Positions 1 through 64,000 are shown, numbered from the stretch's first letter. The stretch is 64,000 bases of DNA from an uncultured Phycisphaerales bacterium (GCA_963844715.1 CAWJPJ010000001.1:79967-143966); one strand, 5' to 3'. Numbers and translations are program-made. Notes: generated by a model not told the origin, from the letters alone.

Positions 1-1094
1 CCTGGCCGCCAACAACAAGACTGCCAATCCCGATTTTCTGACGCCCCAATGCCTCGATTACTACCGCCTGCTGTACGAGCTCGCTCCGAGAAGCATGCAC
101 AGCCTCGATTGGAAGTTTATGCCGTCAATTCTGGCGCCGAGGCCGTCGAGAACATGATGAAGTATTTCATCAATCTCCAACGCCAGAAGCTCAAGCGCGC
201 GGGCAAGACCCCGGCGGCAAGCCGGTTCGTTTATTTCGATCAGGCGTTTCACGGGCGAACGATCTTCGCCCTCAACGTCACGCAGCTTTCCGACGATCCG
301 GTCATCACCAAGGATTTTCACGGAATCGTGCGCGGCAATATTGAAGTCCCCTTCCCCTACGTCGATTTCGAAAAGCCCGATCCGGAAAACCAGGCGACCA
401 CCGATCGCACGCTGCAAACCATTGATGGCTTTCTGACGGCATTCGCCGACGAAATCGCCGGCGTGATCGTTGAGCCCCTCCAGGGCGCCGGCGGGCACCG
501 CGTCGCCCTCTCTCGATTTTTCGAGCAGCTAAGCGAGCTATGCCACCGGCACGACTGCTTTCTCGGTTTCGACGAGGTGCAAACCGCCGGCGGACAAACC
601 GGGACGTTCTGGGCCATCGATCAGTTCAATCTTCCGCATCCGCCGCAGGCCGTGGCGTCGGCGAAAAAACTGGGCAACGGCGTCGTCTATATGCTTTATC
701 CGATGGAGGACCACGGCGTTCTCGATAGCACCTGGGGCGGAAATCTGGCGGACATGGTTCGATTTGTGCAGGAAATGAAAATCGTTCGCCGCGAAAACCT
801 TATCGAACAGGTCCCAGAAAAAGCGCACGACTGACCGCAGGGCTATTTGATTTGGCAGCGAAATACCCCGGGATGATCCATAATCCCCGCGGATTGGGCC
901 TCTATCAGGGTTTTAGCCTGCGGGACCCATTAACTGCGACAAATTTTCTTACCCACGCGCTGGAGGACGAGTCTCTTCTACTTTTGGGAGCGGGCGCCCA
1001 TAGCATCCGCGTGCGCCCATCTTTGAGCATAAATGAAACAGAAATTGACCTTCTTTATAAAAAATTGGATCGAATTTTGCAGAAATTGATGTAA
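1..1094 (+). CDS. Class III PLP aminotransferase (L-lysine 6-transaminase-like); 5' end outside window, frameshifted
   Basis: ORFs 49-834 and 852-1094: NSGAEAVEN, AFHGRT, IVEPLQGAGG, FDEVQT, DSTWGG, RGLGL motifs. Confidence 0.8.
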
Positions 1095-1107
1095 AATACC
1101 TCCGGCC

Positions 1108-2037
1108 ATGTTGAAAAAGGGGGCCAGCATCATCACGCCCACGCGTTGTCGGGAGCGATTCCTCCCACACGCATATAAGGGGTTGTGCGCCCAGACATTT
1201 ACCGATTGGGAATGGCTCGTCGATGACGATAGCCCCATCCCCTCTTCGTTCATGACGTCCCTCTCCGACCCGCGCGTGCGTTACCACCATGATCCGACTT
1301 CCCGTAGCGTTGGCAACAAACGCAACGACCTGATCGAGCGGTCCGAAAGCGACACCATTGTCCATTTTGACGACGACGACTATTACGCCCCGAATTACCT
1401 GGCGAGCATGATCTCCACGATGCGCCAGGCCAACGCTGATTTCATCAAACTCTCTTCATACTACTTGTATAGCACCCTGACCGGGACGGTGGCGTACTGG
1501 AATATGCACATCACCAAGGGGCTCCACTTCGCCTGGGACGGCGGAGACGTGCAACCCGTCATCCTCACCAACGAAAACAATCAGGGGTTCATCGAGAATT
1601 ATTTAGGGTATGGCTTTTCGTATGTTTACAAGAGGAGCTTGTGGGGTGCTCAAAGATACCCGGACGAAAGCGGCCCGGAAGATGGCAAGTTTCTCAGGTC
1701 CGTCTATCACGGACGTAACTTGCTTTGCGTCGACGATCAGATGGGGATCTGCATTCACGTTCTACATGGGAAAAACCTCTCGTTCTGCTACCCACAATTT
1801 TTCCTGCCTCAGTTTTTGACCAAGCACCTATTCCCCAATGCGTTCGAATTCCTCGAGGCGGTCACGCATAAAGCGACGGAGCTTCCCGCTCGACCGGCCC
1901 CCGAGGAAGCCGTGGCCGGCGCAAAAAGCCTAAAAGTCTTTGGCGTTTACAGCAGGGACACCGGATCGACATCGACCGCGACCCGATCCGCGCTTTCCAG
2001 CCCCCCCGCCGTTCGAACCGCGTCGAGTAACTTCTGA
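1108..2037 (+). CDS. Family 2 glycosyltransferase
   Basis: SIITPT...QTFTDWEWLVDDDS, KRNDLI, HFDDDDYY; true stop may be earlier because the ORF overlaps the priA 3' end. Confidence 0.85.
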   Translation: MLKKGASIITPTRCRERFLPHAYKGLCAQTFTDWEWLVDDDSPIPSSFMTSLSDPRVRYHHDPTSRSVGNKRNDLIERSESDTIVHFDDDDYYAPNYLASMISTMRQANADFIKLSSYYLYSTLTGTVAYWNMHITKGLHFAWDGGDVQPVILTNENNQGFIENYLGYGFSYVYKRSLWGAQRYPDESGPEDGKFLRSVYHGRNLLCVDDQMGICIHVLHGKNLSFCYPQFFLPQFLTKHLFPNAFEFLEAVTHKATELPARPAPEEAVAGAKSLKVFGVYSRDTGSTSTATRSALSSPPAVRTASSNF

Positions 2038-4309
2038 ATAGGCTCGGCCGTCGGGCTGCTGAGCACGATTTGCTGGCGGTGATACCCGGCGATGCGCACA
2101 ATCGCGCACGGCATGGGGCCGCGGATTCGCACGGGGGATTTCAGGCTTTCCGCCGCCGCGCCGATTCGCCGCGCCGTTTCCGCCGCCAATTCCAGGATCG
2201 CCTCCTGATCCTGATGCCGCAGGATGATCCGCGCCATCCGCGCAAACGGCGGCAACCCGACCTCGCGGCGGCCGACCATCTCATTGGTTGCGAAGCTCGC
2301 AAAATCCTGGCTCAGCGCCGCCCGAATCGTCGGATCCTCCGGCAGAAATGTCTGCACGGCAACGCGGCCCGGGGCATCGCCGCGCCCGGCCCGGCCGGCG
2401 ACCTGCGTGATGAGCTGAAACGTCCTTTCCGCCGATCGAAAATCCGGCAGCGCCAGCGCCGTGTCCGCGCTGATCACCCCCACCAGCGTCACATTCGGAT
2501 AATCCAGCCCCTTGGCGATCATCTGCGTGCCGAGCATCACCTGAATCTCGCCGCGCGCGAATCGGGCCAGAACCGCCTCGTAATCGCCCGCCTGCCGCAT
2601 CGTATCGCTGTCCACGCGGGCGAGTTTTATGTCGGGGAATTTCCGCACCAGTTCCTCCTCCACCCGCTGCGTTCCCAGCCCGTACAAACTGAGCTGTTTC
2701 CCGCAAACCGGACACGCCGTCGGCAAAGGATTCACCGCCAGGCAATAATGGCAATGCAACTGCCCGGTATGCACACCCTCGCTGGTTTTGCCGCTGTGCG
2801 CGCTGCGCCTCGGCCGACCGATGGTACGTCATCGTCGCGTCGCAGTATTTGCACTGAACCACGTTCCCGCACGACCGGCAATAAATGTAATTCGCGTATC
2901 CGCGCCGATTGAGAAGGATGATCGCCTGGCGTTTCGCGTCGATCGTCGCGCGCAACAGATGCTCCAGGCGGCGCGAGATCAGATGAATTCCCTTCCGAAG
3001 CCGCTGCTCCTGGCGCATGTCCACAAGTTCCACCGTCGGCATCGCCAGCCCGCGCACCCGCCGCGGCAGGTTCAGATAGTGATATCGCCCCGTCTTGAGC
3101 GCGTCGGATTCGTCCTTGCAGCGGCGATACATTTCCAATGAAGGCGTCGCGCTGCCGAGAATAACCGGCACGCCCTCGATCTGCGCACCGTTTGACGGCG
3201 ACGTCGCGCCCGTTGTAGCGCGGGGCCTGATCCTGCTTGTAACTGGCGTCGTGCTCCTCATCGACAACGATAATTCCCAGCTTCGGCAGCGGCGCAAACA
3301 CCGCCGACCGGGCCCCCACCACCACATCCGCCTGGCCGGTCATGATCTGCTGCCAAAATCGATGCCGCTGGGTCGCGGTTAAGCCGCTGTGCAGCACGGC
3401 GACGCGCTCGAACCGCGCCATAAACCGCCGCACCGTCTGCGGCGTCAGGGCGATCTCCGGGACCAGAACCAGCGCCTGTTTCCCGGCCTCCACGCATCGC
3501 GCGATGCACTGAAGATAAATCTCCGTCTTTCCGCTCCCCGTTACCCCGTGGAGAAGATTCACGCTGAATCCTCCCCCTAGAATTCGCGGCTCAAGCTCGG
3601 CGAAGATTTTCCGCTGATCTTCGTTCAATTCGATTTGCTTTTCGTCTGCCTCTCCGCGCGGCAGTTCCCGCACCAGCTCGGGCAAATCCGGCTCAGCGCG
3701 GATCGAGATCAACCCCAGCCCCGCCAATTTTCGAACCGTCCCCGGCGACACGCCCGCCTCCCCCGCGAGTCGAATCAGTTCAACCCCGGCATCCTGTTCC
3801 AGTTGCAGCAACCGCGCCAGGATCGCCCGCCGCTTGCGCGCCTTCGTCTTCTCCAGAAATCCCTGGATTGACGCCCGATCCTGGTTCAGGCGGACGATCT
3901 GGTTGTATCCCAACCCCGTGCGGCGTTTTACCGCCGAGGGAATGACGCTATCCAAAACGATGCCCAGCGGGGTCGCGTAATAGCGGGCCATCCAGCGGGC
4001 CAGTTCCAGCAGCCGGGCGTTAACGAGCACGCGATCGTCCTCGATCGCCGCGATATTTTTGATTCTCGGATAATCCGTCTTGGCGTGAATCGAAACAACG
4101 TACCCGTGCGCCGGCCGATTCGATTTCCCCAGCGGCACCTTCACGCGCTGCCCGATCTGCAATCGCGTCGCCAGCCGCGGCGGAATCGAATAATCCAAAA
4201 CGCGGTCGATCCCCTGCTCCAAAGCCACCCCCGCCAACGGACCCGCGGAATCCGCGGCTTCGACCGATTCTTCATGACCGAAAAGGGTATTGGCGTTGCT
4301 CACTGTCAT
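1947..4309 (-). CDS. priA: Primosomal protein N' (replication restart helicase), split by two apparent frameshifts
   Basis: LLHGVTGSGKTE, DEEHDASYKQ, LNRRGY plus CxxC zinc motifs, GTQMIAKGLD, QVAGRAGR, DVDPVSLL C-terminus. Confidence 0.95.
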
Positions 4310-4409
4310 CAGTTTAGTGCGTCCCACCCACGGCGACCAATGAAAGTTTAGGGGCGAATGCCGCCTGACTTCCGCGCACCCCTCTCGCCGGTTAAACTCC
4401 CATCCCAAC

Positions 4410-5320
4410 ATGACCGACTCGCCCGCTTTATCTCACATCGACGAAGGAATCTTCGGCTCCGGCACATTCGGCCGCCCGCGCGGAGCGGCGGCGCAGGCGG
4501 TGGTCGTCATCGCCATGCTTGTCGCCTGGGTGATCTTCGGATTTGCCGCGCGTTGGCTCGGCGTGCCGGAATTGCCCCATTTTGACGGCAGCCTGTTCCT
4601 CGGCACATCCCCCGTCTCGTCCCTGTTGATCGTGGCGGTTTTGCTCATCGTGTGCACTCTGGTTTGCACGATCATCGCCGGCTGCGTCCGATTCGAGGCC
4701 GGTCTGTTCGCCGCCTGTTTCGGAATGATCGCCATCTCGCTTCGCGGCGGGACGACTCAATCCGTGCTCTTCGAATCCGGCTGCGATCCCCATGTTTATT
4801 CAATCCTGGCGGCGGAGATGTTCGTCCTGGCCGCGGTGGTCGGTTTGGCTTGGGTGATGCTTTGGTTCATGGGCCGCGCCGGAATGATCCGGCCGATTCC
4901 AGATCACGTCCCCCCCGAACCGATCCCGAGCGAAGGGGCCCTTGCCGGAACCAGCGCGCTGGTCGCGCAGGCCGTCGCAACCACCATATTGATGATGCTC
5001 TTTTGCCAGTCGCAGGCCAAATTTCAGACGCTGGCATCCGTGTTTATCTCCTCCGCATTCGGCGCAATGATCGCCTATGGCGTGTTTCCCGCGCGCCCAA
5101 GCACGTGGTACTGGGTCGGCGCCCTTCTCGTGGGATTCGTGGGATATTTGCTCGCCGCCTCGGGTCAGGATGCCGGCCTTGCCATCGGCGTCCCGCAGGG
5201 ATATTTCGCCCCGCTGGCGCGTCCGCTCCCCCTGGATTACGCCAGCATGGGCACGGCCGGTGCGATCTTCGGGTATTGGACGATTCGCAATCGGCGCATT
5301 TCTGCGCTTCTTCCCCTCAC
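4410..5320 (+). CDS. Multi-pass membrane protein of unknown function (3' end uncertain)
   Basis: About 8-9 hydrophobic segments in the first ~295 aa of ORF 4410-5825; the remainder is antisense to the GT41 gene. Confidence 0.65.
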
Positions 5321-7488
5321 ACCACTTCTTCCAGATCCGCCGGTACGCCTCTTCCATTTTCCGCGCAAACCCCGGGCCATCCATGAGCGGCGACTTTTCC
5401 AGCCGCCCTCGCAAAGACTGCCTCAATCGATCCAGCGCCGGCAAGTCGCTCGCCAGCCTCGCCACGATGCGCGCAAAATCCTCCTCGTCCTTCGCGACCA
5501 GATCCGGCAGATTCAGATTCTTCGCATGCGTCAGCCCCACCCGCCCCGGCGGAGTTTGCCCGGGCAGCGTGATCACCGGCACCCCCATCCACAGCGCGTC
5601 CAGGCTGGTCGTGTGGCCGTTGTACGGAAGCGTGTCCAGGCAGATATCGATCCGGTTGTAATTCTCCAGATATTCCAGCCGCTGAACGTGTTCCAAAAAC
5701 CCGATTCGATCGGACTCGATCCCCAATCCCCGCATCTTCTCCAGAAATCTCGGCCGGGCCGACCCCTTCGGAGCCAGCACGAGCAAACGCGACCCGGCGA
5801 CCGCCTTGAGCGCCGACGCCCATAGGGAAAGCGTCGCGTCGCTGGTTTTGCAGAAATTGTTCAGCGAGCCGAAGGTGACATGCCCCGCCGACAGCGCCGG
5901 CAGCGCATTCACGCCCGGGTCGATCCCCAGCGAGTCGTAAACCCAGAAACAATCGGCGATATAAATCGGCTCTTCCGCAAAGGGATAGACGCCGCCGCCG
6001 GGCTCCAGATTTTCGTCGGTGACGCGATAGTCCATCGTCTCCAGCCCGCTCGATCCCGGATATCCCAGCCAACTGACCTGCACCGGCGCCGGCTTTCGCG
6101 CCAGCACCATCAGCCGATTTTCCGAGCAATGCAATTTCGCGTCGATCAGCACGTCGATCTTGTCCCGTCGGATCATCTCGGCGACATCCTTGTCCGATTT
6201 CCCGATCGTCACGCCGCCACTCATCGGCATAGCCGCGGAACTTCTCGGTCATCCAATCGCCGTTATCCATTTGGGAGTAAAGGAAGACCTCAACATTGTT
6301 GTGATCATGGTTTTTCAAGAGCGGATCGAGAAAGAACGCGCAGGCGTGATACCGGTAATCGGCCGACACGTACCCAATGCGCAGCCGCCGATCGGGATCG
6401 GGGTCGTTCCCGTGCGGACGGATTTCCCCGCGCAGCGGAACCGCGCGGCGCTCGTTCCACTTTTTCAGTTCCTCGACGATCGCCGGCAAGTCGTAATCCG
6501 CCGAGTAATGGACCGCCAGAATGAGATTGCTGTCGCTGTCAGGCATATCAGCACGCAGCGAGACGGCGCGGCGGAAACTGTCAATCGCTTCCGAAACTCG
6601 CCCCATGTCCTTCAGAGCGTTCCCCATGTTGTTGTAACTCTCCGCGTGGTCCGGATTGGCGGCGATCGACTTCATATAAGCGTCAATCGCCCCGTCCAAG
6701 TCGCCCGCCGCGCGCAGCGCCACGCCCAGGTTGTAATACCCGTCGCGAAGTTTGGGATCGAGTTCGACTCCCCGGCGGCATTCCGCAACCGCCTCGGCGC
6801 TCCGTCCCTGAAGACGCAGAGTCTCCCCAAGATTGACGTGCGCATGCGCGGCCCCGGGAGAGACGGCGACCATCTTGCGGTAGACCTCCTCCGCCTCCTC
6901 AGTCCGCCGCAGATGCAGCAGACTCACGCCCAGATTATTCAACGCCATCAGATGATCGGGCACCAGCGCCAAAACCTGGCGGTACGCCTCGATGGATTCC
7001 TCCAATTGCTCGTTGCCCTGATACGCAACGCCCAGGTTGTACGTCAGGTCGAGCGTCATCCGTCCGTGGCGAAGCGCTTTTTTGCACACTTCGATGGCCT
7101 CGACCGCCCTTCCCACCGGGACGAGAATGCTGCTGAGATTCAGCGACGCCTCGGCAAAATCCTCGCGCTGCGAAAGCGCCCGCTGGAACGCGCGGATCGC
7201 CTCATCGATCTTCCCCAGCCGGGTGAAGACCGCGCCGAGGTTGAACGCGTAATCGGATCGCGATGGATTGACGCTGATGGCCCGCTGAATCAACTCCGGT
7301 GACAATTCCCCTTTTCCCAATTCAAAAAGCACCAGACCCAGCAGATGCAGAGCATCTCCGTCGTTGGGTGATTGTGCCAGCACCCGGCGATAAATCTTCT
7401 CCGCCTCGGAAAATTTGCCCGAGTGCCGGCAGATTTTCGCGGCTTCCATCAGTTCCGGGATCGATTTGTTCTGCAGCAGCTTTTCCAC
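5317..7488 (-). CDS. TPR-repeat O-GlcNAc transferase/SPINDLY family (GT41) protein; frameshift near 6200, both ends approximate
   Basis: Multiple TPRs, RLRIGYVSADYRYH, PAPVQVSWLGYPG, TFGSLNN, LDTLPYNGHTTSLDALWMGVPV. Confidence 0.9.
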   Translation of the reverse strand: MEKLLQNKSIPELMEAAKICRHSGKFSEAEKIYRRVLAQSPNDGDALHLLGLVLFELGKGELSPELIQRAISVNPSRSDYAFNLGAVFTRLGKIDEAIRAFQRALSQREDFAEASLNLSSILVPVGRAVEAIEVCKKALRHGRMTLDLTYNLGVAYQGNEQLEESIEAYRQVLALVPDHLMALNNLGVSLLHLRRTEEAEEVYRKMVAVSPGAAHAHVNLGETLRLQGRSAEAVAECRRGVELDPKLRDGYYNLGVALRAAGDLDGAIDAYMKSIAANPDHAESYNNMGNALKDMGRVSEAIDSFRRAVSLRADMPDSDSNLILAVHYSADYDLPAIVEELKKWNERRAVPLRGEIRPHGNDPDPDRRLRIGYVSADYRYHACAFFLDPLLKNHDHNNVEVFLYSQMDNGDWMTEKFRGYADEWRRDDREIGQGCRRDDPTGQDRRADRREIALLGKSADGAGAKAGAGAGQLAGISGIERAGDDGLSRHRRKSGARRRRLSLCGRADLYRRLFLGLRLAGDRPGRECAAGAVGGACHLRLAEQFLQNQRRDAFPMGVGAQGGRRVAFARAGSEGVGPAEISGEDAGIGDRVRSNRVFGTRSAAGISGELQPDRYLPGHASVQRPHDQPGRAVDGGAGDHAARANSAGAGGADACEESESAGSGREGRGGFCAHRGEAGERLAGAGSIEAVFARAAGKVAAHGWPGVCAENGRGVPADLEEVV

Positions 7489-7614
7489 GCTGATTCTCGA
7501 AAATGCCCACGACGCCGGCGCGTAGCCGGTTGATGCCTTTTGGGGGATCTCCTCGCAAAGAGCGGCAGAACCGCAAGCCGCCCTTTTGTTGCCGCAGGTA
7601 TCCCCCTGCGTCAT

Positions 7615-9590
7615 TTATTTTGGCGAAACTTGCTTCGCCTGCTGATTTTCCTTCAGCGCCTCCGCAAGGTTGCGCCGCGCCAGATCAAAATTCGGGTCAG
7701 CCGTCAATGCCGCTTCAAATTCGCCAATCGCCTCGGGCCAATTCTTCTGCCGCGCGTAGACATCGCCCAGATTGTTCATGGCGCGGGCGTCGCCCGGGCG
7801 CCTTTGCAAGACGGATTGGTATTCCCGCGACGCCTGCTCGAAATTCCCCTGGGCGAGATATGCATTGCCCAGACCCGTGTGAGCGGGAACGGAATCCGGA
7901 TCAATCTTCAATGCCGCCCGATATTCGGCGATCGCCCCATCCGTGTCACCTTGCTCCAACATTATGACAGCAAGATTGTCGCGTGCCATCTCAAAATCAG
8001 GGCGAATTTTGATCGCCTCGCTGTACGCCTCCTCGGCCAGCCGCCGGTTCTCATCCCCGGTCACTGAGCCGTATACCCACCCCAACCTGTAAAATGGTTC
8101 GCTCCGCATGTTATTAATGACGGATTCTTGCGATTCCGGCGAGTCCTGAATCGCCCGTTTAAGCCAAGCGATGGCCCCGGCATCATCCCCCAGCGCGGCC
8201 CGGCAGACGCCTATCCGCGTCTCCAGCAATCCATCCCCCGGACGCAGCCCCAGGGCTTTGCGGAATTGGACCTCCGCCCCATTCCAATCCCCCGCGTCGG
8301 CAAGAGTCTGCCCATAGTTGGCCACGACGATCCACGAGTCAGGATTCTTTTTCAGCGTGTCCGCCCAAAGAGTCGCCCGATCGGAAAAAACTTCGCATCG
8401 AGCCGCCGACAAGCCGCAACAGACTGCTGCGATAGCCAACACGACAGGCACGCCGATTGCGCGGAAAATTTCCACAGCCCCGCGCAAAACAGGGCGATCG
8501 GCCCGATGCACGCCAAATACTGAAAATGATCCGCGACGAACGAATACCGCATCGGAAAAACATTCGCAAAACCCAGCGCCGGCGAAAGCGTGCCGACGAA
8601 AAACAGCGCACACGCAATCGGCCCGCGCCCCCGCCGCTTTCGTCGCAGCCAGAGAAAAATCAATACTCCGATTGCCGTTAGCGGATAAAGGAGCTGAGCC
8701 GGGCGATGTGCCGGATCGACGTTCCACCGTGGATAGATGAAGCTGAGATGGAATGGCCAGACCAGTTTTCCAAAGTAAAACCAAACCGCGTGACCGGCGA
8801 TCACGACTCTCTGAAGCCACGTGAACTGAAAATCCGGCCCGACCGCGCCAACGACGTGCCTTTCCATCCAACTGGTAATCGACCCCATCACCGCGCCGGC
8901 CAGAAACATGGGAAGAAGCGGCGGCACATCGCTCCACTTCAATTTTCCGCGACGCCACCAGATGACCAGAAGAATCGCGGCGGGCAGAGTGCAGACAACC
9001 GATTTGGCCAAAATTGCCGCCAGAAAAAGGATCAGGCTCACTACGTACCAGCCGAGGTGGAAACCCCCTCCCCTGCCCTCCCCCGGAGTACCGAGGGAGG
9101 GAGTAATTGCTCGAAAATACGTCAACGCCGAAAGAAAATAGAGCAGGCCCGACAGCACATTCTTTCGCTCCGTCGCCCAGGCGACGCTTTCCACTTGCAA
9201 CGGTTGAACGCAAAACAGAAGCGCCGCACCCCACGCTCCGGGGATTTCCAATCGCAACAGCAACCGCCAAAGCGCGATCGCCCCCAGCGTGTGGAGGATC
9301 ACGTTATCGACGTGGTACGGCAGCGGATTGGCGCCGAAGAAATGGTACTCAATCCAGAATGACGTGTGCGTCAGCGGATACCACTGCGGCTCGGAATCGA
9401 GTTTCGACCAGATTCGCCCCAAGCCTGCCGGGGTCAGAAGCTGCACGTTCCCGTGAATGTAATAGTCGTCGTCCCAGACAAAACCATTCCGCAGGACCGG
9501 AAAATAGGCGAACACCGAAGCCAGGATCAGAGTTACGGCGGGAAGGAGTACGCGCGGCGGGGGCGTCGTCGGAAATGTGCAGCCAAGCCA
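7615..9590 (-). CDS. TMTC-like membrane (GT-C fold) glycosyltransferase with C-terminal TPRs; frameshift near 8450, start approximate
   Basis: NGFVWDD, YPLTHTS, YHVDNVILH, PLQVESVAW, VADHFQYL, LWADTLKKNP then TPRs. Confidence 0.8.
9063..9107 (-). repeat. REP-like palindromic element inside the TMTC-like CDS
   Basis: Hairpin CCCTCCCCCGG-AGTA-CCGAGGGAGGG (9076-9101); its reverse complement resembles the intergenic repeat at 17163-17210. Confidence 0.7.
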
Positions 9591-9597
9591 CGTGCTT

Positions 9598-10769
9598 TTA
9601 TTCGGCGATGATGTCAATGGGCGTGGTCGCCTCCGCTACGCGGCTCGATTGCGGATCGGTTATCGTCACCTTCAGAAGATATCTTCCGATCGTCAGCGCT
9701 TCCGGCAAGTGTACCTTCGCGCGATGAAGAAATCATGCCGCCGGGCGTGCGCCACGTCCACGAATAATTCCGCGTTCGATTTTTCCGGCCAAACCGCCAT
9801 CCCGCTTTCCGTGTACAGCGTCATCTCCTGCTTCAGCCGGGTTTCCCACATCTTGTCGTTGTTCTGCGTCGATGAAAAATTCGCCACTTCGCTGTAGACG
9901 ATCACCTCGTTATCCGCCCCGGCTGGGAACCGGCACGACGGAACTTCCTTATACACCGCGAAACTATCCACCCGCGTGCATAGCGCGATCACCGGGATCG
10001 CCAGCTCCGCCTGCTGATGCAACCGATCCACCATATCCACCAGCGGCTGGATCTTGCTCCCCAGCATCTGGTCCCCATCCGCCCGAACCGTGTTGCGGAA
10101 ATTGTTGATCCCATCCAGAAGCGCCGAAAGAATCTCCTTATCCTCCGACGTCAAACCCGAAATCGTCGACAAATCCGGCGTCGGCTCATCGCGCACGAAC
10201 CGGAGCAGTTCGTAATCGATCTGATTCCCGAGATCGCGGGGATAGTCGATCACATTCTGATACAGCTTCTTCTCATAGTCGTCGGTCGGCACATTCACCC
10301 CGCTTGCCGTCGTCGAATCGGTGATATGGTCCGCGCTCTCCGGCAGAATCTGCGGAACGTCATCATCCATCTTCGCCGCCGCCAGACTAGCCGGGCGGTT
10401 CGGCTGATTGTCCGGAGTCACGACCGGCTGAGTCGCCGGTGCCACCGCGACGACTGCCGCCGGCTCCATCGGATGCGGATGGTTCGGCTCCCCCCACTGC
10501 ACAATCGAAGGCTGCGTCGCCGGCAGCGTCCCCCCCGTATCCTGCTGCTCCAACAGCGGCGACATGTCCCGCGCATACTGCCGAGTCTTCCGAGCCAGCA
10601 CCCCCGCCTCGTCCACAAACTGCGCCTGCGGAACCGCATCCGGCGCCGCGACCGGGGCGACAATCGGCTGCACCGGCGCCCTAGCCGCGGTCGAACCGCT
10701 TCCATGACAACCCAGGGCACTCAATGTTCCAGCAAGAATTAAAGAAGGAAAGATCCGGGATATGCGCAT
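9598..10769 (-). CDS. Hypothetical lipoprotein (frameshift near 3' end)
   Basis: Signal peptide with lipobox LSALGC, Pro/Ala-rich linker, beta-rich C-terminus that continues in another frame to a TAA at 9598. Confidence 0.7.
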
Positions 10770-10853
10770 AAGCCATCCTTGGCTAACGCAATGCAGTATA
10801 TCACCCCATTTCAGGTTTGGAAGTGACGCGAGTCTGATAGAATTTCATTTCCT

Positions 10854-11900
10854 ATGAGGCATTTGCCGCTGGTTATTTGCCTTTTATGCCTGTCATGTCA
10901 GTCAGCCAGACCTTCCCCCGCCCCTGTTGCCGCTAGTGCGCCGCCTACCGCCGAGCCGGTCGCGCGAACGCTCGTCGATCCGGACGAAGTCAAGTACCTT
11001 TGGTTGCAGTACTCGGTCAAGGAGGGAGATCGACACCGCGGCGAACAGTTCGCCCGGTTGGCCGGCGCTATCGGAGCAATGAGAATGAATATTCCTCCCA
11101 CGCCCGTTTCCGAGCCCGAAGCCCTCTCCCTACTTGGACTGCCCGATTATGGCGCCAACGACGGAACCGAGACTACCTATGTTTACGACTATTCAGAGGG
11201 AGGGAAAATCAATGATTCTTCTGCTGTTCTCGGTTTTGATCACGGCTTTTTAACCGGTTTCGGCTGGGGCGGCACCAATATCAACGATTACCGCCACTAT
11301 ACAAAATTCCACGATTGGAGCGATGTCAACAACATGTGGCGCATGGCATTGCTCCGCATTGGGAAATTCGATTTGCAAGACGTCAACGCTATCGCACCCC
11401 CTCTTTCCGACAATAGCCCTATGTGCCAACCCTATTGCGTCGCTCGTCTCGTCGAGCTATCGGATCGTTTACGGTTTTACTGGGGTGACTACAATGAAAA
11501 CGAAGCCAATCGAGCGCGCGGCGACCGCTTCGCGGATTTGGCAATGACGCTGGCCGATTTTCGGATTTCACATCCATCGATTCCAGTCACGGAAATGGAG
11601 GTCCTGTCTTTCCTGGGGCTTCCCGACTGCGGCATGGCCTATGGCAGGCAAACCTTCTATCGCTATTCCTATTGGAGCTCCGCCTCAAACTCGCGCTGGG
11701 AATTCGTCGCAATCCTAAACGACGGGCAGCTGGCTGAAATGGGTGTCAACAAAGCCGGTGTAAATAACTACAGCGACTTTACAGTCTTCCAAACCTGGGA
11801 CGACATCTATCACTTCTGGCGAAGTTCCCTCCCCCAGTTGAACGGCCCCGAAGTCGGCGTTTTGCCATGGTGTCCCCACTGGCAACCGCAGAACCCCTAA
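10854..11900 (+). CDS. Hypothetical lipoprotein with two internally repeated domains
   Basis: LLCLSC lipobox; two ~115-aa similar halves, each containing E-x-LSxLGLPD. Confidence 0.7.
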   Translation: MRHLPLVICLLCLSCQSARPSPAPVAASAPPTAEPVARTLVDPDEVKYLWLQYSVKEGDRHRGEQFARLAGAIGAMRMNIPPTPVSEPEALSLLGLPDYGANDGTETTYVYDYSEGGKINDSSAVLGFDHGFLTGFGWGGTNINDYRHYTKFHDWSDVNNMWRMALLRIGKFDLQDVNAIAPPLSDNSPMCQPYCVARLVELSDRLRFYWGDYNENEANRARGDRFADLAMTLADFRISHPSIPVTEMEVLSFLGLPDCGMAYGRQTFYRYSYWSSASNSRWEFVAILNDGQLAEMGVNKAGVNNYSDFTVFQTWDDIYHFWRSSLPQLNGPEVGVLPWCPHWQPQNP

Positions 11901-11924
11901 CAAGCCCTTCCGACCCCCTCCACC

Positions 11925-11952
11925 TTGACAACTTTCCCCCCTCCCGTACGAT
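11925..11952 (+). promoter_or_regulatory. Sigma70-type promoter upstream of tRNA-Gln/glmU
   Basis: TTGACA (11925-11930), 16-nt spacer, TACGAT (11947-11952). Confidence 0.6.
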
Positions 11953-12146
11953 GCCAACCCTTCTCCCCCACACTCTATAGGGGGCGATTGTCGAGAGGTC
12001 CGGCGCGTGGCCGGATGGGTAGACGAGACGCGACGGATTTCGCGGTATTCACCGACGCGTGCCCCGGGAGAAGTTATTCGGGCGGTCTTTTTCGCCCGTT
12101 CCGCGAAATACGCTCACTCCCAGCGCCTTTCGCTTTTTGCAGTCTT

Positions 12147-12217
12147 TACCCGGTAGTGTAACGGTAGCACAAGAGATTTTGGTTCTCTTTGTCCTGGTTC
12201 GAATCCAGGCCGGGTAG
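12147..12217 (+). tRNA. tRNA-Gln (anticodon TTG), CCA not encoded
   Basis: Acceptor stem TACCCGG/CCGGGTA, anticodon arm AGAGA-TTTTGGT-TCTCT, T-arm CCTGG-TTCGAAT-CCAGG. Confidence 0.97.
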
Positions 12218-12247
12218 CATTATCCTTTTGCGGAAAATCGGAATCGG

Positions 12248-13198
12248 ATGTCGCTGACCGCCATCATTCTTGCCGCCGGAAAATCGACGCGGATGAAATC
12301 CAAGCGCCCCAAGCCGCTCCACGAAATCTGCGGGAAGCCCATGCTCGGCTGGATTCTCGACGCCTGCTACGACGCCGAAGTCACGCACGTGCTCCTGGTC
12401 GTCGGCCACGGCAAGGATGAAATTATCGCCGCCTTCGGAAACGACAAGCGCATCGAATTTGTCGAGCAAACCGAGCAGCTGGGCACCGGGCACGCCGCCA
12501 AAATGTGCGCGGCCCAACTCAAGCAGCACGCGGGCGACATCCTCATCCTCGCCGGAGACGTCCCGCTGATTACCGGGCAGGTTCTGAAAACCCTCCGCCA
12601 AGCGCACAAGGACGAGCGGGCCGCCGCCTCGATGGCGACCGCCATGCTCGACGACCCCACCGGCTACGGCCGCGTCGTCCGCGGCGACGACGGGCAGTTC
12701 ATGGAAATCGTCGAGCAGATCGACTGCACCCCCAAACAACGCGAAATTCGCGAGGTTTTCCCCTCCCTTTATTGCATCAAAACCGACGACCTGTTGCTGG
12801 CGATGTCAAAATTGAAAAATGAGAACAAAAAAGGGGAGTATTACCTCACGGATATCTATGCGATTCTGCGCAAGGCCGGCAAAAAGGTCGTGGCCGTGCA
12901 GGCTGCGACGGCGGAGGACATTCTCGCCCCCAACACCCGCCAGCAACTCGCCGAGGCCGACGCCGTAATGCAGGACCGCATCCAGAGAAAAATTCGCGAG
13001 AACGGAGCGACGATCGTCAGCGGATTCAATACGTATATCGAGGCGAACGTCTCGGTCGGAGCCGACACGCTCATCTCCCCGTTCTCTTTCATCGGGAGGG
13101 ACAGTTCGATCGGCCGCGATTGCGTGATCGGGCCTTTCGCGTCGCTCCCGCCGGGAAGCATCGTGCCGGAGGGCGCCAGGGTCGCCGGAAATATTTAG
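12248..13198 (+). CDS. glmU: GlmU-like UDP-GlcNAc pyrophosphorylase with only a short hexapeptide-repeat tail
   Basis: LAAGKSTRMKS, QLGTGHA, GDVPLI, PTGYGR, GEYYLTD; 316 aa. Confidence 0.85.
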   Translation: MSLTAIILAAGKSTRMKSKRPKPLHEICGKPMLGWILDACYDAEVTHVLLVVGHGKDEIIAAFGNDKRIEFVEQTEQLGTGHAAKMCAAQLKQHAGDILILAGDVPLITGQVLKTLRQAHKDERAAASMATAMLDDPTGYGRVVRGDDGQFMEIVEQIDCTPKQREIREVFPSLYCIKTDDLLLAMSKLKNENKKGEYYLTDIYAILRKAGKKVVAVQAATAEDILAPNTRQQLAEADAVMQDRIQRKIRENGATIVSGFNTYIEANVSVGADTLISPFSFIGRDSSIGRDCVIGPFASLPPGSIVPEGARVAGNI

Positions 13199-13219
13199 CG
13201 GAGCAGAGCAAAGAAGTTT

Positions 13220-14194
13220 ATGGCCAATCTGGACGCCAAAAATCTCAAGGTTTTCACCGGCCGCGCCAATCCGCACCTGGCCCAGAAAATCTGTCAGTAC
13301 CTCAAGATCGAGCAAGGCAACGGGCGGACCGAACTCTTCCCCGACGGCGAGCTGATCGTGACGGTCGACGAGGACGTTCGCGGCCGCGATTGCTTCGTCA
13401 TCCAGCCGACCTGCCATCCCGTCAACGCGCATCTGATGGAACTCTTCGTCTGGATCGACACCCTCCGCCGCGCCAGCGCCCAGCGCGTGACGGCGGTCAT
13501 TCCCTATTTCGGCTACGCCCGCCAGGACCAGAAACACGCCGGCCGCACCCCGATCACCGCCAAACTCGTGGCAAACCTGCTCGAGCGCAGCGGCGCCGAT
13601 CGGGTCGTGACGGTCGATCTCCACGCCGGACAGGTGCAGGGCTTTTTCGACATTCCGGTGGACCATCTCTCCGCCGCGCCGATTTTCGCGCGCTGGTTCC
13701 GCTCGCTGAATTTGAGCAATCACATCTTCGTCTCGCCCGATGTGGGCAACGTCAAGCGCACCCAGGCCTACGCCGAACTGGTCGGCGGCGAACTCTGCTT
13801 CATCGACAAACGCCGCCGCAGCGGGACGACCACCGAAGCCAAGCACGTCATCGGCGATGTCCAGGGAAAAAACGTTTTGATCGTCGACGACATGATCACC
13901 ACGGCCGGCACCATCGCCGGGGCGTGCAGCATTCTTCGCGACAACGGCGCCAAGGACATCTTCATCGCCGCCACCCACGCGGTTTTCGCCCCGCCGGCGA
14001 TGGAGCGGCTGACCCAGTGCGATTTCGCGAAACTCGCCGTCACCGACTCGATTCCCATCGGCACCCGCGCCGAACCGATCAAGAATCGGCTGGTGGTCCT
14101 CAGCGTCGCCGATTTTCTGGGGGAAGCGATTCATCGTATTCACCACAACGAAAGCGTCAGCGCGTTGTTTAACAAACACGCCAATGGAGCTTGA
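13220..14194 (+). CDS. prs: Ribose-phosphate pyrophosphokinase
   Basis: FPDGE, PYFGYARQD, DLHAGQVQGFF, IVDDMITTAGT. Confidence 0.97.
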   Translation: MANLDAKNLKVFTGRANPHLAQKICQYLKIEQGNGRTELFPDGELIVTVDEDVRGRDCFVIQPTCHPVNAHLMELFVWIDTLRRASAQRVTAVIPYFGYARQDQKHAGRTPITAKLVANLLERSGADRVVTVDLHAGQVQGFFDIPVDHLSAAPIFARWFRSLNLSNHIFVSPDVGNVKRTQAYAELVGGELCFIDKRRRSGTTTEAKHVIGDVQGKNVLIVDDMITTAGTIAGACSILRDNGAKDIFIAATHAVFAPPAMERLTQCDFAKLAVTDSIPIGTRAEPIKNRLVVLSVADFLGEAIHRIHHNESVSALFNKHANGA

Positions 14195-14211
14195 AGACAG
14201 GAGAACGAACC

Positions 14212-14913
14212 ATGGCCGTACAATCCGCACAAGTCGCCGCCAAGAGCCGCACCGAGCTGGGAAGCCGCGCCAATCGCCGGCTGCGCCTCGCCGGCTTTCT
14301 GCCCGGCGTCATCTACGGGCACAAGGAGGCGATCGTCCCCGTCTCCCTTCCCAAGAAGGAAGTCGTCACATTTCTCAATAAAGGCGCGCACCTCTTCGAT
14401 CTGAACTTCGAGGGCAAGAGCGAGAAAGTGCTCATCAAGGAAGTGCAGTACGATCACCTGGGGATCGAAGTGATCCATGTCGATTTCGCGCGGGTGAGCC
14501 TCGACGAAAAAGTGAAGGTCACCGTCCCCGTCGAACTCAAGGGCACCCCCGCCGGTGAAGCCGACGGCGGCGTGCTCCAGCAGATTCTCAGCGCTTTGAA
14601 CATCGAATGCCTCGTCACCGAGATTCCCGACGCCATCCGGCACAATGTCTCGGAAATGAAACTCAACGACGTGCTGCACATCAAGGAACTGAAACTCCCC
14701 GCCGGCGTGAAGTCGATGCAGGACGGCGATCTGATCGTGGCGACCGTGAAGGAAGTTCTGGAAGTGGTCGAGGCCGCGCCGCCGGCGGAAGGCGCCGCCG
14801 CCGAACCGGAACTCATCGGCCGCAAGCCCGCCGAGGGCGAGGAAGAAGGCGCCGCGGGCGCCCCCGCCGCCGGCGATGCGAAGGACAAAGACAAGGACAA
14901 GGAAAAGAAGTAA
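14212..14913 (+). CDS. rplY: 50S ribosomal protein L25 / Ctc-type
   Basis: RRLR..G.LPGVIYG, IHVDFARV, C-terminal domain and acidic tail; sits between prs and pth. Confidence 0.95.
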   Translation: MAVQSAQVAAKSRTELGSRANRRLRLAGFLPGVIYGHKEAIVPVSLPKKEVVTFLNKGAHLFDLNFEGKSEKVLIKEVQYDHLGIEVIHVDFARVSLDEKVKVTVPVELKGTPAGEADGGVLQQILSALNIECLVTEIPDAIRHNVSEMKLNDVLHIKELKLPAGVKSMQDGDLIVATVKEVLEVVEAAPPAEGAAAEPELIGRKPAEGEEEGAAGAPAAGDAKDKDKDKEKK

Positions 14914-14916
14914 CGC

Positions 14917-15534
14917 ATGCGTCTGGTCGTCGGTCTGGGAAATCCCGGGAAAGAGTTCGTGGGAACCCGGCACAACGTCGGCTGGGAAATTCTGGAGGAA
15001 CTGGCGTATCGAGCCGGCTGGGTCGCAAAACCCGCCGACTTCGACGCCGCGGCGAAAAAAAAATTCGACGGCCTCGTCCTGGATGGAACCGTGTCCCTCC
15101 ATTCCGGACCGGCCGAAAAGATCGTGCTGCTGAAGCCCATGACGTATATGAATCTCAGCGGCAGGGCCGTGTCGGCGGCGGCGGGATTCTTCCAGATCCC
15201 GCCCCAGGATCTGATCGTCCTGCTCGACGATATCGCCCTGCCGGCGGGAAAAATCCGAATTCGTGCCGGCGGGAGCAGCGGCGGGCACAACGGTCTGAAG
15301 GACATCGAGCGGGCGATCGGTACCGATCAATACCCGCGGCTGAGGCTCGGCATCGACGCCCCGCCTCCGTATATCCAGGGCGCCGATTATGTCCTGGGAA
15401 AATTTACCGAGGAGCAGCGCCGCCTGGTCGATCCGGCGGTGCAACGGGCGGCAAAGGCCGTCCTCGCCTGGGTCGAAAAAGGTCTCCAGGCCGCGATGAA
15501 CGAATTTAACGCAGAGGAATCGTCCAATGGCTAA
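14917..15534 (+). CDS. pth: Peptidyl-tRNA hydrolase
   Basis: VGLGNPG, TRHNVG, KPMTYMNLSG, GGHNGLK. Confidence 0.97.
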   Translation: MRLVVGLGNPGKEFVGTRHNVGWEILEELAYRAGWVAKPADFDAAAKKKFDGLVLDGTVSLHSGPAEKIVLLKPMTYMNLSGRAVSAAAGFFQIPPQDLIVLLDDIALPAGKIRIRAGGSSGGHNGLKDIERAIGTDQYPRLRLGIDAPPPYIQGADYVLGKFTEEQRRLVDPAVQRAAKAVLAWVEKGLQAAMNEFNAEESSNG

Positions 15535-15990
15535 GGCAAAAAAACCGGTCGTCCCCGTCAATCAATACGAGGCGATGTTCCTTCTGGGCTCCGCTTTCGC
15601 AACGGACCTGGACGGCGCGCTGAAAATCGTCCGCGGCATCGTCGAACGCCACGAATGCGAAGTCCTCGTCCTCAAAAAATGGGACGAGCGCAAACTGGCG
15701 TACGAAATCGGCGGGCAAAAACGCGGACTCTTTATCCTTTGTTATTACAAAGGCCCCGGCGCTTCCGTTTCGGCGATCGAGCGCGACGTGAATCTGAGCG
15801 ATCAGATCATTCGCGTCCTCATCACCAAGGCGGATCATCTGAACGCCGAGGAGATGGCCGCCGTCGAACCCCAGCCGATCATCCCGCGCGAGGACGCCCC
15901 TCGTGGGACCGCCCCTACGAGGATCGCCCGCCGATGCGCGGCCGGCCCCCGCGCCAGGAGGATTCCGAACCCGCCGCGAGCAGGGAATAA
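15527..15990 (+). CDS. rpsF: 30S ribosomal protein S6 (frameshift in the C-terminal tail)
   Basis: YEAMFL, WDERKLAYEI, IIRVLI; directly upstream of ssb. Confidence 0.9.
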
Positions 15991-16014
15991 CACCGCCTTT
16001 ACCCAAGGTGCAAC

Positions 16015-16524
16015 ATGGCCAGCATTAATAAAGTCATCCTCATCGGAAACCTTACCCGCGACCCCCAGCTCAAGTATCTGCCCAGCCAGACTGCCGTCGC
16101 GGAGTTCGGCTTGGCAATGAACCGGAAATTCCGAACCGCCACCGGCGAGGACCGCGAGGAAGTCTGCTTCGTCGATTGCTCCGCCTTCGGACGCACCGGC
16201 GAGGTCATTAATCAATATTGCCGCAAGGGAAAACAGATTTATATCGAAGGCCGCCTCAAGCTGGACCAATGGGAAGACAAACAAGGCGGCGGCAAGCGCA
16301 GCAAGCTCTCCGTCGTCGTCGAGAATTTCCAGTTCCTCGGTGCACCCGGCGGCGCAGGAGCAGGCGGCGGTGGAAATCAGGACGCCCCCGCCCCCGACGA
16401 AGAACAGCGCCCCCCCGCCCGTCAGGCAAACCAGGGCCGCCCCGCCCAGGCAACCAAACCCGCCCCCCAGGAACCCCCGATCGGCGAAGAACAACACTTC
16501 GGCGAAACCGACATCCCATTTTGA
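16015..16524 (+). CDS. ssb: Single-stranded DNA-binding protein
   Basis: NKVILIGNLTRDP, IEGRL, DIPF C-terminus. Confidence 0.97.
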   Translation: MASINKVILIGNLTRDPQLKYLPSQTAVAEFGLAMNRKFRTATGEDREEVCFVDCSAFGRTGEVINQYCRKGKQIYIEGRLKLDQWEDKQGGGKRSKLSVVVENFQFLGAPGGAGAGGGGNQDAPAPDEEQRPPARQANQGRPAQATKPAPQEPPIGEEQHFGETDIPF

Positions 16525-16536
16525 ATGATTGATTTT

Positions 16537-16568
16537 ACTGGCAACTAGCAACTAGCAACTGGCAACTA
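16537..16568 (+). repeat. Heptamer tandem repeat (GCAACTR)
   Basis: ACTG GCAACTA GCAACTA GCAACTG GCAACTA. Confidence 0.85.
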
Positions 16569-16585
16569 GGAATTAAGGATTCATC

Positions 16586-17125
16586 ATGGCAAACGTAAAA
16601 CTGCTCCTCAGCGAAAGCATCAAGCACGTCGGAAAAGTTGGCGACGTCGTCGAAGTCTCCGCCGGTTATGCGCGGAATTATCTTTTGCCCAAGGGCCTGG
16701 CTGTCGAGCCCACCGCGTCCAATATGAAGCGCGTCGAGGAGCGCCGCAAGGAGATCGAAAAGCTCGAAACCGACCGGCGGCAGAAACAGGCGGATCTGAT
16801 CAAGCAGCTCGAAGGCGTCGAAGTCACCCTCGAGCGCAAGGCCAACGAGCAGGGACATCTTTTCGGTTCGGTCAGCGCCACCGACATCGCCAAAGCACTG
16901 CAAGCTCAGGGTTTTGCCGTGAATCCCGACGACGTGAATTTGCCCGGCAAGCTCGACCGCATCGAGAAATACGCCGTGAAGATCGCCTTCGGCGCGGATT
17001 TGGAGATCGACATAAAGGTCTGGGTCGCCCCCGATTCCGAAAGCAAGCAGCTCATCGACGCCGCCTCCAAGGCCAAAGCCGCCGAGCCCCCGCCGCCGAG
17101 CAATTTCGAGAATATCAAGAAGTGA
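16586..17125 (+). CDS. rplI: 50S ribosomal protein L9
   Basis: GDVVEVSAGYARNYLLPKGLA, GHLFGSV. Confidence 0.96.
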   Translation: MANVKLLLSESIKHVGKVGDVVEVSAGYARNYLLPKGLAVEPTASNMKRVEERRKEIEKLETDRRQKQADLIKQLEGVEVTLERKANEQGHLFGSVSATDIAKALQAQGFAVNPDDVNLPGKLDRIEKYAVKIAFGADLEIDIKVWVAPDSESKQLIDAASKAKAAEPPPPSNFENIKK

Positions 17126-17128
17126 ATC

Positions 17129-17210
17129 GCATTATCCCCCTCTCTGCGTACTCAGGGAGAGGGCATTATCCCCCTCTCCCTGTACCCAGGGAGAGGGCAG
17201 GGGTGAGGGT
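17129..17210. repeat. Two tandem REP-like palindromes between convergent rplI and argH
   Basis: GCATTATCCCCCTCTC...GTAC..CAGGGAGAGGG occurs twice; the second copy extends with CAGGGGTGAGGG. Confidence 0.8.
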
Positions 17211-17212
17211 TC

Positions 17213-18655
17213 TTATTTGATGGTCGCAAACCGTTTCTTCCAGGAAGCTAATTGCTCCTCGAACGGCTTCCCACCCCCCGCGCCGGCGCTCTGATACCGC
17301 TTCACCACGTTCATCGCCCCCAGCGCCTCGAAGATCTCGCCCCCAAATCCAACGGATGGCCCGCCCTGAGCGAAGTCGATGGGCCATCCGTCGGCTTTTA
17401 GCGCGCCCTGAAAATCCTCCAGCTTAAGTTGCCCAAGCGCCGTCTTTCCCTCCTTCTCGCACTGCAACACCAGCGACCCCACCACATGATGCGCCGTCCG
17501 AAACGGCACGCCCTTGGTCACGAAAAATTCCGCCAGACTCGTCGCGTCCAAAAACCCGCGCTCCAGCGTCGGCTCGATATTTTCCTTGATGAACGACGCG
17601 CTGCTCACGATCGCCGTCGCCATGGCCAGCGAATTGCCGACCATATCGAACGCCCGGAACACGATCCGCTTGTCCTCCTGCAAATCCCGGTTGTACCCGA
17701 TCGGCAATCCCTTCAGGATCGTCATCATCGCAAACAAATCCCCATACACATTCCCGCACCGCCCCCGGATCAATTCCAGCATGTCCGGATTTTTCTTCTG
17801 CGGCATCATCGAGCTGCTGGTCGTGTATTTGTCGGCAATTTTCAAAAACGAAAACTCCGTCGACATGTAAATGATCCACTGTTCCGCCCAGCGCGAAAGA
17901 TGCATCGAGATCATCGCCAGCACGAAGATGAAATGAGCCGCCATGTCGCGCGACGCCGTGCGCTCGATCCCATTGCTCGGCGGCGCCTGGAATTCCAGCC
18001 GCTTTGCGGTATCCGCCGGATCCAGCGGCAGCGACGTTCCCGCGATCGCCCCGCTTCCCAGCGGCGATTGCCGTCCCGCGATCAGAAACGACTGCGTCAT
18101 CAAAATGCTGTCCGACTCGAACATCTCCGTCCACGCCAGCGCTTCCGCCCCCGCGCTGATCGGCTGCGCCCGCTGCAGATGCGTATAAGACGGCATCACG
18201 ATCTCGCGCGACCGCTCCGCGAGTTTCACGAACTCCGCGCACAAAATGTGCAATCGCTTGATGATCGCCCCCACCCCTTCCTGCTTCAGCCACAGCGCCA
18301 AATCCGTCGCCACCTGGTCGTTGCGGCTTCGCCCCGTGTGCAATTTTTTTCCAGGCTCCCCGATGCGCTCGATCAGCGCCGCTTCGACGACCATGTGAAT
18401 GTCTTCCAGCGATTCGTCGAATTTGAAATTCCCCGCCTCAATGTCGCGCTCGATGCTCGTCAATCCGTCGATGATCGCCTTGCACTCCGCGCCTGTGATC
18501 AGTTTCACTTTCGCCAGCATCTGCGCGTGCGCGATGCTCCCGGCGATGTCCTGCTTAAAGATTCGCCGGTCGTAGCTGATCGATTCAACGAAGCTCTGCG
18601 CCAAGGCGTCGGTCGCCTCGGAGAGTCGCGCCTGCCAGGATTTCTCGCTTGCCAT
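17213..18655 (-). CDS. argH: Argininosuccinate lyase
   Basis: LHTGRSRNDQV, YTHLQRAQP, SSMMPQKKNPD, YNRDLQEDK, GVPFRTAH. Confidence 0.97.
   Translation of the reverse strand: MASEKSWQARLSEATDALAQSFVESISYDRRIFKQDIAGSIAHAQMLAKVKLITGAECKAIIDGLTSIERDIEAGNFKFDESLEDIHMVVEAALIERIGEPGKKLHTGRSRNDQVATDLALWLKQEGVGAIIKRLHILCAEFVKLAERSREIVMPSYTHLQRAQPISAGAEALAWTEMFESDSILMTQSFLIAGRQSPLGSGAIAGTSLPLDPADTAKRLEFQAPPSNGIERTASRDMAAHFIFVLAMISMHLSRWAEQWIIYMSTEFSFLKIADKYTTSSSMMPQKKNPDMLELIRGRCGNVYGDLFAMMTILKGLPIGYNRDLQEDKRIVFRAFDMVGNSLAMATAIVSSASFIKENIEPTLERGFLDATSLAEFFVTKGVPFRTAHHVVGSLVLQCEKEGKTALGQLKLEDFQGALKADGWPIDFAQGGPSVGFGGEIFEALGAMNVVKRYQSAGAGGGKPFEEQLASWKKRFATIK
17349..17394. repeat. Palindromic element inside argH
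   Basis: 14-bp inverted repeat CCAACGGATGGCCC/GGGCCATCCGTCGG around GCCCTGAGCGAAGTCGAT. Confidence 0.75.
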
Positions 18656-18667
18656 GGGGGGACAATT

Positions 18668-19132
18668 CTACAGACGCCGGACCATCTTGAAATGCGGCCC
18701 GGCGGTCGGAATCTCAAATTCGTCGGAAACCTTGATCCAGCCTGCCTTTGAGTAAAACACCGCCGCCGGCGTTCTACAATTGGCCCACAGCATCTTCACG
18801 CCGCGCTCCCGCGCCAATTTCTCGATTTCGCGTAATAACGTCTGCCCCACGCCGCGCCCGCGATACGCCGGATCGACCCCCATTCCGCGCACCTGAATCG
18901 CCGCCTCCCCTTCCCACTGGCTCGCCAGCGCCGTCGCGCATCCGATAATTTCTCCATTTTCACTCACGGCAAAGTGAACCGTCGCCGGACCATCGTCTCC
19001 CGCAAAATTCGCCGATTGGCGCGGCAATCCCGCGCGCAGTACCCTATGCCTGAGGTCGATAATCCCCTCGAGGGCCACACGATCGGCCGTCCATTTGTCA
19101 GGCAACTGCAACGACATGACCACATCCGCCAA
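18668..19132 (-). CDS. GNAT family N-acetyltransferase (start approximate)
   Basis: LRHRVLR, VRGMGVDPAYRGRGVG acetyl-CoA motif, WAN..AAVFY. Confidence 0.9.
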   Translation of the reverse strand: MADVVMSLQLPDKWTADRVALEGIIDLRHRVLRAGLPRQSANFAGDDGPATVHFAVSENGEIIGCATALASQWEGEAAIQVRGMGVDPAYRGRGVGQTLLREIEKLARERGVKMLWANCRTPAAVFYSKAGWIKVSDEFEIPTAGPHFKMVRRL

Positions 19133-19624
19133 AGTGAAATCTCTCTCCCAGAAATATCCTCACCACTTCGAGGTCCCCGTCCTGATTCTTCTCTGCGCCG
19201 CCTGCCTCGTCGTCGGCCTCTCGCTCCCGCTGATGAAAGTCGAAAAAATGCTCTTCTGGAAAAATGATTATTCCGTCTTCACCGGCATCGTCAGCCTGGC
19301 CAGGGAAAACCAGTTGATCCTCGCCCTGATCGTCTTTTTCTTCTCGATGGTCTTCCCCTTCATCAAACTCGCCTCGCTTTTGGTTCTTTGGTGGCGCGCC
19401 TCAGCGAAGCCCGCCGCCAAGCCGTCTTCCACTGGCTCGGCCTGCTCGGCAAGTGGTCCATGCTCGACGTCTTTGCCGTCTCCATCCTCATCGTCCTCGT
19501 CAAGCTCGGCCCGCTGGCCCGCGTCACCCCCGAGCCGGGTCTATACTTTTTTTGCTCGGCGATCCTCGCGAGCATGCTCGTCACCATGTACGTCGAGCAT
19601 CTGGCTCGCATCAAACATTTCTGA
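19116..19624 (+). CDS. Paraquat-inducible protein A (PqiA) domain membrane protein, frameshifted
   Basis: SVFTGIVSL, FFFSMVFPFIK, LGKWSMLDVF, PGLYFF. Confidence 0.8.
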
Positions 19625-19627
19625 TTT

Positions 19628-20551
19628 TCAAGCCAGGGCCAGCCGATGATCCGAGCGAACCATCGCCAGGGCCGCCGCCGCCGCATTGGCGCGCACCTGC
19701 TCGACGTTCTTGCATCCCGGTATCACGCAAGACACTGCCGGATTCGTCAGGCACCACGCCAGCGCCCACTGCGCCATAGGCACTCCCGCCGGCACCTCTT
19801 TCTCGGCGATTTCCCGCACCGTTTGTAATCGCTGATCCACGACCCTTCGATCGCGTTCCGACCTGATGTCGTTTTCCGTAAAGGTCGCCCCCACCATGTA
19901 TTTGCCGCTCAAAAACCCGCTCGCCAGGGGAACCCGAGCCAGCACCCCCAGGTCCTGCTCGATGCAGGATGGAAACGCCTTCTCCTCCGGCAAGCGATCG
20001 AGCCGATTGTAAACGCACTGAATCGTCTCGACATGCCGTCGAGTGGACGATTCAACCTGATGCTGCATCCCCTCCGATTTACCGACGGAATTCCCCAAGT
20101 GCCGCACCTTTCCGCTCTGGAGCAGGTTCATCAAGTTCGCCGTCAATTCATCGTTATCAAATTCCGAATCCCGAACGCTGTGATATTGCAGCAAGTCGAT
20201 GTAATCCGTCTGCAGCGCTTGGAGTGACGCCTCGACTTGCGCAGCTACTTGCCCCGGCTCGCGCTCATCGCGCCGCTGCGAAAAACCCGTGTACGCATGG
20301 CCAAATTTCGTCGCCAGGATCCAATTCCGGCGATCCCGCCGAACCGCTTGCCCAACCAGTCTTTCCGATTCGTGATCCCCATAACACTCGGCGGTATCAA
20401 CCAGATTGATTCCCCCTTCTCGAGCGGCGTCGAACATCCGATCGACCTCCGCCTGCTCGAATTTCTTTCCCCATTCCCCGCCCAACTGCCAGGTCCCCAG
20501 GCCAATGACCGATACGCGCAGTTCGCTCTTCCCCAGCCTCCGGTACTTCAT
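19628..20551 (-). CDS. Aldo/keto reductase
   Basis: IGLGTWQLGG, DTAECYG, ATKFG, LQTDYIDL, VPLASGFLSGK, VIPGCK. Confidence 0.93.
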   Translation of the reverse strand: MKYRRLGKSELRVSVIGLGTWQLGGEWGKKFEQAEVDRMFDAAREGGINLVDTAECYGDHESERLVGQAVRRDRRNWILATKFGHAYTGFSQRRDEREPGQVAAQVEASLQALQTDYIDLLQYHSVRDSEFDNDELTANLMNLLQSGKVRHLGNSVGKSEGMQHQVESSTRRHVETIQCVYNRLDRLPEEKAFPSCIEQDLGVLARVPLASGFLSGKYMVGATFTENDIRSERDRRVVDQRLQTVREIAEKEVPAGVPMAQWALAWCLTNPAVSCVIPGCKNVEQVRANAAAAALAMVRSDHRLALA

Positions 20552-20566
20552 CCCCGCGAGTGTACC

Positions 20567-20596
20567 AAAACAAAACGCCCGCCTTTTGGGCGGGCG
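20567..20596 (-). terminator. Intrinsic terminator after the cold-shock gene
   Basis: CGCCCGCC/GGCGGGCG stem followed by TTTTGTTTT on the minus strand. Confidence 0.75.
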
Positions 20597-20629
20597 CTCT
20601 GCTTAATTTTCCGAGAGGATCATGTCGCC

Positions 20630-20875
20630 TCAGGCGGGCGCCGCGGGACTGGCGACCGACTGCGCTGCCATCATCATCCGGCGAACGCGCGTGGCCTTCA
20701 TTCCTTTGGGCCCATCTTCGGCCTCATAATCAACCGATTCCCCGTCCTGCAAAGTTCGGAATCCCTGGCCTTCGATCACGGAGTGATGAACAAAAATGTC
20801 CTTTCCGCCTTGTTCGGAGGTGATGAAACCAAACCCCTTCTGGTCGTTAAACCACTTGACCTTGCCGGTGGCCAT
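20630..20875 (-). CDS. Cold-shock protein (CspA family)
   Basis: GKVKWFNDQKGFGFI, DIFVHHS, GPKG. Confidence 0.96.
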   Translation of the reverse strand: MATGKVKWFNDQKGFGFITSEQGGKDIFVHHSVIEGQGFRTLQDGESVDYEAEDGPKGMKATRVRRMMMAAQSVASPAAPA

Positions 20876-21080
20876 ACAGCCACTCCTTTCGAGACGTGCA
20901 AAGACGCGGTCCGCGTCCCTTTTTTACGGCGACACCCGAAAATGGTCCGTCGAGCCCTTCCCGAACGGATAAGCGTCCCCCGGTGCCAAGGAATTCTCCG
21001 GACGCCTTAGTCCGAAAACATACCACGTGCCCCCCAAAAACCACAAAAAAAAGTGAGGTTGTCAATCTGGAAAAGAAGAC

Positions 21081-21352
21081 TTATCCACATTTATTTGCCC
21101 GTTTCGGCCGCAAACACCCCAGTTTTCCGCTGCATATTGCGGCTTCATTTAATAGTTTCATAGTGAAATCGAATCCAGTCCATTTGTGAGATATCTCTCT
21201 TCAGAGTCACGAGATATGGCAAACGTAGTCCCGCCGAATTATCAAGAAATGATTCACATTGGATCAGGATCGAATTGCCCCCCTTAAACCACCGATCGTT
21301 TGCTGCCTTACATTTCTCGATGCTACCAGGGGTTTTCCACGAGTTATCCACA
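21081..21352 (+). promoter_or_regulatory. DnaA-box cluster flanking an AT-rich segment
   Basis: TTATCCACA at 21081 and 21344; TTTTCCACG at 21333. Confidence 0.5.
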
Positions 21353-21405
21353 ATTCGCGGGCAGGCTTGATTTTCCGACGCACCCCGTCACACTCCAGAC
21401 CCTCG

Positions 21406-22187
21406 ATGAATCTGCTCGAAGTCACAAAACTGGTCAAGATTTACAACGATCGGACCGTCGTCAACGACGTCAGTTTCGTCCTACGCCAGCAGGAAGTTGT
21501 CGGCCTCCTGGGCCGAAACGGGGCCGGAAAAACCACCACTTTCCGCATCATCCTCGGCATGATTGAGCCCAACAGCGGCGCGGTCGCCTTCGACGCCACC
21601 GACATCACTTTCATGCCCATGTACAAGCGGGCCCGACTCGGAATCGGCTATCTGTCCCAGGAACGCTCCGATTTCCGCAGGCTTTCCGTCTTCGATAACC
21701 TCCTGGCGATTCTCGAAACCCTCCCTATCTCCCGCCGCGAGCGGCATCGCCGCGCCGAAGCCCTCCTCGAGCATTACGGCCTGACCCGCCAACGCAAACA
21801 GAAAGCCGATACCCTCAGCGGCGGCGAACGCCGAAAACTCGAAATCGCCCGCGCCCTAGTCACCGACCCAAAGCTGATTCTCCTCGACGAACCCTTCAGC
21901 GGCGTGGACCCCATCGCCGTCGAAGAACTGCAAAACGAAGTTCGCCGCCTCAAGGTTGAATTCGGAAAAAGCGTCCTGATTACCGATCACAACGTCGCCC
22001 AAACTCTGCGCGTGTGTGATCGCGCTCTCATAATCAACGACGGCCATGTCTTTAAAGACGGCACCCCCAGCAGATCATCAACGACCCCGAAGTCCGCGGC
22101 GCCTATCTCGGCAACACATTCCGCGGCGACGAATTCGATACCCCCGTCGAACCCGCGAAAAATCCGCTCACAGCCTCAAAAACGTAG
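21406..22187 (+). CDS. lptB: LPS export ABC transporter ATP-binding protein (frameshift near 3' end)
   Basis: GLLGRNGAGKTT, PMYKRARLGIGYL, LSGGERRKLEIARAL, LDEPFSGVDP, LITDHNV. Confidence 0.9.
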
Positions 22188-22214
22188 ACTATCATCAACA
22201 GAACCCACGCGCCC

Positions 22215-23366
22215 ATGAAATCAGCACTCTTCGCATTTTTCGCCGCTTTCTCGGGTCTTTTCGCCGCCAGCCCCCGCCGCCATCTCGCCGGATGCCCAAA
22301 AACTTCTCGACCAGATTCGAACCGCCTATCAATCCCTGCAAACGCTCACCGTCTCCGGCACGATTCAAGGCCAATTCGACATCGACGGCGAAAGCTCCGC
22401 CAACAGCTCCCAATTCACCGGCGATTACGACCACGGCAAATTCCGCAACCAGGTCATCAATGACGCCCTCGTCGGAAACACCGGCAAGAATCTCTACCTC
22501 TATCTCCCCTCCGACAATCGCTACCTGGTCCGCGAACTGCCCAAGGATTCCGATCGTCTCGGCTCGGTCGATGTCGAAATCGCCGACGTCATCCGAAAAC
22601 AGAATCCATCGCTCGCTCTGGCGCTGGCCGCCGATGCGGCCGCCGAACTGATCGACGGAGCCACCGCCGTCGATCGCGCCGATCCCGTGCGTCTGGACGG
22701 CAAAACGCTTCCCGCGATCAAAATAATCCGCCCGGATCGCGACACCACCGTGGTGATCGACCCTTCCACGCATCTGCTCCTCATGCAGATTGTCGATCTA
22801 ACCCGCCTCGCCCTTCAGCGCGGCGCTCACACCGTGAAAGCGGCCGTCATCACGACGCAAATGCACGAGCAGCCGGGAGCCGCGATCGATCCGGCTCGCT
22901 TCGCCTTCTCCCCGCCCGGCGCTCGGGCGCTCGATGAAACCCCCGCCGAAGGCAATCCCGCCCCGCCGTTCTCCCTCACCTCACTGGACGGCACGCAGAT
23001 TTCCGCCTCCGATCTGAAAGGGTCCGTGGTCGTGCTCGATTTCTGGGCCACCTGGTGCCCGCCATGCGTCGCTTCGTTGCCCAGGCTTGATGATCTCTTT
23101 CAGAATCTCAAAGACCCTTCCCTGAAGATATTTGCCGTCAACGAAGCGGAGGATAAGGAAACCGTCCGGAAGTTCATCGACTCCAAGAAGCTGACCGTCC
23201 CCGTGCTGCTGGATTCGGACGGTAAGGTAGGCGAATCATTCGGCCGCAGGCCATTCCATACCTCGTCATCATTGGCAAGGACGGGCGAATAGCCAAGATT
23301 CACACTGGTCTCACGGATGAGGACATTATCCGCCACGAAATCCAGGCCGCATTGGGCCAAAAATAA
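22215..23366 (+). CDS. Secreted protein with LolA-like N-terminal region and TlpA-family thioredoxin domain, frameshifted
   Basis: VVLDFWATWCPPC; signal-like N-terminus; beta-rich middle. Confidence 0.75.
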
Positions 23367-23504
23367 GCCTATCTGAGCCGCCCCTTTTATCCCCCCATCC
23401 GGGCGCTGAGTCTTCGTCCTCGCAAAAGTGGCCATCGTCACCAGCCGATGATCCGAGTGGATTGTCGAGTCATCCGGCTCGTTTTATGGGGCGTTGGATC
23501 AGCC

Positions 23505-24983
23505 ATGAATAAAGCGCTAGTCGAAAAGATTCGGCAATGCCCGAATCTCCCCTCCCTCCCCTCGGTCGCCGTCCAGGTTTTGGACCTGGCGGGAAAGGCC
23601 AACGTCGACATCGCCGAAATCGCCCGCGTCATCTCCAAGGACCCGGCCCTCTCCACGAAAATCCTCCGCACCGTCAACAGCAGCTTCTACGGCCGCAGCC
23701 AGCACGTCGGCACCATCAGCCACGCCCTGGTGATCCTCGGCCTGCAATCCGTCAAAACGCTCGTCCTCGGGTTTTCCCTGGTGAGCAATCTCAGCAGCAC
23801 AAAAACCAAGGGATTCCAGCACCTGCAATATTGGCGTCGCAGCATTTATTCCGCGACCGCCGCGCGAACCTTTGCCGCCAAGCTCAACGTCGTGCAGCAG
23901 GAAGAAGCCTTCCTGGCCGCGCTGTTGCAGGACATCGGCATGCTCGTCCTGTCGCAGGTTCTTGGTCAGCAATACAGCGACATCTGCGAGCGCGGCGCGA
24001 CGCATCTGGCGGTGGTTGAAGCCGAAGCAGCCCAGCTCGGCATGACCCACGCCGACGTCGGCGCCCTGCTCACCGAACAATGGAAACTGCCGCCCCTGCT
24101 CGTCACTCCGATCCGCGCCAGTCACGGCGTCCAGGTCGTACACGACCCGGGTCTGCGCGTTTTGGCCGATTTGGTGCAACTCTCCGGCCGATGCGCCGAT
24201 GTCTTTGTCGAGGAATCCGCCGCCGCTTCGATCCAGCAGGTTCGCGCTTTTTGCGCTGAGCGATACAAGATGGACGAGTCCACCTGCGACCAGGTCCTCC
24301 AGGAGATTGCCGCCAAGACCAAGGAAGTCGCCTCGCTCTTTGAAATCAATATCGGCGCCGCGGCGGATTTTGAATCCATTCTGAAGAAGGCCAATGAAGC
24401 CCTGGTCGAACTGACGCTCCAATCCCAAATGCATGCCACGCAGCTCCAGGAACAAAATCATGCCCTCAAAAAACAGGCCACGACCGACGCCCTCACCGGC
24501 CTGAACAACCGCGCCACCTTCGACGAATTCTTCATCCAGACTTTCGAAGGCGCTCGGCAGAATGGAAAACCGCTGACCCTGCTCATGATGGACGTGGACA
24601 AATTCAAATCCATCAACGATCGCTTCGGTCACCAGGCCGGCGATCAGGTCCTCACCGCTTTGGGTAAACTTGTTCTCAGCGCCGCCCGCACCAGCGACAT
24701 GGCCGCACGCTACGGCGGAGAAGAAATGGTCCTCATTCTTCCCGGCACGACGCGCCCGTCGGAACCGCCATCGCGGATACCATTCGCCGCGCCGTCGCCG
24801 CCCAGCCCATCGTGATCGCCGGCGCAAATCCCCGTCACCATCAGCATCGGCGTCGCCACATTCGATCCCACCGGCCCCCTTCGCGAGGCAACCCAACTCC
24901 TCAAAGCCGCCGACATGGCCGTCTACGCCGCCAAACACGGCGGCCGAAACTGCGTCAAAGTCTTCTCCGTCAAAGCCGCCTAA
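23505..24983 (+). CDS. HDOD + GGDEF diguanylate cyclase (frameshifts near 3' end)
   Basis: LPSLP, DPALSTKILRTVNS, HADVG..L..W.LP; TDALTGLNNR, DVDKFKSINDRFGH, RYGGEE. Confidence 0.9.
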
Positions 24984-26931
24984 ACCGATCCCGCGCACCA
25001 ATTCTTCCAAATTTCCCGATATGCCCCCTCCACATCCCGGGCAAATTGAGCCGCGTCCAAAATCGGACTGGATTTCATCTTTTCTCGTAGATTCGATCTC
25101 ATCGCTTTGAGCTTCGGAACATCTCCCGCCAAGCTTGCGGCGATCTGGACGTACTCCTGCGGACTCTTGGCAATCAGTTCCCCCGTCCCAAGATTGCTTA
25201 GAACACTTGCCCCCAATCTTTGACAATGCACCGATCCGGCGAGGGTCACCACCGGCAATCCCATCCAAAGAGCATGGCACGTCACCGTATGCCCGTTCAC
25301 AGGAAACGTATCCAAATAAATGTCCACTTGATGATGCAGGGAGAAGTATTCCGACAGGGGACGCTTGCCCATCAAATCGAGCCGAGTCGGATCGATTCCC
25401 CTCCTTTCGAAGTGGCTTCGAATCTCTCTTTGGAGATCGTTTGATTGCAATCCACCGGCCGCGATGAGCAGGCGCGATGTCGGAACCTGAATCAGAATCT
25501 CCGCCCAGCAATCCAGAAGATTGGGGGGAAGTTTTCCCAATGTCGTGAAACAGGCGAACGTGACTCGGCCATAAGTTACCGCGGGCAGAGGCGAGACTTC
25601 CGTCGCCTCCGCTGGCGGGCGGTAGCAGGCAAAGGTCCGGGGCAATCTCAATAGCTTTTCGCTGTGATACTTCTCCGTCTGACCCAGGGGATCGGCGTAG
25701 ATGTCCGTCATTCGATAATCGATAGCCGTCAGACCCGTCGTATCCGGGTAGCCGAGGTAGGTGATTTGAACCGGGGCGGGTTTGCGGGCGAAGACCAGAA
25801 GTCGGTTGCCTGCCGTGTGGCCTGCGAGGTCCACGAGGATATCGATCTGGTCCTGCCGGATCATCCGCGCGACTTCGACGTCGCTCTTGCCATAGATTGA
25901 TCGCCACTGATGGATCGACTGCTGCAATCTTCGCGTCACGGCGTCCGGCTGACCGACGTCCGCGTAGGCGAAGACTTCGACTTGCTGGGGATCGTGGTAA
26001 TCGAGGAGGTTTTCAAGAAAGAACGCCACCGAATGGAGGCGGAAATCGGAGGAGACATAGCCGATTTTCAGGCGGCGGTTTGGGTCGCGGTCGTTAGTCG
26101 GCGGCAAGATCTCTCTCGCCAACGGCCGCGAGAACCGTCTGTCCCAGTCGACATGTTCCTGGAAAATTTCCTCGGGGCCGCGCCCGGAACAAAATGCAGC
26201 GCCCACAAAAGATTGTCCGCCACAAACGGCACATGCCGAATCTGCCCCAGCACCTCGACGGCTTGCGCCGCCCGCCCCATTCCCAACAGCGCCTGCCCCA
26301 AATTCGATTGCGCGTCGACCGAATCCGGCTGGATCGCCAGCGCTCGCCGATAAACCTCAATCGCCTCGGCATACCGATCCTCCTCAAGAAGACACGTCCC
26401 AAGATTATTCAGGGCCTGCGAGCTCGGGCTGATCTCCGCCGCCTTGCGGAAACATTCCATCGCCTCGCCGCCCCGGCCGACCGTACGCAGCGCGTCCCCC
26501 AGATTGAACCACGCCCCGCCGTAATCCGGCTTCAGTTTCACCGCGCATTGATAGGCTTCGACCGCCCGCGGCCCCTGCCCCATCGTCGCCAGGGCGCAAC
26601 CCAGATTAAACCAGGCCTCCGGCCAATCCGGCCGCATCGCGATCGCCGTCTGACACGAATTCGCCGCCTCTCCCGCAAGCGAAAGTTTGAGTAGTGCCAC
26701 CGCCAGATTCAGATGAAAATCCGCGCGCTTACTATCCAGCGCGATCGCGCGCCGAATAAGTTGCACCGCCTCCCGTGCCCGATCCGTTTGAATGAGCAGC
26801 GTCCCCAGCAGATGCCACGCCTCGGCGTTTGCCCCGTCGGCCGCCACCACTTGCCGATAGATCGCCTCGGCCTCATCCAGCCGCCCGGCGCGATGCAACT
26901 CCGCCGCCTGACTCAGAAGCGCCGAACTCAT
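24980..26931 (-). CDS. TPR-repeat GT41 (OGT/SPINDLY family) protein, frameshift near 26180
   Basis: TPRs; KIGYVSSDFRLHSV, DLAGHT, PAPVQITYLGYPDTTG, LDTFPVNGHT..ALWMGLPVV. Confidence 0.9.
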
Positions 26932-28575
26932 CGCAAGCTCCACACCCGTCGAAATTCCCTCTCCAAATCGCGAGCGATCCCATCGCCGTCCATCAATGGC
27001 GATCCAGCCATCCTCTCTCGCAGCGATGCCCGCAGCTCCTCCAATCCACTTATGCCCGCCGCCTTTTGCACATATTCCTCTTCAGAACTCGCCGCCAGTT
27101 CCGCCAATCCAAGATTCGTCAGCAAACTGAACCCCACGTGGCTGGCGTGAGTCTTCCCCGTCAACGTCACCACCGGCACACCCATCCACATTGCCTCGCA
27201 CGTCGTCGTCGTCCCGTTGTAAGGATACGTATCCAGCGCGACATCCATCTCGCCATAGGCCTTCAGATGCTCATGAATCGTCGCGGATTTGCCCCGAAGA
27301 TCGATCCGCGAGGCGTCGATGCCGGCGGATGTGAATCGCCGCAGAAACTCCTCGCGCATCTGCGCATCGCTCAACCCCGCATTCTTGATCAGCAGCCGGC
27401 CCTTGGGAACGGCCTGGAGAATCCGAACCCACAAATCTGTCACCTTTTGGTTCATTTTGGCCAGATTATTGAACGAACCGAAGGTGATAAACCCATTGCT
27501 TTTAGCCGGCAATGGCGAAACTTCCGGCGCATCCGCCGGGGCCCGATAGCACACAAAACTCCTCGATAATCGGATCAGCTTTTCCCTGTAATATCCGTCG
27601 GTCATCCCGACAGGATCGGCGTAGTTATCCGTCAATCGGTAATCCATCGCCGAGAGACCGGAAGTATCCGGATAACCCAAATACGTGATCTGAATCGGAG
27701 CAGGCCTGCGCAAAAACCATCAATCGATTTCCCGCCGTATGCCCAGCCAGATCGACCAGAATATCGATCTTATCCTTGCGAATCATTTCGGAAAGATTTT
27801 GATCGCTGATTCCCGTGACATTTCGCCACTGACCGAAGAGCTTTTGCAATCGCGCCGTCATCGCATCACTCTTTGCCAAATCGGCGTACCCGAAGATTTC
27901 CACCACGTTCGGATCATGCGCCGCGAGCAAATTCTCTAGAAAAAACCCAACCGAATGCTCCCGAAAATCCGGCGACACATACCCCACGCGCAATCGTCGT
28001 TTCGGATCGCGATCCACTTCCAGCGGCTTATTCTGATTTGCCGGCGGTCGGGCAAACAGCTCATCCCACTTCCGATGTTCCGCGAAAACCTCCGCCGGAT
28101 CGGCATCGGCCAAGCAATGCATCGCAAAAAGCATGTTACTCACCGCGTCCCGATCCTCGGGACGAAGCGCCTGCGCGGTGCGATACAGCGCGATCGCCTC
28201 ATCCGCGCGCCCCATGTCCCGCAATCCGTTGGCGAGATTGAAATACGGCTCGAAATAATCCGGCCGCAGCGCGATCGCCTCGCGAAAATGCGAATTGGCC
28301 TCGGCGTGTTTCCCCTCCTGAGACAGAATTACGCCCAGATTGCAGTGATAAACCGCGTGCCGCGGATTGATCGCCAGCGCCCGGCCGATCAGCTCAAGCC
28401 CCTCTCCCGGATTACCAAGCTGAAAACGAATCACCCCCAGCAGATGCATCACATCCGGCTGATTCGGCGACGCCGCCAGAATTTCCCGATAGGTCTTTTC
28501 AGCCTCGCCAAGCTTCCCGGCCCGATGCAATTGTCCGGCCAGGTCGAGCTTCTGCTGAAGTGTGACATCCGACAT
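26928..28575 (-). CDS. TPR-repeat GT41 (OGT/SPINDLY family) protein, frameshift near 27710
   Basis: TPRs; RVGYVSPDFREHSV, TFGSFNN, LDTYPYNGTTTTCEAMWMGVPVV; ATGA overlap with the next GT41 gene. Confidence 0.9.
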
Positions 28576-28594
28576 GGAAAAAGAGGGGTGCTAC

Positions 28595-30250
28595 CTAGAA
28601 CTCTTCATGCTCCACATGATCGCGCTGCGTATCGGCGATTCCACGATACTGATGAATCGAAAGATCGTCCACATTATGCAACACAATATTCGGCCGCCCC
28701 GGGGCATGCGGCGCCTTGATATGCGTCAAATCCACATCCTTCACGTCGTCCAGGTAATACGCCGGCCGCATGTCTTCCTTGAGCGTGCTCATGTCGATAT
28801 CCGTCAGGTCGATCCCCGTGACGTGCCGGATGAAAAATCCGTACGACGGCATCCCCCGAAATCGCGACGGCTCGGGATAGTCCTTCGCCTGCTCCTCGGG
28901 CCGCGTCGCGGCTTGCGCCAGCGTCACCCCGCCGGGATACTGAATCTGCACGTTGCTGATGTGCAAATCCTCGATGTCATGCCCCGGCACCCCAGTAATC
29001 AGCGCCGCAAAACGCCCCGCCATATTCGTGATATTGATATTGCTGATCTGCACGCGCCGGATCGCCCCCATGGAAGTCTGATCCGCCGGCCCGCGCAAGC
29101 GCTCGCCCAGGCGGATGAAGATCGGATTGTTCACCACATCCCGCATCGTGATGTTGGAGATTACCACGTCCTCGATGATCGCCCCGTCCACGCTCTCCAG
29201 CGCCAGCCCCCCGCAGTAATCGACCACGCAGTTGGATATGGCGATGTTCTTGAATCCGCCGTTGGATTCCGTCCCGAATTTGATCCGGCCGGTTCGCGCC
29301 GCGTGCCGGTCCGGGCTGTAATCGAGTCCGATCCGCTTATACGTGCCATCGATCATCGTCCCTTCTTCATACCCGCCGGTGACGAAGCAATTGGTGATGG
29401 TCACGTTTTCCGTCGCGCGGTTATACCCCGGCCCAAAGCTGCTCTTGAGGCACAACCCGTCATCCCACGGCGAATTGATGCTGCAATTGGAAACCCGCAC
29501 GTTCCGGCAGCAATCGATATCCATCCCGTCCCGATCCGTATCGATCTTCACGTTATCGATCGTGAAATTATCCACCGCCGTCGCCAGCAGCGCAAAGTGC
29601 CCGCCATTCAAAATCGAAATGTCGCGCAGGATCACGTTCTTGCAGTTCTTCAGCGCGATTGTCTTGTTCCCCACACCCGCCGGCAGCGCATCTTTCGGAT
29701 CGGGATACACCGGCTCCGGCGAAGGTTTCGTCGTCGAGTCCACCGCCGCATCCTGATCCAGCCCGTACGGCAGGAATTTCCGCTCGGGATGCAAATTCGC
29801 CCCGTGACTCAAACCCCTCCCCCAGATCAACCCCGGCCCTTCGATCGCCACGTTTGATAAATCCTCACCCCAGAACAAACTGTTGTGCCAGTGGCTGTGC
29901 CCGAAATCCATGTAATGATCCCATGCAAACGGCTCCGGCGGATCGTACTGACCCGCCTTATCCGTCCCGGCGGCAAGCACCATCGCCCCCTGATCGAGAT
30001 AAATCGTCGTATTGCTCTTCAGGTGGATCGAATAACAAAGATAAGTCCCCGCCGAAAAACGCACGGTCCCCCCGCCCGCGTCCGAAGCGGCGGCAATCGC
30101 GCTATTGACCGCGTCCGTATCGAGCGTTTGCCCATCCCCTTTGGCGCCAAACGCGCGCACACTGTAGATTTCCGACGTAGCCTGGCATCCCCCCAACAAC
30201 GACACAACGAGCAGCAGCAGCGACCAGCGCTGCCTCAGCGATTTCATCAT
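28595..30250 (-). CDS. Glycoside hydrolase family 28 (pectinase-like beta-helix) lipoprotein
   Basis: LLGGC lipobox, FGAKGDG, DRDGMDID, WDDGLCLKS, RIKFGTES. Confidence 0.88.
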   Translation of the reverse strand: MMKSLRQRWSLLLLVVSLLGGCQATSEIYSVRAFGAKGDGQTLDTDAVNSAIAAASDAGGGTVRFSAGTYLCYSIHLKSNTTIYLDQGAMVLAAGTDKAGQYDPPEPFAWDHYMDFGHSHWHNSLFWGEDLSNVAIEGPGLIWGRGLSHGANLHPERKFLPYGLDQDAAVDSTTKPSPEPVYPDPKDALPAGVGNKTIALKNCKNVILRDISILNGGHFALLATAVDNFTIDNVKIDTDRDGMDIDCCRNVRVSNCSINSPWDDGLCLKSSFGPGYNRATENVTITNCFVTGGYEEGTMIDGTYKRIGLDYSPDRHAARTGRIKFGTESNGGFKNIAISNCVVDYCGGLALESVDGAIIEDVVISNITMRDVVNNPIFIRLGERLRGPADQTSMGAIRRVQISNINITNMAGRFAALITGVPGHDIEDLHISNVQIQYPGGVTLAQAATRPEEQAKDYPEPSRFRGMPSYGFFIRHVTGIDLTDIDMSTLKEDMRPAYYLDDVKDVDLTHIKAPHAPGRPNIVLHNVDDLSIHQYRGIADTQRDHVEHEEF

Positions 30251-30252
30251 AG

Positions 30253-30544
30253 GGTTGGTTCCTGTCGAAGGTTCAGGAGGGAAAGTATACGTGAAGCGTC
30301 CCCGGGCGCACAATTCGTGCGACCGGCCGCAATACGCGAAATGATGGTTTCCGCGAAACTTAGGCGGCTCTGCCGCGCAACCCGCGCCGGATTAATCCAA
30401 TCGCCGCCAGGCCGCCCAGCATGCCCAGACCCGCCCAATCAGCCGCCGGAAGAGGAACCGCCGTCGATCCTCCGCCCGTCCCGGTGCCGGTCGGATTGAA
30501 GAAATCGAAATAGGCGCAGTTGAGGAGATACGTATTTTCGGAAG
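30253..30544. repeat. Left copy of a 292-bp imperfect direct repeat (partner 38497-38788)
   Basis: Ungapped hand alignment gives about 40 substitutions; long identical stretches. Confidence 0.92.
30360..30544 (-). pseudogene. Orphan 3' fragment of the lectin gene encoding the VPLPAA sorting tail
   Basis: Translates SENTYLLNCAYFDFFNPTGTGTGGGSTAVPLPAADWAGLGMLGGLAAIGLIRRGLRGRAA*; no lectin-gene 5' part upstream. Confidence 0.85.
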
Positions 30545-30610
30545 CTTTTTCGTAAAGCCAGATATGAGTCCTTGACCGTTAGGGAACGCGACCGTACCGT
30601 CTGAGCCGTC

Positions 30611-31006
30611 GTGCTGAGTTTTCGCCATTTCATTTCCGCGGCGATTACGACTGTCCTACTGGCCGGCGGTGTTCCCTGTTTGACTTGTTCGCCCGCTGTC
30701 TGTGCGGCAAGCACGGAATGTGCATCTGTTCACTGCAATCGCTGCGGGCAAAACTGTCCCATGTCGAAAACTTCTCATGAATCGCACAAGCACGACGCCA
30801 ATTGCAAGCAACAATGCCCGCCGATCACCGCCGACAGGGTGGTAACGAACAGCAATTCGCAGTCATTTGCCGTGGCGATGTTGTCCGTTGCTGAAGTGCA
30901 GCCTTTTCTCTTCGGATACACAAGTTCCTGCGCCCCTTCGATCCGTCAGTCTGTTATCGCGCACCCCCCCTCACTTCTTAGCTTAAATTGCCAGCTGACG
31001 ATCTGA
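30611..31006 (+). CDS. Small Cys/His-rich protein heading the metal-efflux operon
   Basis: About 11 Cys, SHESHKH, C-terminal HPP; position upstream of the RND adaptor. Confidence 0.6.
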   Translation: MLSFRHFISAAITTVLLAGGVPCLTCSPAVCAASTECASVHCNRCGQNCPMSKTSHESHKHDANCKQQCPPITADRVVTNSNSQSFAVAMLSVAEVQPFLFGYTSSCAPSIRQSVIAHPPSLLSLNCQLTI

Positions 31007-31107
31007 TTCCCTCCAAAACCTGACCACGATTGCATCTCGCGATTCCGCCGTATCGGCGTGAATGTGCGCCTCTTTTTCAAACCGAAGTTCTCATTGCGCA
31101 GAATCCC

Positions 31108-32565
31108 ATGAAAACAATTGTCATTGTGGCATCCACCATCGTTTTGACCTTAGCGGCTGTATTTGCGGTGCAAACCATCTCCGGGAAATTGCACCCAAAG
31201 AGCGAGTTGACGGCGGTGGCTGCTTCAACCGCTCAGCCCAGGCAACTATGGACATGTGGGATGCACCCCCAGGTCATCCAGGATCATCCAGGCTTTTGCC
31301 CCATCTGTCACATGAGGCTCGTGCCGTTGAACATGGATTCCTCCGCCGGCGCGGGAAATTCCGCCGGAGAACAACGGAAAATCCTTTACTACTGGGATCC
31401 CATGTTGGGGCCTTCGTCCATCGCGCATGTCACCGGCAAGAGCGCGATGGGCATGGACTTGGTGCCCGTCTATGAGGACGAGCAATCCGCCGGTCCGACG
31501 GTCACAATTGATCCGACAATCGTTCAGAACATGGGGGTCCGAACCGCCGAAGTCTCTCGCGGGCCGTTGGCGAAAACGGTGCGGGCGGTGGGAATTCTGG
31601 AAGTTCCCGAGCCGGGGCAATACGACATTAACCTCAAGATCAATGGCTGGATCAAGAAGCTCTACGCCGATCAGGAGGGGATGCACGTCCATAGGGGCGA
31701 CGTGCTTTTTGACCTATACAGCCCCGATCTACAGGTTGCGGAAGAGGAGTTGATCGGGGCTGTCAAATCGCTCAAGTCCCTCGATCCAAACGCGTCGAAT
31801 GCGTTGCGGTCAGAGTCACAAGACCTGGTCGCCTCAGCGAAACAAAAGTTGCGGCTGTGGGATGTCGCCGACGAAGACATTGCGGGGATTGCCCAGGCGA
31901 CGCAAGCGCCCGAGACGGTTCCATTCCGCAGCCCGGCGAACGGCGATGTGATCGACAAAATGGTGGTTCAAGGTTCGGCCGTTCAGGCAGGCATGAAAGT
32001 GATGCGGATCGAAGACCACACGAAACTGTGGCTCGACGCCCAGGTGTACGAAGACGACATCCCGCTGGTTGCTCTCGGCCAAACCGTGCAGGCAACGGTC
32101 GAAGCTTCGCCCGGCAAGACATTTTCCGGCCCCATCACATTCATTTATCCCCATCTGGATCACATGAGCCGTACGGTTACGGTTCGCGTCACCCTTGATA
32201 ATCCAAACCATGAACTCAGCCCCGGCATGTATGCCACCGCGAATATCCTAACCCAACCCGTGTCGGACGCGGTGTTGGTCCCGCGCGAGGCAGTGATTGA
32301 CACCGGTACCCGGCAGATCGCCTTTGTGGCCTTGGCGGAGGGTCACTTCGAGCCGCGAAAGGTTCGTATGGGCGTGATGGGCGACGACGATCGCGTGCAA
32401 ATTCTGGAAGGATTGGCACCCGGAGAAACAGTGGTGACCAGTGGCCAATTCTTGCTCGATGTCGAAAGCCGCACAACGGAAGCAATCGACAAGCTGCGTC
32501 GGTCCTCTGCCAGTCCCATCGAACAGGCCGCTCCGGGCCAGGAACTCCTGCATCCGGTCAATTAA
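31108..32565 (+). CDS. cusB: CusB-type RND periplasmic adaptor with heavy-metal-binding domains
   Basis: WTCGMHP..PGFCPICHMRLVP, YYWDPM..GKSAMGMDLVP, YSPDL, IYPHLD, PGMYA. Confidence 0.88.
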   Translation: MKTIVIVASTIVLTLAAVFAVQTISGKLHPKSELTAVAASTAQPRQLWTCGMHPQVIQDHPGFCPICHMRLVPLNMDSSAGAGNSAGEQRKILYYWDPMLGPSSIAHVTGKSAMGMDLVPVYEDEQSAGPTVTIDPTIVQNMGVRTAEVSRGPLAKTVRAVGILEVPEPGQYDINLKINGWIKKLYADQEGMHVHRGDVLFDLYSPDLQVAEEELIGAVKSLKSLDPNASNALRSESQDLVASAKQKLRLWDVADEDIAGIAQATQAPETVPFRSPANGDVIDKMVVQGSAVQAGMKVMRIEDHTKLWLDAQVYEDDIPLVALGQTVQATVEASPGKTFSGPITFIYPHLDHMSRTVTVRVTLDNPNHELSPGMYATANILTQPVSDAVLVPREAVIDTGTRQIAFVALAEGHFEPRKVRMGVMGDDDRVQILEGLAPGETVVTSGQFLLDVESRTTEAIDKLRRSSASPIEQAAPGQELLHPVN

Positions 32566-35219
32566 CAGATGCCCATAATCATCCGCAGGGAAATCCCATG
32601 ATTGCAAAGATCATCGAATTGTCAATCCGCAATAAGTTCATGGTTCTCCTGCTGACGGCAATGCTTGTCGTGGCGGGGATCTGGGCGACGATCCATATCA
32701 GCTTGGACGCTGTGCCCGACCTGTCCGATGTTCAAGTGATCGTCACTACCGATTATCCAGGCCAAGCCCCTGACGTTGTGGAAGATCAAGTCACCTATCC
32801 GCTGACGACCGCCATGATGGGCATTCCTCACGCCAAGGTAGTGCGCGGCATCAGCATGTTTGAGCAGTCGTTCATCTACATAATCTTCGATGACGGCACC
32901 GACCTGTATTGGGCGCGCAGCCGGGTGCTGGAATACCTCAACTTCGTGAAGGACCGGCTTCCGGCCGGCGTCGAGCCGAAGTTGGGGCCTGACGCGACGG
33001 GCGTCGGATGGGTTTACCAATACGTCCTGTACCCCGGCTACTACAGCCCCGATCATCCCAACGGGATTTGGCATGATGAGTCGAACAACAAGTGGTATGC
33101 GGATCCGAGCCAGGCCTCCTCAGATCGCAGAGCGTCGCTGGTCAAGGTACGGGCGTTCGAAAAGCCCGGCCTATGCCCCCTCGACGGCAAGCCGCTTGTT
33201 CCTTCCAACCAGGATTTGGCGAGCCTGCGCAGTCTTCAGGATTGGTATTTGCGCTATCAGCTCACGGCCGTGCCGAATGTCGCCGAAGTCGCGTCGATCG
33301 GCGGCTTCGTCAAGGAATATCAGGTCGTGCTCAAGCCCGAGCGTCTGCTGGCGTACAAACTTCCCGTCAGCACGATCATGACCGCGATTCAGCGCTCCAA
33401 CAATGATGTTGGCGGATCGGTCATCGAGATGAGCGAAAACGAGTACATGGTCCGCAGCCGTGGGTATCTCAAAGGATTGGAAGACTTGGCGGATGTCCCG
33501 GTCGGCGTCGGCAAGGACGGCACGCCAATCATGCTCTCGGACGTGGCCACGCTACAGATCGCCGGCGAGGAACGGCGCGGCGTGGGCGAATGGAACGGCG
33601 ACGGCGAGGCCGTGGGCGGCGTGGTCATCGCGCGCTTCGGCGCCAACGCCTATCAAGTCATTCAGGACGCCAAGGCTAAGCTCGCCGATCTGGAAAACGG
33701 CCTGCCGCCCGGCGTCGTGATTAAAACGGCATACGACCGCTTCGATTTGATCGAGCGCGCCGTTCACACGCTGCGGCACACCCTACTTGAGGAAATGCTT
33801 GTCGTCGCGCTGGTGTGCGTATTCTTTCTGTTGCACGCGCGCAGCTCCCTCGTGGCGATCTTCGTCATTCCCAGCAGTATGCTCATCAGTCTATTGGCGA
33901 TGCACCTCCTGGGCATCAACGCCAACATCATGAGCCTGGGCGGAATCGCCATCGCCGTCGGCGTGGTGGTGGACAGCGCGATCATCATGGTTGAGAACGC
34001 CCACAAGCATCTCAATCACGAAGAAGAGCGCGTCCGTGCCGGCGAGCCGTCGCGCCCGCGCAACGACATCATCATGGACGCGGCCAAAGAGGTCGGACCC
34101 AGCCTATTTTTCAGTCTTCTAATCATCACGGTCAGTTTCATGCCGGTGTTCGTTCTCGGCGGGGAAAGTGGTCGGCTGTTCAAGCCGCTCGCCTTCACCA
34201 AAACGTTCGCCATGGCGTCCGCATCGGTGTTGTCGATCACGATCATCCCGGTGCTCATGGTTTATTTCATCACGGCTCGCACGTTGCCCAAGGCGTGGGG
34301 CCGGAAGACAAATCTGTTCATTACGCTCGCGGCGATTTTAATTCCGGCCGGTCTGTTGTATTGGCTGCCGCGTCTTGAGCCGGATTTGCAACCGTATCGC
34401 TGGTGGATGGCGGGCGGCTGGGGGCTTCTGGCGGCAATGGTGCTCGTGCCGCAGAAGATCATCCACGAAGAACGAAGTCCGATCAGTTACACATTGCAGA
34501 AGGTCTATAACCCATTCTTCTGGGCGGCGATGAAATTCCGCTGGGTGGTGTTGGTCCTGGCTCTAGCGTTCATGGCTTCCGCCGTCTGGCCGCTCATGCG
34601 GCTCGGCAGCGAATTCATGCCGCCGCTGGACGAGGGCGATCTGCTCTACATGCCGACTACCGATCCAAGTATCAGCGTCACGAAAGCACGGCAGGTCCTC
34701 CAGCAGACCGACAAACTCATCAAGACCTTTCCCGAAGTCGTCAGCGTTTACGGGAAGATCGGCCGCGCCGACACCGCGACCGACCCTGCTCCGCTGGACA
34801 TGATTGAAAGTGTCACTCGCTTGCAGACGGACCCGAGCAAATGGCGTAAGCGGAAGATGAGCTATTTCTTCGATACCTGGCCGTCCACCCTCCGCTGGCC
34901 TTTCGAGCACACATTCTGGCCGCACGAGCGCAAAATCACCATGGATGAACTGGTCTACGGCTGGCAGGACCCAGACGGGACCGACCATCCCGGCTTGAAT
35001 GCGGTCGTGACCGAGCCGGGCGTTGCCAATGCCTGGCCGATGCCCATCGAGAACCGCACAAACATGCTTTCCACCGGCATCAAGACGCCGGTGGGAATCA
35101 AGATAATGGGGCCCGACCTGCAAGTGCTGGCGGATTTGGCCGAGAAGGCTTCGACGATCATGCTCACCGTTCCCGGCACGACCAGCGCGTATCCTGAACG
35201 ATCCTTCGGCGGTTATTAC

Positions 35220-36058
35220 CTAGGGCCTGTCTGATGAATCCAAAATCCTGAAATAGCGACGGATCATGGCGAGCTTGGCCATGGCCTGAAAGTTCACCGC
35301 CAGTTTCTCGTAACGCGTGCCCAGGCGGCGATTCTCCTTCATCCAATTCACGCAACGCTCCACCACGTTCCGTCGGCGATACGCCTTGCGATCAAAGTTC
35401 TCCTGCGGCGGCTGATTCGATTTCGCCGGGATCACCGCTTGGATTCGGTGGCGACGCAGCCATCGCCGCACATTTCCGTAACTGTATCCCTTGTCGCCCG
35501 CCAGCCTCCTGGGGCGACGACGGCGGCGACCGATGCGCATCGCGTTCATCACCGGCTCCACGTACCGGCTCTCGTGGCATTGGCCGGCGCTGGCCTCGAC
35601 GGCGAGCGGAACTCCCTGGCCGTCAGTAACCAGGTGGAGCTTGCTGCCCCACCCGCCTCGGCTGCGGCCCAACGCGTGATCCGCCGGTTCTTCCGGGGCG
35701 GTTTTGATTTTCTGGCTCCGGCGGCGGATCGACTGGCTCGCACATTGGTGCCGTCGATGCACCACAGGTCCCAGTCGATTCGTCCTTGCTTGTCCAACCT
35801 CATCTGCAGCCGCTGGAGGATTCGATCAATCGTTCCGTCCTTTCTCCAGCGGTTGAAGCGGTCGTAGACGCTTTGCCATCTGCCGTAACGTTCGGGCATC
35901 TCGCGCCATTGAGCGCCCGAGTGCAGAATCCAGAACATGCCGTTGAGCGTGGTGCGGTGGTCGTTCCACTGCCCGCCGCGCTTGCCGTTGCCGGGCAGCA
36001 GATCGCCGATCAACTCGTACTGCTCATCCGTGAGCTCATAACGTCGCATCCGTGACAC
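35220..36058 (-). CDS. IS5-family transposase in two overlapping frames
   Basis: GAQWREMPERYG.W..VY.RF.RW; GRSRGG..SKLH, LAGDKGY, YRRRNVVER, RRLGTRYEK. Confidence 0.92.
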
Positions 36059-36108
36059 CTCGTCTGAAAACCGCTATTTATAACTAAAAGCGATTCATCA
36101 GACAGGCC
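35224..36108 (-). mobile_element. IS5-family (IS427-like) insertion sequence, 885 bp
   Basis: 17-bp terminal inverted repeats GGCCTGTCTGATGAATC/GATTCATCAGACAGGCC; CTAG duplicated at 35220-35223 and 36109-36112. Confidence 0.95.
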
Positions 36109-37111
36109 CTAGATATCGACGTCAACCGCCAGCAAGCCGCACGCTACGGGCTGACCACCGGCGATGTGCAGGACGTCATCAGCACGAACCTCGGCGGAAT
36201 GAAGACGACGACCGCCGTTGAAGGGCTGGAACGCTATCCGGTGAACATTCGCTATGCCCGCGATCTCCGAGACGATCCGTCGGCCATCAAGGAAGTCCTT
36301 GTCCCGACGCCGACCGGCGCTCAAATTCCGCTCGGTGAACTCGCCACGGTCAAGATCGATCCTGGCCCACCGATGATCAAGAGCGAAAACGCCCGGCGTA
36401 CCGCCTGGATATTCGTGGATATGTCGGGGCGCGATATCGGCAGCTTCATCGCAGATGCGCAGGCCGCCATTCAGCAAAAACTTCAATTGCCCGCTGGATA
36501 CACGCTCGTCTGGTCGGGCCAATTCGAGAACATCCAGCAAGCCGACGCACAATTGAGATGGGCCGTTCCGCTCACATTTATCATCATTGTCATGTTGCTC
36601 TATGCCGCCACGAGAAGCTGGTTCAGGGTCGGCGTTGTATTGCTGGCGGTGCCGTTCAGTCTCGTCGGGGCAATCTGGTTCCTCTACCTGCTCGGTTACA
36701 ACATGAGCCTGGCAGTGTGGATCGGAATCATCGCCCTGGCCGGACTCGATGCCGAAACGGGTTTGGTGATGCTGCTGTACCTCGACAATAGTTACGAGCG
36801 GTTCAAGACCGAGGGAAGGATGCGGACTCGCGCGGACCTGTGGCAGGCCGTCTATGACGGCGCGGTGAAGCGAATCCGACCCAAGACCATGACGGTCGCC
36901 GCGGCGTTCATCGGCTTAGTTCCGCTGCTCTGGGCGACCGGAACCGGGGCTGATGTCATGCGGCGGCTTGCCGCCCCAATGCTTGGCGGACTATTCACCA
37001 GCTTCCTGATGGAACTGCTGATTTATCCAATCATCTTTTATGTGGCAAAAGGAATTGGATTGGGGCAGAAACCAACGGTGACAGAGCCTCAGGTCATGCT
37101 GGAGGGCATTC

Positions 37112-38486
37112 ATGCCTAATTTCATATCTGTTTTTCGGCTGATGATTGTCATGGTGCTGGTGGGATTGGCCGGCTGCACCGTCCACCCTCCGGGCGAACG
37201 CGAAGAACGCGACGCGGCACTGCGAACAGGCAAGCCGTTCGACAAGCCATTCGAAGCCCGCCCAACTGCATTACTGCCGGAAAACCCAACACCAGATCAA
37301 TTGGTGGAATACGCGTTGCTGAACGACGCGGAATTGGAGCAGCGCTATTGGGAATGGCGGTCGGCAATCGAGCAGATTCCACAGGACGGCACGCAATCCA
37401 CGACTTTCAACCTCATGGCCGGAACAAACATCGCCAATGAGCGCGCCAGTTGGGGAAGCAGCACAGTGGCATTGTCCAACGACCCCATGACCGACATCAA
37501 GTGGCCAGGCAAGTTGGATGCTGCGGCCAAGCAAACGCTGGAGAATGCGCGTGCTGCGGGTCGGCGTTTCATCAAGGCGAAATACGACCTCCGGAATAAG
37601 GTGCTCAGTGCTTACTACGACTACGCATTGAACGCGGAACTGATTCGTTTGGAACGAAGCAATCAACAATTGCTCGAGACGACAGCAACAGTCACCGAAG
37701 CCCGAAACCGTGCCGGCAGTTCCGGCCAGGAAGACGTGCTGAAAGCGGACAACGAAGTGGATATGTCAGGCAACGACATCGCCAATATGGAATCGCAGTT
37801 GCCGAGCCAGCGCGCGGCGATCAACGCGCTCATGAGTCGTCCAGTAGATGCTCCATTGCCCGTGCCGACAGAATTGCCCCGGGCGCGATCACTGGCATAT
37901 GCGGACGGGGAACTGGTTGAATTGGCCGCGAAACAAAATCCCGAACTCATTGCCCTCGCGGATGAGATACGAGGTCGTGGCGAAGGGATACGGCTCGCCA
38001 AACTTCAATACGTGCCCGATTTCAACCTGAGCCTTGGAACAGACCTGATGGGCGTCACGCAGTCGGTGTTGGGCCAAGCGACGATTCCGATCTTTAGGTA
38101 CGAAACGCTCAATGCCGCTATAGCGCAGGCCGAGGCCAACCTTCGCGCTTCTGAAGCGATGCGCCGCCAAGCCGGGAATGACTTGGCGGCACGGGTGGTT
38201 TTGGACATCAGGATCATTCAAGACTCCGACCGTCAACTTGATTTATTCGAGCACACGATCCTCCCGCACGCCCGAGAGGTCGTAAATGTCGGCCGGTCCG
38301 CATATGAGGCAGGTCTGCGCCACACTGCTCGATCTCCTGGGCGATCACCGGTCATTGATCGCCCTTGAACGTTTCGTTGCCAATCTTAGAATTGCTCGGG
38401 AAAAGCATCTTTCGGATCTTGAGTCGATCACGGCCAGTGACCTATCAGATCGGCATCTGGGAAATGCTCAAGCCGCTGTTCATTAA
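37112..38486 (+). CDS. TolC/CusC-family outer membrane efflux lipoprotein (frameshift near 38315)
   Basis: LAGC lipobox, WPGKL, A..QNPEL helical repeats; last gene of the RND operon. Confidence 0.85.
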
Positions 38487-38496
38487 TGCTTCGGAA

Positions 38497-38788
38497 GGTT
38501 GGTTTCCGTCGAAGACTCGGAGAGCGAAGTATACGTGAAGCGTCCCCGGGCGCACAATTCATGCGACGAGCCGCGACACGCAAAATGATGGATTTCCCGA
38601 GCCTTAAGCGGATCGGTTCCGCACGCCGCGCCGGATCAAACCGATCGCCGCCAGGCCGCCCAGCATGCCCAGACCCGCCCAATCAGCCGCCGGAAGAGGA
38701 ACCGCCGTCGATCCGCCGCCCGTTCCGGTGCCGGTCGGATTGAAGAAATCGAAATAGGTCCAGTCGAGAAGATATGTATTTTCCGAAG
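38497..38788. repeat. Right copy of the 292-bp direct repeat (3' end of lectin gene plus downstream DNA)
   Basis: Aligns without gaps to 30253-30544. Confidence 0.92.
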
Positions 38789-39491
38789 AAGCCCCGTCGG
38801 CGGAAGTAAACCCGGCAAACGCGTTGGACTGCCCAAGAACGTCCGGAATATTCACCGCATACGTGAGCAGCGGGGTCGTCGGCTTGACCGTTGTATTCGC
38901 ATCCACGGCATACACGCTCAAATCCGATCCGTTGTAATCGATCCATGCCGTCCAGATGGTGCCGTTGTCGAATTGCGTCGGCACATTCGTCTGTCCGCCG
39001 GGGAAATCGCCGTTGTCGATATCACCGTCCGTCGCCACGCCGATGTAATTTGAACTGGGATCGTTGTTCGCCGTGTTCTGAAACGTATCAAATTTCACCG
39101 CCACGCTCGGCGTGATCCCCTGATATCCGATCCCCTCGCCCGCCTCCCCCGCGCTGGAGCTTTCCGTCTGCACGGTAAAGACCAGTCCGTCCGCTCCCAC
39201 CTGCGTCCCGTCGCTGATCCCGACCGGGTCATTCATGCGCCACTGAAAGCTCGTGCTGAATCCCGTAGCCGCCTGAAGCTGCGTCGTGCTGAAGACGGTC
39301 CCGAAGACGAAACTCCCGCCGCTCGGCTGAAGCTCCAAAACGTTCGTATCCCCGGCCCCATCGTTGGCGACTTGCTCAGTGAAGCCGTTGAGGGTCAGCC
39401 CCGATGTGCTCGCAAAGTTATTAAAAGTAACGGTAGTGGCTGAAGCCACGGAGGCGGCCAACACTCCCGCCGCGAACGCGAGAAGACGCAT
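38604..39491 (-). CDS. L-type (legume) lectin domain surface protein with VPLP/PEP-CTERM-type sorting tail
   Basis: Signal peptide; FSTSFQW, GADGLVF, GIGY, SVAVKFDTF, AWIDYNG, GFTSA; VPLPAA, TM helix, RR. Confidence 0.85.
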   Translation of the reverse strand: MRLLAFAAGVLAASVASATTVTFNNFASTSGLTLNGFTEQVANDGAGDTNVLELQPSGGSFVFGTVFSTTQLQAATGFSTSFQWRMNDPVGISDGTQVGADGLVFTVQTESSSAGEAGEGIGYQGITPSVAVKFDTFQNTANNDPSSNYIGVATDGDIDNGDFPGGQTNVPTQFDNGTIWTAWIDYNGSDLSVYAVDANTTVKPTTPLLTYAVNIPDVLGQSNAFAGFTSADGASSENTYLLDWTYFDFFNPTGTGTGGGSTAVPLPAADWAGLGMLGGLAAIGLIRRGVRNRSA

Positions 39492-40115
39492 GAGTCCCTT
39501 CCTTCCTGAAGTACACCGACAAGAATCCCGGCTAAACACCCAACGCCGGAGAGATGAACGACGCGAAAATAATCGAAACGAGCGAATCCGTCCAACTAAA
39601 ACTTACGCACCCGCCCCCGAGAATTGTTTAGCACCAACTTATTAAAATGCATTCTCGCCCCGCGTTCCGACCGGTCGCCCGAATTGGAGCTATGGAGAAT
39701 TAAGGAGGACAAGGCAACGTCTATGCATATCCGGATTAATGCACCTATTCGCTTGCGGCAAAAGGGAATAACCCCCGCGCCGCTCCCATTTATGGTTCGA
39801 ACCGCAGAAATAGTGCGTGAGAGATTATCCACTTGTCTCGCAGTACATTTGCAACTGTCTATCAGTCCTAGATTTAAGTCCCACGACGTACCAAACGGCA
39901 AATCCCGGCAATCCCCAATTGAGCCAATGAAAAACCCCAATTTTTCTGTTGAGATTCGCCGCAGGCGGTGTAGCTTACCCCTCGTGCCGATCACCTCGGC
40001 GCCGGCGGATAAGTAACTTCCCGGGATGGGCAACCCCGGGTCGGTTTTTGTGCCCGTTTGAGCCATCGGAGGGCCTGGCTGTTCCGGCAGCGGATGGGCG
40101 GAGGGCTTTAAAAAC

Positions 40116-43100
40116 GTGAAATTCGGAAAAAAGAGCCGCCGCGCGGAATCTATCGGCGCGTCTATCTGGTCGGCCAAGCCTGCGCTTCAAACCCAGCATT
40201 GAAACCCTTGAATCGCGCATCTTGCTCAGCACATACATTACCGATCCTTTTTCGGAGCATCTTGCCGCGCATCAGTCCGTGGGCACGCCGACGATCATCG
40301 ATCTCGGCGTCGTGCCTCAGGTCTCCGCCGACAGCCTGTCCGCTCCCTTCAATCCCAGCCAGATTCGCCAGGCGTATGGCGTGGATCAGATCTCCTTCAA
40401 CGGCACCGCCGGCACCGGGGCCGCACAAACCATCGCCATCGTCGATGCCTACAGCGACCCGGACATCATCTCCGACGCCAACGCCTTCAGCTCGAACTTC
40501 GGCTTGCCGCAGTTCAACGGCTCCGGCGAACCGACGCTCACCGTCCTGAATCAAGACGGCGGCACCTCTCTCCCCGGCACCCCGACGCCCGGAACCTGGG
40601 ACGCCGAGGAATCTCTCGACGTCGAATGGGCCCACGCCATGGCGCCCGACGCCAACATCATCCTCTTCGAGGCCAACACCAACTCCACCACCAATCTCTT
40701 CAAAGCCGTCAGCGAAGCCGCCGATTACGCCGGCGTTTCCGTCGTCTCGATGAGCTGGGAAAATTCCGAAGTTTCCGGCGAAACTTCCCTCGACTCCGAC
40801 CTCACCACTCCCAAGGGACATCAAGGCGTCACCTTCGTCGCGTCCACCGGCGACGTCGGCGGGCAGACCGATTATCCGTCCACGTCGCCCAACGTCCTGG
40901 CGGTCGGCGCGACCAGCCTCACCATCAACAGCGACGGCTCCTACGGCTCCGAATCCGCCTGGGCCGACGGCGGCGGCGGAGTCAGCCAGTACGAATCGCA
41001 GCCGAGTTACCAAACCGGCAATGTCAATGGCGCCAGCACCACCAACCGCACCGTCCCGGACGTTTCCATCGACGGCGACCCGAACACCGGCGTCTATCTC
41101 CTCGACACTTTCGACAACGCCTCCTACCAGGAAGCCGGTGGCACCAGTCTTGCCGCGCCGATGTGGGCCGGCCTCATCGCCGATGCCGATCAGGGCCTGG
41201 CCCTCAAGGGAGACGGCACGCTCAACGGCGCAACGCAAACCCTCCCCGATCTCTACAACCTTCCCAGCTCCGATTTCCACGACATCACAACCGGCAGCAA
41301 CGGCTTCCCCGCGACAACCGGATACGACCTGGCCACGGGTTTGGGGACTCCCATCGCCAATCTTCTCGTCCCCGCATTGGCCGGCTATTCCACGACTTCG
41401 ACCGCGTCGAGCCTCGTCTTCACCCAACAGCCCAGCAACGTAACCGCCGGAAACTCCATCGGCCCCTCCGTCGTCGTGAAAATCGAAGACCAGGACGGCA
41501 ACGTACTCAGCGATGACAACTCCGACGTGACGTTTAGCGTCAACAGCGGCCCGGGATCGCTCGTGGGCACCCCCGTCACCGTCCAGGCCGTCGACGGCGT
41601 CGCGACATTCAGCAATCTCGTCCTCGACACTGCCGGCAATTACACCCTCAAGGCTTCCGACTCGACCGACTCACTCAGCAATTTCGCTTCCAGCAGCTTC
41701 ACCGTCTCCCCCGCCGTGGCGGAGCAACTCGTCTACTCCAGGAACCCTTCAAGCGGCACAGCCGGGACGGCGCTCTTCTTCCGTCGCACTGACCATCGAA
41801 GATCAATTCAACAACGTCGAAACCGGAGATACCTCCAGCGTGTCGATCTCCGCCAGCGGTCCGGGATCGCTGACCGGCAGCTCCACGACGACCGTCAGCG
41901 CCGTCAAAGGCGTGGCGACATTCAGCAATCTCGTCCTCGATACGTCCGGGTCTTATACGCTCAGTGCAACGGATTCATCGGATAGCCTCAGCAGCGGCGC
42001 ATCGAACAGCTTCTCAGTCTCTCCCGCAGCCGCGAATAAATTGGTCTTCACAACCGAACCCTCCGCCGGCACGGCAGGCGTCGCCCTCTCCTCCGTTGGC
42101 GTCACCATCGAAGATCAATTCGGGAATATCGAGACAGGGGACTCAAGCAGCGTAACCATCGCCGCCTCCGGACCCGGGCCGCTCACCGGTTCCTCGACGA
42201 CCAGCGCATCGGCCTCCAAAGGCGTCGCGAACTTCAGCAATCTCGTCCTCGATACCGCCGGCAGCTACACGCTGAAGGCCTCGGATAGTTCGGATACTCT
42301 GAGCAATTTCGCGTCCAGCAGTTTCAGCATCTCCCCCACAACGGCGTCGAAGATCGTCTTCACCAGCCAACCCACAAGCGGCACCGCCGGAACGGCCCTC
42401 GCCTCGGCGAATCTCAGCATCGAGGACCAGTTCGGCAACGTCGAAACCGGCGACACAACCAGCGTCACCATCGCCGCAACCGGACCTGGTCCGCTGACGG
42501 GCTCTTCCACGGCCAGCGTCAACGCCGTGGACGGCGTGGCGAAGTTCACCAATCTCCTCCTCGACACCGCCGGCAGTTACACCCTTAAGGCGACCGACGC
42601 CACAGACAGCCTCACCAGCGCGGCATCCACCAGCTTCACTGTCTCCCCCGCCGCCGCCACGCAGCTTCTTTTCACCACCAACCCGATCAGCGGAACCGCT
42701 GGCACGGCGCTCGCATCCGTCGCGCTCACCATCGAAGATCAATTCGGCAACGTCGAGACCGGCGACAATTCAACCGTTACAGTCACCGCCGCCGGACCCG
42801 GATCGCTCGTCGGTTCGCCCGTCGGCGTCAGCGCATCCAAAGGCATCGCGACATTCAGCGATCTCGTCCTCGACACGGCCGGTAGCTACACGCTCAAAGC
42901 CACCGACAGCTCCGACAGCCTGACCAGCGCGGCGTCCAATTCGTTCAGCGTCTCCCCCGCCTCAGCCTCGCGCGTGATCTTCAGCGCCCAGCCGGTCGGC
43001 ACAACCGCCGGAGACGCGTTGGCGTCCGTGTCTCTGACGATCGAGGATCAATTCGGAAATACCGAAACCGGCGACACCAGCAGCGTGTCGATTGCCGTCA

Positions 43101-46100
43101 CCGGACCAGGACCGTTGGCGTCGGGATCGGTACAGCGCTGTGAATGCGGCCGCCGGCGTGGCGACGTTCAACAACCTGACTCTCGACACCGCCGGCAGCT
43201 ATACCCTCAAAGCAACCGATTCCAGCGACAGCCTCACGAGCCCGGTCTCCAATTCATTCACGATCACCCCCGCCACCGCGTCGCAACTCGTTTTCACCAT
43301 ACCTCCCACAAGCGGCACAGCCGGTTCGCCTCTCTCATCCGTCGCCCTCAGCATCGAGGATCGATTCGGAAACGTCGAGACGGGCGATACATCGAGCGTT
43401 TCGATCTCCCCGACCGGGCCGGGGGCGTTCACGGGAGGTTCCACAACCAGCGTGACTGCTTCCGCCGGCGTCGCGAATTTCAGCAATCTCGTCCTCGACA
43501 CCTCCGGAAGCTACACGCTCAAAGCGACGGACACCGCCGACAGCCTCACCAGCGCCGCCTCCAACAGTTTCAACGTCGCGGCCGCTACCTCGAACAAACT
43601 GGTCTTCACCCAGGAATCGACCGCCGTCACGGCCGGCGTGGCGATCACCCCGTCCGTCGTCGTCAAAATCGAGGACGAGAACGGAAACGTCCTGACCAGC
43701 GACACATCCAACGTGACGCTCACCGTTCAATCCGGCCCCGGCTCCCTTGTCGGCGGAACCGTCACGGCGCAAGCCTCGGGCGGCGTCGCCACGTTCAGCA
43801 ATCTGATCCTCGACACCGCCGGAGCGTACATGCTCTCCGCTTCCGACGGCACGGATGGACTAAGCAATTTCGCCTCGACAAGCTTCACGGTGTCCCCCAC
43901 GACGGCCGGCAAATTGGTCATCACCACCCAGCCGACCGGCGGCACCGCCGGCAAGGCAATCGCATCCGTCACCTTCACGATCGAAGATCAATTCAACAAC
44001 GTCGAAACGAGTGATAGCTCCAGCGTCCTGGTGTCCGCCGGCGGGCCGGGGTCTCTGGCGGGCGGTTCGACGGCAAGCGTCGCGGCAAACAAAGGCGTGG
44101 CGACATTCAGTAATTTGATTCTCGACACCGCGGGCGGATATACGCTCAGCGCATCGGATTCCACCGACAGTGTCAGCCGCGGCGCGTCCAATAGCTTCAC
44201 GATCGCGCCCGCCACCGCGATGCAATTGATGTTCACGACTCCACCGACGAGCGGCACCGCCGGCTCCACGCTGTCGCCGGTTGCCCTGAGCATCGAGGAT
44301 GCATTCGGAAACGTCGAAACCGGCGATACGTCCACTGTCTCGATCGCCGCGACCGGGCCCGGGCTCTTGACTGGATCTTCCACCGCCAGTGTCAGCGCCA
44401 TCAAAGGCGTGGCCACATTCAGCAACCTCACCCTCGACACCGCCGGGTCCTACACGCTCAAAGGTACCGACGCCGCCGATTCCCTCGCCAGCGCCGCATC
44501 GGGTGCCTTCAACGTCAACCCCGCCTCGTCCGATAAACTCGTCTTCACGCAAGAGCCAACCAGCGTGATGGCGGGAAACGCGATCTCTCCCACCGTCACC
44601 GTCAAGATCGAGGACCAGAACGGCAACGTCCTGACCGGCGACGACTCCAACGTCTCCCTCACCGTAGATACCGGCCCAGGCGCCCTCGTCGGCGGAACCG
44701 TGACGGCGCAGGCTTCGGGCGGAATCGCCACCTTCAGCAATCTCGTCCTCGATACCGCCGGGGCCTACACCCTTTCAGCTTCCGACACCACCGACGGCTT
44801 GAGCAATTTCTCGTCCAGTTCCTTCACCGTCTCCCCCGCCGCCGCCAGTAAACTCGTCTTCACAACCGGGCCGGTCAATGGCACGGCCGGCTCGGCGATC
44901 TCGCAAGTGGCGCTCTCCATCGAAGACCAGTTCGGCAACGTCGAAATCGGCGATACCTCCAACGTCGTGATCTCGGCCGCCGGCCCCGGCGGCTATCGGC
45001 CGGCTCCACGACCACAGTCGCGGCAGTCAAAGGCGTCGCCACATTCAGCAATCTGGTCCTCGACACCACGGGCTCGTACACCCTCAGCGCTGCCGATTCG
45101 ACGGACAGCCTCAGCAGCGGCCCGTCCACGAGCTTTTCAATCTCGACCGGCTCCGGCGAAAAACTGGTCTTCACGGCCGGCCCCGCAAGCGCCACCGCCG
45201 GGAATTTGCTCTCGTCCATCTCCGTTTCGATCGAAGATCAATTCGGAAACGTCGAATCGGGCGATACGTCCGCCGTTTCGATCACCGCCAACGGCCCCGG
45301 TTCCTTCGCGGCCGGCTCGACCACCATCGCAAACGCCAGCGCCGGTGTGGCGACCTTCGGAAATCTCACTCTCGACACCGCAGGGAGCTACACGCTGACG
45401 GTCACCGATTCCGCCGACGGCATCCATGTTACGTCGGCCTCCATCACCATCTCCCCCACCGCGGCAAGCCAGTTGGTCTTCAGCGCTCAACCGACCGACG
45501 GAACCACGACCGCGCCCCTGGCGCCCATATCGGTCACCATCGAAGATCAATTTGGCAACCCCGAGACGAGCGACACCTCGGCGGTAAGTTTGACGATCAC
45601 CAGCGCCCCGTTCGGCGGCGCGTTCACGAATACCTCGACCCTCTCCGTCAACGCCGTTGCAGGCATTGCGACCTTCAGCAATCTCACTCTGAACACCGCC
45701 GGCAGCTACGCCTTCACGGCTTCGGACACGACGGACAGCATCACCAGTCCTGAATCGAATCGCTTCACCGTCACAACGCCGACCGTGACGGCTCCCGTCG
45801 CCAGCCAACTCGTCTTCCTCCAGCCGCCGACGGACATCACGGCCGGCGGAACGATCACCCCCGCGGTCACCGTTCAAATTGAGGATAGCGGCGGCGACGT
45901 CATGACCGGCGACGACTCCCAAGTGACGATCGCGATTGATACCGGCCCCTCCGGGGCGACTCTCGGCGGAACGCTCACCGTCGCCGCCAAGAATGGAGTC
46001 GCGACATTCTCCGATCTTTCGCTCGCAACCGCCGGGCAATACACGCTACAGGTTACCGACACCGCGGACGGCCTCACCAGCGCCGCGTCCAATGCCTTCA

Positions 46101-46798
46101 CGGTTAACCCCGTCGTTTCCACCGGCGTCGCCACGCATCTGGTCTTCATTCAGGAGCCGACCAGCGCGACGGCGGGAAGCACCCTCAGTTCCGTCATCGT
46201 CGCCGCCGAAGACCAGAACGGAAATATCGTCACCACCGACGACGCCACCGTGACGCTCGCGATCGACGGACCGAACCGCGACTTCCGAAGTTGGCATCAT
46301 CGCGGAAGCATGACCATCCAACTCGTCGACGGCGAAGCCACCTTCAGCGATCTTTCCCTCCGCCGCGCCGGCGCCTACACGTTGACCGCATACAGCCACG
46401 GATTGACTGGCGCCGTCTCCACGAGCTTCACGATCACCCCCGCCGCCGCGACGCACATGATCTTCCAGCGCGTCCCCTGCTTCACAACCGACGGCAAAAC
46501 TTTCGACGTCCAGATCGTTCTCGTCGATAAATATGGAAATATCGCCACGAACGACACCTCGACCATAACGCTTTCCCTCGGCAAATCCCCGTCCGGCGCC
46601 GCCCTGGGCGGAACGCTGACGGCAACCGTAACCAACGGCGTAGCGACGTTTTCCGGCCTCTCCGTAAACGATCCGGGAACCTACACCCTCGTCGCAACCG
46701 ACAGCAATTCCATCCCCGTTATCACTTCCGCCCCGTTTTGCGTCCCAGCCGCCCGGAATCCTTTCTTTCGCTGCTTCGGGTTCTTCCGTCGCTTTTAG
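40116..46798 (+). CDS. Giant secreted S53 (sedolisin-like) protease with LEPR-XLL motif and about 17 Ig-like repeats; split by about 4 frameshifts
   Basis: ETLESRILLS; EESLDVEW, ASTGD, GGTSLAAP, GYDLATGLGTP; repeats LVF..QP...TIEDQFGN...GVATFSNL.LDTAGSYTL. Confidence 0.85.
41400..46740 (+). repeat. About 17 tandem ~312-bp coding repeats (Ser/Thr-rich Ig-like modules)
   Basis: Recurring ATCGAAGATCAATTCGG and TTCAGCAATCTCGTCCTCGACAC motifs at ~310-bp spacing. Confidence 0.85.
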
Positions 46799-46903
46799 CG
46801 CGATGAATTTGAAAATAGTTTTTTTGGAACGCTTTTGTCGCGGCGTTCCGCGCCTAGCATTTTTATTGAGGGGAGGGGTTAACGCATACAAGCGAGGCGA
46901 ATC

Positions 46904-47272
46904 ATGCGCACTGAATCCATACCCCCGGAAAACTGGAGCAACTTCTTCAACGAATTCAATCGCGATCATCTCGACTGGCTCGTGACGATTGAAACCATGC
47001 AGAATGCCGAGTCGGAAACGCTCGCGGCGCAGCTTCCTTTTCAGGGAATCAGCTTCGACACCAAGGGCTCCCGCACCTCAAGCCTGGAAATCAGCGTTGG
47101 AGACGCCGGCAAACCGCACGTCGCCCACTGGGTGCATCTGCCGTTCCATATTCGCAAGGTCGAGAATCCCGACGGGAGCCTGCACGTGCTCATCGAGCCC
47201 GCGGACGGCGGGCCGACCATCGTGCACCTGCGGGCGCCGTCGTGCGCCCCCAAACCGGTCATGGAGTTGTGA
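46904..47272 (+). CDS. DUF5335-like protein
   Basis: IPPENWSNFFNEFNRDH...VTIE, LPFQGISFD; GAGG RBS. Confidence 0.65.
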   Translation: MRTESIPPENWSNFFNEFNRDHLDWLVTIETMQNAESETLAAQLPFQGISFDTKGSRTSSLEISVGDAGKPHVAHWVHLPFHIRKVENPDGSLHVLIEPADGGPTIVHLRAPSCAPKPVMEL

Positions 47273-47308
47273 ACCCAGCTGGCGGCCGGAGCGCTGAAAG
47301 GAAACGCG

Positions 47309-47521
47309 ATGAAACGGTGCGAATATTGCGGAAATGCCACGATCGATGAGAACTGGGCCCAGGGGCGCGATTTGGTGGTCCGAGCGCCGGACGGACCGCA
47401 TTATTTCTGCTCGAACGAATGCCTTTTGCGATTCGAACTGGACCGCGCCGAGATAGAAAGGCAGGATGAGCCGGAGCGGCGTCACGATCCCGTCACGCTT
47501 CCTCATCCTCACGCCGGTTGA
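47309..47521 (+). CDS. Small TRASH/YHS-like metal-binding protein
   Basis: CEYC...HYFCSNECL; AAGGA RBS. Confidence 0.55.
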   Translation: MKRCEYCGNATIDENWAQGRDLVVRAPDGPHYFCSNECLLRFELDRAEIERQDEPERRHDPVTLPHPHAG

Positions 47522-47538
47522 GGCGCGGCCGCAAATTA

Positions 47539-48045
47539 TCAAGCCAAACCCAGGGACCGGAAATACGCCGCCGCGAACGATCGGTCGGCCAGCGCCTCGA
47601 GCATCTGATCCTTACCCGCCCCGTTGGACGCAAAGGTCATCGTCGCCAGGAGCGGGCGCTCCTGAAGATGAACCAGATCGAACCCCGGCTCAAAGGGCGT
47701 CTGCCTAAGCTCGCGCACCAGATGCTTCTGCAATACGTCGACAGTCGTTGTGTCCGCATTGGGGTCCCGCCCGGCAAGCAGCAGGCTCAGCGAAACCAAT
47801 TCCCCCGTCGAGCGCCGAAGCGTGGCGATTCCCGCGCTGGCCGCCGTCGAACGCCAGCGCAACATGGCCAGGCCTTCGTCCGTAAGCGGGATTTCCAGCA
47901 CCTCAGCCTTTTTCTCTAACTCTTTTGAAAACCTGGAGATAAGATCGCCCGCCCCGGGAATCTGCTGGAGAAGGGCGTAATCGTACTGCGTTACTTCGCG
48001 AAGCTCCCCTTGCGCGTTGAGGTCCGCGACGTAAAACGCCCGCAT
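47539..48045 (-). CDS. Hypothetical protein
   Basis: 168-aa ORF with purine-rich RBS and plausible composition. Confidence 0.55.
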   Translation of the reverse strand: MRAFYVADLNAQGELREVTQYDYALLQQIPGAGDLISRFSKELEKKAEVLEIPLTDEGLAMLRWRSTAASAGIATLRRSTGELVSLSLLLAGRDPNADTTTVDVLQKHLVRELRQTPFEPGFDLVHLQERPLLATMTFASNGAGKDQMLEALADRSFAAAYFRSLGLA

Positions 48046-48250
48046 CGAGATATTTCCCTTCTCTTTTGCCCCCTATTTTCCATCAATACTTCGCGATTCG
48101 TCAACGTATGAATTTTGTTGAATCGCAGATTTTTCCCGTTGCCAAATTTGCCGTTGGCAGCCTAATTTGGGGGCAGCGGTCCGTCTGCGCGGACGGACTG
48201 TTTCGAGGGCTTTCCAAGCAGGCTATGCCTTACAAGTTGGAGATATAACC

Positions 48251-51200
48251 ATGAAGCGCGCCACAGCTAATGGCGAAATGCGTTCAACCAAAGGGGACAA
48301 TAAATCGGGGCGTGGGGATGGAAACGGACACGATCGTCCGCGCCGGCCCGAGGAACTCACCGGCCAGCCTTCAATCATTGATTTGCTCGGCCCGCAAATG
48401 ACCCCGGAGCTGAGCAAGAAGATTCTCCTCACCGCGCTGATCGCGCTGAAGAAGGGTGACTTCACCACGCGCCTGCCGGTGGATCTGCCGGGGATGGATG
48501 GAAAGATCGCCGACGCCTTCAACGAAGTCGTCGAGTTGAACCAGCACATGGCCGACGAGTTGGAGCGGCTCAGCCGCGTCGTGGGTAAGGAAGGAAAGCT
48601 CTCGCACATGCGCGCGCATGGGCGACGTGACCGGTTCGTGGAAAGACTCGATCGATTCGGTGAACACGCTGATCGGCGACCTGGTTTATCCCGTCAGCGA
48701 AACCTCTCGCGTGATCGGCGCCGTCGCCAAGGGAGACCTCTCGCAAACCATGGCGATGGAGATCGAGGGCCGGCCCCTGGCCGGGGAATTCCTGCGCACT
48801 GCCGCGCACCGTGAACACGATGGTGGAGCAGCTCGGCAGCTTCGCCGCCGAAGTCACCCGCATGGCCCGCGAAGTCGGCACCGAAGGAAAACTCGGCGGC
48901 CAGGCCAAGGTCAAAGGCGTCGCCGGTAACTGGAAAGACCTCACCGACTCCGTGAACACCATGGCCGCGAACCTCACCGCCCAGGTGCGCGACATCGCCC
49001 AGGTGACCACCGCCGTCGCCAACGGCGACCTCTCCAAGAAGATCACCGTCGACGTGAAGGGCGAAATTCTCGAACTCAAGAACACGATCAACACCATGGT
49101 GGACCAGCTCCGCTCGTTCGCCTCGGAAGTGACCCGCGTCGCCCGCGAAGTCGGCACCGAAGGAAAACTCGGCGGTCAGGCCGACGTGAAAGGCGTCGCC
49201 GGTACGTGGAAGGACCTGACCGACTCCGTGAACCTGATGGCCGGCAACCTCACCGCCCAGGTGAGAAACATCGCCGTCGTGACGACCGCCGTCGCCAACG
49301 GCGACCTCTCCAAGAAGATCACCGTCGACGTGAAGGGGGAAATTCTCGAATTGAAAAACACCATCAACACGATGGTGGACCAGCTCAACAGCTTCGCCTC
49401 GGAAGTGACCCGCGTGGCCCGCGAAGTCGGCACCGAAGGAAAACTCGGCGGCCAGGCCGACGTGCGCGGCGTCGCCGGTACGTGGAAAGACCTCACCGAC
49501 TCCGTGAATTCGATGGCCGGCAACCTCACCTCCCAGGTGCGAAACATCGCCCAGGTGACCACCGCCGTCGCCAACGGCGACCTCTCCAAGAAAATCACCG
49601 TCGACGTCAAAGGCGAAATTCTCGAACTCAAAAACACCATCAACACCATGGTGGACCAGCTTTCCAGCTTCGCGGCGGAAGTGACTCGCGTGGCCCGCGA
49701 AGTGGGCACCGAAGGAAAACTCGGCGGTCAGGCCGACGTGCGCGGCGTCGCCGGCACGTGGAAGGACCTCACCGACAACGTGAACCTGATGGCCGGTAAC
49801 CTCACCTCCCAGGTGCAGAAACATCGCCGACGTGACCAAAGCCGTCGCGGCCGGCGACCTCTCCAAGAAAATCACCGTCGACGTCAAAGGGGAAATTCTC
49901 GAATTGAAAAACACCGTCAACACCATGGTGGACCAGCTTTCCAGCTTCGCGGCGGAAGTGACCCGCGTGGCCCGCGAAGTCGGCACCGAAGGAAAACTCG
50001 GCGGCCAGGCCGAAGTCCGCGGCGTCTCCGGCACCTGGAAAGACCTCACCGACTCCGTGAACTCGATGGGTTCCAACCTCACGGTCCAGCTTCGCGACGT
50101 GTCGAAGGTGGCCACGTCCATCGCCAACGGCGACCTCACCCAGAAAATCACCGTCGACGCGCGCGGCGAAATTCTCCAGATCAAAAACGTCATCAACACC
50201 ATGGTGGACCAGCTTTCCAGCTCTTCGCCTCGGAAGTGACTGCGCGTGGCCCGCGAAGTGGGCACCGAAGGAGAACTGGGCGGGCAGGCCGAAGTGAAAG
50301 GCGTCGCCGGTACGTGGAAGGACCTCACCGACTCCGTGAACTCCATGGCCTCGAACCTCACCGGCCAGGTGCGAAACATCGCCGAAGTGACAACCGCCGT
50401 CGCCAAGGGAGACTTGTCCAAGAAGATCACCGTGCCCGTGAAAGGCGAAATTCTCGAACTGAAAAACACCATCAACACGATGGTGGACCAGCTCAACAGC
50501 TTCGCATCCGAAGTGACGCGCGTGGCCCGCGAAGTGGGCACCGAAGGAAAACTCGGCGGCCAGGCCGACGTGCGCGGCGTCGCCGGCACCTGGAAAGACC
50601 TCACCGACTCCGTGAACTCCATGGCATCGAACCTGACCGCCCAGGTGCGCAACATCGCCGACGTGACCACCGCCGTCGCCAACGGCGATCTCTCCAAGAA
50701 AATCACCGTCGACGTGAAAGGCGAAATCCTCGAATTGAAAAACACCATCAACACGATGGTGGACCAGCTCACTCGCTTCGCCGCGGAAGTGACGCGCATG
50801 GCCCGCGAAGTGGGTACCGAAGGAAAACTCGGCGGCCAGGCCGAAGTGAAAGGCGTCGCCGGTACGTGGAAGGACCTTACCGACTCCGTGAACTTCATGG
50901 CCCGCAACCTCACCGACCAGGTGCGAAACATCGCCGACGTGACCAAAGCCGTCGCCGCCGGCGACCTCTCCAAGAAGATCACCGTCGACGTGAAAGGCGA
51001 AATCTTGGAACTGAAAAACACCGTCAACACCATGGTGGACCAGCTTCGCTCGTTCGCCTCGGAAGTGACCCGCGTGGCCCGCGAAGTGGGCACCGAAGGA
51101 AAACTCGGCGGGCAGGCCAACGTCCCGGGCGTCGCCGGCACCTGGAAGGACCTGACCGACAACGTGAACTTCATGGCCCGCAACCTGACCGACCAGGTGC

Positions 51201-54200
51201 GAAACATCGCCACCGTCACGACGGCCGTCGCGCACGGCGACCTCACCCAGAAAATCACCGTCGACGTGGCGCGGGGAAATTCTCGAACTGAAACAAACCA
51301 TCAACACGATGGTGGACCAGCTCAACAGCTTCGCCTCCGAAGTAACCCGCGTGGCCCGCGAAGTGGGCACCGAAGGAAAACTCGGCGGTCAGGCCGAAGT
51401 GAAAGGCGTCGCCGGCGTTTGGAAGGAACTCACCGACAACGTGAACTTCATGGCCGAACGCCTCACCAACCAGGTGCGCGACATCGCCAAGGTGGTGACC
51501 GCCGTCGCCAACGGCGATCTCAAGCGAAAGCTGACCGTGGAAGCCAAAGGCGAAATCGCCGAGCTCGCCGACACGATCAACAGCATGATCGACACGCTTG
51601 CGACGTTCGCCGATCAGGTGACCACCGTGGCCCGCGAAGTGGGCGTCGAAGGAAAACTGGGCGGGCAGGCCTCCGTGCCCGGCGCATCCGGAACCTGGCG
51701 CGACCTGACCGACAACGTGAACCAGCTCGCCGCGAATCTGACGACGCAGGTCCGCGCCATCGCCGAAGTGGCCACCGCCGTCACCAAGGGCGACCTGACT
51801 CGTTCCATCGCCGTCGCCGCCCAGGGCGAAGTCGCCGCCCTCAAGGACAACATCAACGAAATGATCCGAAACCTCCGCGAAACCACGCTCAAAAACGCGG
51901 AGCAGGACTGGCTCAAGACCAACCTCGCCAAATTCAGCCGAATGTTGCAGGGCCAGAAAGATCTGCTCACGGTCGGCCGCCTCATTCTGTCGGAACTGGC
52001 CCCCGTGGTCTCCGCCCAGCAGGCGGTCTTCTACATGATGGACAGCTCGTCGAAGACCGATGAGCCGTACCTGAAGATGCTCGCCAGCTACGCCTACAAG
52101 GAACGCAAGAATATCGACAACCGGTTCAAGCTCGGCGAAGGCCTCGTCGGCCAGTGCGCCCTGGAAAAGAAAAAGATTCTGCTCACCAACGTCCCGGGCG
52201 ATTACGTGCAGATCACCTCCGGCCTGGGCGAAGCCAAGCCGCTGAACATCATCGTGCTTCCGATCGTCTTCGAAGGCGACGTGAAAGCCGTCATGGAACT
52301 GGCCAGTTTCGACCGGTTCAGCCCGACCCACGAAACGTTCCTCGATCAGCTCACCGAATCGATCGGCATCGTGCTCAACACCATCGAAGCGAACATGAGA
52401 ACCGAAGACCTGCTCAAGCAGTCTCAGTCGCTGGCCCGCGAGCTGCAAAGCCAGCAGGAAGAACTTGCAGCAGACCAACGCCGAACTCGAAGACAAGGCC
52501 AAACTGCTCGCCGAGCAGAACGTCGAAGTGGAACGGAAGAACAAGGAAGTGGAACAGGCCCGCCAGGCCTTGGAAGAAAAAGCCAAGCAGCTTGCCCTCA
52601 CCTCGAAGTACAAGAGCGAATTCCTGGCCAACATGTCCCACGAGTTGCGCACGCCGCTCAACAGCTTGCTGATCCTTTCCGATCAGCTTTCCAAGAACGG
52701 CGAAGGAAACCTCACCGGCCGTCAGGTCGAGTTCGCCAGGACGATTCACTCCTCCGGCAACGATCTGCTCGGATTGATCAACGACATCCTCGACCTGTCG
52801 AAGATCGAATCCGGAACCGTCATCGTCGACGTCGGAAACATCACCTTCCGCGATATGCACGATTACGTCGATCGCACCTTCCGCCACGTGGCCGAGTCGA
52901 AGAAGCTGGAATTCGCTCGTCGATATGGGCCCGTCCCTGCCGCGCGACGTGCACACCGACGCCAAGCGCCTGCAGCAGATTCTCAAGAATCTGCTCTCCA
53001 ACGCCTTCAAGTTCACCGAAAAGGGAACCGTCGCGCCTGGAAGTCCGAACGGCGACGAGCGGCTGGAACCCCGAAAACCAGATGCTCTCCAAGGCCAAAT
53101 CCGTGATCGCCTTCTCGGTCCGCGATACCGGCATCGGAATCCCGCGTCGAAAAACAGGCCATCATCTTCGAGGCGTTCCAGCAGGCGGATGGAAGCACCA
53201 GCCGCAAATACGGCGGCACCGGCCTGGGTCTGGCGATCAGCCGCGAACTGGCCCAATTGCTCGGCGGCGAAATCCGGCTCTCCAGCGTGCCCGGCGCCGG
53301 CAGCACTTTCACCCTCTATCTGCCGCAGAGTTACGTTCCCCTCAAGCAGCCGCGCCGCAATCCGGAGCCGGCCATGCGCGGCCACGATGCGCCCGGCCGC
53401 GGCCGAGGTCGACGCCCGTCGCCGTCGAAGAGCCCTCCATTGAACAGACCGAACAGTTCGGCGACGAGCGCAGCAAGATCGCCAGCGAGCGATCAGGTTC
53501 TTCTGATCGTCGAAAATGACCCCAGCTTCGCCAAAATCCTGGTCGAGATGGCGCACGACAACCAGATGAAGGCGATCGTCACCTCGCGCGGCGCCTCGGC
53601 CATCGCGCTGGCGCGGGAACTCAACCCCGCACGCCATCACCCTGGACATCAACCTCCCCGATATCGACGGCTGGCGCGTGCTGGACCGTCTCAAGGACGA
53701 ACTGGCGACCCGCCACATCCCCGTCCACGTCATCACCACCGACGAGGAACGCGAGCGCGGTCTGCGCATCGGCGCGATCGGCGTGCTGACCAAGCCGATC
53801 CGCAACAAAGAAGCGCTCGACGAGGTCTTCGGCCGGATTCGCAAAGCCGTCAGCTCCGCCAAAGCGCCGGGTGCTCGTGGCGGTCTCCGCCGAGCAGGAG
53901 CGGAATCACCTCAGTGAAATGATCGACGCCCCGGACCTGTCGAAATCGTCCCCGCCGCCGACGGCGCCGCCGTCCGAGCGCGAACTCGACCGCGGCGCCC
54001 TTCGACCTGATGGTTCTCGGCTGGGATCAGCCCGACGTGAAATCGCTCGATCTCATCGAGTCGAATCCGCGAGAATCCGGCGCTGAGTCGAGCTTCCGGT
54101 CCTGCTTTATTCGACTTATTCGCACAGCATCAAGGAGGAAGCGCGCATCAAACATCTGACGCAGACGACGGTTCTGCGCGATGTTCGCTCGCCGGAGCGC

Positions 54201-54677
54201 CTCTTCGACGCGGCGGCGCTGATGCTGCATCGCCCGCTCAAGGCGATGGACGAGGAACAGCGCAGACGCTACTCAACGGCTTGTATCAGGCCGAGGCCGT
54301 GCTGACGGGAAGAAAGGTGCTGGTCGTCGACGACGACATCCGCAACATCTTCGCCATGACCAGCATCCTGGAGCCGTTCCAGATGCAGGTCGTTTCCGCC
54401 GAAACCGGACGCGAGGCGATCGATCTCCTGCAACGGATCGGCGACATCGACGTCGTGCTCATGGACATCATGATGCCGGACATGGACGGCCACGACACGA
54501 TGCGGGCGATTCGTAAAATGTCCAAGTTCCGCGCCATGCCGATCATCGCCTTGACCGCCAAGGCGATGAAAGGCGACCGCGAGAAGTGCATCGAAGCCGG
54601 AGCCTCGGACTACATTGCCAAGCCCGTGGATACGCAGCAGCTTCTGGGCTATGCTGCGGTTGTGGCTCCACCGGTAG
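48251..54677 (+). CDS. Poly-HAMP hybrid sensor histidine kinase (HAMP array-GAF-HisKA-HATPase-multiple REC), many frameshifts
   Basis: 92-aa repeats [78 protein letters not shown]. Confidence 0.92.
48811..51870 (+). repeat. About 11 tandem 276-bp HAMP-unit repeats
   Basis: AACAC(C/G)ATGGTGGACCAG recurs at ~276-bp spacing. Confidence 0.9.
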
Positions 54678-54689
54678 AATGGAAGGTTT

Positions 54690-57251
54690 ATGACTGAATC
54701 AGACGGGCGTGCGTCCATCCTAATTGTGGACGACAAGCCTGAAACGATTCTTTCGCTGGAAGTGATTCTGGAAGATCTGGGCCAGCGGATCGTGACCGCC
54801 AATTCCGGCCGCGAGGCTTTGCGCCATCTCCTCAACGAGGAATTCGCCGTCATCCTGCTGGACGTGAACATGCCGGATATGGACGGCTTCGAGGCCGCCA
54901 GCCTGATCCGCCAGCGATCCAGCCTCCAGCACGTCCCCATCATCTTCATCACCGCCCTCGACCGATGAGATGCACATGGCGCGCGGCTATCGCCTCGGGG
55001 CGGTCGATTACATCCAAGCCCCCGTCGTGCCCGAGGTCTTGCGCAGCAAGGTCTGCGTATTCGTCGAGCTATACCAGAAAACCGCCCAGGTGCGCCGGCA
55101 AAGCGAGACCATGCGCCGCCGCGCCACGCAGTTGCAGAAACTCGCCGCCGCGTCCCTGTCGATCAACAGCGCCGTCGCCATCGAGCAGATGATGCAAAAC
55201 CTCGCCGATAGCGCCGGAGACATCATCGGCTGCGATCAGGCGCTGGCGCTGCTTTTCCCGATCCGACCTCCACCCGCCGGCGGCGCGCAGCGCAACCTAT
55301 TTTCCCGAGCGCTACGCCAAATGGCGCGAACGCGAAATCAACCTCGAGCCGCTCAGTTCAACCGTCATCGCCCAAAGCCCCACCGCCACGCGAATGAGCG
55401 TCGCCGAGCTTCACGATCACCCGGATTGGGACATCATCCGCTCCCTCAAACTCCCGGCGATTCACAAAGGCCTGCTCGCCGCTCCACTCACCGACCGCTC
55501 GGGAAAAAATCTCGGCCTGGTCGTGATGTTCGATTGCGCAGCCGCGAAATTCATCGGCGGACGACGAGACGATCCTCATGCAACTCGTGCAGATCACCTC
55601 CATCGCCATCCAGAACGCGATCTTCGCCTGGGATCGGCAGGCGAACCGCCTGAAGGACGAATTCCTCGCCACCCTCTCGCACGAGCTGCGCACGCCGCTG
55701 AATGCCATCGTCGGCTGGACCCAGTCTGCTGCGCCTGGAAAAGCTTCCCGCCGAGGCGATGCGCGGCCTGGATGTCATCGACCGAAACGTCAAGGCGCAG
55801 ACAAAACTGATCGAGGATCTCCTCGACGTTTCGCGCATCACCACTGGCAAAACTGCGGCTGAATCAGCGGCGATGTCGTTCTTGCCCCGATCATCCAGGC
55901 CGCGATCGACGCAATCCAGCCGGCCGCGGCCGCCAAGGGCATCGCCCTCAAGGCCCGTCTCGATCCCGACGTTCGCGCCTACGCCGATTCCGATCGTCTC
56001 CAGCAGGTCATCTGGAATCTTCTCTCCAACGCCGTGAAGTTCACGCCGGAAAAGGGCCGTGTCGATGTTGCGCTCGAGAAGACTGAAACCCAGCGCGCGG
56101 ATTCGCGTCTCCGATACGGGGCAGGGAATCGAACCGGATTTCCTCCGATTTGTGTTCGACCGCTTCCGCCAGGCCGACGGGGAAATCACCCGCTCGCACG
56201 GCGGCCTGGGAATCGGCCTGAACATCGTGCCGCCACATCATCGAAATGCACGGCGGTACCGTCGCCGCCCAAAGCGCGGGATTGGATCAGGGAGCGACAT
56301 TCATCGTCACCGTGCCAACCTCGATTCCAGAAGCGATGGAAGACCTTCCTCCCCGAAAAGAAGAACGGTCCGATTCCGCTCACGCCGCCCAACGCCCGGA
56401 ATTGCCCGTCAAGCTCACCGGAAAGCGCGTACTCCTGGTCGACGATCAGGTCGACGCCCGCGAGGTGGTCTGTGAAATCCTGCGCCGCGCCGAGGCCGAA
56501 GTGGTCACCGCCGGGTCCGTGAGCGAGGCGTTTGAATGCCTTGCAAGGAACATCCCCGACGTGCTGGTCAGCGATCTGGCGATGCCCGGGCAGGATGGGT
56601 ATTCGCTGCTTCAGAAGTTGCGGCAATTCCCCGTCGAGCAGGGCGGCCAGACCCCGGCGATCGCCCTGACAGCCTACGCGCGCGAAGAGGATCGCCTCCG
56701 GGCCCTGAGCGTCGGGTTCCAGGTCCATCTCTGCAAGCCGGTCGAACCCCGCCAATTGGTGACCGCGATTGCCGATCTTACCGGCGTCCGCGACGCCGAC
56801 GAAGGCCGATCCAACGGCGAAAACAACGGAAAACATTCGTACCGTGCCAGTGAAGCAACTGTCGCAGGAACCCAAAGGGAAAAAATATCGACTCGAATCC
56901 TGATTGTCGAAGATCATGCGGATACGGCCGAATGCTGCGCACAGTTTGCTCCGCGCCGAAGGTTACGAAGTCGAGACCGCCGGCACCATTCGCGCCGCCC
57001 GCGCCGCGGTGCAGGCGCAGCCCGTCGATCTCCTTCTTTGCGACCTGGGCCTCCCCGACGGCGATGCCAGAAAGCTCCTCCAGGAACTTCGCCAAAACAG
57101 AGGCTTAAACGCCATTGCCGTCAGCGGTTACGGCGCCGATGGCGACGTCGCGGCATCCGCCGCTGCGGGTTTTGCCGCGCACCTCGTCAAGCCGATCGAT
57201 TTTGAGATTCTTAAATCGGTCATCGCCCAGGTTCTGGACGGAACAGTCTAA
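54690..57251 (+). CDS. Hybrid histidine kinase REC-(GAF-like)-HisKA-HATPase-REC-REC, frameshifted
   Basis: [65 protein letters not shown]. Confidence 0.88.
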
Positions 57252-57374
57252 TCCCGCCGATGCGTGGGTGGCCTAAATAGCAGACCGCGATTCAGCGACA
57301 CCCTCCTCCCCCGTTTAGCGGCCCCGCTTGCGGGGCGCGTTCTTCGATGCGCCGGAATCACGGTCCCCCATTTA

Positions 57375-57543
57375 GAGCGGTTTGCGGCTCCACGTAGCGA
57401 GCCAGTTGGCCTCGGCTGCAACGGAGGCAAGGATGAGCGGCGAAGCGTATCAGAGTTCCGCTAGTTTCCGCAGGAAGCCGCGAAGACGCGGCATCCGTTG
57501 CAGCCGTGGACAAATGGCCGCTACGCGGAGCCGCAATCCGCTC
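57375..57543. mobile_element. MITE-like non-coding element with ~55-bp imperfect terminal inverted repeats, flanked by TA
   Basis: GAGCGGTTTGCGGCTCCACGTAGCG...GGCTGCAACGGA versus TCCGTTGCAGCC...CGCTACGCGGAGCCGCAATCCGCTC. Confidence 0.75.
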
Positions 57544-57546
57544 TAG

Positions 57547-58921
57547 CAGGACGCTGAAAAACCCTCTTGACGAATGTTCTCGGTGGCGCTGAACTGTGTG
57601 ACACCCAGACACGGAGGTCATTCATGCGAGGCAAGGCCGATCCCCAATCCATTTTGTTCATCGCGGCCATCGATCTGGAACAACGCGTCCGTCCTGATCA
57701 TCCGCTGCGGGCCGTGAAGCGCATGGTCGATGAAGACTTGAAGGCCATGAGTCGGCGTTTTGATGCCGCCTACGCGGCCGAAGGCCGGCCCAGCGTGCCG
57801 CCGGAGCGGCTGATCAAGGCGTTGCTTTTGCAATCGATCTATTCGATTCGCTCCGAGGCGCAGCTCGTGGAACGGATTGATCACGACCTGCTGTTCCGTT
57901 GGTTTTTGGACCTGCGGATCGACGAAGAGGTATTCGACGCCACCGTCTTCTCGCACAATCGCGGGCGGCTGGAAGAGCACGGGCTGATCGGCGCGTTTTT
58001 CGACGGCACGGTGCGTCGGGCCATCGCCGCGGGACTGGTCAGCCCCGACCACTTCTCGGTGGATGGCTCGCTGATCGAGGCGTATGCGTCGATCAAGAGC
58101 TTCAAACCCAGGGATGAAAAGGACAAAAAAGACAATGATGCGGGAGATAACAACGGTTTTAAGGGCCGCAACGCCGAGGTGGACTTCCACGGCCAGAAGC
58201 GGTCCAACGACACCCACGAATCAACCACCGATTCCGACGCGAAGCTGGTCCGCAAGAGCGACGGCAAGCCGGCGTTGCTCAGCCATGCGCTGCACGCGAT
58301 CGTGGAGAACCGCCACGGGCTGGTGCTGGCGGTGGAAGTCAACTCGCCGCTGGAGAACAGCGAGCCGGTCACCGCGTTGTCGCTGATCGATCGGGTCAAG
58401 AAACGTTTTGGGCTCAAACCCAAGACGGTTGGGGCCGACAAGGGGTACGACCAGGGTCCGCTGTTGCGTGGGCTGGAGCGAAGAAGAATCCGTCCGCACG
58501 TGGCGGTGAAGGAGGGCAAGATCGGCGGCGACACCGCCGCCTATCGCTGGAAGAACCGAGCCAACATCGCGGCCCGCCAGCGGATGCGTCGGCGCGCCAA
58601 GACCCTCGGTTACGCCATCAGCCAGCGTTGCCGCAAGAAGATCGAGGAATGGATCGGCTGGGCCAAGACGATCGGCGGCCTGTATCGCACCCGGTTGATC
58701 GGACATTCAAAAACCGGCCAGCAGGCCCACCTGGCCGGGGCGGCGTTCAATCTGATCCGGATGCGCAACCTGAGTACCGTGTGAAACTCAACCTGGGCAT
58801 GCAATCCGCCAACGAACTCGAACGAACTGAAGCCCTTGGAACGATCCGAGATGGAACCCGCCATTGAAAAGCGGCCAACAGACAGGAAAATGCGCCAACT
58901 CCCGAGTTTTTCAGCGTCCTG
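57547..58921 (+). mobile_element. IS5-family insertion sequence, 1375 bp
   Basis: 16-bp terminal inverted repeats CAGGACGCTGAAAAAC/GTTTTTCAGCGTCCTG; CTAG duplicated at 57543-57546 and 58922-58925. Confidence 0.93.
57624..58784 (+). CDS. IS5-family transposase
   Basis: DHPLR, GRPSVPPERL, LFRWF, HFSVDGSLIEA.AS, GADKGYD, RKKIEE. Confidence 0.93.
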   Translation: MRGKADPQSILFIAAIDLEQRVRPDHPLRAVKRMVDEDLKAMSRRFDAAYAAEGRPSVPPERLIKALLLQSIYSIRSEAQLVERIDHDLLFRWFLDLRIDEEVFDATVFSHNRGRLEEHGLIGAFFDGTVRRAIAAGLVSPDHFSVDGSLIEAYASIKSFKPRDEKDKKDNDAGDNNGFKGRNAEVDFHGQKRSNDTHESTTDSDAKLVRKSDGKPALLSHALHAIVENRHGLVLAVEVNSPLENSEPVTALSLIDRVKKRFGLKPKTVGADKGYDQGPLLRGLERRRIRPHVAVKEGKIGGDTAAYRWKNRANIAARQRMRRRAKTLGYAISQRCRKKIEEWIGWAKTIGGLYRTRLIGHSKTGQQAHLAGAAFNLIRMRNLSTV

Positions 58922-59247
58922 CTAGTTCGGATGATCAATGACGGGGGCGGGCGGGGGCGCTGCGACCGTAGGGGAGGGAGTTCCACGGTCCATCAGTCGC
59001 CTCCCCGCCGCCACCGTCGCACGGAGAACACTGCTTTGGAATGTTTTCCTCAACCATTCAGCCGCCGCCGGTGACGCGGCGCGGCTGCGCCCAGTGCCGC
59101 CGCGACTCCGATCGTCAGGAACGGGTGGTCCTTCAGCGGCTTCAACGGATTCGCCGCGCGTCCCGCCGCGCGGAGTTCATCCTTGCGTTCCTCAACCTCG
59201 TGAGAAACTTCCTCGCCGGTCAGCGGATCAAGCTCCGGGCGGTCCAT
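58922..59247 (-). CDS. Small membrane-anchored protein (YqjK-like position), one frameshift
   Basis: MDRPELDP...KDHPFLTIGVAAALG, then in a shifted frame ...PAPVIDHPN* ending in the TAG of the IS target site. Confidence 0.5.
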
Positions 59248-59494
59248 ATCACGGCTCCAGCAAGAACCAGCGCGACAATTCCAAACACCATCGCCGCCTG
59301 CGGGGGCACATGGACTGCGCCAGCAATCCGTAGAGGCCGAACAGAATGAATCCGATCCCCGCCAGCGCCACCAGGAAACCCACCAGCAACATCGCCGTCG
59401 CCGCGCCCAGGCGGACCAAACGGCGATGCAGCGCACGCCCTTCGGCTTCCACCAGATCAAACGTCGCAATCAGCATGTTCGCCAGTGCTTCCAT
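59220..59494 (-). CDS. YqjE/phage-holin-family-like two-TM protein, one frameshift
   Basis: DLVEAEGR followed by two hydrophobic helices; follows the DUF883 gene. Confidence 0.6.
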
Positions 59495-59497
59495 GGT

Positions 59498-59851
59498 TTA
59501 TCGCCTCCGCCCAAGAATCTTGGCGACGATGAACCCGATCCCAAACGCGATCAACGCGCTTTGAATCGGATTCTCCTCGATTTTCTTTCCCGCGGCGTGC
59601 ACGGAGTCCGCCCCCTTCTGTTTAAGATCGCCGACGCGCTCCTTCAGATGCTCCATCGCATCCGAGGCGTTCTCCCCCACCGCCCCCAGGCCGCTTTTCC
59701 CCAGGCCAAACACGTGGGCGAACAGATTCACTACATCCTCCTTCAGTTGCATCAGATCGCTGCGGAGACCTTCCATCTCCTCCGTCATGTGGTCGGTGGC
59801 GTTTTCGCCGCCGCGGTTCTGCTTCGACTTTTCCTGAGTATCGGTCACCAT
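59498..59851 (-). CDS. ElaB/YqjD (DUF883) tail-anchored stress protein
   Basis: LRSDL..L..DV coiled coil; IEENPIQSALIAFGIGFIVAKILGRRR. Confidence 0.85.
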   Translation of the reverse strand: MVTDTQEKSKQNRGGENATDHMTEEMEGLRSDLMQLKEDVVNLFAHVFGLGKSGLGAVGENASDAMEHLKERVGDLKQKGADSVHAAGKKIEENPIQSALIAFGIGFIVAKILGRRR

Positions 59852-59962
59852 TTGGCGCCTCCAGATTCGGATTCCAAAAAATTTCATTCGGACCGCGGCT
59901 ATTGCCGAAAAACGGCTCGTCCGCGACCCGCGTCGCGGACGAGCCGCGGTCACATCACAGGC

Positions 59963-60413
59963 TCATTGAATTTCATCTTTCGCCGTCGAACTCCGCAGCA
60001 CTTTGATTCGTTCATGCGCTTTCCTGCGCCATTTCAAATTGCAGTTCGATCACGTTGCCGAATTCCGGCGGCATCTCTTCCCCAAGGACATGGCGGAAAG
60101 CTGCCAGAGTCGACGTGGACGATCTCTCGCACGCCAGGAGAATCCCGTGCGCGTCGATTGAATCGAACCGCGACGGCTGCTCCCGCGACCCCGTCCCGGC
60201 GGCCCCCGCCGGCGCGTCGCCGTACGCCGTCAGACGCTTCGCCAGCTCCTGGGCGAACTTCTCCTGCTGCCGGCAAAATTCCGATAACTCCCTTTGAACC
60301 TGCGGGTCGGAATAGGCTCGCGCGGCTGCGCAAAGCTGTTCCCGCCATTCCAGGCATGATTCGATCAGGCGGTTGATCACGCCCTGCGTCTCGTTTGCGG
60401 TTTCGGCGATCAA
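59963..60413 (-). CDS. PA2169/DUF2383-like four-helix-bundle protein (ends approximate)
   Basis: INRLIESC, FAQEL, YGDAP, ILLACER, FRHVL. Confidence 0.65.
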
Positions 60414-60611
60414 GGCTTTTCTCCTTTCCAAATGGCTTCCGGTCGATACGACCCGGCGGTTTCCATTCCGCCGCAGGCCGTCCAACCCCCCTACCCTATT
60501 GCCTTTACGAAATCGCGGGCATCGGGGATTTACTGAACTGACTACCCGGCTTTCCCGCATTACAATGGGCCTGCGCCGCCGCCATTTGCCATACTAGGAA
60601 TCAGGTGCGAC

Positions 60612-61322
60612 ATGACGACTGCAACGCGATCCCACGCCACCGCTCGAACAACAATTATGTTGGTCGACGATCACCCCATCGTGCGCCGAGGCATCGCCGA
60701 ACTGATCGTGCGCGAGCCGGACCTGTCGGTCTGCGCCGAAGCGTCTTCCATGCAGGAGGCGATCGCCCTGGCCGCAAAACACCATCCCGGGCTTATGATC
60801 GTCGACGTCTCCCTGGACGGAAACAACGGCCTGGAACTGATGAAGAACATGTCTGGCCGCGACACCGCCCCCTTTCTCGTTTATTCGATGCATGACGAAA
60901 CGGTTTATGCCGAGCGCTGCCTCCCGCCGGCGCCAAGGGATATCTGATGAAGCAGGCGCCGCCCGAATCGCTTCTGACCGCGATCCGTCACGTCCTCGAC
61001 GGGAAAACCTATCTCAGCGAAAAGATGTCGGGAACAATTTTCGGGGAAATTTGTCGGGCCCGGCAAGGGCAACGGCGCCGCGACGTTGCGCATCGATACC
61101 CTCAGCGATCGCGAATTGGAAGTCTTGCAGCTCCTCGGCAATGGCATGACCACATCCCAAATCGCCGAGCAGCTTTTTCTCAGCGTCAAGACTGTCGAGA
61201 CTTATCGCGAGCATCTCAAGCAAAAATTAAATCTCCCCGACGGTCCGAAATTGATGCGCTACGCCGTGGAATGGTCCTTGAATTCCGCCCCCCGAGCGGG
61301 TTCCCGGAAGGCTTCCGAATGA
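60612..61322 (+). CDS. NarL/FixJ-family response regulator (REC + LuxR HTH), frameshifted
   Basis: LVDDHPIVRRG, IVDVSL, SMHDE; LSDRELEVL, LFLSVKTVETYR. Confidence 0.92.
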
Positions 61323-61600
61323 GCCGGACAAACGCAAAAACCGAGGAACTTTCCTCCATGTCGCCCGCGGACATTGCCTATCGCCGAGAACTGGCCGACC
61401 GAATCCACGACCATTTGCAGCAATTCCTCGCCGCCGCCCGAATGCGCGCGGGGATCATGCGAATGGATTCGCGCGAAAAGAACATTCCAACCGACGGAAT
61501 AGGCGAAATCGAACGCCTGCTGGAAAAAGCGATGGATGAATCGACGGATTTGATCCACGAACTGCGGCTCGACGGCGCGCGCGATGATTTGCATCAATGA
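61319..61600 (+). CDS. Stand-alone HisKA_3 (DHp) domain micro-protein, 93 aa
   Basis: RRELADRIHDHLQQFL...LIHELR; ATGA overlap with the regulator's stop codon. Confidence 0.7.
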   Translation: MSRTNAKTEELSSMSPADIAYRRELADRIHDHLQQFLAAARMRAGIMRMDSREKNIPTDGIGEIERLLEKAMDESTDLIHELRLDGARDDLHQ

Positions 61601-61681
61601 TTCGGCCGGCTTGCGGAAATTCACCCTTGCCGGAAATTGCGCCCCGGAGCAATACTCAATAAAAGCAGCGAGGAACCCAAC

Positions 61682-61881
61682 ATGAAAAATTCCCCCGGCA
61701 AAAAACTCGAACCTAAGACGTCGAAATCGACCCGCCCGGAAAAAGCAGCCGCGGCGAATGCCCGGCAGACTGAAAAGAAAAGTCCGACGCGCCCCGCGAC
61801 GATATCGAGGAAGCCTCGATGGAATCGTTTCCCGCCAGCGACGCCCCCTCGTCGCATCGGTCGGAAACCAGCGAATCATAA
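61682..61881 (+). CDS. Small protein with the (E)ASMESFPASD motif, one frameshift
   Basis: GAGGA RBS; Lys-rich N-terminus, then DDIEEASMESFPASDAPS. Confidence 0.55.
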
Positions 61882-61952
61882 ACGCGGTCGCCGGCACGTT
61901 TCCGTCGATCGAAGGATCTTATCGCAACGGCGGCAGACAAGCGTCCATGGCG

Positions 61953-63187
61953 TCACTTGCCCCCCGCCCGAGCCGGCGAAAGCGCCCGCAGCGATTGCGG
62001 AACCTCCCTGAGCGCCTCATCCGGCAATTCATACGTCTCGGCGATCCGCTTCATATCCTCGCTCAAAACCTCCGGCCAGCGAATCCCCGGCAGAGCCTGC
62101 ACCGCGAAAATCTCCTGAACCGCATCCATGAACTTCACGAATCCCACGATTTGCCCGTTTCGCGTATCCACCGCCCATACCCCGCAGAACCGCTGGTCCT
62201 GCGGAAGTTCCGCGATCGCAATGCCGCTGAAAACGGCCGATTCGCGCACCTGCGAAAGCCCGATCATCGCGTATGGCCCGACGAAATCGATGCCCCGCGT
62301 GAACCCCGGAAGCCGGCAAATTTCCGTGTACTTGCCACTCTTTTCGTCGACCACGCCAAATCCCCCGTTCCCGCTTTCCAGCAGCCATAATTTTCCATTG
62401 TGCCAGCGCGGAGAGTGCGGCATCGACAGCCCGCGCGTGATGATTTCCCCGGACGGATACTCCATGAGGATTCCGCCCCCTGGTTTATTTGCGCCACCCG
62501 CCCGGCTTGTCCGTCTCCCCGACGCGCCGTCACGTAACGAATTTGCCCGTCCCGCAAACAAAACCCATTGAGATGGCACCGATCCTCCGGTGCAAGCGCA
62601 GCTAATAAATGGCGGATGCCACCGCGGTACAAAACTATACATATCGCTCCGCGTCGCCAGGCACGAAAACCGCGTGTTGATCACCCAAAGCTCCGACAAC
62701 CCAAACGGATCTGCCGGCAGCCTTTCGATCGCGGCAGCCAAAGCATCTCATGAATCTGTATGTCCCCCGTGCAATGACAAATTCGCGGCAAGAAAGCCGC
62801 GTCGTGATGAGACTTCGATTCCTTCTCGTCCAGCTTAGGCGCCACCGCCGGTATATCGTGAAACTCCCAAATCTCGCGCCGCCGTCCCCAGCGCAAACCG
62901 CCCCCGCTCCCAGGCAAACCCCATCGGTTTCTGAAACCCCCGAAAATGCGTATTGACCAGCGGCCCCTCCCCACCCCGCTCCGACCGCAAAAGAACCAGC
63001 TTCCCCGCCTGATAAGTCGTCACCGCCATGGAAATCCCCTGGCGATCAAGATCTGCGCGAACGTATTGGTATGAACACTACGCAGCGGCGGCTCCGCAGG
63101 AGCTGCGGGCTCCGCGGGCGCACCGGCCGGCGCGGAATTAGGGGCGGGATCAGGCGTGGCAGGCGGCGGCGATTCAGCTTCGGGCAT
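61953..63187 (-). CDS. TIGR03032 (DUF4915) family protein, several frameshifts
   Basis: TTYQAGKL, KPMG, TGDIQIHE, NTRFSCL, SFVPRW.PPFIS, EDRCHLNG, GLSMPHSPRW, LPGFTRG, GLSQVRE. Confidence 0.9.
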
Positions 63188-63544
63188 CTCGGTTTCCCCG
63201 TGACAGCACGCAGAGATACTCCGAAGGCCTCGCAAAGACAAGAAATGCTAAGCGCCGCGTCAAATTTGGTTTTTCTGCGCGATGAGGTTGAGCAGGTATC
63301 ATTACTTCACATCAGGTTACACTTTGGAATTGATTGAGCACCGGGGGTGGTAGCCGATGGAGTTGACGGAAGTTGGCCGACGCAGAGTGAGTTAATTAAC
63401 AGGACTTTTGAGTCATTCTGCCGGGACATGGCCGTAAAATTTGGCATAAAACGGCACAAGTCAATGCCCACAAAACGGTTATCGTCGCACACAGTGCGCC
63501 TGTATTGTTGTTGCAGGCATCGCCGTATTTGACGATACTATTGG

Positions 63545-63598
63545 TGCAGGTTCGGCCAAGGGGCTGCTACGGTGGCTCCGAAAGCATTACCTGCTTTT
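63545..63598 (-). ncRNA. Candidate DUF3800-associated structured RNA
   Basis: Immediately after the DUF3800 stop: GCAGGT...TCGG-A-GCCA...TGGC-CGA-ACCTGC nested stems. Confidence 0.45.
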
Positions 63599-64000
63599 TT
63601 ATTGCGCTTTTCGCCTTGATTCGTAGGGGTCCGGAACATAGATCGCGCCGTGTCCGGGATAGATACTCCCATCCTTGTAAATATCTCCGTGCCAAATGAA
63701 TTGGGCCATCGACCGCGCGAACGGTTCGATTTCTGCTCGCGTTGGTTCGGTCATCTGGGGTAGCCTCCACCCCCAATTCAAGCAGTAAATGCAAAGGTCT
63801 GCTGCCTGAACTCCGTAAGCCATATCAGATTCTACGAAGAATGGAACGGGAACAATCCACTGTGTCGCTGCCGCCCAGTAATGGTCTGAGTGAAGTATCG
63901 CTCGATGGTTTTGGCCAGTTTTCGGTCAGCACTCTTTTCCGTACCATCCATCACAAGCAGTCCCATGTCTTTTGATTGCTCAAGAAAGTAGAAATATCGC
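63599..64000 (-). CDS. DUF3800-family protein, 5' end outside window
   Basis: RYFYFLE..GLLVMD..E; FFVESDMAYGVQAADL; VPDPY; lower GC than the flanks. Confidence 0.75.

Follow-up and report, generated by a model that had tools for sequence, protein, structure and literature searches.

A recombinase-free metal-efflux island between long imperfect direct repeats at a planctomycete lectin–GH28 junction

Gene content of the locus

We analysed a 64,000-nucleotide stretch of DNA from an uncultured Phycisphaerales bacterium (GCA_963844715.1 CAWJPJ010000001.1:79967-143966; hereafter, the window), in which a metal-efflux operon lies between a lectin gene and a glycoside hydrolase gene. The features are listed below, with positions counted from the first letter of the window.

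28595–30250, minus strand: resident GH28 glycoside hydrolase, rhamnogalacturonidase-like (NF049898, 682 bits against a cut-off of 500)
30253–30544, minus strand: left repeat, with an orphan lectin 3' end (stop at 30360–30362) and the intergenic DNA before GH28
30283–30316, minus strand: predicted GH28 promoter (TTGTGC, 18 bases, TATACT) in a 34-base block that the two copies share without mismatch
30400–30514, minus strand: near-identical core of 115 bases with 2 mismatches (71 identical bases at 30400–30470)
30515–30544, minus strand: decayed gene-proximal arm of the orphan (W to C, T to A)
30537–30544, plus strand: left copy of the 8-base direct repeat TTCGGAAG
30572–30577, plus strand: TTGACC box, predicted -35 element of the operon promoter, 27 bases downstream of the cassette start
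30611–31006, plus strand: small ORF rich in Cys and His that opens the operon (no Pfam or NCBIfam match)
31108–32565, plus strand: CusB-like membrane fusion protein with a heavy-metal-binding domain
32598–35223, plus strand: 5' part of the cusA/czcA RND pump gene (TIGR00914, 752 bits against a cut-off of 701)
35224–36108, minus strand: insertion sequence of the IS5 family with two ORFs, terminal inverted repeats of 16 bases and a CTAG target duplication (35220–35223 and 36109–36112)
36109–37119, plus strand: 3' part of cusA
37112–38486, plus strand: TolC/CusC outer-membrane channel
38490–38497, plus strand: right copy of TTCGGAAG, 3 bases past the tolC stop
38497–38788, minus strand: right repeat, with the functional lectin 3' end (stop at 38604–38606) and a second predicted GH28 promoter, facing tolC
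38604–39491, minus strand: legume-type lectin with VPLP, a hydrophobic stretch and a basic tail (PF00139)

The cassette consists of the small ORF, cusB, cusA and tolC, placing a heavy-metal RND pump, its adaptor and its outer-membrane channel in one operon, and the two repeats enclose this cus-like operon as a first-pass annotation had described. From the best CusB model, and from the csoR gene that adjoins a homologous operon in G061, we infer that the pump substrate is copper or silver; the cassette itself contains no csoR regulator gene, and a profile search of G000 gave no match to PF02583. In 10 of 19 loci, cusB follows a homologue of the small ORF (40–57% identical). Where this ORF is present, the TTGACC box stands upstream of it in most homologous loci, and the box probably serves as the -35 element from which the operon itself is transcribed. 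The tolC frame shifts near 38316, likely through an assembly error; one short-read contig has one base fewer at 38316.

The first-pass annotation had called the cassette integrase-free. No recombinase or integrase gene is encoded in it, and no recombinase match was found within the window, but a transposase is present, in an IS5-family element that splits cusA and had been missed. Both ORFs of this element score above the NF033580 (DDE transposase) cut-off. It occurs in 28 full copies at ≥99% identity across the genome, with a short-read depth of 87 against about 5 (run X1). Because the element has its own ends and 28 full genomic copies, it did not move the cassette; movement driven by an IS was rejected, as the IS is internal and single. 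Its insertion would have been the last event at the locus and probably inactivated the pump. The cassette is not itself a DDE transposon, since inspection of the sequence found no terminal inverted repeats at its ends.

The operon is imported, and both its composition and its ancestry are foreign. A comparison of skew inside and outside the cassette, proposed with the first-pass annotation, bore this out: at fourfold sites the G/C skew is about -0.05 in the cassette vs -0.34 to -0.62 in ten resident genes (p 1e-18). Strand skew was the sole informative composition measure for the cassette; its tetranucleotide distance was unremarkable (85th percentile of 640 windows), with the right flank higher. 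The lectin gene has an intermediate skew (-0.25, z -3.9), which may mean that foreign DNA extends beyond the cassette. The cassette has no match in congener G001, and its best homologue, in another genus, is 84% identical in DNA; resident DNA is 71–75% identical to that of G001. A TolC clade with congener G002 was rejected (AU p 9e-5). The CusA tree did not resolve the place of the window sequence within an eight-row group but grouped G002 with G019.

GH28 is syntenic and 83% identical in G001, and TATACT lies at a comparable distance upstream of GH28 in G001 and G002; a consensus promoter scanner made no call for the predicted GH28 promoter. The lectin C-terminus has a Pro-rich motif, a hydrophobic stretch and a basic cluster. 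Many homologous lectins bear PF07589 and the genome encodes an exosortase (PF09721, above cut-off); the tail of this lectin gave no match to PF07589 (PEP-CTERM) or TIGR03370 (VPLPA-CTERM) at E 0.1 and stays under the model cut-offs.

Anatomy and assembly of the flanking repeat

The 292-base copies (30253–30544 and 38497–38788) align without gaps at 86% identity, with 40 mismatches, confirming the coordinates and the roughly 40 substitutions counted by hand before; the copy number is 2 in the whole 4.55-Mb genome. The repeat begins inside the lectin domain and contains the last lectin strand, a linker, the VPLP tail, the stop codon and 107 bases up to the GH28 start, ending 2 bases short of the GH28 start codon. 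This corrects the earlier description, in which the repeat was a duplicated sorting tail with downstream DNA. As also claimed, the right copy completes the lectin gene, where the Pfam Lectin_legB match lies, and the left copy is an orphan, a 72-codon open frame directly after a stop, with no Met in its translation.

The 115-base core is likely a crossover or conversion tract: an identical run of at least 71 bases would arise by chance with P 2e-4 over the whole repeat, or 1e-3 over its coding part. The copies differ by 12 synonymous vs 6 non-synonymous codons, and third positions account for 12 of the 19 changes (p 0.04–0.07 for this codon pattern against decay in place). This pattern suggests that each copy was still functional as the two drifted apart. 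The W and T lost from the orphan arm are fixed in 9/9 full-length lectins, and the proximal arm of the right copy (SSENTYLLDWT) equals that of the three closest lectins. Since the right arm matches close lectins and the left has lost W and T, a crossover would be placed within the repeat rather than at the end nearest the gene. The right copy, too, has kept the 34-base promoter block intact, with no GH28 gene behind it (p 0.002). Predicted RNA folds were unremarkable for both the core and the intergenic DNA (all z -0.7 to +1.9), which leaves the conserved block without a terminator explanation. The 8-base direct repeat at both cassette ends had been overlooked.

Misassembly had been named as a finding that would overturn the first reading of the locus. 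Short-read contigs came from 4 runs of one study; 7 further runs matched only 5–10% of words, about the share of the IS, and provide no evidence on the site. The left junction is sound, being reproduced by independent contigs that cover 30287–30580 with 0 other letters and 30478–31246 with 1 other letter. None of the 32 listed of 361 contig pieces spans the right junction. No joint between the repeats was found in the short-read contigs, which cannot show one because they break at the 71-base identical core. An artefact of the long-read genome, which contains many frameshift errors and whose right junction is unbridged among the short-read contigs listed, has a probability that we put close to nil: the 40 differences between the copies follow the codon structure, the joint of left copy and cassette is seen in two independent runs, and the letters of the right copy recur in a second assembly.

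Candidate histories of the insertion

An empty lectin–GH28 junction in relatives, a check suggested with the first-pass annotation, was found in none of 140 family genomes or 10 metagenome loci, in a search that also compared lectin protein, cassette DNA and GH28 DNA with 60 relatives. In G001 another gene precedes GH28 and the lectin has no match; in G002 the two genes lie on separate contigs, and the two best metagenome loci are identical or near-identical to G002. No relative examined is close enough to decide on a natural empty site. Neither an excised circle nor a donor allele was seen in the contigs and genomes examined, and a search of viral contigs with the promoter block returned 0 matches.

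In the second assembly the flanking proteins are 95–99.6% identical, but TolC is just 92% and 74–80% identical, and the diverged TolC lies on a contig of the same recorded size as that of the flanking genes, a hint that cassettes may have been swapped at the lectin–GH28 site. The lectin there has right-copy letters at all diagnostic sites up to codon 50. Cluster look-ups for this assembly recovered the lectin, TPR and protease-like genes and did not recover GH28, HDOD, CusB, both CusA parts or TolC; absence from these look-ups is therefore uninformative. A look-up of the small ORF gave 1 match, in an unrelated strain.

Our preferred explanation, to which we give about an even chance, is that a recombinase-free metal island entered as a circle and joined the chromosome through a single homologous exchange within the 115-base core. 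The synonymous differences, the near-identical core and the decayed left arm together suggest a single homologous crossover of two once-functional, diverged alleles. Campbell-type homologous integration, proposed earlier, is also our best reading, and the anatomy described then (replacement 3' end, orphan 3' end, no integrase) and the foreign origin hold; the idea that sorting-tail DNA in general formed the pad is not supported. In a donor lineage, the operon would have been trimmed to its promoter and four genes. An illegitimate or microhomology-driven event would then have attached it to the junction and left the 8-base repeat as a scar. Recombination between repeats would then have released a circle with one hybrid copy, the junction piece of a sister lineage, and host recombination (RecA-type, or RecA-independent as reported for the microcin H47 island) would have put the circle into an intact junction. 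Crossover into an intact junction would account for both copies being hybrid, the lectin whole and the GH28 promoter kept; the site could lose or swap cassettes again by the same route. Against this model, the test of synonymous bias is marginal, gene conversion after in-place duplication would likewise yield the core, the right-type lectin letters of the second assembly would be unexpected from an independent second core crossover, and the intact right promoter block beside a decayed left arm is not fully explained. Homology-facilitated illegitimate recombination, a further route, would need its illegitimate joint to land precisely on the 8-base repeat; we count it within the uncertainty of the preferred model.

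One event in one lineage might also have built the locus, a possibility we rate as modest: a replication template switch via the 8-base microhomology would have copied a cassette circle and come back 292 bases early, duplicating the junction in place, with later drift and partial re-homogenisation by gene conversion. Consistent with this are the 8-base repeat lying exactly at either end of the cassette (probability by chance 2e-4 to 1e-2 by window, post hoc), the left base at 30540, which matches the cassette end and not the right copy or G002, the three amino-acid changes of the proximal arm, readable as orphan decay, and conversion of tail DNA between neighbours seen in the genome. However, this model must combine 14% divergence and no indel with just 2 silent changes among the 37 core codons and with an intact promoter block in the copy cut off from GH28, which would take two conversion tracts; the cassette is also not adapted to the local strand bias, a test that is not decisive.

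Descent from a decayed integrative element (CIME-like or e14/icd-like), with its integrase lost or acting in trans and a replacement 3' end supplied, seems unlikely. Such an element predicts a gene-proximal crossover and hence an orphan of the resident lectin lineage, and the opposite is seen; the cassette, trimmed to promoter and stop, holds no integrase remnant, the junction sequences have just 14–18-base chance matches elsewhere in the genome, and related islands lie at tRNAs, not lectin genes. Set against this, the anatomy is that of icd/icdC round e14 (as described in part of PMC13626634), the genome yields 38 matches to tyrosine recombinases and 1 to a resolvase, the 8-base repeat might be a core, and a tRNA is found within 3.5 kb of 7 of the 19 homologous operons (background 8%), with one operon beside integrase genes. 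We consider it very unlikely that two tandem lectin paralogues once stood here and that the left one, now a deletion remnant, lost its 5' part to the cassette. Tail-bearing tandem pairs with homogenised 3' ends do exist in the genome, and paralogy would account for purifying selection on both copies, but the duplication would have to end at the GH28 ribosome-binding site and the replacement no more than a few bases from there, and no 5' remnant of a second lectin is present. Tandem lectin paralogues in relatives, which the first-pass annotation said would favour a deletion remnant, did not appear: the 6 family genomes with a match at E ≤1e-25 have a single match each.

Landing sites and comparable islands

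Conserved sorting-tail DNA had been proposed as the landing pad, and such tails as general cassette-exchange sites. Other tails match at no more than 76–80% over 41–66 bases, and the pad appears to be this lectin–GH28 junction alone: domain end, linker, tail and predicted promoter. Among 35 low-copy direct-repeat pairs in the genome, the present pair is the sole one to hold a tail, and tail repeats bracket 0/19 homologous operons. General tail landing pads are thus unsupported, with no other tail and none of the homologous operons so arranged and 7 of them near tRNAs; those positions, and the operon beside integrase genes, indicate that cus cargo often rides on islands. In the main texts searched, including that of PMC3636060, we found no paper that connects integration or conversion with PEP-CTERM genes. 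One tandem pair of tail genes in the genome shows 3' homogenisation (59 identical bases), and an intact tail gene lies 38 bases beyond the end of the closest operon homologue (G152). It is doubtful, in our estimate, that Tepidisphaeraceae sorting-tail 3' ends are recurrent exchange points, combining a live swap site for cus alleles, conversion or shuffling of tails and tail-to-tail landing; if true, this would be an integrase-free planctomycete route for cargo uptake and surface-protein shuffling. The wider sorting-tail claim would matter more, and little support for it was found.

The island is best regarded as a planctomycete case within the known recombinase-free islands with long direct repeats, of the H47 and UCS type. 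The microcin H47 island of E. coli is 13 kb long, has no recombinase gene and is flanked by ~146 bp repeats at 77% identity; recombination happens in identical repeat blocks, and excision and empty sites were detected (from part of PMC5426353). The present island is likewise small (8 kb) and recombinase-free, with long imperfect repeats containing several identical blocks, but neither excision nor an empty site was detected, its repeat is a gene 3' end with a predicted promoter, and its cargo is a metal pump in a planctomycete. Unconventional circularizable structures (UCS) lack a recombinase and combine extensive direct repeats on their flanks with cargo of the resistance type and a conserved target (as outlined in part of PMC8401462), and in two examples the repeats are 98–99% identical (given in a portion of PMC5426353). 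All four traits recur here, with circle formation as a prediction, yet the S. suis cases target ICEs and the target here is a chromosomal surface-protein gene.

Around the e14 prophage, which has SOS-induced excision, icd is completed by one copy and icdC is an orphan C-terminal pseudogene, with mostly synonymous differences (in the part of PMC13626634 on this locus). The present island likewise has an intact gene on one side, an orphan C-terminal fragment on the far side and mostly synonymous differences; unlike e14, there is no integrase, and the alleles would put the crossover inside the repeat, not at the gene-proximal end. CIMEs are integrase-less cargo of 1.2–13 kb at gene 3' ends, often for cadmium resistance, that descend from ICEs or IMEs and keep att sites (following a section of PMC7563491). 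Our island shares the integrase-less, metal-related cargo at a gene 3' end, but no parent element, remnant, neighbouring element or cognate integrase was identified. Minimal mobile elements are exchanged by homologous recombination in their flanks and, to our knowledge, need no flanking duplication. In Neisseria they place alternative cassettes at one syntenic place (per part of PMC1797815), and the second tolC allele hints that alternative cassettes may occur here.

Recombinase-free long-repeat islands are known mostly from enteric bacteria and streptococci, and are overlooked by island finders that rely on integrases. Because the two copies appear to keep a record of the event, in the hybrid arms, the core and the 8-base scar, excision is testable by one PCR. 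If the second tolC allele lies at the same site, it would point to cassette swapping within one soil species.

A diverged repeat pair brackets a metal-efflux operon

Two stretches of the window align without gaps (40 mismatches in 292 bases) and enclose cusB, cusA and tolC, much as the first-pass annotation had reported when it counted about 40 substitutions in a gapless repeat around a cus-like operon. The genome (4.55 Mb, 8 contigs, 85% complete) holds two copies of the repeat only, and the next best match is 76% over 66 bases. In the minus-strand direction, the repeat starts at the final strand of a lectin domain of the legume type and continues through a Gly/Thr linker and a VPLP-hydrophobic-basic tail to the stop codon, followed by 107 bases that terminate 2 bases short of the GH28 start codon. 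As had been claimed, the right copy completes the lectin gene and the left copy is an orphan. The repeat had been described as the sorting tail plus downstream DNA; both are present, and it also takes in the lectin-domain strand and linker.

Features of the repeat pair and cassette
30253-30544, minus strand: left copy of the repeat, orphan
30400-30514: near-identical core of 115 bases
Between the repeats, plus strand: operon of a small Cys/His-rich ORF, cusB, cusA and tolC
35224-36108: IS5-family element splitting cusA; its ends are 16-base inverted repeats, and CTAG is duplicated at the target
38497-38788, minus strand: right copy, completing the lectin gene
Non-coding part of the repeat: identical 34-base block holding TTGTGC-18-TATACT

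The cassette begins 27 bases upstream of a TTGACC box, also seen in homologues, and extends 10 bases past the tolC stop. It is without csoR, which adjoins the homologous operon of genome G061, and PF02583 had no match in G000, the genome that holds the window. Because the IS5-family element splits cusA, this strain's pump is probably non-functional. The element has undergone a recent burst: G000 has one fragment and 28 complete copies of at least 99% identity (the one in the window and 27 at other places). The frameshift in tolC likely arose in the assembly.

Several other features of this genome were observed. A second IS (window 57536-58932) has 27-base inverted repeats flanking a 408-aa DDE transposase (DUF772 and DDE_Tnp_1). 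A large protease-like protein (40222-46798) has about 16 repeats of 312 bases, a 69% identical counterpart in the congener G002, and several frameshifts, at least one of which is an assembly error (41776). The region 48600-51900, with about 11 repeats of 276 bases, is presumably a poly-HAMP sensor kinase, going by the repeat period. On contig C6 of G000, positions 5000-51000 form an RHS/YD-repeat-like region that has many direct repeats interleaved with one another and two matches to tyrosine recombinases; the same contig carries an array of 24 tRNA genes (952626-956065).

Foreign origin of the cassette and divergence of the copies

The first-pass annotation had proposed comparing GC skew inside and outside the cassette, and at fourfold-degenerate sites the two differ clearly. 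Plus-strand skew was -0.34 to -0.62 in ten resident genes on either strand and -0.09 to +0.09 in five cassette pieces (Fisher p 1e-18 against five resident plus-strand genes); the tetranucleotide distance of the cassette was unremarkable. The congener G001 is syntenic with the window as far as the GH28 start and has a different gene beyond, with no match to the operon or lectin. G002 carries the lectin, GH28 and a distantly related cus operon, each on a contig of its own. The closest operon is that of G152, from another genus (84% DNA identity). The window TolC is 87% identical to that of G152 and 54% to that of G002, and a TolC clade of G000 and G002 was rejected (AU p 9e-5; 15 rows, with G129 omitted as partial), a result to which paralogy could contribute. 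The unpublished genome G004 supplies one of the 19 homologous loci and appears as a row in each tree; no conclusion depends on it alone. The cassette is foreign. On contig C1, some 53 kb to the left of the window, near-zero fourfold-site skew next to an integrase match and tRNA-Met likely marks a larger island.

Among 61 codons compared between the copies, 12 differences were synonymous and 6 non-synonymous, and third positions hold 12 of 19 changes. Decay in place would be expected to give about 59% non-synonymous changes (p 0.04-0.07), so the excess is suggestive evidence against it. The mismatches are clumped: 2 fall in the core, which includes a 71-base identical run (p 2e-4 to 1e-3), and none in the 34-base non-coding block (p 0.002). 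TATACT lies at a similar distance upstream of GH28 in G001 and G002, and within 60 bases before a gene in 14 of 840 cases in G000, versus 1 in coding controls. Since a consensus scanner made no call on the block, we treat TTGTGC-18-TATACT as a predicted GH28 promoter. No RNA fold accounted for the block's conservation. Both copies thus descend from a lectin-GH28 junction. W244 and T245 are invariant in nine full-length lectins, and the orphan has C and A in their place. The three closest lectins match the right copy at these residues. The proximal arm of the complete gene thus belongs with the gene body and that of the orphan has decayed, which puts any crossover inside the repeat.

Five ENA proteins, each on a contig recorded as 210,636 bases, represent a second assembly. 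Its lectin is identical at 238 of 239 residues up to a frameshift, past which right-copy letters occur at 45 of 46 positions and left-copy letters at 39. The TPR gene (192/193) and a protease-like piece (102/107) also match closely; two TolC pieces reach just 92% and 74-80% identity to the window TolC. G000 has one gene of the window's TolC type. No window-type TolC piece was found among 77 short matches, a weak detection that also missed GH28 and HDOD. That strain has either another cassette allele at this site or the operon elsewhere on its contig; possibly the sequences are a mixed long-read consensus.

Possible routes to the present arrangement

The simplest account of all the observations has two steps, and we give it an even chance. 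A microhomology event in a donor lineage would have joined a trimmed operon to a junction; a circle with one hybrid copy would then have recombined through the core into an intact, diverged junction, leaving the lectin intact and GH28 with its promoter. The 8-base word TTCGGAAG stands at the end of the left repeat and at the cassette end; it was noticed post hoc, and the share of random pairs with such a word ranges from 2e-4 for a window of 1 base to 1e-2 for one of 10 bases.

An in-place duplication that was converted afterwards is unlikely; it keeps some weight because a template switch would suit the 8-base repeat and because another gene pair of G000 shows conversion of its tail DNA. An integrase, since lost or acting in trans, seems quite improbable. 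In agreement with the description of the cassette as integrase-free, no tyrosine or serine recombinase matched within the window, though elsewhere G000 has 38 tyrosine matches and 1 serine match. Descent from tandem paralogues is more doubtful still. Misassembly is scarcely credible. The left copy and its joint to the cassette were reproduced in short-read contigs from two runs, and the right junction comes from the long-read assembly alone.

Sorting tails and related islands

The first-pass annotation had also suggested that sorting tails are general cassette-exchange sites, an idea that now looks improbable. G000 encodes an exosortase and has 41 PF07589 matches (34 over the cut-off) and 60 tail-motif matches, a few of them false. 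Among the best 25 of 30 tail-pair matches, only the lectin-repeat pair extended well beyond the stop codon. Inspection showed 15 short or duplicated tails to be full paralogues, likely through frameshift errors or IS truncation. Of 112 direct-repeat pairs, 35 were low-copy (26 inspected, all 35 compared with tail coordinates), and only the lectin pair contained a tail, so the search for further cassettes between duplicated tails yielded none. Tail repeats bracketed 0 of 19 homologous cus operons, several of these loci ending at contig ends. A tRNA gene lay within 3.5 kb of the operon in 7 of the 19 (L104, L108, L111, L058, L059, L061, L075; background 8%), kin that are not independent.

In favour of the idea, the closest operon, in G152 (L103 5447-5530), is separated at its end by 38 bases from a PEP-CTERM gene that is intact and convergent. 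Neighbouring tail genes in G000 (C6:346749-349107 and C6:754327-755520) share tail DNA at 0.83-0.98 identity, with 59 identical bases, over upstream identities of mostly 0.58-0.82, and one neighbouring pair has only a 67-base tail in common; gene conversion or tail shuffling is the likely cause. Separately, the L103 gap reads like another, diverged copy of the 3' end of tolC, L104 has a tRNA-like fragment directly after tolC, and at C6:120010-120135, immediately after an IS copy, a PEP-CTERM tail with a frame of 60 codons is an orphan made by an IS.

The H47 island of E. coli has no recombinase and recombines in identical blocks of ~146 bp repeats at 77% identity (PMC5426353). The cassette has two structural features of this island and of UCS elements (PMC8401462), the lack of a recombinase gene and the long flanking repeats, and may work as they do. 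Like e14 at icd it pairs a complete gene with an orphan, but it has no integrase (PMC13626634). It resembles CIMEs in size and cargo but is without a parent element (PMC7563491), and it could act as a minimal mobile element does (PMC1797815). A small search, limited to open papers, found none that treats PEP-CTERM genes as places of insertion or conversion, and within that scope the kind of target is unreported. The cassette itself is a real, well-preserved integrase-free island, of a kind already known.
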